The position numbers were made by a program, and so were the translations under genes. A DNA stretch of 35,069 nucleotides, from assembly GCA_028286785.1 (NCBI GenBank), contig JAQBQX010000005.1, positions 1 to 35,069 on the forward strand. Reading direction: 5' to 3'. Positions within the stretch are counted from its first letter, which is position 1. Each line of letters begins with the position of its first letter. The DNA comes from Candidatus Adlerbacteria bacterium. GTDB lineage: Bacteria > Patescibacteriota > Minisyncoccia > Phycocordibacterales > SBAW01. The notes below the pieces were generated by a model. That model ran no database searches. It worked only from the letters and a program-made list of their open reading frames with translations, and had not been told where the DNA came from. Positions 1-35,069 of this stretch are shown in pieces.

Positions 1-65
1 CGGTAAGAACTATCCCCACAACCATATAAGCATCCCAGATAAACGTCAAACTGGGTTCGGATAAT

Positions 66-91
66 AAAAAAGCCGTCCAGAAATGGACGGC
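66..91 (-). terminator. Rho-independent terminator after 102..422(-)
   Basis: Stem GCCGTCCA (72-79) / TGGACGGC (84-91) with GAAA loop. The A6 run at 66-71 is a U-tract on the - strand, 10 nt after the TAG at 102-104. Confidence 0.75.
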
Positions 92-101
92 CTTGTGCGT
101 T

Positions 102-422
102 CTAGACTAAGAGCTCTTCCAGCCCCATCATTTTGAGACCTTGTTTGACCATCTTTGGGTCAATCGTTCCTTCGTATATCTTCTTTCTTCGAAAGGCGAT
201 ACCTGCAAGAGCTTCGTCGCGGATTGTTTCTGGCGGCGCCTCATTGCAGAGCAAACGTTTGCCCGCACTAGCGAGGATTTTCTGCATATCCTCGCATACT
301 GCCTGAACCCCGGCTGGATACGTCCCGTTCGATTTTTGAACAGGCTCCGAAGAGGGGGTGTTGTCAGCGAGGGGTGCCTCGCCGTTATTTCTTCCCAACA
401 TGGTATTCCAATCTCCAATCAA
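102..422 (-). CDS. Hypothetical protein, no family recognised
   Basis: ORF-track ORF. The first codon at 420-422 is TTG; the first ATG is at 401 (99 aa). Candidate promoter TTGACT (462..457), 17-nt spacer, TACCAT (439..434) upstream. Terminator follows directly. Confidence 0.45.
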   Translation of the reverse strand: MIGDWNTMLGRNNGEAPLADNTPSSEPVQKSNGTYPAGVQAVCEDMQKILASAGKRLLCNEAPPETIRDEALAGIAFRRKKIYEGTIDPKMVKQGLKMMGLEELLV

Positions 423-502
423 CGAACATGAATATGGTATGACAATTGTCTGGCGTAGTCAACAGGTGCCACAGACCATAAAAAAGCTACAATGGAGGCA
501 TT

Positions 503-2212
503 ATGGACTCGCAGGTGCAGGAGATAAAAGACAAGCTCAATATCGCCGACATAATCGGCAGCTATGTAAAGCTCGAACATGCCGGCAGGACCCTGCGCGC
601 CAAGTGCCCCTTCCATAAGGAAAAAACGGCGTCGTTTTATGTGTCACCCGACCGCGGCACCTATAAATGTTTTGGTTGCGGGGAAGGAGGCGACATCTTT
701 ACCTTTGTCCAAAAGGTAGAGGGTATCGAATTCCCCGAAGCGCTGCGACAGCTTGCCGAAAAGGCCGGCATCAAGCTCGAGCGAAGAGTCGCTCCGCAGA
801 CACCGGAACAAAAAGACCAACATGAGCGCCTATATGATGTGTGCGAAGCTGCCACGTCGTACTTTGAGTCGGTGCTCGCTAAGCGCGCTGACGTGCAAGA
901 ATATTTGCGCGGCCGCGCAGTCACCGATGAGACGCGTGCAGTGTGGCGGTTGGGCTACGCGCCTGCCTCATGGGAAGATGCCGCAAAACACTTGCACTCG
1001 ATCGGGTTTACCAAAGACGAGATCGCCGAAGCGGGACTTGCGGCCAAGTCCGAAAAAAAACCGGGCGAAGTATATGACCGCTTTCGCGGGCGCATCATGT
1101 TTCCGATAGCTGATGCGGGTGGCCGTGTCATTGCATTTTCTGGCAGGTATTTCGAAAAGGTGCCTGGCACCAAAGAAGATTCCGAGCCCGCAAAATACGT
1201 GAACTCGCCCGAGACCCCGCTGTTTAAAAAGTCGCGCACATTGTACGGCTACGACAAGGCGCGCCAGGCTATCCGCAAAGCAGACTGCATTTTGCTTGTC
1301 GAGGGGCAATTTGACGTTGTACTGTCACATCAGTCGGGACTCCCGTTTACCGTGGCGCTGTCAGGTACAGCATTAACGCCCGAACATCTCACGATGCTCG
1401 GCAAGGCCTCAAAGCGGCTGGTCTTGGCGCTTGATGCCGATGCGGCTGGTGTGCGCAGCGGGCTGAAGTCTGCCGAAATGGCCCTGCTTGCCGGCTTTGA
1501 CGTAAAGGTCCCTACATTCCCAGCAGGGAAGGATCCTGCCGATATCGCGCGCGAAAACCCAGACAGCCTCAAGGCAGCTGTGCGTGCGTCCAAAACAGCC
1601 GTCGAATTTTTCTTAGATATATTGCGCCCCACTGCGCGCGATGAGCGAGACTACAAGAGGGTGGTCGAACTGCAAGTGCTGCCCCTTATTGCGGCGGTGG
1701 GAAGCAAAATCGATCAGGCGCATTTTGTTTCGATAGTCGCCAGCCGGCTGGGCGTGCCAGACGCGGCAGTGCACGCCGAACTGATCAAGCGTGCCCGGGC
1801 GCAAAACACTTCATTCACGCAACCTTCACCCCAATTGGAGCCAAATGGAGGTACGGGTGGACTTATAGACATGCCTTCGCACGAACGCGCTGCGGCAATG
1901 TTGTTATATCACTTCTCGCCCGAGTCTCCGGAAGTTGCTCATGTACAGGCATTGTTTGGCGCGGCTCGCGTCGCTGCCATACTCGAGGCCACTGTAAACG
2001 AAGCAGAAACATTGCGTTTTGCTTTTGATGCGCTGGCAGCTGACGAAGGGGAGGCCGTGCAATCTGTCTTGCAATCGATCGAACGCGGGATAATAGATGA
2101 AGATTTGCGGGCTTTGCAGATAGAATTGCGCAGCGCTCCGGCTGACCAAACCCAGGATTTACTCAAACGTTTATCAGAGCTTAAACGCCGGCAGGAAGGA
2201 TTGCGAAAGTAG
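503..2212 (+). CDS. dnaG: DNA primase DnaG
   Basis: CHC2 zinc finger CPFHKEKTASFYV..YKCFGCGEGGD. RNA-polymerase core (GRIMFPI, FSGR). TOPRIM motifs LVEGQFDV and LALDADAAG. Upstream TACAAT 488-493 and GGAGG 494-498. Confidence 0.95.
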   Translation: MDSQVQEIKDKLNIADIIGSYVKLEHAGRTLRAKCPFHKEKTASFYVSPDRGTYKCFGCGEGGDIFTFVQKVEGIEFPEALRQLAEKAGIKLERRVAPQTPEQKDQHERLYDVCEAATSYFESVLAKRADVQEYLRGRAVTDETRAVWRLGYAPASWEDAAKHLHSIGFTKDEIAEAGLAAKSEKKPGEVYDRFRGRIMFPIADAGGRVIAFSGRYFEKVPGTKEDSEPAKYVNSPETPLFKKSRTLYGYDKARQAIRKADCILLVEGQFDVVLSHQSGLPFTVALSGTALTPEHLTMLGKASKRLVLALDADAAGVRSGLKSAEMALLAGFDVKVPTFPAGKDPADIARENPDSLKAAVRASKTAVEFFLDILRPTARDERDYKRVVELQVLPLIAAVGSKIDQAHFVSIVASRLGVPDAAVHAELIKRARAQNTSFTQPSPQLEPNGGTGGLIDMPSHERAAAMLLYHFSPESPEVAHVQALFGAARVAAILEATVNEAETLRFAFDALAADEGEAVQSVLQSIERGIIDEDLRALQIELRSAPADQTQDLLKRLSELKRRQEGLRK

Positions 2213-2220
2213 ATGATTTC

Positions 2221-2229
2221 TGGTATAAC
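2221..2229 (+). promoter_or_regulatory. Extended -10 (TGgTATAAC) 8 nt upstream of the rpoD ATG
   Basis: TGG 2221-2223, TATAAC 2224-2229, then tataaaaa, then ATG 2238. No Shine-Dalgarno. Lies in the 25-nt gap after the dnaG stop. Confidence 0.45.
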
Positions 2230-2237
2230 TATAAAAA

Positions 2238-3545
2238 ATGGCAAAACCAAAAAAGGTCGTTAAAAAGAAGGCAGCCTCAAAAGCTACCCGCCCTGCGGCA
2301 AAGCGCAAAGTGGCGGGTAAAGCTGTTGCACCCAAGGTCCGCAACAATGTAGGGCAAGCCAAAAAGTTCCGTGATACTGCGGCTAAACGCCGTGTCGCTT
2401 CTGCGCCTAAAAAAGCTGTAAAAAAGGCCGCAAAGGCCGCGCCAGCACCCAAGGCAAACCCAAAGGCCACCAAGCGCGCGCATGACCTCGAAAAGAAGGC
2501 AGAGCAGTTGATGGCGCGTGGTCGCGACCGCGGATTTATTACCTACGACGAAATCCTGAAACTCTTTCCTGATATCGAGACCGACGTCACTTTCCTTGAA
2601 GACCTATACGACCGTTTGGCAACCGCACACATCGACGTGCTCGAAGGCGGCGGCATGCTCGAGATCGTCGAAGACGTGCCAGAAAAAGGCTACGCCCGCT
2701 CGGACTCGCAATATGACTCTATCCAGATGTATCTGCGCGAGATCGGCAAGTATCCGCTCCTTTCTGGTCAGGAAGAACGTGACTTGGCCAAGCGCATCAC
2801 CGAAGGCGACATGGAGGCCAAGAACCTCTTGTGGCGCGCAAACCTCCGCCTCGTGGTGTCTATCGCTAAAAAGTATGTAGGACGCTCACCAGACCTCACG
2901 CTACTCGACCTTATCCAAGAGGGTAACCTCGGGCTCTTTAAGGCTGTCGAGAAATTCGACTTTACCAAGGGCTTCAAATTTTCTACCTATGCCACCTGGT
3001 GGATCCGCCAGGCTATCACGCGCGCGCTTGCGGACCAGTCACGCACTATCCGTATCCCGGTCCATATGGTGGAAACCATCGCTAAATACAAGCAAGTCTC
3101 GCGCCGCCTGTCGCAGGAACTTGGCCGCGACCCCTTGGCCGACGAAATCGCGCTTGAGATGGGAGTTGACGTTGAAAAGATCTACCAGATCGAAAAGATC
3201 GACCAAGATACAGTGTCGCTCGAAAGCCCAGTGGGCTCGGACGACGGCGACGACGGCAAGTCGGTTTTGGGTGACTTCATCAAGGACGATAAAATCCTCG
3301 GTCCTGACCAGGAAGTGGCTCGCCGCATTTTGGCCGACCAGCTCAAGGAAATCCTCGATGAGTTGTCTCCTAAAGAGCGCGAAATTCTGAAACTCCGCCA
3401 CGGCCTTGAAGACGGCATTTACCATACACTCGAAGAGGTGGGCAAGAAGTTTGGCGTTACTCGCGAACGCATCCGCCAGATCGAGGCAAAAGCACTCGAA
3501 CGCATCCGCACCCACGAAAAAGCAAAGAGACTCCGGAGCTACTAA
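2238..3545 (+). CDS. rpoD: Primary sigma-70 factor RpoD/SigA with a Lys/Ala-rich N-terminal tail
   Basis: Region 2 ([44 protein letters not shown]), region 3, and region 4 ([20 protein letters not shown]). The first ~80 aa are a KKAAK/APK-type basic low-complexity tail. Confidence 0.95.
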
Positions 3546-3554
3546 ACAACTATT

Positions 3555-3580
3555 AAAAACCACCCGAAAGGGTGGTTTTT
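3555..3580 (+). terminator. Rho-independent terminator after rpoD
   Basis: ACCACCC (3559-3565), GAAA loop, GGGTGGT (3570-3576), then T-run to 3580. Begins 10 nt after the rpoD stop. Confidence 0.8.
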
Positions 3581-3582
3581 GC

Positions 3583-3588
3583 TATACT
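3583..3588 (+). promoter_or_regulatory. -10 box TATACT 6 nt upstream of ATG 3595 (leaderless-type)
   Basis: TATACT 3583-3588, tgccgt, ATG 3595. No SD. Sits immediately after the rpoD terminator U-tract. Confidence 0.5.
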
Positions 3589-3594
3589 TGCCGT

Positions 3595-4452
3595 ATGTCG
3601 CGGGGACCCAACAAACCACTACCTATCAAGCATTGGAGCCATTCGTCGCTCATGTCATATCTGCGCAACCCTTTGGCTTGGTACAAGCGCTATGTGGAAG
3701 AAATATACGACACCCCGTCGTCACCTTCGTCCATTGTGGGGCGCGCGGGCCATATTGCCTTGCAGCACTATTACGGCGGCATAGACAAGGCAGGTGCCGA
3801 GGCGCTGGGCCTGCAATATCTGCAGAGCGTGCCAGACTTCGAGATCAACTTTGGCGTTGCCAAAACCCGCAAGGCTCAAAAAGCCAAGCGTCTTTCCATG
3901 CAAAAAGAATATGTGCAGGCGATATCGTTTTATCTGGATCGACCGCCCAAGTACAAAGTGGTCGGGGTCGAGGTTAAGGGCACAGTGACCGTTAAAGGCT
4001 TACCGCTGCCGCTTAAGGCAGTGTCAGACCTTGTTGTCGAGTCCAAGGTAGAAAAGGGCGCTTTGGACATTGTCGACCACAAGTTTGTCGAATCATTCAC
4101 CAAGCTCGGCGCCAGCAAAGCATTGTTTATTGTGCAGGCGATATTTAATTACTACACAGTCACTGCGCGATACAAGCAGCCGGTGCGGCGCTTTATCGTG
4201 TACGAATGCAAAAAGTCGCGTAATGCCGACGGCTCGTCGCAGATGCGCAAGTATGTCATCGACTTTTCCAAGTGCGGCGAAGAGTTCAAGCTCTTTCATC
4301 GCCTGATCAAAGACACAACCGCAGATCTGAAACGCAAAAGAGTCTTCCTCCCGAATCCATCTGACATGTTCGAAGGGGAAAACTCTTTTGATATCTATCG
4401 CCTCGGTCTGATTGACGAGGATATTCCGGAAAAAGACTTTATTGACCGGTAG
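3595..4452 (+). CDS. PD-(D/E)XK (RecB/Cas4-like, PDDEXK_1-type) nuclease
   Basis: N-terminal WSHSSLMSYLRNPLAWYKRY. GRAGHIALQHYY. Motif II D in AVSDLVV. Motif III LDIVDHKF (D-x-K). QxxxY in VQAIFNYY. Start moved to ATG 3595 because the track ORF start (3406) overlaps rpoD and spans its terminator. Confidence 0.8.
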   Translation: MSRGPNKPLPIKHWSHSSLMSYLRNPLAWYKRYVEEIYDTPSSPSSIVGRAGHIALQHYYGGIDKAGAEALGLQYLQSVPDFEINFGVAKTRKAQKAKRLSMQKEYVQAISFYLDRPPKYKVVGVEVKGTVTVKGLPLPLKAVSDLVVESKVEKGALDIVDHKFVESFTKLGASKALFIVQAIFNYYTVTARYKQPVRRFIVYECKKSRNADGSSQMRKYVIDFSKCGEEFKLFHRLIKDTTADLKRKRVFLPNPSDMFEGENSFDIYRLGLIDEDIPEKDFIDR

Positions 4453-4461
4453 AGAAGTCTA

Positions 4462-4489
4462 TTGACCAAATAAAAATTTATAGTAAAGT
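4462..4489 (+). promoter_or_regulatory. Candidate sigma-70 promoter for 4536..4814
   Basis: TTGACC 4462-4467, 16-nt spacer, TAAAGT 4484-4489, in a very AT-rich intergenic stretch. Followed by a ~40-nt leader with GAGGGA (4525-4530) 5 nt before the ATG. Confidence 0.4.
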
Positions 4490-4535
4490 TTCGCTTAGAT
4501 ATCCAATTCAATGTAAACAAACTTGAGGGAAGTAC

Positions 4536-4814
4536 ATGTCGCGGAAAAATCAGTCTATCGACTATTGTAAGGCACGGGCACATGTATGGGAGCAAGCGAA
4601 CCTGTGTATTAAAGCCGCTGGCACGGCTCTTATGAAGGAATGTTTGGGCTTTGCAAAGGTCACACAAGAAGAAAAAGATGACTTCCAAAAAACGTGGTGC
4701 GAATCACTTCAAAAAGCCCGTACAAAATATGGCCCACGTATTGTGAGCCAAATTTTGGAGGAGCTCGGACTAACAGTTCTCGAGGTGCTTGTCCCCAATC
4801 AAAGGAGTTCCTAG
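4536..4814 (+). CDS. Hypothetical small protein (92 aa, 4 Cys)
   Basis: ORF with an SD-like GAGGGA and its own terminator. No recognisable family. About 46% G+C by hand count, visibly lower than its neighbours. Confidence 0.5.
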   Translation: MSRKNQSIDYCKARAHVWEQANLCIKAAGTALMKECLGFAKVTQEEKDDFQKTWCESLQKARTKYGPRIVSQILEELGLTVLEVLVPNQRSS

Positions 4815-4835
4815 TGTACTCCTTTTTTATTTTTA
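4802..4835 (+). terminator. Rho-independent terminator overlapping the stop of 4536..4814
   Basis: AGGAGT (4803-4808) / ACTCCT (4818-4823), followed by TTTTTTATTTTT. The TAG stop (4812-4814) lies in the loop. Confidence 0.7.
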
Positions 4836-4839
4836 GATA

Positions 4840-5562
4840 CTACTGAGCAGTTGTTGAGGCAGTAGCTGATGCCGGGACCTGTGCCAAAGCTGCGTCAATT
4901 GCTGCGCGCATCGAGTCGTATGGTTGGTTGCCCTCCAGTGGGATGACGCCGCCGTTAAAGGAGATGAGGATAAACGGTGTGCCTTGAGCGCCTGCTGCGA
5001 TAGCGTCGGTGTAGCTCTGCTGGATACCTGCTGCATGCTTGCCGCTGTTGAGGCAGGTATTGAACTTGGCCGTATCAAGACCGATTTGTCCTGCAATGAC
5101 CGGGAGCTGTGCCAAGTCGAGTCCGTTTTCAGACGGAGTTACTTCGAACACTTTGTCGGTAAATGCCCAGTATGCAGTGTTGCCGCCGATCTCTGCTGCA
5201 CATTCTGCTGCCTCTGCTTCCTTTGGTGCTTTAGAGTGGATCTGAGCGAGGGGGAGTGGGCGCTGTACCCATGCCACTTTTCCTGACTGGCCATAGAAGT
5301 CCATGACCTGGTGCATGGTGGTGTTGAATACCTTGCAGTGTGGGCACTCGAGGTCCATGTACTCGACGACTTTGATCGGCGCGTTTGGGTTGCCCAAAAT
5401 GTGGTCCGCTGCAGTAACTGGGGGAGCCTTTTGCGCCAATTGGGTCGCGGTGTCGCCGCTTGTTGTTGGGTTAACCGAACCTTTGCCGGTCAAAAAAACC
5501 GCACCTGCGATAAGGAGGCCTGCAATAACGATGGTGATAGGAAGTACGTATTCGCTTTTCAT
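4840..5562 (-). CDS. DsbA-family thiol:disulfide oxidoreductase, membrane-anchored
   Basis: Thioredoxin-fold CPHC active site (MDLECPHCKVF). N-terminal TM helix (LPITIVIAGLLIAGAVFL). The first track codon (5598) is GTG; ATG at 5562 is preferred, with TATAAA (5575..5570) 7 nt upstream. Confidence 0.85.
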   Translation of the reverse strand: MKSEYVLPITIVIAGLLIAGAVFLTGKGSVNPTTSGDTATQLAQKAPPVTAADHILGNPNAPIKVVEYMDLECPHCKVFNTTMHQVMDFYGQSGKVAWVQRPLPLAQIHSKAPKEAEAAECAAEIGGNTAYWAFTDKVFEVTPSENGLDLAQLPVIAGQIGLDTAKFNTCLNSGKHAAGIQQSYTDAIAAGAQGTPFILISFNGGVIPLEGNQPYDSMRAAIDAALAQVPASATASTTAQ

Positions 5563-5622
5563 ATGGTCATTTATATCTATAAGAGGGCTATGTGGCACAG
5601 TATATCACAGGGGTATATATAC

Positions 5623-5651
5623 TTGACAAATACCACCTTTGGGTGTATAAT
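5623..5651 (+). promoter_or_regulatory. Consensus sigma-70 promoter
   Basis: TTGACA 5623-5628, exactly 17-nt spacer, TG at 5644-5645, TATAAT 5646-5651. Leader of about 30 nt with AGGAGG 5676-5681, 5 nt before ATG 5687. Confidence 0.8.
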
Positions 5652-5686
5652 GGTAAAGAACGTTCACTACAACTCAGGAGGGGAAA

Positions 5687-5968
5687 ATGCCAGAGTCTGT
5701 GGATCTTTCGGAAGTAGAAAACTGTGACTTGCTGACAGAGAGCGACAAGGTCCACCTTGCGAAAGCTCTTGATGTACACAAACTCAAACCTTCCAGTTTG
5801 ATGAGTGTTGAGATAGAGCCACCAAAAAATATCGATGACCAGGCACGCGATGCTGCTGGCCGCTTGATGCGGTGTATCGAGTTTCGCGGCAAGAATTTCG
5901 ACCTTGCTATTTACTATAATAAATCTGGCTGGGAGTCCGACGTCACCTGGGACGCTGAAGAACTTTAG
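5687..5968 (+). CDS. Hypothetical small acidic protein (93 aa)
   Basis: Monocistronic unit with consensus promoter, strong SD and strong terminator. 20 D/E versus 11 K/R by hand count. No family recognised. Confidence 0.7.
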   Translation: MPESVDLSEVENCDLLTESDKVHLAKALDVHKLKPSSLMSVEIEPPKNIDDQARDAAGRLMRCIEFRGKNFDLAIYYNKSGWESDVTWDAEEL

Positions 5969-5984
5969 GATCAAACAAACTAGG

Positions 5985-6010
5985 CCCGCGCTGCAAAGCG
6001 CGGGTTTTTT
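5985..6010 (+). terminator. Rho-independent terminator
   Basis: CCCGCGC (5985-5991), TGCAAA loop, GCGCGGG (5998-6004), T6 (6005-6010). Confidence 0.85.
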
Positions 6011-6015
6011 CTTTT

Positions 6016-6588
6016 CTAAAAAGGCAGCGTGTGGGTGAGGGACGGACCTTCTTCATCGATTTTTTCCCATTTGCTGGTGTCGAGCTTGATGTCGCGCGGG
6101 CCGTCGTAGTCGCGGTACTTCAGCGCTTTGTGTTTGCGAGCATAGTCGTATACCTCTTTGGTTATTTTCACGTCGTCGAGGCAGTAGTCGCGCACCCGGT
6201 CGAACTCGCCGTTGCGCCACCAGTCTTGGGCCTCGAGCCCGTTGCCAGACTTTTTCTTGCCGAGCGTTGCTTCGGCGATGTTGTCGAGCTTGAGACGGCG
6301 GCCCAAGACCGCGCGGATTTCCTTGAGGATATCCACGCTCTTAATTTTAGTTAGGTCACCCGCATAGTATTTGTTAAGGATCGGGATATCGAAGTGGTCC
6401 GAGTTGTAGCCAATGAGTATATCGGCGCTTTCAAAAATTGGCCACAGCTTGGGCAGCTCGGCCTGGGTAAACGACATGTATTCGTTTGTTTTAGAGTCGT
6501 GGATGCCAACTACAGTGACCTCCTGTTGCGAAAGGTCACCATTGCGCAGCTCGCCGATTGTTTCGATGTCGAATACTATTTTACGCAT
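6016..6588 (-). CDS. DEDD 3'-5' exonuclease, PolB-exonuclease-like (RNase H fold)
   Basis: Exo I VFDIETIG, Exo II YNSDHFDIPILN, Exo III DYCLDDV. 190 aa. Lies 37 nt downstream of hisS on the same strand. Confidence 0.8.
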   Translation of the reverse strand: MRKIVFDIETIGELRNGDLSQQEVTVVGIHDSKTNEYMSFTQAELPKLWPIFESADILIGYNSDHFDIPILNKYYAGDLTKIKSVDILKEIRAVLGRRLKLDNIAEATLGKKKSGNGLEAQDWWRNGEFDRVRDYCLDDVKITKEVYDYARKHKALKYRDYDGPRDIKLDTSKWEKIDEEGPSLTHTLPF

Positions 6589-6625
6589 ACACCAGACATT
6601 AAATCAGAAAAGGATTACAGCAAAA

Positions 6626-7894
6626 CTATAGGGTGGTGAAAAACGGTGCCAGTTGCTCGCGCTTGAGTGTAGTGTCGCTGCCAGTTGCCAGGTTGCGCAC
6701 AACAAAGGTGCCGGTCTGTGCCTCGGTGTCGCCAACTACGATCAAATAAGGGATCTTATGTTTAGAGGCCTGACGGATCTGGTCAGAGAGCTTTTTTTCG
6801 CCAAAGTCTATCGCCACAGTGACGCCTTGTTGGCGCAGCTCGTGGGCGAGCGCTTGCACTGTGGCAACATGCACCTCGGATGGCACTGCCAAGTAGACGC
6901 GTGTCGAGGGTAGGTATGGCGGGATGAGTCCGCGCACTTCCAAAAAGTGGCCGACGGTCACGTCGCCAAGTCCAAACCCGACAGCTGGTACTCGTTCGTC
7001 ATCAAAGAGCTTGGTGAGGTTGTCATACCGGCCGCCGCCGCACAGTGCGCGCTTGTTTTCAGGGTGGGTATCGTATACCTCGAACACGACGCCGGTGTAA
7101 TAGGCAAAGCCGCGAACAATCGATGGGTCAAACACGGCGTTATCGATACCGCTTTCGCTCAAAAGCGTCAGCACAGCCGCCACATCCTCCGGCGGGTTAT
7201 CTGCAGAGATCTTGCCGAGAGGCACACCGATTGCTTCCATGTCGGCCTCAAATTTTTCCTGGGGCATTTTGTCTTTGCGGTCCAGCAGTGCAAACATGGC
7301 GCGAGTATTCTCTTCGCTGAGCCCCAGTTCTGCTGCCAAGGCATTTAGGTAGCTGCGGCTGCCGAGTTTGATCACAAAATCGCTCTGGGACGCGCCAAAG
7401 GCCATAAACAATGCATGGGCAATTGAGATGATCTCGGCATCAGCTGCAAGCGAGTCCGATCCAAAGAGGTCGACATTGAGCTGCCAGTGCTCGCGTAGAC
7501 GGCCGCGCTGTGTTGCCTCGTACCGGAAGAGGTTCGGCGTCGAAAACAAGCGCAGAGGGAAGCCTAGGTCCCTTCGGCGGGCTGCCAGCATGCGTGCCAC
7601 GGTTGGTGTCATCTCGGGGCGCAATGTTACCTCGCGGCCGCCGCGGTCCATAAAGGTGTATGTCTGTTCGTTTATTATCTCTTCATTGTCGGCGCCTTTT
7701 CCGCGGTAGAGCTCTGCAGGTTCGAGGATGGATGCGTGGTATTCCTCGTACCCAAAACGTCGGCATACATCGCGCTCGGTCGCCAATATGTAGTTGAGCA
7801 GAGTTTGGTCTTCGGGGTAAAAATCGCGCACACCCTTGTACGGTTGGGTGCCGATTTTCTCTTTTTTGGCATTATTTTTGCCCTCAGACTCCAT
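6626..7894 (-). CDS. hisS: Histidine--tRNA ligase
   Basis: Class II motifs: LRPEMT, FRYEATQRGRLREHWQLNVDLFG, GGGRYD, and the anticodon-binding C-terminus. The track start (7936) is TTG; ATG 7894 is preferred, with TACAAT 7 nt upstream. Confidence 0.93.
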   Translation of the reverse strand: MESEGKNNAKKEKIGTQPYKGVRDFYPEDQTLLNYILATERDVCRRFGYEEYHASILEPAELYRGKGADNEEIINEQTYTFMDRGGREVTLRPEMTPTVARMLAARRRDLGFPLRLFSTPNLFRYEATQRGRLREHWQLNVDLFGSDSLAADAEIISIAHALFMAFGASQSDFVIKLGSRSYLNALAAELGLSEENTRAMFALLDRKDKMPQEKFEADMEAIGVPLGKISADNPPEDVAAVLTLLSESGIDNAVFDPSIVRGFAYYTGVVFEVYDTHPENKRALCGGGRYDNLTKLFDDERVPAVGFGLGDVTVGHFLEVRGLIPPYLPSTRVYLAVPSEVHVATVQALAHELRQQGVTVAIDFGEKKLSDQIRQASKHKIPYLIVVGDTEAQTGTFVVRNLATGSDTTLKREQLAPFFTTL

Positions 7895-7900
7895 GTGCGG

Positions 7901-7907
7901 TATTGTA
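7901..7907. promoter_or_regulatory. Overlapping divergent -10 boxes for hisS (-) and truB (+)
   Basis: On the - strand, TACAAT (7907..7902) then accgcac then ATG 7894. On the + strand, TATTGT (7901-7906) lies upstream of the truB candidate starts 7925 and 7946. Confidence 0.45.
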
Positions 7908-7945
7908 ACAGAAACAAATCGCTTATGCTTGCACAAAACTCTTCC

Positions 7946-8752
7946 ATGGATGACAAAACCGAAAAATCAAAAGGCAAACCGATGAGGACCGGCCGCGTCC
8001 TGAATCTCTATAAACAGCTGGGCGAAACGCCCCGCGAGTGCCTCGAGCGCTTGCGCGTCGCCAAGCCAGAATACCAGTCGGAAGTGCTGTCCTATGCCGG
8101 ACGTTTAGATCCGATGGCCGAGGGTGTGTTGGTGTGTTTGGTTGGCTCGGCCAACAAGATGCGCGACGCATACCTCGAGATGAACAAGGAGTACGTGCTC
8201 GATGTGCTGTTCGGCTTTTCAACCGACACCTACGATGTGCTTGGTCGGGTAGTCGAACATGGTGACCCGGCTGACATTACTAAAGCTGAAATTGCCAAAG
8301 TCCTCAACGAATTCCGCGGGCCAGTGTCGCAGGAATATCCGCCGTTTTCATCGAAAGCAGTCGAGGGCAAGTCTCTGTTCGAGTGGGCGCGGCTGGGCTC
8401 TATCAGCACCATCGTGCTGCCGCGTCGGACCGTGACCATTTATGATATCGAGCTTCAGGGCGTATACAAAATTGAGGAGCCTGCGCTGTTTAACTATATC
8501 GAGTCAGGGATCGAGAAGGTCCAGGGCGACTTCCGACAAGAGGAGATCATGCGCGGCTGGAAGCGGGTGCTGCGCGCCAATGGCGACCGCGAGTTCCCAT
8601 GTGCCACTATCAAGATATCCTGCTCGTCAGGCACCTATGCGCGCTCTATTGCCCAAGGACTTGGGCAACAGCTGGGCGTCCCTGCGCTAGCTCTCCATAT
8701 TTTGCGCACTCAAGCAGGCGAGTATCGTGTCGAGCGTTCTCTGAAGCTTTAA
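7946..8752 (+). CDS. truB: tRNA pseudouridine(55) synthase TruB
   Basis: Catalytic motif GRLDPMAEGVLVCLVGSANK (TruB-type LDPxAxGVL...G.A.K). SSKAVEGKSLFEWARLG matches the TruB YSAxKxxGxxLYxxAR motif. Start is ambiguous (ATG 7925, 7946 or 7982); 7946 chosen from the usual N-terminal length. Confidence 0.85.
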   Translation: MDDKTEKSKGKPMRTGRVLNLYKQLGETPRECLERLRVAKPEYQSEVLSYAGRLDPMAEGVLVCLVGSANKMRDAYLEMNKEYVLDVLFGFSTDTYDVLGRVVEHGDPADITKAEIAKVLNEFRGPVSQEYPPFSSKAVEGKSLFEWARLGSISTIVLPRRTVTIYDIELQGVYKIEEPALFNYIESGIEKVQGDFRQEEIMRGWKRVLRANGDREFPCATIKISCSSGTYARSIAQGLGQQLGVPALALHILRTQAGEYRVERSLKL

Positions 8753-8781
8753 TTGACACTTCAGGGCCAAAAGAGTACAAA
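8753..8781 (+). promoter_or_regulatory. Candidate promoter for micro-ORF 8815..8940
   Basis: TTGACA 8753-8758, 17-nt spacer, TACAAA 8776-8781. GGAG at 8805-8808 lies 6 nt before ATG 8815. Confidence 0.4.
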
Positions 8782-8814
8782 ATACGAAGACCTTTCTAGT
8801 ACCTGGAGTGTGTT

Positions 8815-8940
8815 ATGGACCTGAGTTACTTGATTTGGGGATCGCTCCTCCTTCTGGGTGTGGGCGTTATACCCATAGGCTTGCTGGTCGATAAAATCAA
8901 ATACCCAAACGAAAACCGCCGACCTCAGGGTCGGCGGTAA
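8815..8940 (+). CDS. Possible 41-aa single-TM micro-protein (MDLSYLIWGSLLLLGVGVIPIGLLVDKIKYPNENRRPQGRR)
   Basis: Below the ORF-track size cutoff; found by reading frame 1 from ATG 8815 to TAA 8938-8940. Has a -35/-10-like pair and GGAG spacing, a hydrophobic helix and a basic tail. Its 3' end is the terminator hairpin, so it could be fortuitous. Confidence 0.35.
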   Translation: MDLSYLIWGSLLLLGVGVIPIGLLVDKIKYPNENRRPQGRR

Positions 8941-8946
8941 TTTTTT
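8907..8946. terminator. Bidirectional rho-independent terminator between truB and nrdB
   Basis: CCGCCGACC (8916-8924), TCAG loop, GGTCGGCGG (8929-8937). TAATTTTTT follows on the + strand and TTTTCGTTT on the - strand. Confidence 0.8.
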
Positions 8947-8965
8947 AAGGGAACACTTATTTTCC

Positions 8966-10009
8966 TTACCAATCGAGTTCGCCGGTTTTGTATTCGGTCA
9001 CGCGGGTTTCAAAGAAGTTCTTTTCTTTGGGCATGTCGATGATCTCTGACATCCAAGGGAATGGGTTGTCCTTGTGGTATTTGCGCTCCAAACCGATGCG
9101 CTCGAGGCGTCGGTCGGCGATGTGCTCGACATACTGCTTGATGGTGTTAGGCGAAAGGCCGACGATGCCGCGCGGCAGCGTGTCGTCGACGTACATGTGC
9201 TCGATCTCGACTGCGCGCATGATGTTATTGGTGAGTTCGGTTTTAAACTCGGGCGTCCAGATGTCTGGGTTTTCCTTAACGATGGTGTTGATGAGGTCTG
9301 CGCCGAAGGCCAGGTGGACCGACTCGTCGCGCAAGATAAACTGGAACTGCTCGCCGATGCCTACCATGCGGTTTTTGCGTAGCATGGACAGCATCATCGC
9401 AAATCCTGCGTAGAAAAAGATGCCTTCCATGATGACGTAAAAGCCCACCAGGTCGTGCACAAAGGCCTGCGTGTTTGCGACACCCTCGGTTGTGAAGTTA
9501 GGGTCAAATACCGAGCGTGTCATTTCTGTCACAAACTCGTCCTTGGCCGTGATAGACGGCACGTCGAGGTACATGTTGTAGATCTCGTCTGGGTTGAGTC
9601 CCAACGTGTCGCAACAGTAGATGAATGTGTCCGTGTGCACTGCTTCCTCGTAAGCTTGGCGCAACAAGTACTGGCGGCATTCAGGGTTGGTGATATGGCG
9701 GTAAATTGCCAAAACGAGATTGTTGGCGGTAAGCGACTCCGCAGTCGAGAAAAACCCGAGGTTCCACAAGATCATGTGGCGCTCGTCTTCGGAAAGTGCG
9801 CCCTGCTTCTTCCACAACTCGACGTCTTGCTGCATGGATACCTCTTCTGGTACCCAGTTGTTGGCAACACCCTTTTTGTAATGCGTACGCGCCCATGGGT
9901 AGCGCATCGGCAAGATCTTGTTGGGGTCAGTGACGTTGGCACCGTTTATGATACCGCCTTTGCGGCCGGTGTATTCGACAACTGGAGTTGCTCGCGTAAT
10001 TTCGGACAT
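8966..10009 (-). CDS. nrdB: Ribonucleotide reductase beta subunit, class Ic-type (R2c)
   Basis: Metal ligands E91 (FFSTAESL), E122/H125 (EEAVH), E195 (IMEG), E229/H232 (RDESVH). Phe129 (HTDTF, codon 9625..9623) occupies the radical-Tyr position. Very similar by eye to my recollection of the Chlamydia R2c sequence. Confidence 0.93.
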   Translation of the reverse strand: MSEITRATPVVEYTGRKGGIINGANVTDPNKILPMRYPWARTHYKKGVANNWVPEEVSMQQDVELWKKQGALSEDERHMILWNLGFFSTAESLTANNLVLAIYRHITNPECRQYLLRQAYEEAVHTDTFIYCCDTLGLNPDEIYNMYLDVPSITAKDEFVTEMTRSVFDPNFTTEGVANTQAFVHDLVGFYVIMEGIFFYAGFAMMLSMLRKNRMVGIGEQFQFILRDESVHLAFGADLINTIVKENPDIWTPEFKTELTNNIMRAVEIEHMYVDDTLPRGIVGLSPNTIKQYVEHIADRRLERIGLERKYHKDNPFPWMSEIIDMPKEKNFFETRVTEYKTGELDW

Positions 10010-10069
10010 ACTGATATAGGGTTGATTCAGAAACTGCTAATACGAATATTCTATCCTATTTACTGAACT

Positions 10070-12994
10070 TTAGGCAGAGCACGACTCACACACCTCGCCG
10101 ATCATCTCTATTTTTGGGCGAGCTGATGCTGCCAAAGGCGCCTGGCCGAAGGTTGGAATGCCCTTGGTGACCACCGGCTCGGCAACAAGCGCTGCTGCTG
10201 CGTATACAGATGCTGCAACGGTCACGGTTGAAGGGATAGATTGCTGGGTTGGGTCAATAACGACCTCGGATACGACCGATTCTGTGCTGGCAGGAGCGTC
10301 TGCTTTGTTAGTTTCGCCAGTCTTGGCAAGCCCTACAGTCGACTTTTCAATGCGTGATGCTCCCATTGTGCGCAGGTAGTACGTAGTCTTAAGTCCCAAT
10401 GACCATGCGTACTGGTAGATTTCGGAAAGTACTTTACCCGATGTTCCGCCGTAAAAGATGTTGAGTGACTGCGACTGGTCGATCCAGCGGCCGCGGTATG
10501 CAGCTGCTTTGATGAGCCATTGCGGTTCGATCTCGAAGGCCTCTTTGTACTTGTCGCGCAAAGGAGCCGGGATCTCGAGGATCTGCTGGATAGATCCGTC
10601 GTAAAACTTGATCTTTTCAAGCATCGCCTCGTTCCACATGCCGAGCTTTTTGAGGTCCTCGACGAGGAAGTCGTTGACAACCATAAAGTCTCCAGCCATG
10701 TTCGATTTAACGTACAGGTTTTTGTAGATAGGTTCGGTGGTTGGGTAGCAGCCAGCGATGTTTGCGGTCGAGGCTGTGGGTGCATTGGCCATCGTATTTG
10801 AGTTGCGCATACCCCATTGGCGAACCGCTTCGCGCACCAGGCGCCAGTCGAGCGTTTCGTGGCGGGGAATGTCGATTTTTTGGCCGCGCTCAATCTCGAG
10901 CAGGGCGATAGTGTCCTGTGGCATGATGCCGCGGTCCCACTTGGAGCCCTTGTAGGTCTCGTAAGTGCCACGCTCCTTGGCCAAGAGCGATGAAGAAAGG
11001 ATAGCGTGGTAGGAAATAGCCTCCATAGTCTCGTCCGAGAACTTGACCGCTGCATCGGTGTCGAAGTTGATGCCTGCTTTGTACAAGGCGTCCTGGAGAC
11101 CGCGCAGACCGAGTCCGACTGGGCGGTGGCGCATGTTCGAGCGGCGGGTATCTTCGGTCGGATAGAAGTTGATCTCGATGACGTTGTCGAGCATGCGCAT
11201 TGCCATAGGCACCACGCGCGCGACGAGCTCACGGTCAAATGCGCCGTCCTTCACAAAGGCTGACATGTTGATCGAGCCGAGGTTACATACAGCGGTCTCG
11301 TTGCTCGAGGTGTTGAGCGTGATCTCGGTGCAGAGGTTAGACGAGTGCACAACGCCGACATGGTCCTGGGGCGAGCGTACGTTTGATGGGTCCTTCCAGG
11401 TGATCCATGGGTGGCCCGACTCAAAGAGGCTGGTGAGGTTTTTCTTCCACAGGTCAGTAGCGCGGACTTTGCGGTATTGCGAGAGTTTGCCTTCTTCGCC
11501 CATCTTTTCATATTCGGCATAACGATCTTCGAACTTTTTGCCATACAAGTCATGGAGGTCAGGCGCGTCAGAAGGGGAGAAAAGCGACCACTGTTCGTCG
11601 TTTTGCATGCGCTTCATGAACAGGTCGGGGATCCAAACCGCAGTGTTGAGGTCGTGTGCGCGGCGGCGCTCGTCGCCGGTGTTTTTGCGCAGGTCGATAA
11701 AGTCTTCGATGTCGGCATGCCAGTATTCGAGGTACACAGCAGCAGCGCCACGGCGACGGCCCGAGCGGTTGATAGAAATGGTAACGTCGTTGGCGATTTT
11801 CAGGAATGGGATAACGCCCTGGCTTTCAACGCCGGTTTTCTTGATGAGCGAGCCTGTTGCGCGCACTGGTGTCCAGTCGACGCCCAGGCCGCCTGCGTAT
11901 TTAAGGAGCTGGGCGCTGTCGCTGTAGTTTTTGAATATAGCGTGGAGGTCGTCCGGAACTGTTGAGAGAAAACATGATGAAAGCTGTGGCAGTGCGAGAC
12001 CTGCGTGGTAGAGCGTTGGGGAAGATGGCGTGTAGTACATGCCCGACATCACTTCGTAGAACTCGAGCGCATAGCGGGCGCGTTCTTCAGGGGTCTTTTC
12101 GGCAAGCGCTTGGCCCATAGCTGCGCGCATCCAGAAGATCTGCGGGGTCTCCAGCAGCTTGCGGGTACCGTGCTCGCGCGAGAAGTAATTGGCAAGCAGG
12201 GTCTGGAGGCCGAGGTACTTAAAGTCGCGGTCGCGCTCGATGATAAGGGCGTCTGCCAATATATCGAGGTTAAAGTCGAGCATCTCTTTGGCAAACTGGC
12301 CGATCTCGACACCGTACTTAATGGTATTTTTAAACCCTTCTTTATATACCTGCTCGAGATTGGTGTGGTCGAAGGTGCCGAACACGTCGCGGTAGATAGA
12401 CTCCAGCAAGAGGCGGCTTGCGACGCTTGAATATGCCGGGTCGCGCTCAATCATCGAGCGTACCATCATGATAAGCACGTCATGGATATCCTTGGTCTTG
12501 ATGCCGTCATGCATTTCCTGGCGGACACGGACAATGACTCCGGGTATGTCGATGATATTCTCGAAACCAGCCGCAGCGCGCGTCAGGGTCTTGGTCAGCT
12601 TTGCTTCGCTAAAGTTTTCTTTGCGGCCATCACGCTTGGTGATAGAGAGGGCATTTTCGCTGATCTTTTCGGCGACTTCCTGCTTTTCTTCCTCGCGCTT
12701 TTTAGCGTGTTCGTAGCGGTAAATGATGTAGTCTTTTGCAACGGTGAAATATCCGCGCTCCATGAGGGCGTTTTCTACCAAGTCCTGGATATCCTCGACA
12801 GAGGGGATAAAAGCGGTTGCGCCAAACTTCAGGTCGATAGAATCGGCGACCACGCGAGAGATCTCGATGGCGTCCTTTTCGTGGCTATCACCCAGCACTG
12901 CGGCAAAGGCCTTTTGGACCGCTATCGTGATCTTGGACGGATGGAAATCGGCGATCTCTCCGTTTCTCTTCTTGATTTTCTGTGTTATTGCCAT
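10070..12994 (-). CDS. nrdA: Ribonucleotide reductase alpha subunit with two N-terminal ATP-cones
   Basis: ATP-cones at about aa 6-95 (KKRNGEIADF) and 115-200 (TKRDGRKENF). Active-site motifs SSCFLS, SNLCTEI, and PTASTANI. C-terminal CESCSA redox-shuttle pair follows a ~90-aa low-complexity extension. Confidence 0.95.
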   Translation of the reverse strand: MAITQKIKKRNGEIADFHPSKITIAVQKAFAAVLGDSHEKDAIEISRVVADSIDLKFGATAFIPSVEDIQDLVENALMERGYFTVAKDYIIYRYEHAKKREEEKQEVAEKISENALSITKRDGRKENFSEAKLTKTLTRAAAGFENIIDIPGVIVRVRQEMHDGIKTKDIHDVLIMMVRSMIERDPAYSSVASRLLLESIYRDVFGTFDHTNLEQVYKEGFKNTIKYGVEIGQFAKEMLDFNLDILADALIIERDRDFKYLGLQTLLANYFSREHGTRKLLETPQIFWMRAAMGQALAEKTPEERARYALEFYEVMSGMYYTPSSPTLYHAGLALPQLSSCFLSTVPDDLHAIFKNYSDSAQLLKYAGGLGVDWTPVRATGSLIKKTGVESQGVIPFLKIANDVTISINRSGRRRGAAAVYLEYWHADIEDFIDLRKNTGDERRRAHDLNTAVWIPDLFMKRMQNDEQWSLFSPSDAPDLHDLYGKKFEDRYAEYEKMGEEGKLSQYRKVRATDLWKKNLTSLFESGHPWITWKDPSNVRSPQDHVGVVHSSNLCTEITLNTSSNETAVCNLGSINMSAFVKDGAFDRELVARVVPMAMRMLDNVIEINFYPTEDTRRSNMRHRPVGLGLRGLQDALYKAGINFDTDAAVKFSDETMEAISYHAILSSSLLAKERGTYETYKGSKWDRGIMPQDTIALLEIERGQKIDIPRHETLDWRLVREAVRQWGMRNSNTMANAPTASTANIAGCYPTTEPIYKNLYVKSNMAGDFMVVNDFLVEDLKKLGMWNEAMLEKIKFYDGSIQQILEIPAPLRDKYKEAFEIEPQWLIKAAAYRGRWIDQSQSLNIFYGGTSGKVLSEIYQYAWSLGLKTTYYLRTMGASRIEKSTVGLAKTGETNKADAPASTESVVSEVVIDPTQQSIPSTVTVAASVYAAAALVAEPVVTKGIPTFGQAPLAASARPKIEMIGEVCESCSA

Positions 12995-13001
12995 AGTGCT
13001 G

Positions 13002-13007
13002 AGTTTA
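13002..13007 (-). promoter_or_regulatory. -10-like TAAACT 7 nt upstream of the nrdA ATG
   Basis: On the - strand: TAAACT (13007..13002), cagcact, ATG 12994. No SD. Confidence 0.35.
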
Positions 13008-13221
13008 ACTTAATAATGAATCTAATATTTAGGTCAGGACTTACATTATGAGCCATTGGGAGTGAAATTTTACTGTGCATAAAGGAATCGAGAACTTTTT
13101 TGTCGTCTTTGCAAGCGCCTGGCGAGAGTTTTGCAAAAAATGATGTACAGTAAGCGCTTTTTGGCCTCATTTTTTACGCAAAACAAACTTTTTCTCCCAC
13201 TGGGTAAAATGGCATGTAAAT

Positions 13222-13230
13222 TGGTATACT
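13222..13230 (+). promoter_or_regulatory. Extended -10 (TGgTATACT) 6 nt upstream of ATG 13237
   Basis: TGG 13222-13224, TATACT 13225-13230, gcagcc, ATG 13237. No SD. Confidence 0.55.
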
Positions 13231-13236
13231 GCAGCC

Positions 13237-13749
13237 ATGAACACCACATATCGCCCTAATGAGGACCAAAACGTTTGGAATTTTATCTTCTCGGTCTTTT
13301 TTGTGCTTGTGCTGGTGGGCGTGTTGTATGCCATTTATCTAGAACGGGGAGGCTTCCCGACATCTGTCTCGGTCTTTGATGCAGTGCTCATGGCGCTGGC
13401 AAGTTTCCGCATCACCCGGCTAGTGGTGTATGACAAAATCACTCGCTTTTTTCGCGAGTGGTTTGTGAAGAAAATATTGGTGGTCAACGAGGCTGGCGAG
13501 GCCGTAGTCGAGATCCGCACTATCGGCCGCGGGGTGCGCCATACTATATATGACCTCTTGCAGTGCCCGTGGTGTATCGGGATGTGGAGCTCGCTTATTA
13601 TCTGCGGAGCCTACTTTTTGTTCCCTTGGGCGTGGTTCGTGATCCTGTTTTTGGCGCTCGCCGGAGCGGGGTCTTTTGTGCAGATATTGGCCAACCTGAT
13701 CGGCTGGAAGGCCGAAGGGCTTAAGCAGGGCGTAGAAGGTCGCGAGTAG
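13237..13749 (+). CDS. DUF1360-like integral membrane protein
   Basis: Four predicted TM helices. SFRITRLVVYDKITRFFRE and a membrane CPWC motif (LLQCPWCIGMW), as I recall for DUF1360. The family call is from memory only. Confidence 0.75.
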   Translation: MNTTYRPNEDQNVWNFIFSVFFVLVLVGVLYAIYLERGGFPTSVSVFDAVLMALASFRITRLVVYDKITRFFREWFVKKILVVNEAGEAVVEIRTIGRGVRHTIYDLLQCPWCIGMWSSLIICGAYFLFPWAWFVILFLALAGAGSFVQILANLIGWKAEGLKQGVEGRE

Positions 13750-13767
13750 TGTCGCTATGCAGGCTTC

Positions 13768-14265
13768 TTATTTAAACTTGACCGGAATGTCGAGTTCTTT
13801 TTGATTTTCAGGAAGGCCAGAAGGGTTGTCGTTCATGAGTACCAATGTACCGGTGGTGCTTGTGGCTGGTGCCGTAAAGGTAAGTGTGCCCTTAAACGTT
13901 ACATATTCGGCGGTCATCCAGTCGCCTTGTGCTTCAACATGACCCTGCGCAATGACTTTGCCTACGCTGTCACGCAGCTCAACTGGCGCAGAGGCTTCAA
14001 AGTACCAGCCTCCGCGTGCCTTGCCTGTGATTGTAAGAGGGCTGTGAATAACTGTGCCTGGCAGCGGGCTCGAGACAGTAATAAGGTCGGGGAGCGATGC
14101 CTGAGGGGTTGTGGTGGGCGTTGATGTGGCTGGTGTCGTAATATCGGGCGTGCTTGTTGCCACAGTTGGGGCATGGGCTTGTTCAGGAGCAGGGATAACT
14201 ACAAGTGCAATAAGACCGATTACGATAATAGCAAACAGTACTATGGCGAGTGTGTAGCGATTCAT
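13768..14265 (-). CDS. Membrane-anchored Gmad2 Ig-like domain protein
   Basis: N-terminal TM helix, Thr/Pro-rich linker, then SPLPGTVIHSPLTITGKARGGWYFEASAPVELRD...GDWMTAEYVTFKGTLTF, typical of the Gmad2 domain. ATG 14265 chosen because TATAAT lies 6 nt upstream and this avoids overlap with the HAD gene. Confidence 0.8.
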   Translation of the reverse strand: MNRYTLAIVLFAIIVIGLIALVVIPAPEQAHAPTVATSTPDITTPATSTPTTTPQASLPDLITVSSPLPGTVIHSPLTITGKARGGWYFEASAPVELRDSVGKVIAQGHVEAQGDWMTAEYVTFKGTLTFTAPATSTTGTLVLMNDNPSGLPENQKELDIPVKFK

Positions 14266-14271
14266 GGCTCT

Positions 14272-14277
14272 ATTATA
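14272..14277 (-). promoter_or_regulatory. Consensus -10 TATAAT 6 nt upstream of ATG 14265
   Basis: On the - strand: TATAAT (14277..14272), agagcc, ATG 14265. Overlaps the TAA stop of the upstream HAD gene. Confidence 0.45.
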
Positions 14278-15019
14278 ACGCGATAATACGCTCAATGATA
14301 CCGGTGGTTTCTGCGATGCTGAAGACCTCGTGGGTGGCTACTCCGGTCGCTATAACGACAGAGTCGTTGCCGCCTTCTTCGAGCGCGTCTCCGATATACA
14401 GCATGTCGCTAACCGGTATCTGGGTGAGCTCCACGAGGCGCTTGATACCAAATGATTTGTCGATTCCTTTAGGGGTGACGTCTACCGAGGTGATGCCGCC
14501 CATTTCCACGGTGCATCCGGGTAGCGCCGCTGCAAGCGCGTCACGAAGCTGTTTGCGCACTGTGCCGTGCGCTTGGGCCCAGGCCTCTTTTTCGGCCAAA
14601 GGCGCTTGCTGTCCAAGTGCCGAAAAGGTGATCTGCGCACCCCGGTCCTCGATCTGTTCCCCCCAGAGCTGGGGCGGCATCTCAAACCCGATCTGGGGCA
14701 GGACCTTAGTTATTTGTTCTTTAATGTTGGCGCTTTCTGCAGCAGAGAACGAGTGGTCGTATTGTGGGTTCCACGTGCCGTTTTTATATACAAAACATTG
14801 TCCGCCGTTGACCGCAAACAAGTACAGGTGCTCCAGCGGCGCATCAGAAATAGACGGCAAGAGCTGTGTTTCAAACTGGCCAAAGGTAGCGCCAGACATG
14901 ATCGCGACCATGTGTTTCTGAAGGAGCTGACTCAAAAGGTCGCCCACTTCTGCGGATACGCGCTGTTTGCTTTCTGCCAAAGTGCCGTCCAGGTCAAAAA
15001 TGATAACTTTTGGCTTCAT
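14273..15019 (-). CDS. HAD-IIB hydrolase, eukaryotic-type phosphomannomutase-like
   Basis: DxDGT motif IIFDLDGTLAESKQRV. GGITSVDVTPKGIDKSFG and YIGDALEEGGND align by eye with the PMM motifs GGQISFDVFPxGWDK and FFGDKTxxGGND. Confidence 0.8.
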   Translation of the reverse strand: MKPKVIIFDLDGTLAESKQRVSAEVGDLLSQLLQKHMVAIMSGATFGQFETQLLPSISDAPLEHLYLFAVNGGQCFVYKNGTWNPQYDHSFSAAESANIKEQITKVLPQIGFEMPPQLWGEQIEDRGAQITFSALGQQAPLAEKEAWAQAHGTVRKQLRDALAAALPGCTVEMGGITSVDVTPKGIDKSFGIKRLVELTQIPVSDMLYIGDALEEGGNDSVVIATGVATHEVFSIAETTGIIERIIAL

Positions 15020-15042
15020 GTGTATATTCAGTTAAATAAAAT

Positions 15043-16965
15043 CTAAGTAAGGTTCTCCGGCAATAAAATCTTGAACAGTTTCTTCAGCGACATCTTTGCA
15101 ACTCCGAGCACGGTGTCCGCGCCGCCATAATATATAAATAAATTATCGCCGCGCAGCACCACCCCACAAGAAAACACCGCATTGCGCACGATGCCTATGC
15201 GCTCGTAAGGCAAGAGCGGTTCCAGAATGGTATCAACACTACGGGAAAGCACAATAGACGGATTCTGGAGGTCCAAAAGCACGGCGCCCAGGCGGTAGGT
15301 CGCCGTCTTGGAAACGCCGTGATAAATAAGGAGCCAGCCCTTGTCGGTTTTAATAGGGGGTGCTGCTATGCCGATTTTGACGCTGTCCCAGCAGCCGGGG
15401 CGCGGACCCATGATTTCGATGCAGCGCGAGAGGCGCATTTTGGTAAAGTCCAAGGTGTCTAGGAAGTCGGCGCACAGCTGCGGGTCGATGCGGTGCAGCA
15501 GCATGTATTGCCCTGCGATTTTCTCTGGCATGAGGCAAGTGTCTTTGTCGTTGACGTTGTCAGGCGTGGTCAAGACAGGCATAGACCACTTGTTCCAGCG
15601 TTTGTTGAGGAAGTCGTCAACGGAAATGCTGGTCAGCGCAACACGGGTGCTATCGACACCATTGTACGCGGTGTAGGCCATGTACAGAGTGTCATCAATT
15701 TGGGTGATGCGAGGGTCTTCGCAGCCGGAATTGCCGGTCGGGCTGCCTTTTTTCAGCTCAAAGTCGGCGCGCGGTATGTACATCGGCTCAGGATCGCGGT
15801 CGATTATCTTGACGCCGTTTTTGGTGGCTGCGTATCCGATGACCGATGTGTTGTCGTCGCCCATGGCACGGTACAAAATGTGGATCTTGCCGCCGAGGTC
15901 TATCGCTGCAGCATTGAACACCGCGTTTTTTTCCCATGGATGTTCAGGAATGGGGAGCAAGATCGGGTTTTCTTTGGCGCGCACGACAAGTTCGATGCGG
16001 CGCTCGGGTATGAGTGCGGCCAGAAGGTCTGGCAAGTTCAGCGACGCTTTGGCGCAGATAGTGTCGGCGCCTCCGTAATAGATATCGAGGCGGTTTTTCT
16101 CGAGCAATGCGCCGGATGGGAACACAATGTTGGGTACGACACCGTACTGCTCGTAATTGGCCTCTGGGACCATCATAGGACCCTTGGTGGCGCCTACAAT
16201 CGTGTGTGGGTCAGTGAGTCCCAGCAACATCGCCTCGATGCCAAACACGCGCTTGTCCCCATCGAAGTATCTCTGGATGTAGGAATAGATAAGGAGCCAG
16301 CCGTCTTTGGTTTTAATAGGTGCCGCGCCTACTTCGACGTGGTCTTCAGGGAAGCGCAGCGGGTTGATGATGTGACTGTCGATTTCCGAGTGCCATTTTT
16401 CCCAGAACTTGATATCCCACAGGTCTTCGAGCTTGTCGCATTGCGCGATGCACATGTGCGACGGCGGTTCGTCGGTATGCGCACTAAAAATAACCGTGAT
16501 CTTGCCGTTGATGCGCTCGGGGAACAGCGTCATGGCCTTGGCATTAAACGGGGTCACCAGGTGCTTTTCTTGTATCGTTTCGAGGTCGTCAGAAATTGCC
16601 AGAGCAACTTTGATATTGCCTGGGCCATATGGAAAGCCGCCGAGCGCGGTATAAAAAATGATGTACTGGCCTTCAAAAAAAGTGACACGCGGATCTTCGC
16701 AGCCGTATTTTTCCCATTCTTCCTCTGGGGTGATGAACTGTCTGCGGTTTTGGAAGTGTTCTCCATCCAGCGACAATGCTTTGCCGATCGAGGAGACTCC
16801 GCCGGGCGACATCAGTGCGTCGGGGCGCGACAGTGCACGGTACAGAAGGTGAGTAACAGCGCCGCGTTTGATAGGCGAGCCGTTGAACGTGCCGCGCGAC
16901 TCCCATTGCCGGTCGGAAACCGGTGAGATAAGCGGATTGTGTTCACTGCGGCGTATTACATACAT
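15043..16965 (-). CDS. Tandem GH130 (beta-mannoside phosphorylase/mannosidase family) fusion protein
   Basis: Two complete modules, about aa 1-325 and 326-640. Each carries NP(L/I)xxP..W(E), LYRA, GCEDPR(V/I)T, GW(L)LIY and YYGGADT. Confidence 0.85.
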   Translation of the reverse strand: MYVIRRSEHNPLISPVSDRQWESRGTFNGSPIKRGAVTHLLYRALSRPDALMSPGGVSSIGKALSLDGEHFQNRRQFITPEEEWEKYGCEDPRVTFFEGQYIIFYTALGGFPYGPGNIKVALAISDDLETIQEKHLVTPFNAKAMTLFPERINGKITVIFSAHTDEPPSHMCIAQCDKLEDLWDIKFWEKWHSEIDSHIINPLRFPEDHVEVGAAPIKTKDGWLLIYSYIQRYFDGDKRVFGIEAMLLGLTDPHTIVGATKGPMMVPEANYEQYGVVPNIVFPSGALLEKNRLDIYYGGADTICAKASLNLPDLLAALIPERRIELVVRAKENPILLPIPEHPWEKNAVFNAAAIDLGGKIHILYRAMGDDNTSVIGYAATKNGVKIIDRDPEPMYIPRADFELKKGSPTGNSGCEDPRITQIDDTLYMAYTAYNGVDSTRVALTSISVDDFLNKRWNKWSMPVLTTPDNVNDKDTCLMPEKIAGQYMLLHRIDPQLCADFLDTLDFTKMRLSRCIEIMGPRPGCWDSVKIGIAAPPIKTDKGWLLIYHGVSKTATYRLGAVLLDLQNPSIVLSRSVDTILEPLLPYERIGIVRNAVFSCGVVLRGDNLFIYYGGADTVLGVAKMSLKKLFKILLPENLT

Positions 16966-16972
16966 ACTTGTT

Positions 16973-18106
16973 TTAGTATACCTCGGGAGCGAGTTCGACC
17001 TCGCGGTGTGTCATCAGTTTGCGGACAAATCGGCGCATGTTTGTCTTGGCAACAGCGATAATCTTGTCCCCACCGCCGTAGTACACAAGCAAGTCGTCGC
17101 CCATGATAACCGCACCGCACGCGTATACCACGCCTGGTTTGCCGTCGTTCTCGTACCATTTTTCCGGCTCGAGTATCGGGTTATCAGAGCGAAAGAGAAT
17201 ATGCTCCGGATGCTCAAGGTCCAGAAGCATGGCGCCCACTTTGTATTTGTTAGGGTCGTGCATATCCATGGCGTGGTACAGAAGCAACCATCCAAACGGC
17301 GTCTTGATAGGTGGTGGTCCCGCACCGCGCACCCAACTGTCCCAATTGTCTTGGCGGCCTGCTTTTTTGTATTCGCTTTCGATAAACGTATTGCCGTCAA
17401 ACTGGTCGAGCGAATCGATATACGCGATATGTATCTCTGGCGAGACGCTATGCAACAGCGCATATTTGCCGTGGATTTTCTCTGGGAAAAAGACCCAATT
17501 TTTATTGATTTCGTTCGGCTTAGACATCAGAGCTGGACGCTTCCAAGTAAAGTTATGCGCCAATAGCTCGGGGAGCGGCATCGAGGTTACTGCCATACGC
17601 ACAAAGCCCCAGCCGTCGAAGGCGACAAAGGTCATAACGGCAGTGTTGCCGATGATGACCAAACGAGGATCTTCGGCGCCGCCCCATCCGCCGCCGGATG
17701 GGTACACAACGGTGTTGTACGACAATGGCCCCCAACGTTTGTCCGGGTGAGGGAGACCGATCTGTGATGCAGAAAGCGTATTTCCGAAACCGCGCACTGG
17801 TGTATACACCGGCTCGGCTAATCGTTCGTCAAAATGTATGCCGTCGAGGCTCGAGGCGTATCCGATGCGCGATATACCGTCGTGTCCCATGGCGCGGTAG
17901 AGCATGTGCACGCGACCTCCTGCATACACTGCAGCCGGGTTAAAGACCGCCTCGCTTTCCCAGGGGTGGGAGGCAACAGGGGACAAGATCGGGTTGTTGT
18001 CGCCGCGGCTCAAGCGCAATGGGCGATTGACCTCTCGTATCCAATACCAGATAAGAAGGAGAAAGATAATCCCCAACACAATACCGATCACAATCCCAAG
18101 TATCAT
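16973..18106 (-). CDS. GH130 family protein with N-terminal transmembrane anchor
   Basis: TM helix MILGIVIGIVLGIIFLLLIWYWI followed by RxxxRxxRxxR. Then NPILSP..HPWE..AVFNPAA, MLYRAMG, GAEDPRL, GWLLLYH, YYGGGD. Confidence 0.85.
   Translation of the reverse strand: MILGIVIGIVLGIIFLLLIWYWIREVNRPLRLSRGDNNPILSPVASHPWESEAVFNPAAVYAGGRVHMLYRAMGHDGISRIGYASSLDGIHFDERLAEPVYTPVRGFGNTLSASQIGLPHPDKRWGPLSYNTVVYPSGGGWGGAEDPRLVIIGNTAVMTFVAFDGWGFVRMAVTSMPLPELLAHNFTWKRPALMSKPNEINKNWVFFPEKIHGKYALLHSVSPEIHIAYIDSLDQFDGNTFIESEYKKAGRQDNWDSWVRGAGPPPIKTPFGWLLLYHAMDMHDPNKYKVGAMLLDLEHPEHILFRSDNPILEPEKWYENDGKPGVVYACGAVIMGDDLLVYYGGGDKIIAVAKTNMRRFVRKLMTHREVELAPEVY
16975..16980 (-). promoter_or_regulatory. TATACT 9 nt upstream of ATG 16965 (internal to the operon)
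   Basis: On the - strand: TATACT (16980..16975), aaaacaagt, ATG 16965. The hexamer overlaps the last codons and TAA of the upstream GH130 gene. Confidence 0.35.
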
Positions 18107-18465
18107 CAGGCAGAAGAAGCGCGGCCGTAGCGGTCGTCATAACGAATAATGTCATGTTCGTCGAACTCGCCAGTCGCTATTTCAAGAAATTGGATGCCGT
18201 CGGGACCTGCGGTGACGCGATGTTTGGTTCCTCGAGGTACGGAAAACGTGCTGCCTGGCTCGGTTGGAATCGACATGTCATTGAGCTCTACCGTTCCTGC
18301 TCCGGAAAGTACTTTCCAAAACTCATCGCGCTTGGTGTGGGACTGCAGGCTGAGTGCTTCGTTCGCGGTAACGGTGATTATTTTGACTGTCGCGTTTTCG
18401 TTGTGGGTAAAGCGTTCAAAATTGCCCCACGGGCGCTGTTCAGTATAGATATTCGATTGATCCAT
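18106..18465 (-). CDS. Stand-alone type II phosphomannose isomerase cupin domain protein
   Basis: RPWGNFERF...VKIITV...ALSLQSHTKRDEFWKVLSGAGTV...PRGTKHRV...EHDIIRYDDRYGR matches the C-terminal PMI cupin of ManC/AlgA-type enzymes. Its stop overlaps the next start by 1 nt (TGATG, 18108..18104). Confidence 0.85.
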   Translation of the reverse strand: MDQSNIYTEQRPWGNFERFTHNENATVKIITVTANEALSLQSHTKRDEFWKVLSGAGTVELNDMSIPTEPGSTFSVPRGTKHRVTAGPDGIQFLEIATGEFDEHDIIRYDDRYGRASSA

Positions 18466-18470
18466 ACCCC

Positions 18471-18476
18471 AGTATA
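18471..18476 (-). promoter_or_regulatory. -10 box TATACT 5 nt upstream of ATG 18465
   Basis: On the - strand: TATACT (18476..18471), ggggt, ATG 18465. No SD. Lies directly after the U-tract of the upstream terminator. Confidence 0.5.
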
Positions 18477-18480
18477 GAAC

Positions 18481-18537
18481 ATAAAAATGCCGAGGGGCCG
18501 CTTCCCCTGTATAAGTAGTGGGTAGCGGCCCCTCGGC
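18481..18537 (-). terminator. Long-stem rho-independent terminator of the two-component operon
   Basis: Perfect 14-bp stem GCCGAGGGGCCGCT (18489-18502) / AGCGGCCCCTCGGC (18524-18537), plus 3 more bp after one mismatch. ATTTTTAT follows on the - strand. Confidence 0.75.
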
Positions 18538-18686
18538 TAAGCTAGATGTTTATCCATAAGCTGATCCTCAGGCGTATAATCGTGTGTTTTTGCCCGCAAA
18601 GTACGCTCTCTACGTCTTCGCGTGTGATTACTCTACTAAATTGCTCTGAATGAGAGATGAATAGTGTTCTCTTCATCACACCAGGG

Positions 18687-19760
18687 TCATCTCTTCATAT
18701 CTAAACCCACGCGTGCTGCAGAAGGTTCCACACTATTGTGAGAAAAGTCGAGATTGATTTCGCTGCGCTTGTTTGCCTGGTTTGCGCTGTGGTGGCCAGG
18801 CATAGCGCCAGAGGGCAGCGCAACAGTAACTGTCGTGCCTTTACGCTTGGCGCTCTCGATGCGGATCTTGCCATGATGGATGCGCACAATGTCGTTAACG
18901 ATAGTGAGTCCAATGCCTGAGCCGGTCTTCTTTACGTTGCGCACACGCGAGGTATCTGCGCGATAAAACGGCTCAAAGATGTGCTGCAGGTCTTCCTCGG
19001 CAATGCCGATGCCGGTGTCTGCTACGGTAAGGATGATAGAGCCGTGGTAATCGGGCCCAATGTCGATAGACACGGTGCCGCCATTGTTTTTTGGCGTATA
19101 GGAAAGCGCATTTTTGATGAGGTTGGTTATCACTTGCTCCAAGGCTGTCGGGTTTCCTTGCACTGTGGCGTAAGAATCCTTTTTGACCGACATGCGGATG
19201 CCGCGCTCGCGAGCAAGAGCCATATGCTGTTCGACCACTTTGTCCAAAATAGGGCGCAGGTCGACATTGCCGAGCTTGATGCGCTCGGGTCGGGTCAGAG
19301 TGTCCAACGACAGCAAGTTGTTGATGATTTCGGAGATTCGGTCGAGCTCCACGACGATCTCATTGCACGTCTCTCGCACGTCAGAGCGAATCGCATCGTC
19401 CATCAAGAGCACCTCGGTCGAGGTCTTGATGGTGGAAAGCGGTGTTCGCAGTTCGTGGGCGACGTTCGAGATGAATATTTTCTGGTATCGCAAGCTGTTG
19501 CGGGTGGGGCGCAGCGTGTACTGCGCCATGATGAGCCCGAATATGGTCGCCAGCACGACAATTGACCCGAACGCAATCCATTGCGCGTTGGGATAACGCA
19601 ACGCCCAGAGCAGTGCCCCGATACACAGGGTCACCAGGCCAATCTGGAGCGTGACGATGTTAACGGTAGTCCTGAAAAACAGGTCAGACGTGTACCTCTC
19701 CCGCCAAGCGGTAGCCGACACCACGAACCGTTTCAAATAGTTGCTCGCTGCGGTCATCAT
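18687..19760 (-). CDS. Sensor histidine kinase, two-TM intramembrane-sensing type
   Basis: H-box SNVAHELRTPLS, N-box LIKNALSYTP, G-boxes DTGIGI and GSGIGL. Two TM helices are separated by only RYPNAQ. No HAMP or PAS domain. The only ATGs (19760, 19757) overlap the regulator gene by 74-77 nt. Confidence 0.88.
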   Translation of the reverse strand: MMTAASNYLKRFVVSATAWRERYTSDLFFRTTVNIVTLQIGLVTLCIGALLWALRYPNAQWIAFGSIVVLATIFGLIMAQYTLRPTRNSLRYQKIFISNVAHELRTPLSTIKTSTEVLLMDDAIRSDVRETCNEIVVELDRISEIINNLLSLDTLTRPERIKLGNVDLRPILDKVVEQHMALARERGIRMSVKKDSYATVQGNPTALEQVITNLIKNALSYTPKNNGGTVSIDIGPDYHGSIILTVADTGIGIAEEDLQHIFEPFYRADTSRVRNVKKTGSGIGLTIVNDIVRIHHGKIRIESAKRKGTTVTVALPSGAMPGHHSANQANKRSEINLDFSHNSVEPSAARVGLDMKR

Positions 19761-20373
19761 GTTGCAATTTTTTACGGAGATTTTTCATATGCACATCCAA
19801 TACGTTGCTCCACGAAAGGGAATTGAAGTCCCATACATGGTCAAACAGCTTCTCGCGCGACAGCACGGTGCCAGGCTCGCGCATAAAGCATTCCAACAGA
19901 GCGAACTCTTTCAGTGTCAGAGGAACTTCTGTACCCTCTTGGCGGACAACACGGGTTGATGTGTCCATTTCCAAATCGCCCACCTTGAGTATGACGGGCT
20001 GGGCGAGACTGGGTCGGCGTAGCACCGAGTTGATGCGCGCCAAAAGCTCTTCAAACGAGAAGGGTTTAACAATGTAGTCATCAGCCCCTTTGTTGAGCAG
20101 GTCTACCTTGTGTTCAGTTTCGTTGCGGGCGGTCAGGATGATGATCGGGGTGGTAACGTTTTCCTGACGCACTGACTCGGTGATAGTGGCGCCGTCTATA
20201 CCTGGGAGCATGAGGTCCAAGATAATAAGGTCGTATTCGTTGCGGTACAGCAAGATACGGTTGCGCGCTTTTTCGCTGTCGGACAGCCAATCTACGGCGA
20301 ATCCTTTGACCTCAAGGCCTTTTTTAAGGGCGCGGGCCAGCTTTTCTTCGTCCTCAACAATGAGAATGTGCAT
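19684..20373 (-). CDS. OmpR/PhoB-family response regulator
   Basis: Receiver domain (ILIVEDEE, DLIILDLMLPGIDG, KPF) plus winged-helix output domain (LTLKEFALLE, RGVGYRL). Confidence 0.93.
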   Translation of the reverse strand: MHILIVEDEEKLARALKKGLEVKGFAVDWLSDSEKARNRILLYRNEYDLIILDLMLPGIDGATITESVRQENVTTPIIILTARNETEHKVDLLNKGADDYIVKPFSFEELLARINSVLRRPSLAQPVILKVGDLEMDTSTRVVRQEGTEVPLTLKEFALLECFMREPGTVLSREKLFDHVWDFNSLSWSNVLDVHMKNLRKKLQHDDRSEQLFETVRGVGYRLAGEVHV

Positions 20374-20380
20374 AGTGATG

Positions 20381-20386
20381 CTTATA
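20381..20386 (-). promoter_or_regulatory. -10-like TATAAG 7 nt upstream of the regulator ATG
   Basis: On the - strand: TATAAG (20386..20381), catcact, ATG 20373. No SD. Confidence 0.35.
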
Positions 20387-20471
20387 TTAACACTTCATGT
20401 ATATTAGTTCGACTACCTTAGTATGGAATATACCACCTGTAGCATTCATGAAGAAATCGTCAGAAACGGTC

Positions 20472-20493
20472 AAAAAGTCCAGCAGCGTCTGGA
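20472..20493 (-). terminator. Weak candidate terminator after the PAP2-like gene
   Basis: TCCAG (20478-20482) / CTGGA (20489-20493), with CTTTTT following on the - strand. An alternative 6-bp hairpin GTCTGG (20487-20492) / CCAGAC (20499-20504) shares bases with it. Confidence 0.3.
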
Positions 20494-20501
20494 AAGCCCC
20501 A

Positions 20502-20542
20502 GACATAAGAGTGCCCTTATCCTGGACATAAGTGTGCCCTTA
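20502..20542. repeat. Tandem direct repeat, two 18-nt units with 23-nt period
   Basis: GACATAAGAGTGCCCTTA (20502-20519) and GACATAAGTGTGCCCTTA (20525-20542), 17/18 identical. Each unit contains an internal ATAAG-N6-CTTA(T/C) inverted repeat. Confidence 0.8.
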
Positions 20543-20544
20543 CA

Positions 20545-21186
20545 TTATTTCTCCGAGGTAAACAGAGCGTATTCTTCAGGAAAGAGCCAGATAAGCAAAT
20601 GGTAGATGCTATAGGTGATAAAGAAGGCGGACAGAACGTCTATCGAGTAGTGGAGGTGTCCCATGAGCACAATAACGCCAAAAAAGACTGATGCTGTAAG
20701 ATAGAAATATCGCAGAAACGGCTCTTTCCAAAAGGCCAAGGCGCCTAAAAAGGGTAGCCCGGTGTGGCCCGAGAAAAAGCGGTCGCCTCCAAAAAACAGC
20801 TTGCTTACGGCTGGGCCAAACTCACCAGAGGTGTAGGGCATAAAAGGCGCAATGTGGGTTAGCGACACAAAGATCGAGCGGATGAAGAAAAAGAGCGCGA
20901 CACCATAGAGCATCATAGGAAGGCGCTTGGGCTGCATGAGGCAGACAAACACAGTGATGATTGCTACAAGGAGGGTGCCGTAGACAAAGAGGGCGTCAAC
21001 ATTAAATATAGGGATATTTGAAAGGACAAGGTCCGTCACGGGGTTGCTGGCCCGGTCGGTGGCGTACTCGATTGCGTAAGTGTTAAGCACGAGGCTCAAC
21101 ATGAATAATCCTGCCGAAAGGACTAACGCGCGGATGTACGTATAGTCTGATAGGTGTAGCTTGTAGCGCTCAAGAACGGCTCGCAT
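20545..21186 (-). CDS. PAP2-superfamily (PAP2_C / sphingomyelin-synthase-like) membrane protein
   Basis: Six predicted TM helices. Lipid-phosphatase motifs C2 FFSGHTG and C3 GHLHYSIDV. Confidence 0.75.
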   Translation of the reverse strand: MRAVLERYKLHLSDYTYIRALVLSAGLFMLSLVLNTYAIEYATDRASNPVTDLVLSNIPIFNVDALFVYGTLLVAIITVFVCLMQPKRLPMMLYGVALFFFIRSIFVSLTHIAPFMPYTSGEFGPAVSKLFFGGDRFFSGHTGLPFLGALAFWKEPFLRYFYLTASVFFGVIVLMGHLHYSIDVLSAFFITYSIYHLLIWLFPEEYALFTSEK

Positions 21187-21195
21187 GTATACAAT

Positions 21196-21205
21196 AGTAT
21201 ATACT
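21196..21205. promoter_or_regulatory. 10-bp palindrome AGTATATACT forming back-to-back TATACT -10 boxes
   Basis: On the + strand, TATACT 21200-21205, gctttct, ATG 21213. On the - strand, TATACT 21201..21196, attgtatac, ATG 21186. The whole divergent intergenic region is only 26 nt. Confidence 0.5.
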
Positions 21206-21212
21206 GCTTTCT

Positions 21213-21824
21213 ATGAGTCTGGACACCATCATCCACCTGATAGAAACCTACAAGTACCTCATCCTTTTCCCGATAGCGGCGTTCGAGGGGCCAGTCACGG
21301 GCTTTATTGTGGGCATGCTCATCGCATTTGGCTACCTAAATCCGTATGTTTCGTACCTTGTTTTGGTAATGGGCGACCTTGTTCCCGACGCGGTCTATTA
21401 CTACATGGGCCGGTTCGGAGAAGCAAAGAGCATCATCCCGCGCTACTTTGCCAAGGTGGGGATAACCGAAGAGCACTTTGGGGCGGTGCGTTCACTATGG
21501 AAAAAGCATCCGGGTAAGACCATGTTTTTTAGCAAGTTGGCATACGGGCTTTCGACCCCGTTCCTTATTTCTGCTGGTCTTGTCGGTATGAAGCCGGGCA
21601 AATTCTTTCTGTATGCCCTGCCGGTCACCTTTGCACAATATGCCATTTTGATGGCGCTGGGTTACCACTTCAGCAGTTCGTTTGGAACTGTTGCGAATAT
21701 CTTTGCGAATATCCAATACGTCATTGGCGGCCTGGTTCTGGTGTTTATCGGGTACTACTTCCTTGCAAAATATATGCGCAAGCGCCTCTTGGCTGCAGAA
21801 AAGGAGGCAGAGGCCAAAGAGTAG
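21213..21824 (+). CDS. DedA/VTT-family membrane protein
   Basis: LILFPIAAFEGPVTGFIVG...VLVMGDLVPDAVYYYMGRFG, plus multiple TM helices. Confidence 0.85.
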   Translation: MSLDTIIHLIETYKYLILFPIAAFEGPVTGFIVGMLIAFGYLNPYVSYLVLVMGDLVPDAVYYYMGRFGEAKSIIPRYFAKVGITEEHFGAVRSLWKKHPGKTMFFSKLAYGLSTPFLISAGLVGMKPGKFFLYALPVTFAQYAILMALGYHFSSSFGTVANIFANIQYVIGGLVLVFIGYYFLAKYMRKRLLAAEKEAEAKE

Positions 21825-21826
21825 GG

Positions 21827-23008
21827 TTATTTTTTGTTCTCAATCGCGCTGCGGTAAATTTCTTCCCATTTTTGTGCGATTTTTTCGGGTGTGAAGCGCT
21901 GCACAAACGCTTGCGCGGCGGTACCCATATCATGACGCAGCGTATCTTCGCGTAACAGCTTAGTTAGTTTGTCGGCAAGCGCCATATGGTCCCCAGGCTC
22001 TACCAAAAAGCCCGCCTCGGGTGGCGTATAGTCCGGTAAGCCGCGCGCACGCGCGCATACGGCTGGCATGCCCGTTGCGTATGCTTGCATCAAGGAAATC
22101 GATTGGCTGTCGGAGGTCGACATAAATGCGAATACATCAGCCGCTTTGTATGTCTTGGCAAGGACGTCGCGCTCTAAAAAGCCCACAAACCGCATCGAGT
22201 TTGCCACACCGAGTCCGTCTGCCAGTTCGCGCAGATACGGCTCTGCGGCGCCATGGCCGGTCGCAATAAGGGTGGCGGTCGGGAATTTCTTTTTGAGTTC
22301 CGCAAAGCCGCGCACAACTACATCAACGCATTTTTCAATGCCAAGGCGCCCCACATACAGCACGACTGGGCCATCGAGCTTGAATTCTTGCTTGAGCAAT
22401 GCTTTTTCTTCGGCGCTGGGCGGCATAAAGGTCGCAAGCTCAACCGGGTTGGCGACCGCCGTGCCCGGCTTCTTGAATCCAACTTCGCGCATGCGCTCAA
22501 TAAGTGCCTGGTACGGCGCAGTCACAAAATCGCAGTGGTTGTAGTAGTGTGCGTCCCAATAGCGCATAAAAGCACGCGTGCCAAACGGAAAAAAGTCCTC
22601 GATCGCTGTATGGTTGGTGCCTATCAGCGGTACCCCAAATTTTTTAGCAGCCCGCTTTGCCTCAAAACCAACGCCATATGCGCTTTGCGTGTGGATGATG
22701 TCGGGCTTAAACTCTTTCAAAAAAGCAAAGCTCGCACCTGTCGGAAAAGCAAAGCGTGATTGTCCGGTTGGAGACAGTGGAAGCCGGACCGATCGCAATC
22801 GCACAACGGGCATGCCGTCGATATTTTCTTGCTCCTCAGCACTTGGAAAACGCTGCTTATTTTTATCATAATCTGGCTTGCTGTAGCGGGGTCCGACATA
22901 GCACACAGTGTGTCCGCGTTTGGTCAGTTCGCGGCCGGTGATAACAATAGTGTCCGCAATGCCCGAAAGCTCGGGGTACAAGTTATCGGAGAAAAAGGCG
23001 ATACGCAT
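21827..23008 (-). CDS. GT4-family (GT-B) glycosyltransferase
   Basis: N-terminal MRIAFFSDNLYPELSGIADTI. C-terminal Glycos_transf_1-like region (VLYVGRLGIEK...MQAYATGMPAV). Confidence 0.9.
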   Translation of the reverse strand: MRIAFFSDNLYPELSGIADTIVITGRELTKRGHTVCYVGPRYSKPDYDKNKQRFPSAEEQENIDGMPVVRLRSVRLPLSPTGQSRFAFPTGASFAFLKEFKPDIIHTQSAYGVGFEAKRAAKKFGVPLIGTNHTAIEDFFPFGTRAFMRYWDAHYYNHCDFVTAPYQALIERMREVGFKKPGTAVANPVELATFMPPSAEEKALLKQEFKLDGPVVLYVGRLGIEKCVDVVVRGFAELKKKFPTATLIATGHGAAEPYLRELADGLGVANSMRFVGFLERDVLAKTYKAADVFAFMSTSDSQSISLMQAYATGMPAVCARARGLPDYTPPEAGFLVEPGDHMALADKLTKLLREDTLRHDMGTAAQAFVQRFTPEKIAQKWEEIYRSAIENKK

Positions 23009-23020
23009 ATTAATACCGTA

Positions 23021-23809
23021 TTATTGCACGAAGTTTTTGATCTCGACCGCAAGCCTTTCTCGGTTGTTTAAGACTATGTTGTGGTTGGCGCCGTCGATCG
23101 CGACAAACTCTTCGCCTGAAAGTTTTTCAACAAGTGATATGGCATGTTCAAGTTCGACAAAGGTATCTTGGGTGCCGTGGATGATGAGGACCGGCATAGG
23201 AAGCTCTGTCCAGTCGCGGGAATAGTCTTTCGCAAACGCTGCCCTAAATACGTATATATATGAGCGCAGTCCCATGTTTGAAATGTCTTTGTATATACGG
23301 CGGATGCTAAAGTCCGGAGTCGGTATCGAAATAGTGCTGTAGTTGGTTCGACGGTCGCGATGCAAACGAGGAATAAGGGATGCGACCATGTTTCCCATGC
23401 GGACAAATAGTCGGGTCCAGGCAAAGTTTTGTATACCATGAATAGGGGCAAGCAATATTTTGTGGCTGAGCATGTGCGGGTATGTGCGGGCGAACTCCAT
23501 CGCGACAAGCGTGCCGAACGAGTGGCTGACCAAAACGCACTGGCTGATATGCAAATGCTCCAGCAGCGCCTTCAAATCTTCGAGGTGTTCGTCAAGCGCG
23601 TATCCGCTGCGCGATGGGCGAATAGAAAGCCCATGTCCGCGCAGGTCGTAGGTCACCATGTTGTACGTATTGCCAAATAGTTTTTCGTATCCTTCCCACG
23701 CCGAAAGGCTCCCTGAAAGTCCGTGCACAAACACAATAGTGCGCAACTCTGGCCGCATGTTGGTGTGTTGGTAGGCAATCCCGCGGCTTTTCAAAAAATC
23801 CTCTGTCAT
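23021..23809 (-). CDS. Alpha/beta-fold hydrolase
   Basis: Oxyanion VFVHGLSGS, nucleophile elbow VSHSFGT, C-terminal GANHNI. 12-nt gap to the GT4 gene. Confidence 0.88.
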   Translation of the reverse strand: MTEDFLKSRGIAYQHTNMRPELRTIVFVHGLSGSLSAWEGYEKLFGNTYNMVTYDLRGHGLSIRPSRSGYALDEHLEDLKALLEHLHISQCVLVSHSFGTLVAMEFARTYPHMLSHKILLAPIHGIQNFAWTRLFVRMGNMVASLIPRLHRDRRTNYSTISIPTPDFSIRRIYKDISNMGLRSYIYVFRAAFAKDYSRDWTELPMPVLIIHGTQDTFVELEHAISLVEKLSGEEFVAIDGANHNIVLNNRERLAVEIKNFVQ

Positions 23810-23817
23810 GTGGCTCC

Positions 23818-23823
23818 AGTATA
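23818..23823 (-). promoter_or_regulatory. -10 box TATACT 8 nt upstream of ATG 23809
   Basis: On the - strand: TATACT (23823..23818), ggagccac, ATG 23809. Confidence 0.45.
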
Positions 23824-23843
23824 CATGTGCTACGCTATGGGGA

Positions 23844-24584
23844 ATGAAAATCAGTTTTGTGGTCCCGGCTTATAACGAAGAAAAGGTGCTGGGGAAATGC
23901 CTCGAAGCGATTATGGCCGAGCTTGGCCGCCATCCGGAATTAACGCTCGGGCAAGACGCAGAAGTGGTTGTGGTTAACAACGCCTCGACCGACAAGACTG
24001 GCGAGGTTGCTCGGAGTTTTGCGGGCGTACAAGTGATAGACGAACCGCGCAAGGGTTTGGTGCAGGCGCGCAAGTCGGGCTTTGACTCAACGACGGGTGA
24101 GCTTGTTGCTAATGTCGACTCGGACACCATAGTGCCCGAAGGATGGCTCAATACTGTTTTACATAATTTCGAGCATGACCCAAAACTGGTCGCGCTTTCT
24201 GGCCCGTACATATATTACGACTTGAGCGCGTTTTCTCGCGGTCTTGTGCACCTGTTTTATTTTTTTGGATATATCCTGGGGTTGTTGCGACTGATTGCTA
24301 TGCTGCAGGGCGGCAACTTTGTGATCAAACGCGATGCGTGGGCACAGGTCGGCGGGTTTGATACAAATATTGCCTTTTATGGCGAGGACACCGACGTCGC
24401 CAAGCGCCTGCAGCGTGTTGGCCGGGTACGCTGGACCTGGAGCCTGCCCGCGCTCACATCCGGCCGCCGGATTGCACAAGAGGGTATTGTCGTCATGAGT
24501 TTGCGCTATACCATCAACAACTTGTGGATGTACTGGTGCAACAAACCTTTCTCCAAGCAGTACAAAGACATACGACCCAACTAA
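23844..24584 (+). CDS. GT2-family glycosyltransferase
   Basis: ISFVVPAYNEEKVL, NNASTDKT, and DSD (DxD) in VANVDSDTIV. ATG 23844 preferred over the track start at 23808. TACGCT (23831-23836) lies 7 nt upstream. Confidence 0.88.
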   Translation: MKISFVVPAYNEEKVLGKCLEAIMAELGRHPELTLGQDAEVVVVNNASTDKTGEVARSFAGVQVIDEPRKGLVQARKSGFDSTTGELVANVDSDTIVPEGWLNTVLHNFEHDPKLVALSGPYIYYDLSAFSRGLVHLFYFFGYILGLLRLIAMLQGGNFVIKRDAWAQVGGFDTNIAFYGEDTDVAKRLQRVGRVRWTWSLPALTSGRRIAQEGIVVMSLRYTINNLWMYWCNKPFSKQYKDIRPN

Positions 24585-24601
24585 TTAGATTTAATATCTA
24601 C

Positions 24602-24628
24602 TTGACGATAAAAATTTAGGTATATACT
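24602..24628 (+). promoter_or_regulatory. Promoter TTGACG-15-TATACT, 8 nt upstream of ATG 24637
   Basis: TTGACG 24602-24607, TATACT 24623-24628, gaaagcac, ATG 24637. The 15-nt spacer is shorter than optimal. Confidence 0.5.
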
Positions 24629-24636
24629 GAAAGCAC

Positions 24637-26337
24637 ATGGTCTCATCGCGTGCCGTTAGGTATGTGGGCCTGTGCTCACTTATTGCCTTACTGGCAATGA
24701 GCGGCCTTGCTGCGGCCCGAGCCGACGGCAACGTGCCTCAAGGAGTGGTCACCATACATCGTGCCACGGACCCGACAGGCATTGCTCCCACATTTGCATC
24801 GCCCGGAGAAACTCTAGTAGTAACTGTAGCGTTCAATAACCCAGTGTCATCCACCACGGCCCCCGAGATTAGTATCTCTGGGGCCGATGTGCTTTCATCG
24901 ACCACCATGTCGTATATAGACGACAACACTTATACATACACTTACACGCCATCTGCGCCTGTGTCGGGCACCTACAACATATATATTGACGGCGGAGTCG
25001 GTACGGACGTGGATGCGACCCCGCAGATACCCGCTATCGCAACGCTCCCGGTCGGCAGCAAGCCAACGGTCTCGCTTGCGACCTCAGTGTCTGGAGTTAT
25101 CAACGAACCCTTTATGGTAACAGCAGCGTTTTCTACGGCAGTCACCAATGTGTCCGCAAGCAGCTTTTCTGTTTCAAACGGTTCAGTAGACTCGGCAACC
25201 TTTGCGGCAAGTCCTGATAGCACTATGTACACCGTGATGGTCAATCCTATGGGCGACGGCAATGTCACGGTGACTATGCCGCAAGGCGCGGGCCGGGCAA
25301 ACGGCATACCGAGCGAAGCTTCAAGCAATGCCTTGGTGGTCACCTATGACTCGCAGCGCCCGCATATTTCGCTGAGTCTCGACGGTGTGGTAGACCTCAC
25401 TAACCATTCCTCGATTACGCTGCGCGGTAATTCGACACAGGCACTGACAGGCATTACAGCTGCAAATTTTACGCTCACTAATGCAACCACAAGCAATGTA
25501 GTCCTGGCTGCAAACGGCACTGATTTTACTGCGACAGTCACCCCGCTTGCCGATGGGGAAGTACGGATCCATATACCGACCGGCAGCGTGGTGACTCCAG
25601 CTGGCAACAGCAATATCCAGTCCAACGTATTGGTGTTTACCTATGATGCTACTGCGCCGGTGGGTACGTTTACTGCGTCATCAACGATGAGCACCGATGG
25701 AATATTTTTGCTTGCGCTGCATCTGAGCGAGCCGGTCACCGGCACTATCGCAACTTCATCTTTTACTATCACTAACGGTTCAGTCACCAATTTAACTGTT
25801 GCAAGCAGCACCCAAATATATCTGGTGGTCACTGCGGGTACTGCGGGGGCTGTGTCCGCAACTTTTCTTGCAAGCCTTGCCGACCAAGTGGGGAACGTGT
25901 CCACATCAACGACAGTTCTTAATCTCACATACACTCCGGCGGTTTCCTCTGGCAGCGGCTCTTCAGGTGGGGGTGGCGGAGGAGGCGGTGGTGCTGTGAT
26001 CCCCAGTGCTACGCCGACCACAGCTTCAGTCTCGGCTCCTGCTCTAGTGCAAACATCAAGCAACACAACTCCTGCCGGGTCTTTGGATAGCGGACAGGTC
26101 TTGGGTACCGAGACATATCGCTTTACAAAATACTTGATATTCGGCTCGCATGGTTTGGATGTAGAGGAACTCCAAAAGATATTTATTACCGCCAAACTCA
26201 TAGCTATCGACACCCCGACAGGTTACTTCGGCAGACTAACAGAAGCTGCTGTGAAGTTATATCAGCACCTCAACGGTATCGAATTAACCGGTACTGTCGG
26301 GCCAATTACCCGCGCCTCGCTCAACGCAGTGCAGTAA
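24637..26337 (+). CDS. Secreted surface protein: tandem Ig-like repeats, poly-Gly linker, C-terminal peptidoglycan-binding domain
   Basis: Signal peptide ending AAARA/DG. About four ~100-aa repeats (F(S/T)(V/L/I)(S/T)N(G/A)..). S/G-rich linker ending in a run of 10 consecutive Gly. PG_binding_1-like GSHGLDVEELQKIF...TGYFGRLTEAAVKLYQHLNGIELTGTVGPITRASL. Confidence 0.85.
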   Translation: MVSSRAVRYVGLCSLIALLAMSGLAAARADGNVPQGVVTIHRATDPTGIAPTFASPGETLVVTVAFNNPVSSTTAPEISISGADVLSSTTMSYIDDNTYTYTYTPSAPVSGTYNIYIDGGVGTDVDATPQIPAIATLPVGSKPTVSLATSVSGVINEPFMVTAAFSTAVTNVSASSFSVSNGSVDSATFAASPDSTMYTVMVNPMGDGNVTVTMPQGAGRANGIPSEASSNALVVTYDSQRPHISLSLDGVVDLTNHSSITLRGNSTQALTGITAANFTLTNATTSNVVLAANGTDFTATVTPLADGEVRIHIPTGSVVTPAGNSNIQSNVLVFTYDATAPVGTFTASSTMSTDGIFLLALHLSEPVTGTIATSSFTITNGSVTNLTVASSTQIYLVVTAGTAGAVSATFLASLADQVGNVSTSTTVLNLTYTPAVSSGSGSSGGGGGGGGGAVIPSATPTTASVSAPALVQTSSNTTPAGSLDSGQVLGTETYRFTKYLIFGSHGLDVEELQKIFITAKLIAIDTPTGYFGRLTEAAVKLYQHLNGIELTGTVGPITRASLNAVQ

Positions 26338-26396
26338 AACTCATCAACTCTTAAGTTTTCATATAATCCATAGCACACCTCTGCTTTACTCTTTGG

Positions 26397-27254
26397 ATGG
26401 GTATTGGCACGAAGGGTGGGTTACATAGGAGCGCATACTACGCAGTCGCTCTGGCAGCTTTTGCGTGGTCGGCGTTTGGCAGCGCAACGTATACATTTTC
26501 CGACGCGCTGGCGCGTGGGAGCATTGCCGCAACCTCATCTGCGCCAGTACCTGCGGCACTTCTGGTGCCTGCTGATAATCCGGAACACTCGCTCAATTGG
26601 GCAGGATACGTGGCACAAGGCGGCATATACACTGGAGTCTCGGCATCTTGGGTAGTGCCTGCTGTCAAAAATAGCGGCTCGCTTGCGGCTGATGCAACAT
26701 GGGTTGGCATCGGTGGTGTCGGAACGCACGACCTTATACAGGCGGGCACTCAGGCAATAGAAATGCCCAACGGCGACATACAATATCAGGCGTGGACCGA
26801 AACTCTGCCCGAATATTCAGTGCCTGCACCGTTGGTTATTAAACCGGGGGACGCGGTGGCAGTAAGTATCCGCGAAGAATCCCCCGACCAATGGAGAATC
26901 ACTATATCAAACCTGACCACTTCTAAAACATATTCAATAACCCGCACCTATGTCTCGTCGCGCAGTTCTGCCGAGTGGATAGAAGAGATGCCAAGCGGCG
27001 ACATATTTTTGCCTCTGTCCCAATTTGGGAGCGTAACCTTTGCCAATGCATTGGCAGTGCAAGACGGCGCAATGATGAGTGCCGCAGATGCTGGGGCTAT
27101 GCCACTGACCATGCTCAATCCTAAGGGCGAAGAGCTAGCGCTGCCCACGATCATGGCAGAAGGAGGCTCAAGCTTTACCGTTACGCGCGCCCCTGCGACG
27201 GCTTTATCTTTGACAACACATTTTGGACATCGGCGATCCCAACCGGTTTTGTAA
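26397..27254 (+). CDS. G1-family (eqolisin / peptidase A4) glutamic endopeptidase, membrane- or signal-anchored
   Basis: LNWAGY, ATWVGIGG, catalytic Gln in DLIQAGT, YQAWTE, SNLTTSKT, catalytic Glu in SAEWIEE, and FGSVTFANA. All align by eye with scytalidoglutamic peptidase motifs. Confidence 0.85.
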   Translation: MGIGTKGGLHRSAYYAVALAAFAWSAFGSATYTFSDALARGSIAATSSAPVPAALLVPADNPEHSLNWAGYVAQGGIYTGVSASWVVPAVKNSGSLAADATWVGIGGVGTHDLIQAGTQAIEMPNGDIQYQAWTETLPEYSVPAPLVIKPGDAVAVSIREESPDQWRITISNLTTSKTYSITRTYVSSRSSAEWIEEMPSGDIFLPLSQFGSVTFANALAVQDGAMMSAADAGAMPLTMLNPKGEELALPTIMAEGGSSFTVTRAPATALSLTTHFGHRRSQPVL

Positions 27255-29268
27255 GATGGTAGCTAAACCCTGCGGCTTGCGACTTTGTCTTGTCGTCTAG
27301 CTGTCCGTATCCGGTCAATGCGATGAGCACTGGTGCAGGAGAGATTGCACGTTGTATAAGCCTCGCAACCGCGTAGCCGTCCATGTCTGGGAGACCTATG
27401 TCGAGCAGTACAATGTCTGGTGTCTCGTGTGATATTGCGTTGAGCGCCCCGCGACCGTTCAGAGCGACAGATACGCGGTGGTTATAATGCTCAAGCAGTT
27501 TGGCCAAGCCGCGCGCTGCGGGTTCGTTGTCATCAACGACAAGTATAGTAAACGCTGATGTCGAGCTTTTTTGCTCTTCAGGCAAGGCTACCTTAGGGCG
27601 GGCAGCGGGTGCTTCTTTAACGATAAGCGGAATTTTCACCACAAACTCGCTGCCGAGACGCGGGCCTGCGCTGTGTGCCTCGATGGTCCCGCCGTGCATA
27701 TCAACAAGTTGCTTAGTGAGCGACAGTCCAATACCGAGCCCAGTGCTTTTTGTGGTGCGCTCAGTGTTTTCCAACTGAATAAAAGGCTCAAAGATATGCT
27801 CGAGCATGCGCGGCTGTATGCCTATGCCATTGTCGCGCACACGCAGCACAAGTATATTCTTTTCTTTCGCGGCGTTAAACACGATGTGTCCGCCTGGTTC
27901 GGTGTATTTTGCGGCATTGGTGAGCAAGTTCACTATGATCTGCTCGAAACGCACGGGGTCCGCATCAAAATAAATGCCAGTTTCCGGACAATGTACCACA
28001 AGCGAGTGGTTGCGCTGGCGCATAAGCACATCCACTGTCGCGACTGACGAGTTGATAAGTGCACTGAGGTCGACGGCCTTTTTTTCCAAACTGAACTTTT
28101 TTTGCGTGATGCGGGAGATATCCAAGAGGTCGTCCAAGATGCGTCCCATGGTGCGCACGCGGTCGTCCATAGTGTTGAGCAGCTCGCTTGTCTCAGGTGT
28201 GTGGTTGTTCTGGAGCTTCATAAGCTCGAGCGAGGACAATACTGGTGCGAGCGGGTTGCGCAGCTCGTGGGCAAGGATAGCTAAAAATTCTGTCTTGGCG
28301 CGATCTTCGGTGCGGATACGGTCAAGGGCATTCTCGAGTTGGTTAACATGACTCGCCATCTCCTTCATCGCTTCTTTGCGCTCTTCCACCAAAGACACCA
28401 AGATCAAAAAGATGCCCGCGATTATTTCAATGAATATCTCCACCAAAAAGAGCCGTTGTCCGAGCGGTTGTGTCGCATTTACCACGTGCCCTTGTATGGT
28501 TCCTAGTACGCCTATGACGGTGGTCATTAAAAGCGCCAACGTCATCATTTGCGGACCCAGTCGCAAAGCAATCCATATCAGCGGAAGCAAAATCAAATAC
28601 ACGAGCGGGAAGCTAATGTGGGACTGAAAGGTGGTCCAAAATAAAGTGGTATTGATGGCAATAAGCGCGCTAAATGACACGACTAACTCTACCCATTCGC
28701 TGGGTTTATATTCAATACGTGGATGGCTTATCCAGCGCACCAGAAAGGGCGTGATGATAAGCACGCTGAGTATCTCTCCGGCCCACCAAGATCCCCAGGT
28801 TGTAATAGTGGGGAGACCTCCGTTGAGCGCGAGCGCTGCCATACCTATGGTCGGCACCACTGTAGTGACGGCAATGGCGACAATCATCATCGCAAACATG
28901 TCGCGCAAACGGCTAAACAAAGGGTTGAGATTAAGTCTACGCAAAAAGTAGGCGCCAATAATCGGCTGCAGAGTGTTGCCCAGCGCGCTGCCGATTGCAA
29001 TGGTGGGGCTGTATCCGCTGATCAGTGCAGTTACAATTGCTGCAGCAAAAACGGCTGGCCACATACGGTACCCATACAAAATAAGCATCGCAAGAGCGAT
29101 GCCAGCAGGCGGCCAAATGAGCGCGGTACTGGGACCGCCGGAGGCTATAACAATAGATCCAAATCGCGCACTGATCACGTAGGCTATAAACAAGAGTATG
29201 AGAGGCACATACGTGCTGGGGCGCTTATATTGCGCAAGGGCGGCAGAGATATAAGTGCCCCACGTCAT
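27181..29268 (-). CDS. Hybrid sensor histidine kinase with MASE1-like membrane domain and C-terminal receiver
   Basis: About 8 TM helices at the N-terminus, then a coiled coil. H-box LAHELRNPLAP, N-box NLLTNAAKYT, and G-boxes DNGIGI and GLGIGLS. Receiver ILVVDDN...LLDIGLPDMDG...LTKP. Confidence 0.9.
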   Translation of the reverse strand: MTWGTYISAALAQYKRPSTYVPLILLFIAYVISARFGSIVIASGGPSTALIWPPAGIALAMLILYGYRMWPAVFAAAIVTALISGYSPTIAIGSALGNTLQPIIGAYFLRRLNLNPLFSRLRDMFAMMIVAIAVTTVVPTIGMAALALNGGLPTITTWGSWWAGEILSVLIITPFLVRWISHPRIEYKPSEWVELVVSFSALIAINTTLFWTTFQSHISFPLVYLILLPLIWIALRLGPQMMTLALLMTTVIGVLGTIQGHVVNATQPLGQRLFLVEIFIEIIAGIFLILVSLVEERKEAMKEMASHVNQLENALDRIRTEDRAKTEFLAILAHELRNPLAPVLSSLELMKLQNNHTPETSELLNTMDDRVRTMGRILDDLLDISRITQKKFSLEKKAVDLSALINSSVATVDVLMRQRNHSLVVHCPETGIYFDADPVRFEQIIVNLLTNAAKYTEPGGHIVFNAAKEKNILVLRVRDNGIGIQPRMLEHIFEPFIQLENTERTTKSTGLGIGLSLTKQLVDMHGGTIEAHSAGPRLGSEFVVKIPLIVKEAPAARPKVALPEEQKSSTSAFTILVVDDNEPAARGLAKLLEHYNHRVSVALNGRGALNAISHETPDIVLLDIGLPDMDGYAVARLIQRAISPAPVLIALTGYGQLDDKTKSQAAGFSYHLTKPVGIADVQNVLSKIKPSQGRA

Positions 29269-29274
29269 CGCGAT

Positions 29275-29302
29275 ATTCTACTTAACTTCATATAAGTGTC
29301 AA
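29275..29302 (-). promoter_or_regulatory. Near-consensus promoter TTGACA-16-TAGAAT, 6 nt upstream of ATG 29268
   Basis: On the - strand: TTGACA (29302..29297, overlapping the TGA of the DedA gene), 16-nt spacer, TAGAAT (29280..29275), atcgcg, ATG 29268. No SD. Confidence 0.7.
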
Positions 29303-29907
29303 CGCCTACGGTACCACTGCCACAAGGGCGGCAATATAGAAATCAGAACTATGAGACCGATGATAGGCAGGAGGTAGTGGTCGATGTTGGGAATGGTATT
29401 GCCCAGCCAGAATCCGGCAAGCGTTACGCCAGTGCCCCAGAGCGCGCCGCCTATGATGTTGTATATAAGGAACGTGGAGTAGTTCATGTTGCCCACGCCC
29501 GCCAACACTGGGGCAAACGTGCGCACAATAGGGATAAAGCGCGCGATGATGATAGTGTACGGACCGTATTTTTCAAAATAGCGATGGGTTTCCGTTACGT
29601 ACTTTTGCTTAAACAGCAGCGAATCTTGGCGCGTGAATAATTTCGGGCCGATGTAGTTGCCAAACCAATACCCGACAGAGTCGCCGATGATTGCCGCGGC
29701 AATTACCAGCGGGACCAATAGCCAGATATTCATTAAGCCTTGTGATGCCAGTATGCCGGCCGTAAAAAGCATGCTGTCGCCGGGGAGGAAAAAGCCAATA
29801 AGGAGTCCCGATTCGGCAAACACGATCGCGGTGACTCCCAGGAGTCCAAGCGTCACAACAAGTTCTGTTATGTGTGTGCTGCTAAAAAATGAGAGTAGGG
29901 CGGACAT
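29299..29907 (-). CDS. DedA/VTT-family membrane protein (second paralogue)
   Basis: IVFAESGLLIGFFLPGDSMLFTAGILA and ARFIPIVRTFAPVLAG. The track start (29922) is GTG; ATG 29907 is preferred, with TATACT 6 nt upstream. Confidence 0.88.
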   Translation of the reverse strand: MSALLSFFSSTHITELVVTLGLLGVTAIVFAESGLLIGFFLPGDSMLFTAGILASQGLMNIWLLVPLVIAAAIIGDSVGYWFGNYIGPKLFTRQDSLLFKQKYVTETHRYFEKYGPYTIIIARFIPIVRTFAPVLAGVGNMNYSTFLIYNIIGGALWGTGVTLAGFWLGNTIPNIDHYLLPIIGLIVLISILPPLWQWYRRR

Positions 29908-29913
29908 AGGTCC

Positions 29914-29919
29914 AGTATA
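29914..29919 (-). promoter_or_regulatory. -10 box TATACT 6 nt upstream of ATG 29907
   Basis: On the - strand: TATACT (29919..29914), ggacct, ATG 29907. Confidence 0.5.
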
Positions 29920-29945
29920 CACTTTTGCTGTCCACAGGCATTTCT

Positions 29946-29975
29946 TTGACAGGTGAACTTTGGTTCACTTATACT
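29946..29975 (+). promoter_or_regulatory. lexA promoter TTGACA-18-TATACT, 8 nt upstream of ATG 29984
   Basis: TTGACA 29946-29951, TATACT 29970-29975, tactttat, ATG 29984. The spacer contains the SOS box. Confidence 0.7.
29954..29967. promoter_or_regulatory. LexA (SOS / Cheo-type) operator TGAAC-TTTG-GTTCA
   Basis: Perfect palindromic arms GAAC (29955-29958) and GTTC (29963-29966) with a 4-nt spacer, located between the -35 and -10 of the lexA promoter. It is the only GAAC-N4-GTTC I found in the window. Confidence 0.7.
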
Positions 29976-29983
29976 TACTTTAT

Positions 29984-30589
29984 ATGTACGACGAAAATAA
30001 AAAGAAGGTCATCAAGTTTTATAAGCGCTACAACCGCACGCCTGGCTACCAGGAAATCATGGAGATGACGGGCTTTAGGTCTAAAAACGCGGTGTTCAAG
30101 CTTATCGAGCAATTGGCCGACGACGGGGTTGTCTACAAAGACGCGCACGGCAAAATCGCGCCTAAAAATATCCGCGAAGGCATCAAGATGCTCGGGCTCG
30201 TCGAAGCGGGTTTTCCGTCACCTGCTGAGGAAGAGCTGCTCGACGTTGTCGACTTTGACGAATACCTGACGCCCAACAAAGAGTCGTCGTACATACTCAA
30301 GGTCAAAGGCGAGTCGATGAAAGACGCAGGTTTTATGCCAGGCGACATGGTTATTGTCGAGCGCAAAAACATCTACAAACCTGGCGACATCGTCATTGCG
30401 TGCGTCGATGGAGAATACACCATGAAGTACCTGCGCAAGATGCCCACTGTGCCTCCTGGCAGGGCAGGTGGCGGCGCCAAGGGTCCGCAATATTTTCTCG
30501 AGCCAGCAAACAAAGACTTCCAAAACATATATCCAGGCGAAGGCTTTCGGGTAGAGGCGGTTGTGACTGCGGTGGTGCGCAAATACTGA
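29984..30589 (+). CDS. lexA: LexA-type repressor (wHTH + S24 autopeptidase)
   Basis: N-terminal wHTH (YQEIMEMTGFRSKNAVFKLIEQL). Cleavage-site context GLVEAGFP. Catalytic Ser in KVKGESM and Lys in YTMKYL. The track start (29960) is TTG, so ATG 29984 is preferred. Confidence 0.85.
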   Translation: MYDENKKKVIKFYKRYNRTPGYQEIMEMTGFRSKNAVFKLIEQLADDGVVYKDAHGKIAPKNIREGIKMLGLVEAGFPSPAEEELLDVVDFDEYLTPNKESSYILKVKGESMKDAGFMPGDMVIVERKNIYKPGDIVIACVDGEYTMKYLRKMPTVPPGRAGGGAKGPQYFLEPANKDFQNIYPGEGFRVEAVVTAVVRKY

Positions 30590-30622
30590 AGCGCTCATGT
30601 TCATGCAACACAAATCGTATTT

Positions 30623-30631
30623 TGGTAAGAT
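30623..30631 (+). promoter_or_regulatory. Extended -10 (TGgTAAGAT) 7 nt upstream of ATG 30639
   Basis: TGG 30623-30625, TAAGAT 30626-30631, gtaagga, ATG 30639. Confidence 0.45.
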
Positions 30632-30638
30632 GTAAGGA

Positions 30639-32096
30639 ATGGTTCGTACTCTCAAAAAATTACAACAGAAACTCGAATACTTGGACAAATACACATTTGC
30701 TATTGTTGATACCGAAACAAGCGGCACCAGTCCCAACAATAACCAGATCATCGAGATCGGCATTTTGCGTGTCGAGCAGGGGAAGGTCGTGCGCACCTAC
30801 AAAACGCTCATCAAACCTGCGCGCATGATCCCCAAGGTAATCACCTCGATCACCGGCATCCAGCCCGAGGACTTGGAAGACGCCCCCGCGTTCGAGGAAG
30901 TGGCGCTCGATATCCGCGAGATGCTCGAAGGCGCCGTGATGGTGGCGCACAATGCCCGGTTTGACTACAGCTTTATCAAAAACGAGTTCAAGCGCCTCGG
31001 TATACCGTACAACGCCAAGACACTTTGTACGGTCAAATTGTCGCGCGAATTGTTTCCCCAATATTCGCACCATAACCTCGACGCGGTTATTGAGGCTCAT
31101 GGCTTGCGCTGCATCAACCGCCATCGCGCCTATGACGATGCAGATGCGCTGTGGCAGTTTCTGCAGGTAGTGGAGAAGAAGATCGAGAAAGAAAAGATGG
31201 TTGCGACAATTGAGAAATTGCTCGGCAATCACACGCTGCCCACAGGTCTTTCTCGCGAGATGCTCCGCGGGCTCCCGAACACTCCGGGCGTATACATTTT
31301 TTATGGCGCTGACAACGAGGTGCTGTATGTCGGCAAAAGCGTGAACATCCGCACTCGTGTCCTGTCTCATTTTTCTGGCGACCATCAAACTGCAAAAGAA
31401 CTGCGGATGACCGGGGAGGTTGCCCACGTCGGATTCGAAGAAACCACCGGTGAGCTTTCGGCACTATTTTTAGAGTCCAAACTCATCAAAGAGCTGATAC
31501 CGGTATACAACAGGGCTTTGCGCAAAGCCAAACAGCTTGCAGTGATGACCCGCACAGAAACCGAGCGCGGTTATAGCAGTGTCAGTGTGTCATACGCAAG
31601 CTACGTGGACCCAACAGAAGGCGAGGTGTTGGGGATATTCCGCACCAAGCGGCAGGCAAAGGATTTCCTGGACAGTGTGGTGCGCGACCATGCGCTGTGC
31701 CCCAAACTATTGGGTGTCGAACAGGGGACTGGCGCGTGCTTCCAGCAACAGCTGGGTCACTGCCAGGGCGCATGTGTCGGCGCCGAGCGTGTACACGACT
31801 ACAATGCGCGCTTTAGTGGCGTGTTCGCAGCGCGCAAAATTAAAACCTGGCCGTACAAGGGTCCCGTGGTCGTTAAGGAAGATGCCGAGGCCGAAGAGGG
31901 CACTGCGTACGTTATAGACAACTGGCGTTTGGTTGCTAAAATCAATTATACGAACGAGTCGCACGACGAGGAAGCTGTGGGGGAAAGCGAGTTCGATTAC
32001 GACGCATATAAGATTTTGATCAAGCACTTTATGAAGCGCGAAGTGCAAAGGAGTATTGTGCCATACAAACCAATCAGTTATACTTTTTCCTTGTGA
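30639..32096 (+). CDS. DnaQ-like 3'-5' exonuclease fused to a GIY-YIG (UvrC N-terminal half / Cho-like) nuclease
   Basis: Exo motifs FAIVDTETSG, AHNARFDYSF, HRAYDDADA. GIY-YIG motif PGVYIFYG..VLYVGKSVNIRTRVLSHF...LESKLIKELIPVYN. UvrC-type Cys-rich segment ACFQQQLGHCQGACVG. No UVR or C-terminal endonuclease domains. Confidence 0.88.
   Translation: MVRTLKKLQQKLEYLDKYTFAIVDTETSGTSPNNNQIIEIGILRVEQGKVVRTYKTLIKPARMIPKVITSITGIQPEDLEDAPAFEEVALDIREMLEGAVMVAHNARFDYSFIKNEFKRLGIPYNAKTLCTVKLSRELFPQYSHHNLDAVIEAHGLRCINRHRAYDDADALWQFLQVVEKKIEKEKMVATIEKLLGNHTLPTGLSREMLRGLPNTPGVYIFYGADNEVLYVGKSVNIRTRVLSHFSGDHQTAKELRMTGEVAHVGFEETTGELSALFLESKLIKELIPVYNRALRKAKQLAVMTRTETERGYSSVSVSYASYVDPTEGEVLGIFRTKRQAKDFLDSVVRDHALCPKLLGVEQGTGACFQQQLGHCQGACVGAERVHDYNARFSGVFAARKIKTWPYKGPVVVKEDAEAEEGTAYVIDNWRLVAKINYTNESHDEEAVGESEFDYDAYKILIKHFMKREVQRSIVPYKPISYTFSL
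32079..32084 (+). promoter_or_regulatory. TATACT 8 nt upstream of the GTG start of the SET gene (inside the preceding CDS)
   Basis: TATACT 32079-32084, ttttcctt, GTG 32093. Confidence 0.35.
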
Positions 32097-32575
32097 CCCA
32101 GAAAAATAATATCGCAACCACTGTGGCAAAAAAAACAGCTACAAAAAAAATTACAAGAAAGAAATTTGTCCCCGGCGATTTTGGCCTGAAAGTTAAACGC
32201 TCTACCGCTGGGCTCGGGTTGTTTGCAGGCACTGCCATCCCCAAAGGCGCGTGCGTTATCGAATATGTCGGCCGAACGCTGGAACCTGGCGAGGATCTGA
32301 CGAGCAATAGCCTCTATTTATTTGAGATAACTAAAACCAAGACAATCGACGGCACAGCACGCACTAACACAGCGCGGTACATCAACCATTCGTGCAAGCC
32401 CAACTGCGAAATCGAGTATAACAAGGGTCGCGTGTTTATCTTTGCGCTGCGCAATATCAAACCGGGAGAAGAGCTCAACTACGACTACGAAGAAGAATAT
32501 TTTAACGAGTACATCAAACCCAAGGGCTGCCGCTGCCGCAAATGTTCGCCGCAGCTATACGCAGAAGCCAAATAA
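32093..32575 (+). CDS. SET-domain protein-lysine methyltransferase with post-SET Cys motif
   Basis: GLGLFA, IEYVG, ARYINHSCKPN, ELNYDY, and post-SET CRCRKC. Lys-rich N-terminus (KKTATKKITRKK). The GTG start overlaps the upstream TGA (GTGA, 32093-32096). Confidence 0.9.
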   Translation: MTQKNNIATTVAKKTATKKITRKKFVPGDFGLKVKRSTAGLGLFAGTAIPKGACVIEYVGRTLEPGEDLTSNSLYLFEITKTKTIDGTARTNTARYINHSCKPNCEIEYNKGRVFIFALRNIKPGEELNYDYEEEYFNEYIKPKGCRCRKCSPQLYAEAK

Positions 32576-32586
32576 ACAGCATATAG

Positions 32587-32619
32587 AAAAACCACCACCC
32601 GACATGGGTGGTGGTTTTT
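32587..32619. terminator. Bidirectional rho-independent terminator
   Basis: 10-bp stem ACCACCACCC (32591-32600) / GGGTGGTGGT (32606-32615), flanked by an A5 run (32587-32591) and a T-run (to 32619). Lies between the convergent SET and KGG genes. Confidence 0.85.
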
Positions 32620-32647
32620 CCTATGAGATTGTTCTGCCTTTTATTTC

Positions 32648-32878
32648 TTATTCGCCGCTGAAGTCTTCGCTGTTGGATGAGTCACCGCCTTCTTGGTTAT
32701 TTCCTTGGCGGGCTTGGCCACCTTTGCGGCCAGCCTCGCGCGCCTCTTCCGAGGAGAACTCATGAGCTGTGCCCTTTTCATGGGCTGCTTTGCCGCCCTG
32801 GCTAGCTATTTCGCGCTGCTTGTCTTCGTCCATTGATGCGAACCCGCGGCCCTTGCTCTCATTGTTGTTCTTTTCCAT
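32648..32878 (-). CDS. KGG-repeat general stress protein (YciG/GsiB-like)
   Basis: Repeated (A/E)SxGGKAAH and AGRKGGQA motifs in a 76-aa hydrophilic protein. Confidence 0.8.
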   Translation of the reverse strand: MEKNNNESKGRGFASMDEDKQREIASQGGKAAHEKGTAHEFSSEEAREAGRKGGQARQGNNQEGGDSSNSEDFSGE

Positions 32879-32955
32879 ATAGATGTTGTGTTAACTAAGT
32901 AATAGCACCCATCCGACCTAGGTCTTACTGTAACGCAACGCGCATTAAGGATTGG

Positions 32956-33573
32956 TTAAGCTGTAGCGCCTAAAACTCCTTGTGCTAAGCCATATTTCAC
33001 AAACTCTACAGGGGTGAGAACAGTATTGTTTTTCATCATCTCTAGCACCTGCTCGGGTGTGAGTTTGCCGTGAGAATGTTCAGCTACGATGCTCGCGTAC
33101 TGCGTATCCTTGATACGGTCTTCCTCAAGCATGGCGCTCATTTCTGTGGCAGTAAAACGCTGGCCATTGGCAAACGTGCGGCCGGCAAGATGCAAAAGCG
33201 CAGTCGTGTGCGCGGTTATATAGCGAACATCTCCGGAAAGGAAGATGATCATGCCGGACGAGTCCACGTCGCCAGCGCCAATGGTGACCAGGCGCGGACG
33301 CAAAATGCTGCGCACGGTGTCATAAAAGCCCATTGCCGTACCCGATGGCCCACCTGCCGATGTGACGGTCAGGTAGAGCTCGTTGTTGGGGGTGGTGAGC
33401 ATGTGTTCTTTGATGCGGTTAAGCACCCTCTCGTTGGTGGCGTAGTTAACAACACCTAAATATTCGGCCACATGCTCGGGGGCAAAATGCATGGGCACCA
33501 ATGGAGTCTGCAGTGGAGAGAGAGTGAGCTTGTTGCGGGCTTGCGAGAGAATTGTTTTTCTTTGTGGAGACAC
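32956..33573 (-). CDS. Divergent ClpP-fold (S14-like) serine protease homologue
   Basis: ELYLTVTSAGGPSGTAMGFYDTV aligns with ClpP DIYLYINSPGGxxxAGxxIYDTM. Ser105 (GDVDSSG) and His128 (ALLHLAG) align with the ClpP Ser/His. GTG start, with TATAAT 7 nt upstream. Confidence 0.65.
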   Translation of the reverse strand: MSPQRKTILSQARNKLTLSPLQTPLVPMHFAPEHVAEYLGVVNYATNERVLNRIKEHMLTTPNNELYLTVTSAGGPSGTAMGFYDTVRSILRPRLVTIGAGDVDSSGMIIFLSGDVRYITAHTTALLHLAGRTFANGQRFTATEMSAMLEEDRIKDTQYASIVAEHSHGKLTPEQVLEMMKNNTVLTPVEFVKYGLAQGVLGATA

Positions 33574-33580
33574 TCAGTTC

Positions 33581-33586
33581 ATTATA
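33581..33586 (-). promoter_or_regulatory. Consensus -10 TATAAT 7 nt upstream of GTG 33573
   Basis: On the - strand: TATAAT (33586..33581), gaactga, GTG 33573. Confidence 0.5.
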
Positions 33587-33618
33587 AGTACAGGCAATAA
33601 ACATTCAAGCGCGACAGC

Positions 33619-33646
33619 AAAAAGCACCTCACTTTCCGAGGTGCTT
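33619..33646 (-). terminator. Rho-independent terminator after 33673..35013(-)
   Basis: GCACCTC (33624-33630) / GAGGTGC (33638-33644) with loop ACTTTCC. The A5 run 33619-33623 is a U-tract on the - strand. Confidence 0.8.
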
Positions 33647-33672
33647 CAAGCTCATCCGCTGTGGGTGGATGG

Positions 33673-35013
33673 TTAGTGGATAGTGACGACTGCGCTAACT
33701 ACTGTGCCGCTGTTCTGGCCGGTAAAGGTGTACGTATACGTACCCGCTGTTGATGGTGCTGTCATCGAACCTGTCGAGAAGTTACCGCCACCATCGGCGT
33801 GTACTGTGCGTACTGTCGAACCGTTTAGGGCAACCGTTACGTTTTCTTCATGGCCGAAATTGCGGCCGATAAAGTCGAGATTGCCGCCCGCCGATACGTT
33901 GCCGTAGTTGTTATCGATTGAACCGCTGCCCTGTGTTGGTGGGGTGACCGGTGGGGTTGTGGTGCCCTGGCCATTGAGCTGGTTGATCCATCCTTGGATC
34001 TGGCTGCTGAAGGATGGGAACTGGCCCAACAAGCCGGTGAGCTGATTGATCAGGTCCTGCAGCGGTGTGGTAGATGTCGCGTTGCTGACCGTCACCATGG
34101 TCGGCATGCTCCAGCTGCTGGTTGCTCCTGCTGAATCCATCGCGCGTACATGCCACCAATACGTGCCTGCGGACGTGTTGGATGTGTTGATCGATGTGCT
34201 GCTTAGCGAACCCGATTGAAAGACCGGGCTGGTGAACGCGCCGCCCAGGCTCCCGGTTGTTGATCCGTTAGACGATTCGTACTGGTATGTGTACGGTCCG
34301 GTGCCGCCAGTCGCCATGCTCCAGTTTGCGCTGGTCCACTGCGCCGAGGTCAGCGTGGCGCCATTGGCTGGCGAGGTGTTGGCGGGTGCCATCAGTGCGG
34401 TTGATGTGCCGGTTGTGCTGCCGAAGCTGTAAGATGTCCCGCCCACGTTTGCTTGGGTAATGTCGATATTCTGCATGCCGTTCTGGAAGGCCCATCCTGC
34501 ATCAGCAACGAGCTGGATGCCTGTCACTGTGGTCGAGCCGAATGCTGCAAGCAAGTGTGCGTAGGTGTCGTACTGTGCACCGCCCGGCAATTGGGAGGTG
34601 TCTACCGAACGCGCGCTTGAAAGCAAGTTACCTGATGTTGTTGCGGTGTTTTGCGTACAACCCGTGTAGTTAGGTTGTGGCCCAATGTACGCAAACACGT
34701 TCTTTGTGGTGCTACCGCTCATGACATTGATCTGGAAGCGGGGCGAACCGCCACCACAGTCAGTGCCCAATACGTTATACGTGGCGGAAAGCGTCCCCAA
34801 GCTTGCCAAGGTTGTGCTTGAAGCAATAGGGAAGTCGATCCCGCTGTAGTCGTTGGCGGTTGAGACGTCGGCGGTATTAGATACCAAACTCGCCGTCCCA
34901 GAACCCATGGTTGCACCGCCAAACAAGTTTGGCGTAGCTGCAAACGCGACTGATGCGCTAAGCATCAATGCTGCAGCGGTAATACTGCCTGCTAATGCTG
35001 CATATTTTTTCAT
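33673..35013 (-). CDS. Secreted Ser/Thr/Gly-rich surface protein, function unknown
   Basis: Signal peptide MKKYAALAGSITAAALMLSASVAFA/A. S/T/G-rich beta-type composition. No catalytic motif recognised. Confidence 0.8.
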   Translation of the reverse strand: MKKYAALAGSITAAALMLSASVAFAATPNLFGGATMGSGTASLVSNTADVSTANDYSGIDFPIASSTTLASLGTLSATYNVLGTDCGGGSPRFQINVMSGSTTKNVFAYIGPQPNYTGCTQNTATTSGNLLSSARSVDTSQLPGGAQYDTYAHLLAAFGSTTVTGIQLVADAGWAFQNGMQNIDITQANVGGTSYSFGSTTGTSTALMAPANTSPANGATLTSAQWTSANWSMATGGTGPYTYQYESSNGSTTGSLGGAFTSPVFQSGSLSSTSINTSNTSAGTYWWHVRAMDSAGATSSWSMPTMVTVSNATSTTPLQDLINQLTGLLGQFPSFSSQIQGWINQLNGQGTTTPPVTPPTQGSGSIDNNYGNVSAGGNLDFIGRNFGHEENVTVALNGSTVRTVHADGGGNFSTGSMTAPSTAGTYTYTFTGQNSGTVVSAVVTIH

Positions 35014-35069
35014 AAACGTTACGTAATCTAGTTGCTAATAGTTCTAATACTAGTAAGAGGGTGATATTA

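Follow-up and report, generated by a model that had tools for sequence, protein, structure and literature searches.

Intracellular turnover of beta-1,2-mannan is known from Leishmania, where the mannogen cycle combines the GT108 enzymes MTP1-7 with a phosphomannomutase (PMM) and a phosphomannose isomerase (PMI), and the mannan is cycled by related beta-propeller enzymes (PMC10913872, PMC4264767). Several paralogous five-bladed beta-propellers take part, with a link to glycolysis through Man-1-P, Man-6-P and Fru-6-P; some are phosphorylases, and some lack the phosphate-site Arg, which is His in the strict transferases MTP1/2 (PMC10913872, PMC12814180). The nearest characterised enzymes, Teth514_1788 (1,2-beta-oligomannan phosphorylase) and Teth514_1789 (beta-1,2-mannobiose phosphorylase) of Thermoanaerobacter sp. 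X-514, are adjacent GH130_6 paralogues without a signal peptide. They are encoded with an ABC transporter, a GH5 enzyme, a mannose-1-P guanylyltransferase and a GT4, and their Man-1-P leads to GDP-mannose (PMC4264767). Lin0857 and Uhgb_MS (GH130_4) phosphorolyse beta-1,2-mannobiose and also show weak GDP-Man transferase activity. In the GH130_3 beta-1,2-mannosidases BT3780 and BACOVA_03624 the basic phosphate ligands are missing and carboxylates have been acquired (PMC4599007).

By its predicted genes, the locus described here can be likened to the mannogen cycle, including a similar split between paralogues that keep and that lack the phosphate-site Arg. However, its modules belong to GH130 and not to GT108 (the MTP match has a Foldseek E of ~1e-9, a target-normalised TM-score of 0.63 and 14-17% identity), the replacements at the phosphate site are Ser/Thr and carboxylates rather than His, and there is no linked source of GDP-mannose. 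It shares with Thermoanaerobacter the adjacent GH130 paralogues without signal peptides, but two modules are fused, two of the three have non-canonical phosphate sites, one enzyme is membrane-anchored, and PMI- and PMM-type genes stand in place of the transporter, GH5, guanylyltransferase and GT4 genes.

Organisation of the cluster

In the window (the whole stretch of DNA analysed, 35,069 nucleotides from Candidatus Adlerbacteria bacterium), four co-directional and tightly spaced genes on the minus strand, between 14273 and 18465, encode a cupin, a single GH130 (the A enzyme), a double-GH130 fusion and a HAD enzyme. The window belongs to the ultra-small Patescibacteria (CPR bacteria) and is Paceibacteria-like. 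The features are as follows, in order of transcription.

18471..18537, minus strand: transcription-unit boundary (terminator-like hairpin, then TATACT box)
18106..18465, minus strand: cupin gene, 119 aa
16973..18106, minus strand: single GH130 gene (A), 377 aa
18038..18103, minus strand: predicted TM helix of A, aa 2-23
16976..18019, minus strand: catalytic domain of A, aa 30-377, phosphate site non-canonical
15043..16965, minus strand: double-GH130 fusion gene, 640 aa
16006..16965, minus strand: N-terminal module of the fusion, aa 1-320, sugar site intact, phosphate site absent
15046..15990, minus strand: C-terminal module of the fusion, aa 326-640, canonical beta-1,2-mannoside phosphorylase signature
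14273..15019, minus strand: HAD gene, 248 aa
13768..14265/14295, minus strand: Gmad2 gene, last of the run, 165-175 aa (PF10648, 62 bits)

The gene coordinates given in the initial annotation were recovered on re-reading the sequence, as were the 1-nt stop/start overlap of the cupin and single-GH130 genes (TGATG at 18108..18104) and the intergenic gaps of 7 nt (16966-16972, single GH130/fusion) and 23 nt (15020-15042, fusion/HAD). Pfam and NCBIfam bear out its parts list: a cupin resembling type II PMI, a GH130 with a TM anchor, two GH130 modules fused in one chain and a HAD of the PMM type. Upstream of the cupin, a terminator-like hairpin with a U-run (18537..18489; GC-rich 13-bp stem, -41.4 kcal/mol, z = -7.8 against shuffles) closes the two-component genes, and a TATACT box (18476..18471) lies between this hairpin and the cupin ATG; no comparable structure was found on the minus strand from 18465 to 14273. 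The spacing of the four genes suggests a single transcript. The Gmad2 gene is not conserved beside the cluster in other loci.

The GH130 modules

In sequence and fold, all three modules are nearest to Teth514_1788/1789 (Foldseek target-normalised TM-score 0.87-0.91), and all three fall in the beta-1,2-mannoside clade. Similarity to Lin0857 and Uhgb_MS is lower (E 1e-27 to 1e-44), with the beta-1,2 determinants E136 and K184 and the cytoplasmic location in common. In a residue census of 78 fusions and 36 A genes (criteria from PMC7660257, numbering checked against PMC12814180), the proton-donor Asp and the +1/-1 residues N, R, E, K and D were invariant in all three module types, whereas the Arg/His phosphate pair was confined to the C-terminal module of the fusion. 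The initial annotation had taken all three modules for phosphorylases, with the catalytic Asp and the phosphate-binding residues as the check. The Asp is indeed kept throughout, but the full phosphate site is present in the C-terminal module only, and one of the three modules thus appears to be a normal phosphorylase.

The fusion protein contains two PF04041 stretches (303 bits) and gives a confident AF2 model (pLDDT 90.7, pTM 0.79). Its C-terminal module matches 7FIP (E 5e-61) and 9FJ8 (E 6e-59) and has N351, R366, E416-D417, K474, H491-R492, K530, H549, Y557-R558 and D617; the phosphate-site R, H and Y are each present in 78/78 orthologues, as is K/R. The catalytic, phosphate-site and +1 subsite residues are those of Teth514_1788/1789, with Lys at the position of Uhgb_MS R242 as in Teth514_1789. 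By its residues, this module is a predicted phosphorylase of the 'GP beta-1,2' pattern that fits every published criterion (PMC7660257).

The N-terminal module (nearest structure 9FJ8, E 1e-41) retains the sugar site, with N28, R43, E90-D91, K143 and D301 invariant in 78/78 orthologues. All four phosphate ligands are lost, being replaced by S161 (T/S in 76/78), H209 (H/Q in 76/78), S228 and F241; invariant carboxylates lie near the site, and the motifs T164-D165-x-P-P, D208-H-x-E211-x-G and F-G-I-E244-A are conserved. As in the GH130_3 mannosidases, the Asp, the Glu-Asp pair and the Lys specific to beta-1,2 linkages are all in place, while the basic ligands have given way to carboxylates. However, these carboxylates occupy other columns than E227/E268 of BT3780 (R242+2, Y269+3 and loop L2), there is no signal peptide, and the sequence is much nearer to the GH130_6 phosphorylases.

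The A protein (PF04041, 151 bits; nearest structures 9FJ8 and 7FIP) also retains the sugar site (N56, R71, E145-D146, K202, D347). At the phosphate site H278 and Y288 are retained, but Ser (S220) replaces the Arg and V259 replaces R/K, with R260 one position on. The view of this enzyme as a normal phosphorylase is therefore not supported, since the two lost ligands include the Arg present in every known GH130 phosphorylase. Lin0857 and Uhgb_MS have a complete phosphate site, whereas A lacks the equivalents of R202 and R242 and carries a ~40-aa insertion in the place of their chain-length-limiting lid (PMC12814180). The first ~23 residues of A are hydrophobic, its N-terminus is uncharged and an RxxRxxRxxR motif comes after the helix; the positive-inside rule would place the catalytic domain in the cytoplasm (N-out, C-in). 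Depending on the lineage, orthologues have a TM anchor of this orientation, a poly-Lys tail or a pseudo-GH130 domain, the last of these standing in many lineages in place of both TM helix and basic tail.

The cupin and the HAD enzyme

The cupin scores 65 bits on PF01050 MannoseP_isomer (cut-off 23.6), aligns solely with the C-terminal part (360-467) of TIGR01479 GMP/PMI and shows 34% identity to residues 371-477 of E. coli ManC (E 3e-18). With the type II PMI or bifunctional GMP-PMI C-terminal cupin it has in common the motifs RPWG, LSxQxH..R.E.W, P.G..H and DRYGR, but it is a stand-alone protein without a guanylyltransferase domain. No match to the ManC N-domain or GMP domain was found in the 85 loci fetched with the fusion, nor in the window. 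Across 21 cupin orthologues the RPWG motif, Q41, H43, R46, E48, H82 and D111-x-Y-G-R115 are conserved; Q41, R46, E48, H82 and P12-W13-G14 are invariant, and H43 and R11 are each kept in 20/21. Q41, H43 and E48 line up with the HxH...E metal motif of the small cupins 7ZVM and 7ZVY. Judged by its residues, the protein is a cupin that retains the type II PMI motifs and a putative Gln/His/Glu/His metal site, and it is proposed to be a Man-6-P/Fru-6-P isomerase. No solved close relative of proven function was found for it, and PMI activity is not known for the homologous cupin domain of enterobacterial ManC.

The HAD enzyme matches the eukaryotic PMM family PF03332 (46.9 bits over 3-219 of 221) and HAD-IIB TIGR01484. 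Its family profile scores 220 bits against the alpha-phosphoglucomutase (alpha-PGM) 4BND and 75-105 bits (full length) against PMMs, as opposed to partial matches of at most 37 bits to Cof-type phosphatases; a Cof-type phosphatase was rejected on this clustering with mutases (L. lactis alpha-PGM, then PMMs). The proposal of a PMM thus stands as far as the mutase grouping is concerned, but the nearest characterised relative is an alpha-PGM. The L. lactis enzyme reportedly does not use mannose phosphates (Neves et al. 2006).

D9, D11, K18, R126, K144, R155, K188 and D211 are invariant in the family, which shares the HAD core, C2B-type cap and DxD motif of PgmH (PDB 4BND) and PMM1/PMM2. K18, R126, K144 and K188 correspond to R21, R123, R141 and K189 of PMM2, the basic residues for the second phosphate (PMC4263888), and PMM2 R134 is Gln both here and in PgmH. 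Unlike those enzymes, this HAD has mannoside phosphorylases and a PMI-type cupin as genomic partners, and these partners would speak for mannose phosphates as its substrates. It is probably a HAD-IIB hexose-phosphate mutase of the PgmH/PMM type, for which we propose Man-1-P/Man-6-P activity. In 11 non-CPR loci the HAD gene is directly followed by a GH130 gene. Three loci have a ManC-like gene upstream of it, directly adjoining in 2 and at a distance of ~1.3 kb in the third. The adjoining GH130 genes, of beta-1,2 type, are found in Bacteroidota, Acidobacteriota and Planctomycetota, and the ManC-like genes in Novosphingobium and one CPR genome.

Distribution and genomic context

The full set of four genes was present in 26 fetched loci, arranged in at least three different orders. 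With C for cupin, G for single GH130, F for fusion and H for HAD, the order is exactly C-G-F-H in 14 loci (and in 3 more with wider gaps), H-C-G-F in 8 and divergent in 1. The combination, initially considered unusual, is common within Patescibacteria. The GH130 pair is adjacent in 54/60 fusion loci, and among 37 non-redundant fusion loci no neighbours recur strongly apart from the cupin (18) and the HAD (15), followed by a family found in 8. In Microgenomates and most non-CPR carriers the cupin and HAD are not within 10 kb of the GH130 pair, which makes the four-gene unit a Parcubacteria-type feature. A complete Microgenomates genome has five GH genes only, two of them GH130 (PMC7143001). The cluster genes rank among the most conserved in these tiny genomes; in locus L004 the fusion is as conserved between genomes as ribonucleotide reductase (75% each).

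In line with the initial annotation, searches of the window turned up neither a transporter nor a kinase or GMP gene. No ABC ATPase lies within 8 kb in any of 37 loci, and no importer, signal peptide or polysaccharide-utilisation context was found in any locus. In cultured Chryseotalea the GH130 pair lies beside PEP synthase, a CDP-alcohol phosphatidyltransferase, a P-type ATPase and Usp, and in Mucilaginibacter HAD-GH130 comes after a class I FBP aldolase; SusC/D is absent from both contexts. This lack of uptake functions favours a self-made beta-mannan at the cytoplasmic face over uptake and catabolism. The reverse direction, raised earlier as an alternative, would thereby gain in preference.

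Proposed function

Homology, residue patterns, topology signals and gene linkage are what was directly observed, and from them we infer enzyme activities, a direction of flux and the existence of a polymer. The enzyme logic linking Man-1-P, Man-6-P and Fru-6-P is consistent with the parts found. Tentatively, and at somewhat less than an even chance, we favour a cytoplasmic, reversible shunt between Fru-6-P and beta-1,2-mannan acting on a glycan that is most likely made by the cell itself, since neither a sugar importer nor a protein exporter accompanies the cluster. The cupin would interconvert Fru-6-P and Man-6-P, the HAD mutase Man-6-P and alpha-Man-1-P, and the C-terminal module of the fusion would carry out the reversible phosphorolysis (Man)n + Pi <-> (Man)n-1 + alpha-Man-1-P. 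The A and N-terminal modules would bind the same beta-1,2-mannoside at subsites -1/+1 with the usual phosphate pocket rebuilt. The N-terminal module, with its pocket carboxylates, would most likely be Pi-independent and either hydrolyse or trim the mannoside or help to bind the chain. The A enzyme, with its displaced Arg and its place at the inner membrane face, would most likely be inefficient as a phosphorylase and differ in its donor or leaving group; it might also be the transferase that starts the chain. The product could be a mannogen-like reserve or a protective beta-1,2-mannan, built up from Man-1-P at times of ample hexose phosphate, with phosphorolysis feeding it back into glycolysis at no cost in ATP. 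Several points count against this: mannobiose cleavage would yield free mannose, whose use requires a kinase that the cluster lacks; none of the bacteria with these genes has been reported to contain beta-1,2-mannan; and no obvious primer or initiating glycosyltransferase was identified. The alpha-PGM as nearest characterised relative of the HAD, the doubt over PMI activity in the ManC cupin domain and the separation of cupin and HAD from the GH130 pair in Microgenomates and most non-CPR carriers also weigh against it.

Catabolic salvage, the main reading in the initial annotation, in which environmental or host beta-1,2-mannooligosaccharides are phosphorolysed in the cytoplasm and Man-1-P passes through PMM and PMI to glycolysis without ATP, the non-canonical modules acting as helper mannosidases, is rather unlikely. 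Teth514_1788/1789, a long-chain and short-chain pair like the GH130 gene pair here, have been proposed to degrade imported 1,2-beta-oligomannan (PMC4264767), the PMI and PMM in the operon would complete a route to Fru-6-P, and CPR bacteria are scavengers with few biosynthetic pathways; living on hosts, they could obtain mannosides via unlinked transporters, which also counts against an internal reserve. However, no linked transporter or extracellular enzyme was found in 37 loci, unlike the Thermoanaerobacter cluster with its ABC transporter, GH5 and GMP. Moreover, beta-1,2-mannosides are rare in nature, with no environmental source found even for Thermoanaerobacter (PMC4264767), yet these genes are so strongly conserved. 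The Bacteroidota copies lie outside any SusC/D locus, and salvage leaves the membrane tethering of a cytoplasmic degradative enzyme unexplained.

An envelope glycan, the alternative raised in the initial annotation, seems unlikely. In this case Man-1-P made from Fru-6-P would be the direct donor, and the anchored GH130 and the fusion would assemble, on the inner face, a beta-mannan or a glycolipid with beta-mannosyl residues that is then flipped to the surface. The TM helix or poly-Lys tail that tethers A on the cytoplasmic side points this way, as do the long chains made in vitro by beta-1,2 GH130 phosphorylases (PMC4264767, PMC12814180). PAP2_C, DedA/VTT, BacA, an Mgs-like GT4 glycolipid synthase and a GT2 lie just upstream in the closest relatives (PAP2_C directly adjoining the cupin in loci L003, L004 and L026), the fusion is flanked in one locus by a YfhO-family enzyme and in one by an acyltransferase-3, and a two-component system of the intramembrane-sensing type is repeatedly nearby. 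These membrane-lipid and glycan genes fit an envelope product as well as they fit an internal reserve, which counts against the latter, but they recur in at most 5/37 loci, all close relatives, and may owe their position there to common descent. Neither a flippase nor an exporter shows consistent linkage, A has neither TM helix nor basic tail in many lineages, and with a phosphorolytic equilibrium an exported end-product would be costly to maintain without a pulling step.

It is improbable that the pathway is wrong at one or both ends, with the HAD an alpha-PGM or phosphatase, the cupin not a PMI and the genes no more than neighbours in general hexose-phosphate metabolism with no mannose route: the HAD's stronger match to L. 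lactis alpha-PGM than to PMMs, the modest cupin score and the fact that none of the four proteins reaches an NCBIfam equivalog cut-off would fit, but the linkage of cupin and HAD to GH130 persists through three rearrangements, members of the HAD family lie next to GH130 genes in three further phyla and next to ManC-like genes elsewhere, each of these partners being one that makes or uses Man-1-P, and the -1 subsite residues in all modules are those of mannoside enzymes.

If the favoured reading of a reversible shunt on a self-made glycan is true, the cluster may represent a bacterial counterpart of the "mannogen" sugar reserve of Leishmania rather than a system for simple food uptake.

Organisation of the cluster

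The cluster lies on the minus strand at 14273-18465. The features discussed here are listed by coordinates, strand where assigned, and product.

18106..18465, minus, cupin
16973..18106, minus, membrane-anchored single GH130 enzyme, 377 aa
15043..16965, minus, fusion of two GH130 modules, 640 aa
14273..15019, minus, HAD enzyme, 248 aa
13768..14295, minus, Gmad2 gene, ambiguous start
18687..20373, minus, response regulator and histidine kinase, immediately upstream of the operon
20545..24584, PAP2_C membrane protein, DedA/VTT, GT4, alpha/beta hydrolase and GT2 genes
32093..32575, plus, SET-domain protein, 160 aa (PF00856, 82 bits)

The gene positions and close packing described in the initial annotation were recovered: there are five minus-strand open reading frames, the cupin stop codon overlaps the following start by one base (TGATG, 18108..18104), and the gaps after this overlap are 7 nt and then 23 nt. 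Pfam and NCBIfam likewise returned the parts it had named, which are a PF01050 cupin, a single and a double PF04041 GH130 protein, a PF03332/HAD-IIB protein and Gmad2. A hairpin at 18537..18489, with a 13-bp GC stem and a U-run (-41.4 kcal/mol, z -7.8), sits between the upstream histidine kinase/response regulator genes and the cupin, with a TATACT box next to it. Since no comparable structure occurs within 18465..14273, it is plausible that cupin, GH130, fusion and HAD form one four-gene unit. No riboswitch or other known RNA was found upstream of the operon, and the whole window gave zero Rfam matches. The remainder of the window carries housekeeping genes (DnaG, sigma-70, HisRS, class I ribonucleotide reductase, ClpP) as well as envelope genes.

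The two-component system upstream of the operon may be its regulator. The window's histidine kinase has two transmembrane segments and an outer loop of only ~7 aa, as in the intramembrane-sensing type. Among related loci fetched from other genomes (L-numbers), L001 carries in the same place a response regulator with 83% identity to the window's, L020 has a kinase inside the cluster, and L033 and L034 have a regulator and kinase after the fusion. The gene set at 20545..24584 is syntenic with the cluster in the closest relatives only. Its GT4 protein shows its best full-length likeness to monoglucosyl-diacylglycerol synthase, and PAP2_C adjoins the cupin in L003, L004 and L026. Translation of Gmad2 could start at TTG 14295, overlapping the end of the HAD gene, or at ATG 14265, with a gap of 7 nt. 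The protein carries a transmembrane helix at its N-terminus and a Thr/Pro-rich linker. It was rejected as a member of the system, since no other locus examined has it in the cluster.

Three kinds of GH130 module

Both GH130 proteins match PF04041, the anchored enzyme with 151 bits and the fusion with 303 bits in two stretches, and sequence matches for the three modules range from E 1e-37 to 5e-61. The AF2 model of the fusion has the five-bladed beta-propeller fold (pLDDT 90.7, pTM 0.79), with target-normalised Foldseek TM-scores of 0.87-0.91 against the closest structures, 9FJ8 and 7FIP. The equivalog profile for beta-1,2-mannobiose phosphorylase (NF052550, cut-off 450 bits) is not reached by the fusion (432.8 bits summed over two modules) or by the anchored enzyme (221.7 bits). 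Membership of GT108, the family of the Leishmania MTPs and bacterial AsGT, was rejected, the likeness being confined to Foldseek (E ~1e-9, target-normalised TM-score ~0.63, 14-17% identity); PDB sequence searches with the GH130 proteins returned no GT108 chain at E <= 1e-3.

Beta-1,2 phosphorylases are characterised by a proton-donor Asp, an Arg/His pair that binds phosphate (UhgbMP R168/H231) and the +1 residues R, E, K and D (PMC7660257, Li et al. 2020), while GH130 hydrolases have carboxylates instead (BT3780 E227/E268; PMC4599007). Equivalent residues were located by counting along the Uhgb_MS alignment, where E136, K184, R202, P206, E207, N211 and R242 match exactly the residues named in PMC12814180 and the phosphate pair corresponds to R202/H261. 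In a census of 78 fusions and 36 single genes, the proton-donor Asp and the +1 R/E/K/D of the beta-1,2 pattern are invariant (78/78 in both the N- and C-terminal modules, 36/36 in the anchored type), and the sugar-site residues show no variation in any of the three module types. The phosphate site is where the modules part. The initial annotation had counted three GH130 modules, with phosphorylase activity in view; of these, the C-terminal module of the fusion keeps the Arg/His pair, and the anchored enzyme and the N-terminal module do not.

In the C-terminal module the pair is R492 and H549 (78/78 each), accompanied by K530 and Y557, and R, K, H and Y are present at these positions in every sequence of the census. 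Its residues thus mark it as a probable canonical phosphorylase resembling Teth514_1789 of Thermoanaerobacter, which with Teth514_1788 is the closest characterised relative of all three modules. In the N-terminal module the four phosphate ligands are replaced by S161 (Thr in 65 and Ser in 11 of 78), H209 (His in 66, Gln in 10), S228 (Ser in 73) and F241 (Phe in 75), and the motifs T-D-x-P-P (loop L2), D-[HQ]-x-E-x-G and F-G-I-E-A are invariant; this combination suggests that the module belongs to neither the canonical phosphorylases nor the canonical hydrolases. The columns of BT3780 E227 and E268, matched by residue spacing and not by direct alignment, hold Ser/Thr and His/Gln, with the invariant carboxylates E211 (at +2), E244 and D165 nearby. 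The module therewith appears to follow the rule that carboxylates replace the basic residues. It has no signal peptide, a feature that GH130_3 mannosidases usually carry.

The 377-aa anchored enzyme begins with MILGIVIGIVLGIIFLLLIWYWIREVNRPLRLSR, an uncharged start that runs into a hydrophobic helix with four Arg behind it, and by the positive-inside rule its catalytic domain is cytoplasmic. The phosphate-binding Arg is replaced by S220 and the R242 position by V259; H278 is kept, and an Arg (R260) appears one residue later. The putative pocket roles of R260, and of E211, E244 and D165 in the N-terminal module, are read from strand register only. The 36 orthologues fall into two exactly covarying forms, a canonical one with HR and RK[IV]G, and one with HS or HN and x-R-G or x-R-S, in which both basic ligands are gone and an Arg appears one position on. 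The window's gene is of the second form. Removal of one phosphate contact (R202A) lowers phosphorylase activity 16-fold, and GH130 phosphorylases of the beta-1,2 type show a weak transferase activity with GDP-mannose (PMC12814180); strict GT108 transferases have His at the corresponding Arg (PMC10913872). We therefore infer that the anchored enzyme is a doubtful phosphorylase and a candidate transferase.

According to lineage, the N-terminus of this gene is a transmembrane anchor, a poly-Lys tail or a degenerate GH130-like module of ~280 aa that lacks the EDPR motif, so that this gene and the fusion both tend to a layout of variant module plus canonical module. The degenerate module takes the place of the helix in L009, L010, L017, L025, L029-L032, L035, L036, L038, L039, L041 and L042, and the poly-Lys tail of other lineages is long. 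In the anchored enzyme an insertion of ~40 aa (residues 102-142) separates the first blades from the EDPR motif; in Lin0857 and Uhgb_MS this place is taken by the lid loop, which restricts their products to di- and trisaccharides.

The cupin and the HAD enzyme

The cupin matches the C-terminal cupin of phosphomannose isomerase (PF01050, 65.3 bits against a cut-off of 23.6). It covers only positions 360-467 of the bifunctional guanylyltransferase/isomerase profile TIGR01479 (66.8 bits against 373), so the bifunctional architecture is not present, and it is 34% identical to residues 371-477 of E. coli ManC. Conserved among 21 orthologues are RPWG, Q41-x-H43 (H43 in 20/21), R46, E48, H82 and DxYGR. 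In alignment with small cupins, Q41, H43 and E48 fall on the HxH...E metal motif, giving a Gln/His/Glu/His metal site, the ligand set of type I phosphomannose isomerase. Single-sequence and profile searches yielded no PDB relative of proven function; the former gave a weak match to D-lyxose isomerase and the latter small cupins without clear function. The protein is a putative phosphomannose isomerase.

The HAD enzyme matches PF03332 (46.9 bits over 3-219 of 221). By single sequence its best match is 4BND, the alpha-phosphoglucomutase PgmH of L. lactis (E 4e-34), followed by phosphomannomutases at about 1e-14. With a profile built from 15 orthologues, the scores are 220 bits against 4BND, 75-105 bits over the full length of phosphomannomutases, and at most 37 bits, in partial matches, against Cof-type phosphatases; the mutase-like character proposed earlier is thereby upheld against the phosphatase alternative. 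D9 and D11 (the DxD motif), K18, R126, K144, R155 and K188 are invariant, and K18, R126, K144 and K188 correspond to R21, R123, R141 and K189 of PMM2, which hold the bisphosphate (PMC4263888).

The PgmH-like HAD family is widespread. In 11 loci outside the Patescibacteria (CPR), from Bacteroidota, Acidobacteriota and Planctomycetota, a single beta-1,2-type GH130 gene lies directly downstream of the HAD gene, within about 250 nt. Novosphingobium and one CPR genome have a gene for a ManC-like mannose-1-phosphate guanylyltransferase directly upstream of the HAD gene; in Aeromicrobium such a gene lies further off, about 1.3 kb upstream. Since GH130 and ManC-like partners both make or use mannose-1-phosphate, this genomic context supports a phosphomannomutase role despite the alpha-phosphoglucomutase relative. 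The GH130 proteins of the 11 loci (L088, L095, L098, L101, L108, L110, L116, L121, L126, L131, L164) form a distinct subfamily (GVLNPA...FPRLV...GCEDPR...NKDAS...HRPL) with the full beta-1,2 phosphorylase signature.

A cytidylyltransferase-like gene of 160-180 aa lies directly beside the HAD or cupin gene in about ten CPR loci (L008 at 7033-7581; L011, L012, L014, L015, L017, L018, L023, L167, and L143, which has no GH130). Its best match is RfaE domain II, the D-glycero-beta-D-manno-heptose-1-phosphate adenylyltransferase, at 69 bits and under the cut-off. The window lacks this gene, a candidate for the missing sugar-1-phosphate nucleotidyltransferase.

Distribution and linkage

More than 6,000 proteins are related to the fusion. 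Its 120 best matches, 638-664 aa long and 72-79% identical, come, where named, from Paceibacterota, Kaiserbacteria, Adlerbacteria or Parcubacteria, which places the window in the Patescibacteria. The order cupin, GH130, double GH130, HAD recurs on related contigs. Across all fetched loci the fusion is present in 60, with the single GH130 gene adjacent in 54, and 26 loci have all four parts: 14 in exactly the window's order (plus three with wider gaps), eight with the HAD gene in front of the cupin, and one divergent, with the fusion and the single GH130 gene on one side and HAD and cupin on the other. When everything within 8 kb was clustered over 37 non-redundant fusion loci, the most frequent neighbours were the cupin (18) and HAD (15), the next family being HisRS (8). 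The persistence of this linkage through rearrangement argues that the cupin, HAD and GH130 genes share a function. A GH130 pair accompanied by neither occurs in Microgenomates and a few non-CPR genomes, including the cultured Chryseotalea sanaruensis; a second cultured carrier is Mucilaginibacter sp. UR6-11, a strain with the HAD-GH130 arrangement. A single-sequence scan with the cupin found five loci only, all from CPR and all with the full cluster.

Conservation of the fusion equals that of ribonucleotide reductase (75% each in L004), and a complete Microgenomates genome has five GH genes only, two of them GH130 (PMC7143001). Other CPR genomes carry stand-alone GH130 genes of other types (L065, L077, L068, L127). 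In one type the +1 Lys is replaced by Arg and loop L2 carries a very long insertion; a gene of this type once directly follows a cupin (L077). L068 shows a phosphate-site loss like that of the N-terminal module, and L127 has a trio of HAD, cupin and single GH130.

Direction and location of the proposed pathway

Neither the window's genes nor the fetched loci show the salvage arrangement of Thermoanaerobacter, with its linked ABC importer, mannose-1-phosphate guanylyltransferase and GH5. The 85 loci fetched with the fusion and the window contain no ManC N-domain, and the proteins have no signal peptides. In Chryseotalea the GH130 pair neighbours PEP synthase, CDP-alcohol phosphatidyltransferase, a P-type ATPase and Usp, and in Mucilaginibacter the HAD-GH130 genes come after class I FBP aldolase. 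Neither context is a polysaccharide-utilisation locus. Together with the strong conservation of the fusion, the share of GH130 among the few GH genes and the lack of a linked importer, these observations favour an endogenous substrate, handled in the cytoplasm and partly at the membrane.

The core biochemical assignment is fairly secure. That the cluster serves a reserve made by the cell itself is given a little less than an even chance. Import and catabolism of mannosides is unlikely: the 37 loci show no ABC ATPase within 8 kb, the polytopic neighbours (P-type ATPase and histidine kinases, with single cases of YfhO, acyltransferase-3, RND and Nramp) include no sugar importer, and the Chryseotalea and Mucilaginibacter contexts just described also speak against it. 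Envelope synthesis is less probable again, as the upstream GT2, GT4, DedA and PAP2_C genes that suggest it occur in no more than 5 of the 37 loci, each from a close relative, and were for this reason not accepted as members of the system.

Five loci of different lineages, cultured Chryseotalea included (L008, L011, L019, L032, L037), have a P-type cation ATPase (E1-E2, Cation_ATPase_N/C) no more than 6 kb from the GH130 pair. In L033 a YfhO-family membrane glycosyltransferase (2294-4795) starts 5 nt after the fusion, and in L038 an acyltransferase-3 gene (3969-5006) adjoins it.

The reading as a self-made reserve can be extended to a specific, tentative proposal that in its full form is somewhat unlikely to hold: Patescibacteria, and some of the Bacteroidota, Acidobacteriota and Planctomycetota bearing HAD-GH130, would keep an intracellular beta-1,2-mannan reserve, a bacterial 'mannogen', built up and drawn down directly at the level of hexose phosphates, with no need for nucleotide sugars or ATP. 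The GH130 modules would have diverged into three catalytic types. One would be the canonical phosphorylase; the second, the membrane-tethered variant with its displaced Arg, would act as an initiating or transferase enzyme; and the third would be a phosphate-independent module with a carboxylate-lined pocket, a type not yet described in GH130.

Relation to known systems and implications

The Thermoanaerobacter cluster has the same enzymes as found here and differs in having its own importer and guanylyltransferase (PMC4264767). The mannogen cycle of Leishmania follows the same logic with a different enzyme family (PMC10913872). In the searchable literature we found no description of this cluster, one passing mention only of GH130 in CPR, and nothing on GDP-mannose or storage polymers in CPR.

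Within one operon, a canonical GH130 phosphate pocket is accompanied by two natural, strongly conserved remodelled versions, a combination that lends itself directly to the question of what makes an enzyme of the GH130 fold a phosphorylase, a hydrolase or a transferase. Beta-mannosides are hard to synthesise, and the cluster points to catalysts that could make them. If the assignment is true, the widespread bacterial PgmH-like HAD family could be annotated as the probable phosphomannomutase partner of mannoside phosphorylases. The two cultured carriers, Chryseotalea sanaruensis and the Mucilaginibacter strain, make the idea directly testable.

Patescibacteria have tiny genomes, and none is known to keep a carbon reserve. 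If true, a route between glycolysis and beta-1,2-mannan that is self-contained and ATP-neutral would provide CPR with a storage or stress-buffer polymer and would explain why two GH130 genes have survived genome reduction.

Follow-up and report, generated by a model that had tools for sequence, protein, structure and literature searches.

A probable LexA-headed, SOS-type repair cassette with a Cho+Exo nuclease adjoining a SET-domain methyltransferase gene in a soil Paceibacteria genome

Gram-positive-type LexA (DinR) autoregulates through a Cheo box, CGAAC-N4-GTTCG, and Proteobacteria have SOS cassettes of the lexA2–imuA–imuB–dnaE2 type, in which damage-tolerance or repair genes form a compact, movable block behind a gene of the LexA family. 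The SOS network of Patescibacteria was reportedly analysed by Sanchez-Osuna, Barbe and Erill in 2017 (cited in PMC8565304 and PMC7739468). A "Cho+Exo" subfamily of UvrC-like GIY-YIG nucleases, related to Escherichia coli Cho and to the mycobacterial "Cho-like+Exo" proteins, has been described from a few Betaproteobacteria (Dunin-Horkawicz et al., 2006; PMC1564403), and a GIY-YIG exonuclease (COG0847) is a predicted LexA target in the SOS regulon of Bacteroidetes on the strength of comparative genomics (PMC8565304). Prokaryotic SET enzymes are also on record, among them Go1-SET of Methanosarcina, which methylates MC1-alpha, and the chlamydial NUE/cpnSET (PMC3980110, PMC2904774). Our literature search found no described SET enzyme linked to an SOS nuclease, and a preliminary description of the DNA analysed here had likewise known of none.

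The locus lies in a stretch of 35,069 nucleotides (the window) from a soil-dwelling, uncultured member of the Paceibacteria (Patescibacteria), within the candidate phyla radiation (CPR), and the window sequence was found in DNA runs of soil metagenomes and in no RNA run. Three genes on the plus strand follow one another in the order lexA, nuclease gene and SET gene (SET1), spaced by 49 nt and −4 nt, in surroundings where GC content is flat and the neighbouring genes are core chromosomal ones. All of the features named in the preliminary description were located where it had placed them (Table 1). We think it fairly probable that the locus is a chromosomal SOS-type repair cassette adjoining a resident SET methyltransferase gene. 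This reading combines what sequence and comparison provide (gene identities, catalytic residues, operator conservation, synteny, promoter-like signals and a terminator) with steps that we infer, namely LexA binding and cleavage, transcriptional read-through and the mechanism of the nuclease.

Table 1. Positions of genes and signals at the lexA–nuclease–SET1 locus, numbered from the first nucleotide of the window.
Feature	Position	Strand	Details
lexA promoter	29946..29975	+	-35 TTGACA 29946-29951, 18-nt spacer, -10 TATACT 29970-29975
Putative LexA operator	29953..29968	.	Perfect 16-bp palindrome GTGAACTTTGGTTCAC, GTGAAC-TTTG-GTTCAC
Cheo-type operator core	29955-29966		GAAC-N4-GTTC
LexA-like repressor	29984..30589	+	201 aa; best start ATG 29984; Pfam Peptidase_S24 E=2e-19
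lexA–nuclease spacer	30590-30638		49 nt
Putative nuclease-gene promoter	30623..30631	+	Extended -10 TGgTAAGAT, 7 nt before ATG 30639
Cho+Exo nuclease	30639..32096	+	485 aa; RNase_T E=2.6e-34, GIY-YIG E=3.3e-8
Putative SET1 promoter	32056..32084	+	TTGTGC 32056-32061, 17 nt, TATACT 32079-32084, 8 nt to GTG 32093
SET-domain lysine methyltransferase SET1	32093..32575	+	Pfam SET 82.4 bits, cut-off 22.4
Bidirectional intrinsic terminator	32587..32619	.	A5, CCACCACCC, GACAT, GGGTGGTGG, T5

The lexA promoter agrees with the consensus at 11 of 12 positions in a promoter scan and houses the operator in the spacer between its -35 and -10, exactly where a perfect palindrome had been claimed. The lexA ATG follows 8 nt past the -10, and the mRNA would be leaderless or nearly so. 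By itself, the box is no more than chance would supply: the exact GAAC-N4-GTTC occurs at a single site in the window against 0.52 expected, and 41 of 100 shuffles of the window contained at least one such site. Its significance lies in its position within the promoter and in its conservation in relatives, as the operator is conserved in four further Paceibacteria lineages (L136-138, L389, L355 and L326), against a background of 0.026 exact sites per kb. In L136-138 and L389, GTGAAC-N4-GTTCAC again stands between the -35 and TATACT, and in a comparison of the window with L136 and L389 the arms of the box and the -10, TATACT, do not vary, and spacer and flanks do. The L355 box, CGAACAAATGTTCG, adjoins TATACT, the L326 box, TAGAACAATTGTTCTA, is located ~30 nt before the lexA ATG (51 nt before the start of the tblastn match), and in L389 a single box is common to lexA-dinB and the divergent nuclease gene. 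This pattern of invariant arms and -10 in three lineages, together with the L355 and L326 boxes, supports LexA autoregulation through a Cheo-type box as a likely arrangement.

Like DinR, the repressor has a GAAC-N4-GTTC palindrome over its own promoter and its N-terminal winged-helix region is followed by an S24 peptidase domain at the C-terminus; Ala-Gly, Ser and Lys are all in place. Its residues 19-153 align with residues 25-161 of E. coli LexA, in which VAAGEP, GMSMKD and TVKRLKK correspond to the Ala-Gly site VEAGFP, the Ser motif GESMKD and the Lys motif TMKYLRK of the protein described here. Cleavage site, Ser and Lys are retained in relatives, and the start ATG (MYDENK) is kept in L136, the closest relative. 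Unlike DinR, however, the repressor is short (201 aa), UmuD-like around the cleavage site (EAGFPSPAEE) and under the NCBIfam LexA cut-off, with a lineage-specific Gly/Pro loop and an apparently leaderless mRNA, and other Paceibacteria have another LexA type with direct repeats. The Gly/Pro-rich loop, MPTVPPGRAGGGAKGPQ, comes after the Lys strand; the insertion of about 13 aa reported for it holds against most relatives (+13 aa), while against L136 it is just +7 aa.

Perhaps this repressor is not the master LexA of the cell but a second, LexA/UmuD-like paralogue specific to the cassette, with lexA–(dinB)–nuclease as its only target, much as proteobacterial mutagenesis cassettes have regulators of the lexA2 type. 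With the LexA equivalog model TIGR00498 it scores 88.9 bits, under the cut-off of 110.95, over an alignment spanning 16-200 of 201, about equal to the 92.9 bits that it obtains with the UmuD subfamily model, and in the PDB a UmuD is its best match by sequence. It is only 27% identical to the canonical LexA of Paceibacteria (from L226), which scores 132.7 bits and lies above the TIGR00498 cut-off, and whose operator region is a different one, rich in direct repeats. The short LexA type also accompanies dinB and the nuclease in L136, L389, L316, L326, L344, L263 and L355. We nonetheless hold a cassette-specific paralogue to be possible rather than probable: no locus or genome of this set was seen with both LexA types, each type adjoins the nuclease in its own genomes, so that divergent orthologues fit equally well, and the repressor has the complete LexA domain layout.

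The second gene encodes, in order, a DEDDh 3'-5' exonuclease, a GIY-YIG domain, a four-Cys region and a Cho-specific C-terminal domain (precomputed PF27115 Cho_C and PF27096 UvrC_M), and by its sequence it belongs to the Cho+Exo subfamily, with which it shares this order (ExoIII/DEDDh, GIY-YIG, four Cys, Cho C-terminal domain) as well as the SOS link. Residues 206-469 align with profile positions 25-281 of 289 of NF007833, excinuclease Cho, and the score of 196 bits falls under the 367 cut-off of this model of enterobacterial Cho. Residues D24, E26, D109, H162 and D167 of the exonuclease and Y219, Y230, R240, E279, N291, C354, C367, C375 and C379 of the GIY-YIG/Cys part are invariant in 31 sequences, and structure matches are to the PolC and DinG exonucleases and to the N-terminal part of UvrC. 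Domains and invariant catalytic residues therefore bear out the earlier view of this protein as a DnaQ-type exonuclease fused to a Cho-like GIY-YIG/Cys half.

Its SOS linkage was likewise borne out, with LexA nearby in many genomes: the nuclease has a LexA-like gene within 2.5 kb in 13 of 25 Paceibacteria-type clusters versus 11 of 235 others, and DinB is close to it in 5 of the 25 and 8 of the 235. In the closest relative dinB stands between lexA and the nuclease gene; it is absent in the window. We regard the lexA–nuclease pairing as well supported, being of a known kind and widely recurrent. As in Bacteroidetes, a fused exonuclease/GIY-YIG protein is assigned to LexA control, but the phylum and the LexA motifs are different ones, and here the nuclease clusters physically with lexA and often with dinB. 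The paper that described Cho+Exo recorded few Betaproteobacteria, whereas in our homologue survey the subfamily is abundant in Patescibacteria, Bacteroidota, Ignavibacteriota and Gammaproteobacteria. With the lexA2–imuA–imuB–dnaE2 cassettes the locus shares the LexA-family gene at the head of a compact block, although the cargo is here dinB and the Cho+Exo nuclease, with dinB missing in the window.

SET1 is 160 aa long if translated from GTG 32093 and 150 aa if GTG 32123 is the start. Its N-terminal tail is rich in Lys, the motifs NHSC and ELNYDY are present, and CRCRKC makes up the post-SET part. Among solved sequences the nearest are the eukaryotic KMT2/MLL SET domains (E=3e-16), with which ARYINHSCKPNC, EELNYDY and CRCRKC align. 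Profile score and motifs agree with the recognition, in the preliminary description, of a canonical SET-domain methyltransferase after the nuclease. With Go1-SET and NUE/cpnSET it has in common the small stand-alone SET domain, NHSC, ELxYDY and the post-SET cysteines; it differs from them in the Lys-rich tail and in belonging to a family that is 55-76% identical across Patescibacteria and some Alphaproteobacteria. A DNA-associated substrate, as for those prokaryotic SETs, is plausible by analogy. There are 3806 homologues, and judged by these comparisons SET1 is an ordinary, widely conserved Paceibacteria gene.

The nuclease stop codon, TGA 32094-32096, overlaps GTG 32093-32095 in the sequence GTGA, from which translational coupling of the SET gene had been proposed. 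The overlap exists, but the coupling is not conserved, as the gap in L136 amounts to 15 nt to a GTG and 50 nt to the called ATG. The start codon of SET1 is ambiguous in the sequence: for the 99%-identical protein P0001 the gene caller picked GTG 32123, whereas the segment ATT..KK past GTG 32093 is common to L136 at the protein level, which favours a start at or before that GTG.

Promoter-like signals occur at both downstream genes. No LexA box is associated with the putative nuclease-gene promoter, so damage induction of the nuclease would here depend on read-through. Window and L136 are homologous over the 50 nt that precede the nuclease gene, and in L136 TGtTAGAAT stands 8 nt before the nuclease ATG despite the intervening dinB. 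The putative SET1 promoter falls within the nuclease gene, at its 3' end, and is under the threshold of the generic promoter scan; the L136 equivalent reads aTGACg-17-TACACT-8 nt-GTG. A leaderless-promoter signature is present in 15 of 29 window genes, including lexA, the nuclease gene and SET1 (P=2e-14 for the set). In the latter two genes the -10 hexamer is at -13 or -14, the chance of TAnnnT at -15 to -12 in both being about 0.0014, and the apparently operon-internal genes rpoD, nrdB, GH130b, kinase and GT2 are missing the signature. Terminator-like structure is missing at the lexA–nuclease and nuclease–SET junctions (folding z +1.1 and +0.7), and when these are compared with the end of SET1 the sole terminator is the one after SET1, which is common to SET1 and the convergent KGG gene, with 15-nt arms that are 100% complementary and a fold of -31.6 kcal/mol (z -7.2; 0 of 200 shuffles as stable).

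The co-directional genes with their short gaps (49 and −4 nt), the single strong operator-bearing promoter, the one strong terminator past SET1 and the conserved ATT..KK segment would all suit a three-gene operon, expressed as one LexA-controlled transcript from 29984 with reinitiation at GTG 32093 after TGA 32094-32096. We judge such an operon distinctly improbable, however, given that the overlap is not conserved, P0001 is called from the second GTG, the promoter region of the nuclease is kept in L136, and the nuclease gene and SET1 each have a predicted -10 at leaderless distance, which apparently operon-internal genes lack. In its simple form the operon is not supported.

Under our preferred reading, a repair cassette beside a resident SET gene, the LexA-family repressor would bind GTGAAC-N4-GTTCAC, which occupies the spacer of the leaderless lexA promoter, and would thereby repress itself. 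DNA damage would lead the repressor to cut itself at Ala-Gly, in the manner of LexA proteins; transcription from the lexA promoter would then increase and, with no terminator in the way, continue into the nuclease gene. If the nuclease works like Cho, its GIY-YIG and Cho domains may nick 3' of a UvrAB-held lesion, and the fused exonuclease may resect from the nick. The place of SET1 near a MASE1 kinase would be older than the arrival of the cassette, and SET1, retaining its own promoter, would gain at most extra read-through transcription under SOS induction.

Examination of synteny in relatives, a check that had been suggested, gave a divided answer: the lexA–nuclease pair is recurrent, but SET1 joins it only in the nearest relatives. 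SET1 adjoins the nuclease on the same strand in the window, L303 and L136-139, that is, in all members of a close lineage, and the adjacency is constant although only some of these genomes have dinB. At 80 SET1 loci of representative genomes (52-76% identity, varied contexts), the nuclease was found within 6 kb at none. Upstream of SET1 (-250 to +80), none of 78 scannable loci has an exact GAAC-N4-GTTC, and one-mismatch boxes occur there at 0.35 per kb versus a background of 0.37. These counts do not support a SET–nuclease or SET–SOS link of a general kind. In 47 Patescibacteria loci the neighbours of SET1, as judged by looking at the sequences and not by family scans, are apparently secreted, cell-wall-related and membrane proteins and the MASE1 kinase, with no recognisable repair gene among them. 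The MASE1 kinase adjoins SET1 in L041, L052 and L075, and the order in L391 is kinase, GlmS, SET1 (P0063) and Gam. From such gene orders the position of SET1 near the kinase looks ancestral, and it was apparently in one small lineage that the lexA–(dinB)–nuclease block came to lie upstream of SET1. Confined to the closest relatives, the nuclease–SET1 link is probably an accident of neighbourhood, and the tie of SET to the nuclease or to SOS is weak overall.

A SET gene of a different family, SET2, starts 9 nt past the nuclease stop in the sister nuclease lineage, an adjacency found in three 90% clusters and one fragment. With 30-36 bits SET2 exceeds the Pfam SET cut-off of 22.4, and its identity with SET1 is only 33%, over 48 residues. 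The SET1 protein P0063 (L391) and the nuclease P0127 share a 959,815-bp longest contig, from which we infer that they belong to the same sister-lineage genome, with SET1 elsewhere in it; if so, the two SET adjacencies are separate events, and SET2 would apparently represent a second, independent juxtaposition with the nuclease.

One might ask whether nuclease and SET form a module under selection, in which damage processing goes together with lysine methylation of a protein of the nucleoid or of repair, or of the nuclease; SET would then belong to the damage response of this subclade. The same-strand retention of SET1 in the close lineage irrespective of dinB, the unrelated SET2 beside the sister nuclease and the lack of an intervening terminator between nuclease gene and SET would fit such a module. 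We consider it unlikely all the same. Both SET families are widespread, conserved and usually without the nuclease, as at all 80 SET1 loci and for SET2 in L395, L393 and L066, and LexA boxes were not found upstream of the other SET1 loci. SET2 is absent without remnants in L308 and L314, two nested members of the sister lineage, and a cold-shock gene takes the place of SET downstream of the nuclease on the intermediate branch (P0131, P0129). SET is missing in 20 of the 25 Paceibacteria-type nuclease clusters and in all full-length clusters of the other 235, and SET1 and SET2 each have their own -10 at leaderless distance. It is similarly doubtful, in our estimate, that in one Paceibacteria subclade Cho+Exo came on two independent occasions to lie immediately upstream of a SET gene, with methylation coupled to Cho-type damage processing. 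Such a coupling would be a parallel, in bacteria, to DNA-damage signalling that depends on methylation, and the nuclease, a repair factor or a protein of the nucleoid might be the target. Pure accident, on the other hand, does not predict retention in the close lineage together with an unrelated SET2 beside the nuclease. With about 2 SET genes in a genome of ~1000 genes, and assuming about 10 independent nuclease contexts, our own rough calculation gives p≈0.02 for a second adjacency given the first.

The locus offers a clean example of how reduced Patescibacteria genomes assemble an SOS response, combining a leaderless, self-repressed LexA-type gene, a Cheo-type box, a Cho+Exo nuclease (a UvrC-like GIY-YIG nuclease with an N-terminal DEDDh exonuclease and a Cho C-terminal domain) and, usually, dinB. 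Judged by sequence, its LexA, operator and nuclease part is a sound new instance of already known kinds. The promoter, palindrome, open reading frames and GTGA overlap of the preliminary description are all present (see the table below). Nearly all homologues belong to Patescibacteria MAGs, variously assigned to Paceibacterota, Parcubacteria, Adlerbacteria or Nomurabacteria, and the window sequence itself was located in soil-metagenome DNA and in no RNA run. No tRNA genes were found in the window, and defence-system models and Rfam returned nothing relevant apart from domain-level exonuclease matches. A mobile island is unlikely, because GC content is flat across the window and the locus lies amid core chromosomal genes on all sides (dnaG, rpoD, hisS, nrdAB, glycosyl transferases and two-component systems).

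Coordinates of features in the window and in homologous loci from other genomes (L-numbers)
Feature	Position	Remark
lexA promoter -35, TTGACA	29946-29951	
Perfect palindrome, GTGAACTTTGGTTCAC	29953-29968	within the -35/-10 spacer of the lexA promoter
lexA promoter -10, TATACT	29970-29975	18 nt from the -35
LexA-like ORF, best start ATG	29984	
Spacer, 49 nt	30590-30638	between the LexA-like ORF and the nuclease ORF
Nuclease ORF, 485 aa		RNase_T and GIY-YIG domains; follows the 49-nt spacer
GTGA	32093-32096	nuclease stop codon overlapping GTG of the SET-domain ORF, which ends at 32575
Alternative SET start, GTG	32123	
KGG stress-repeat gene	32648-32878	minus strand
ClpP-like gene	32956-33573	minus strand
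TAnnnT examples	13225-13236, 20545-21230, 23810-23823, 24623-24636, 33574-33586	
dinB (IMS family), 414 aa	L136:2131-3375	between lexA and the nuclease gene
lexA promoter with TAGAGC-ATTT-GCTCTA	L078:4398-4460	minus strand
Canonical LexA gene, ~230 aa, passing TIGR00498	L225-L230, L309-L311, L315, about 3190-4000 each	divergent from the nuclease gene
Nuclease stop codon/TAnnnT hexamer before SET2	L140:6495-6515; L142:6450-6470; L304:5456-5476; L312:446-466	
YgjP-like metal hydrolase gene	L306:5445-5792	4 nt 3' of the nuclease gene
Cold-shock-domain protein gene	L388:5431-5628; L396:4551-4748	3' of the nuclease gene
SET2-SET1 tandem	L393:3995-4888	GCA_021414235.1, Parcubacteria
More distant SET2-family gene and SET1	L066:5920-9282	2.4 kb apart
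Mu Gam-like gene	L136:8018-8620; L391:6640-7209	few kb 3' of SET1
Ferritin/Dps-like and SWIB-domain genes	L137:7337-8160	after the Gam-like gene

Taken alone, the GAAC-N4-GTTC box is not significant, with one occurrence in the window against 0.52 expected and at least one in 41 of 100 shuffles; its weight comes from its position and its conservation in relatives. The operator proposed between the -35 and -10 of lexA holds up in this respect, as the layout of -35, GGTGAAC-N4-GTTCAC, TATACT, 6-8 nt and ATG recurs in the window's closest lineage (L136-138) and in the more distant locus L389, with box arms and -10 invariant whereas spacer and flanks differ. The scan also placed boxes at lexA in L355, where CGAACAAATGTTCG adjoins TATACT, and in L326, where TAGAACAATTGTTCTA lies ~30 nt 5' of the ATG, against a background of 0.026 exact boxes per kb over all fetched loci. 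Upstream of the nuclease genes of the sister lineage (the sister branch in the nuclease tree), no LexA boxes above background were detected. In L078, whose LexA is 56-57% identical to that of the window, GAAC-N4-GTTC is replaced by TAGAGC-ATTT-GCTCTA between TTGCAT and TATACT, possibly reflecting a changed half-site specificity.

The repressor itself begins with MYDENK, an N-terminus that is kept in its closest relative (L136-138, 88% identity), and its start codon lies 8 nt past the -10, so the lexA mRNA would be leaderless or nearly so. It aligns with residues 25-161 of E. coli LexA and retains the Ala-Gly site, Ser and Lys; against the NCBIfam LexA model it scores 88.9, below the cut-off of 110.95, and its UmuD score is about equal. 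In most other Paceibacteria, the nuclease gene adjoins a second LexA type that lies above the NCBIfam LexA cut-off and is only 27% identical to the window's repressor. The latter may be either a divergent orthologue or a paralogue specific to the cassette. In place of a GAAC palindrome, the intergenic region between the second type and the nuclease gene has numerous direct repeats of ACACAACAT (ACACAACAT...CACACAACATACACAAG), and two LexA types that differ in their operator regions thus coexist across the group. The Gly/Pro-rich insertion noted earlier in the window's LexA is real, but it is a variable loop (+13 aa in the window, +6 in L136, absent from other relatives).

The nuclease conforms to the 'Cho+Exo' architecture described in 2006 (PMC1564403), and in Bacteroidetes LexA has been predicted to control a GIY-YIG exonuclease (PMC8565304). 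Its DEDDh, GIY-YIG and four-Cys residues are invariant among 31 homologues, precomputed Pfam matches add UvrC_M and Cho_C, and the NCBIfam Cho model aligns with residues 206-469. For the genome search, an alignment of the C-terminal part worked better than the full-length one, which caught generic exonuclease motifs and gave no Paceibacteria among the matches listed. Linkage was assessed over 310 loci, collapsed at 90% identity into 260 clusters. Of the Paceibacteria-type clusters, 13 of 25 have a LexA-like gene no more than 2.5 kb from the nuclease, versus 11 of 235 others, and DinB lies near the nuclease in 5/25 versus 8/235. Among the arrangements, L136 has lexA-dinB-nuclease, L389 has lexA-dinB and the nuclease in divergent orientation and sharing a single box, and elsewhere a canonical lexA is divergent from the nuclease. 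Because of these cluster counts and arrangements, the SOS link of the nuclease, which the preliminary description had drawn from its Cho-like fusion, is well supported, and the nuclease ranks among the genes of the group whose linkage to LexA is most consistent. The 49-nt spacer of the window is homologous to the region just 5' of the nuclease gene in L136, and dinB is therefore absent from the window cassette.

A TAnnnT hexamer, often TATACT, starts 12-15 nt before the start codon in 15 of the 29 window genes versus 1.1 expected (P=2e-14), so leaderless transcription seems to be the norm in this organism, with leaderless mRNAs as the default. Apparent operon-internal genes of the window are without this signature, and Shine-Dalgarno-like sequences are rare. 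It is found on lexA, on SET (TTGTGC-17-TATACT) and, as the extended -10 TGgTAAGAT, on the nuclease gene; L136 has a homologous nuclease promoter region even though dinB stands 5' of the nuclease there, and the SET gene of L136 and the SET2 genes (the different SET family adjoining the nuclease in the sister lineage) have equal geometry ahead of their starts. No terminator-like structure was found at the lexA/nuclease or nuclease/SET junctions, and a strong bidirectional terminator lies 3' of SET. Three promoters are thus predicted, with an operator at the first only, and read-through might be possible up to the terminator. The KGG and ClpP-like genes, convergent to SET and sharing its terminator, also lie 3' of SET1 (the window's SET family) in L136, L303 of the same lineage, L063 and L073, and are a more conserved neighbour of SET1 than the nuclease.

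SET1 is a canonical SET protein (NHSC, ELNYDY, post-SET CRCRKC) with a Lys-rich N-terminal tail, and among solved sequences the KMT2/MLL SET domains come closest to it. Its proposed role as a translationally coupled member of the SOS response is mostly unsupported: the GTGA overlap, although present, is not conserved and has an alternative start beside it, and none of the 78 scannable SET1 loci carries an exact LexA box upstream, 1-mismatch boxes occurring at the background rate. Conservation of a lexA-cho-SET order likewise failed in all 80 representative genomes, whose SET1 orthologues (52-76% identity) have no nuclease within 6 kb; lexA lies near SET1 in one of the 80, on the opposite strand. 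Single-protein synteny scans gave linkage in 0/80 and 0/55, covering distant relatives only (nuclease at most 45% identical), and the view that linkage is not conserved at all was overturned by closer metagenomic homologues, as the two genes are neighbours in the window's own lineage, L136-139 included. Among 47 Patescibacteria loci, the neighbours of SET1, judged by sequence, appear to be secreted, cell-wall-related or membrane proteins and a MASE1 kinase, with no recognisable repair-related conserved partner. The kinase is divergent from SET1 in L041, L052 and L075, in L063, as in the window, convergent KGG and ClpP-like genes come after SET1, and in L391, an inferred sister-lineage genome, the SET1 protein P0063 is flanked by the kinase and GlmS and by a Gam-like gene. 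On the simplest history, SET1 would long have stood near the kinase, and the DedA-lexA-(dinB)-nuclease block would have come to precede it in the lineage that the window shares with L136-139.

A SET-nuclease link nevertheless persists as a residual lead, not a finding, because two different SET families adjoin the nuclease in sister lineages. In the sister clade, SET2 begins 9 nt past the nuclease stop codon; its proteins (141-146 aa, without the Cys cluster) exceed the Pfam SET cut-off at 30-36 bits, share with SET1 only a 48-residue stretch at 33% identity, and belong to a large conserved Paceibacteria family (359 matches). Given the first adjacency, the second has a chance probability near 0.02, a rough estimate that assumes ~2 SET genes per ~1000-gene genome and ~10 independent nuclease contexts, and that is suggestive, not decisive. 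SET2 occurs without the nuclease in L395, and in an intermediate branch (P0131, P0129) the SET position is taken by a cold-shock gene. Within the sister clade, SET2 is missing from L308 and L314, where no remnants of it were found and a VIT1 gene lies 3' of the nuclease. A functional tie between the SET1 and SET2 families may exist. If the link were true, bacterial protein lysine methylation would be tied to DNA repair, and the locus would be a defined place for seeking its substrates; to our knowledge, the cellular substrates of such methylation are almost unknown.

Several smaller observations concern the surroundings of these genes. The nuclease stop codon (TAG/TAA) supplies the first bases of a TAnnnT hexamer (TAGTAT, TAAACT or TAATAT) that lies exactly 6 nt ahead of the SET2 start, and thus the putative SET2 -10 is built on the upstream gene's stop. 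L393 carries SET2 and SET1 as a tandem, and in L066 SET1 has a more distantly related member of the SET2 family nearby. Other small genes follow the nuclease elsewhere: L306/L307 encode a YgjP-like hydrolase there, L388 and L396 a cold-shock-domain protein. SET1 orthologues with 55-69% identity, about as similar as the SET1 of other Patescibacteria, occur in Alphaproteobacteria (Hyphomonadaceae, Methyloceanibacter, Terricaulis; L003, L007, L008, L011-L015 and others), which suggests that SET1 moved horizontally between the two groups. The wider SET1 neighbourhood also includes DNA-end-binding or chromatin-type proteins, namely the Mu Gam-like protein of L136 and L391 and the ferritin/Dps-like and SWIB-domain proteins of L137.
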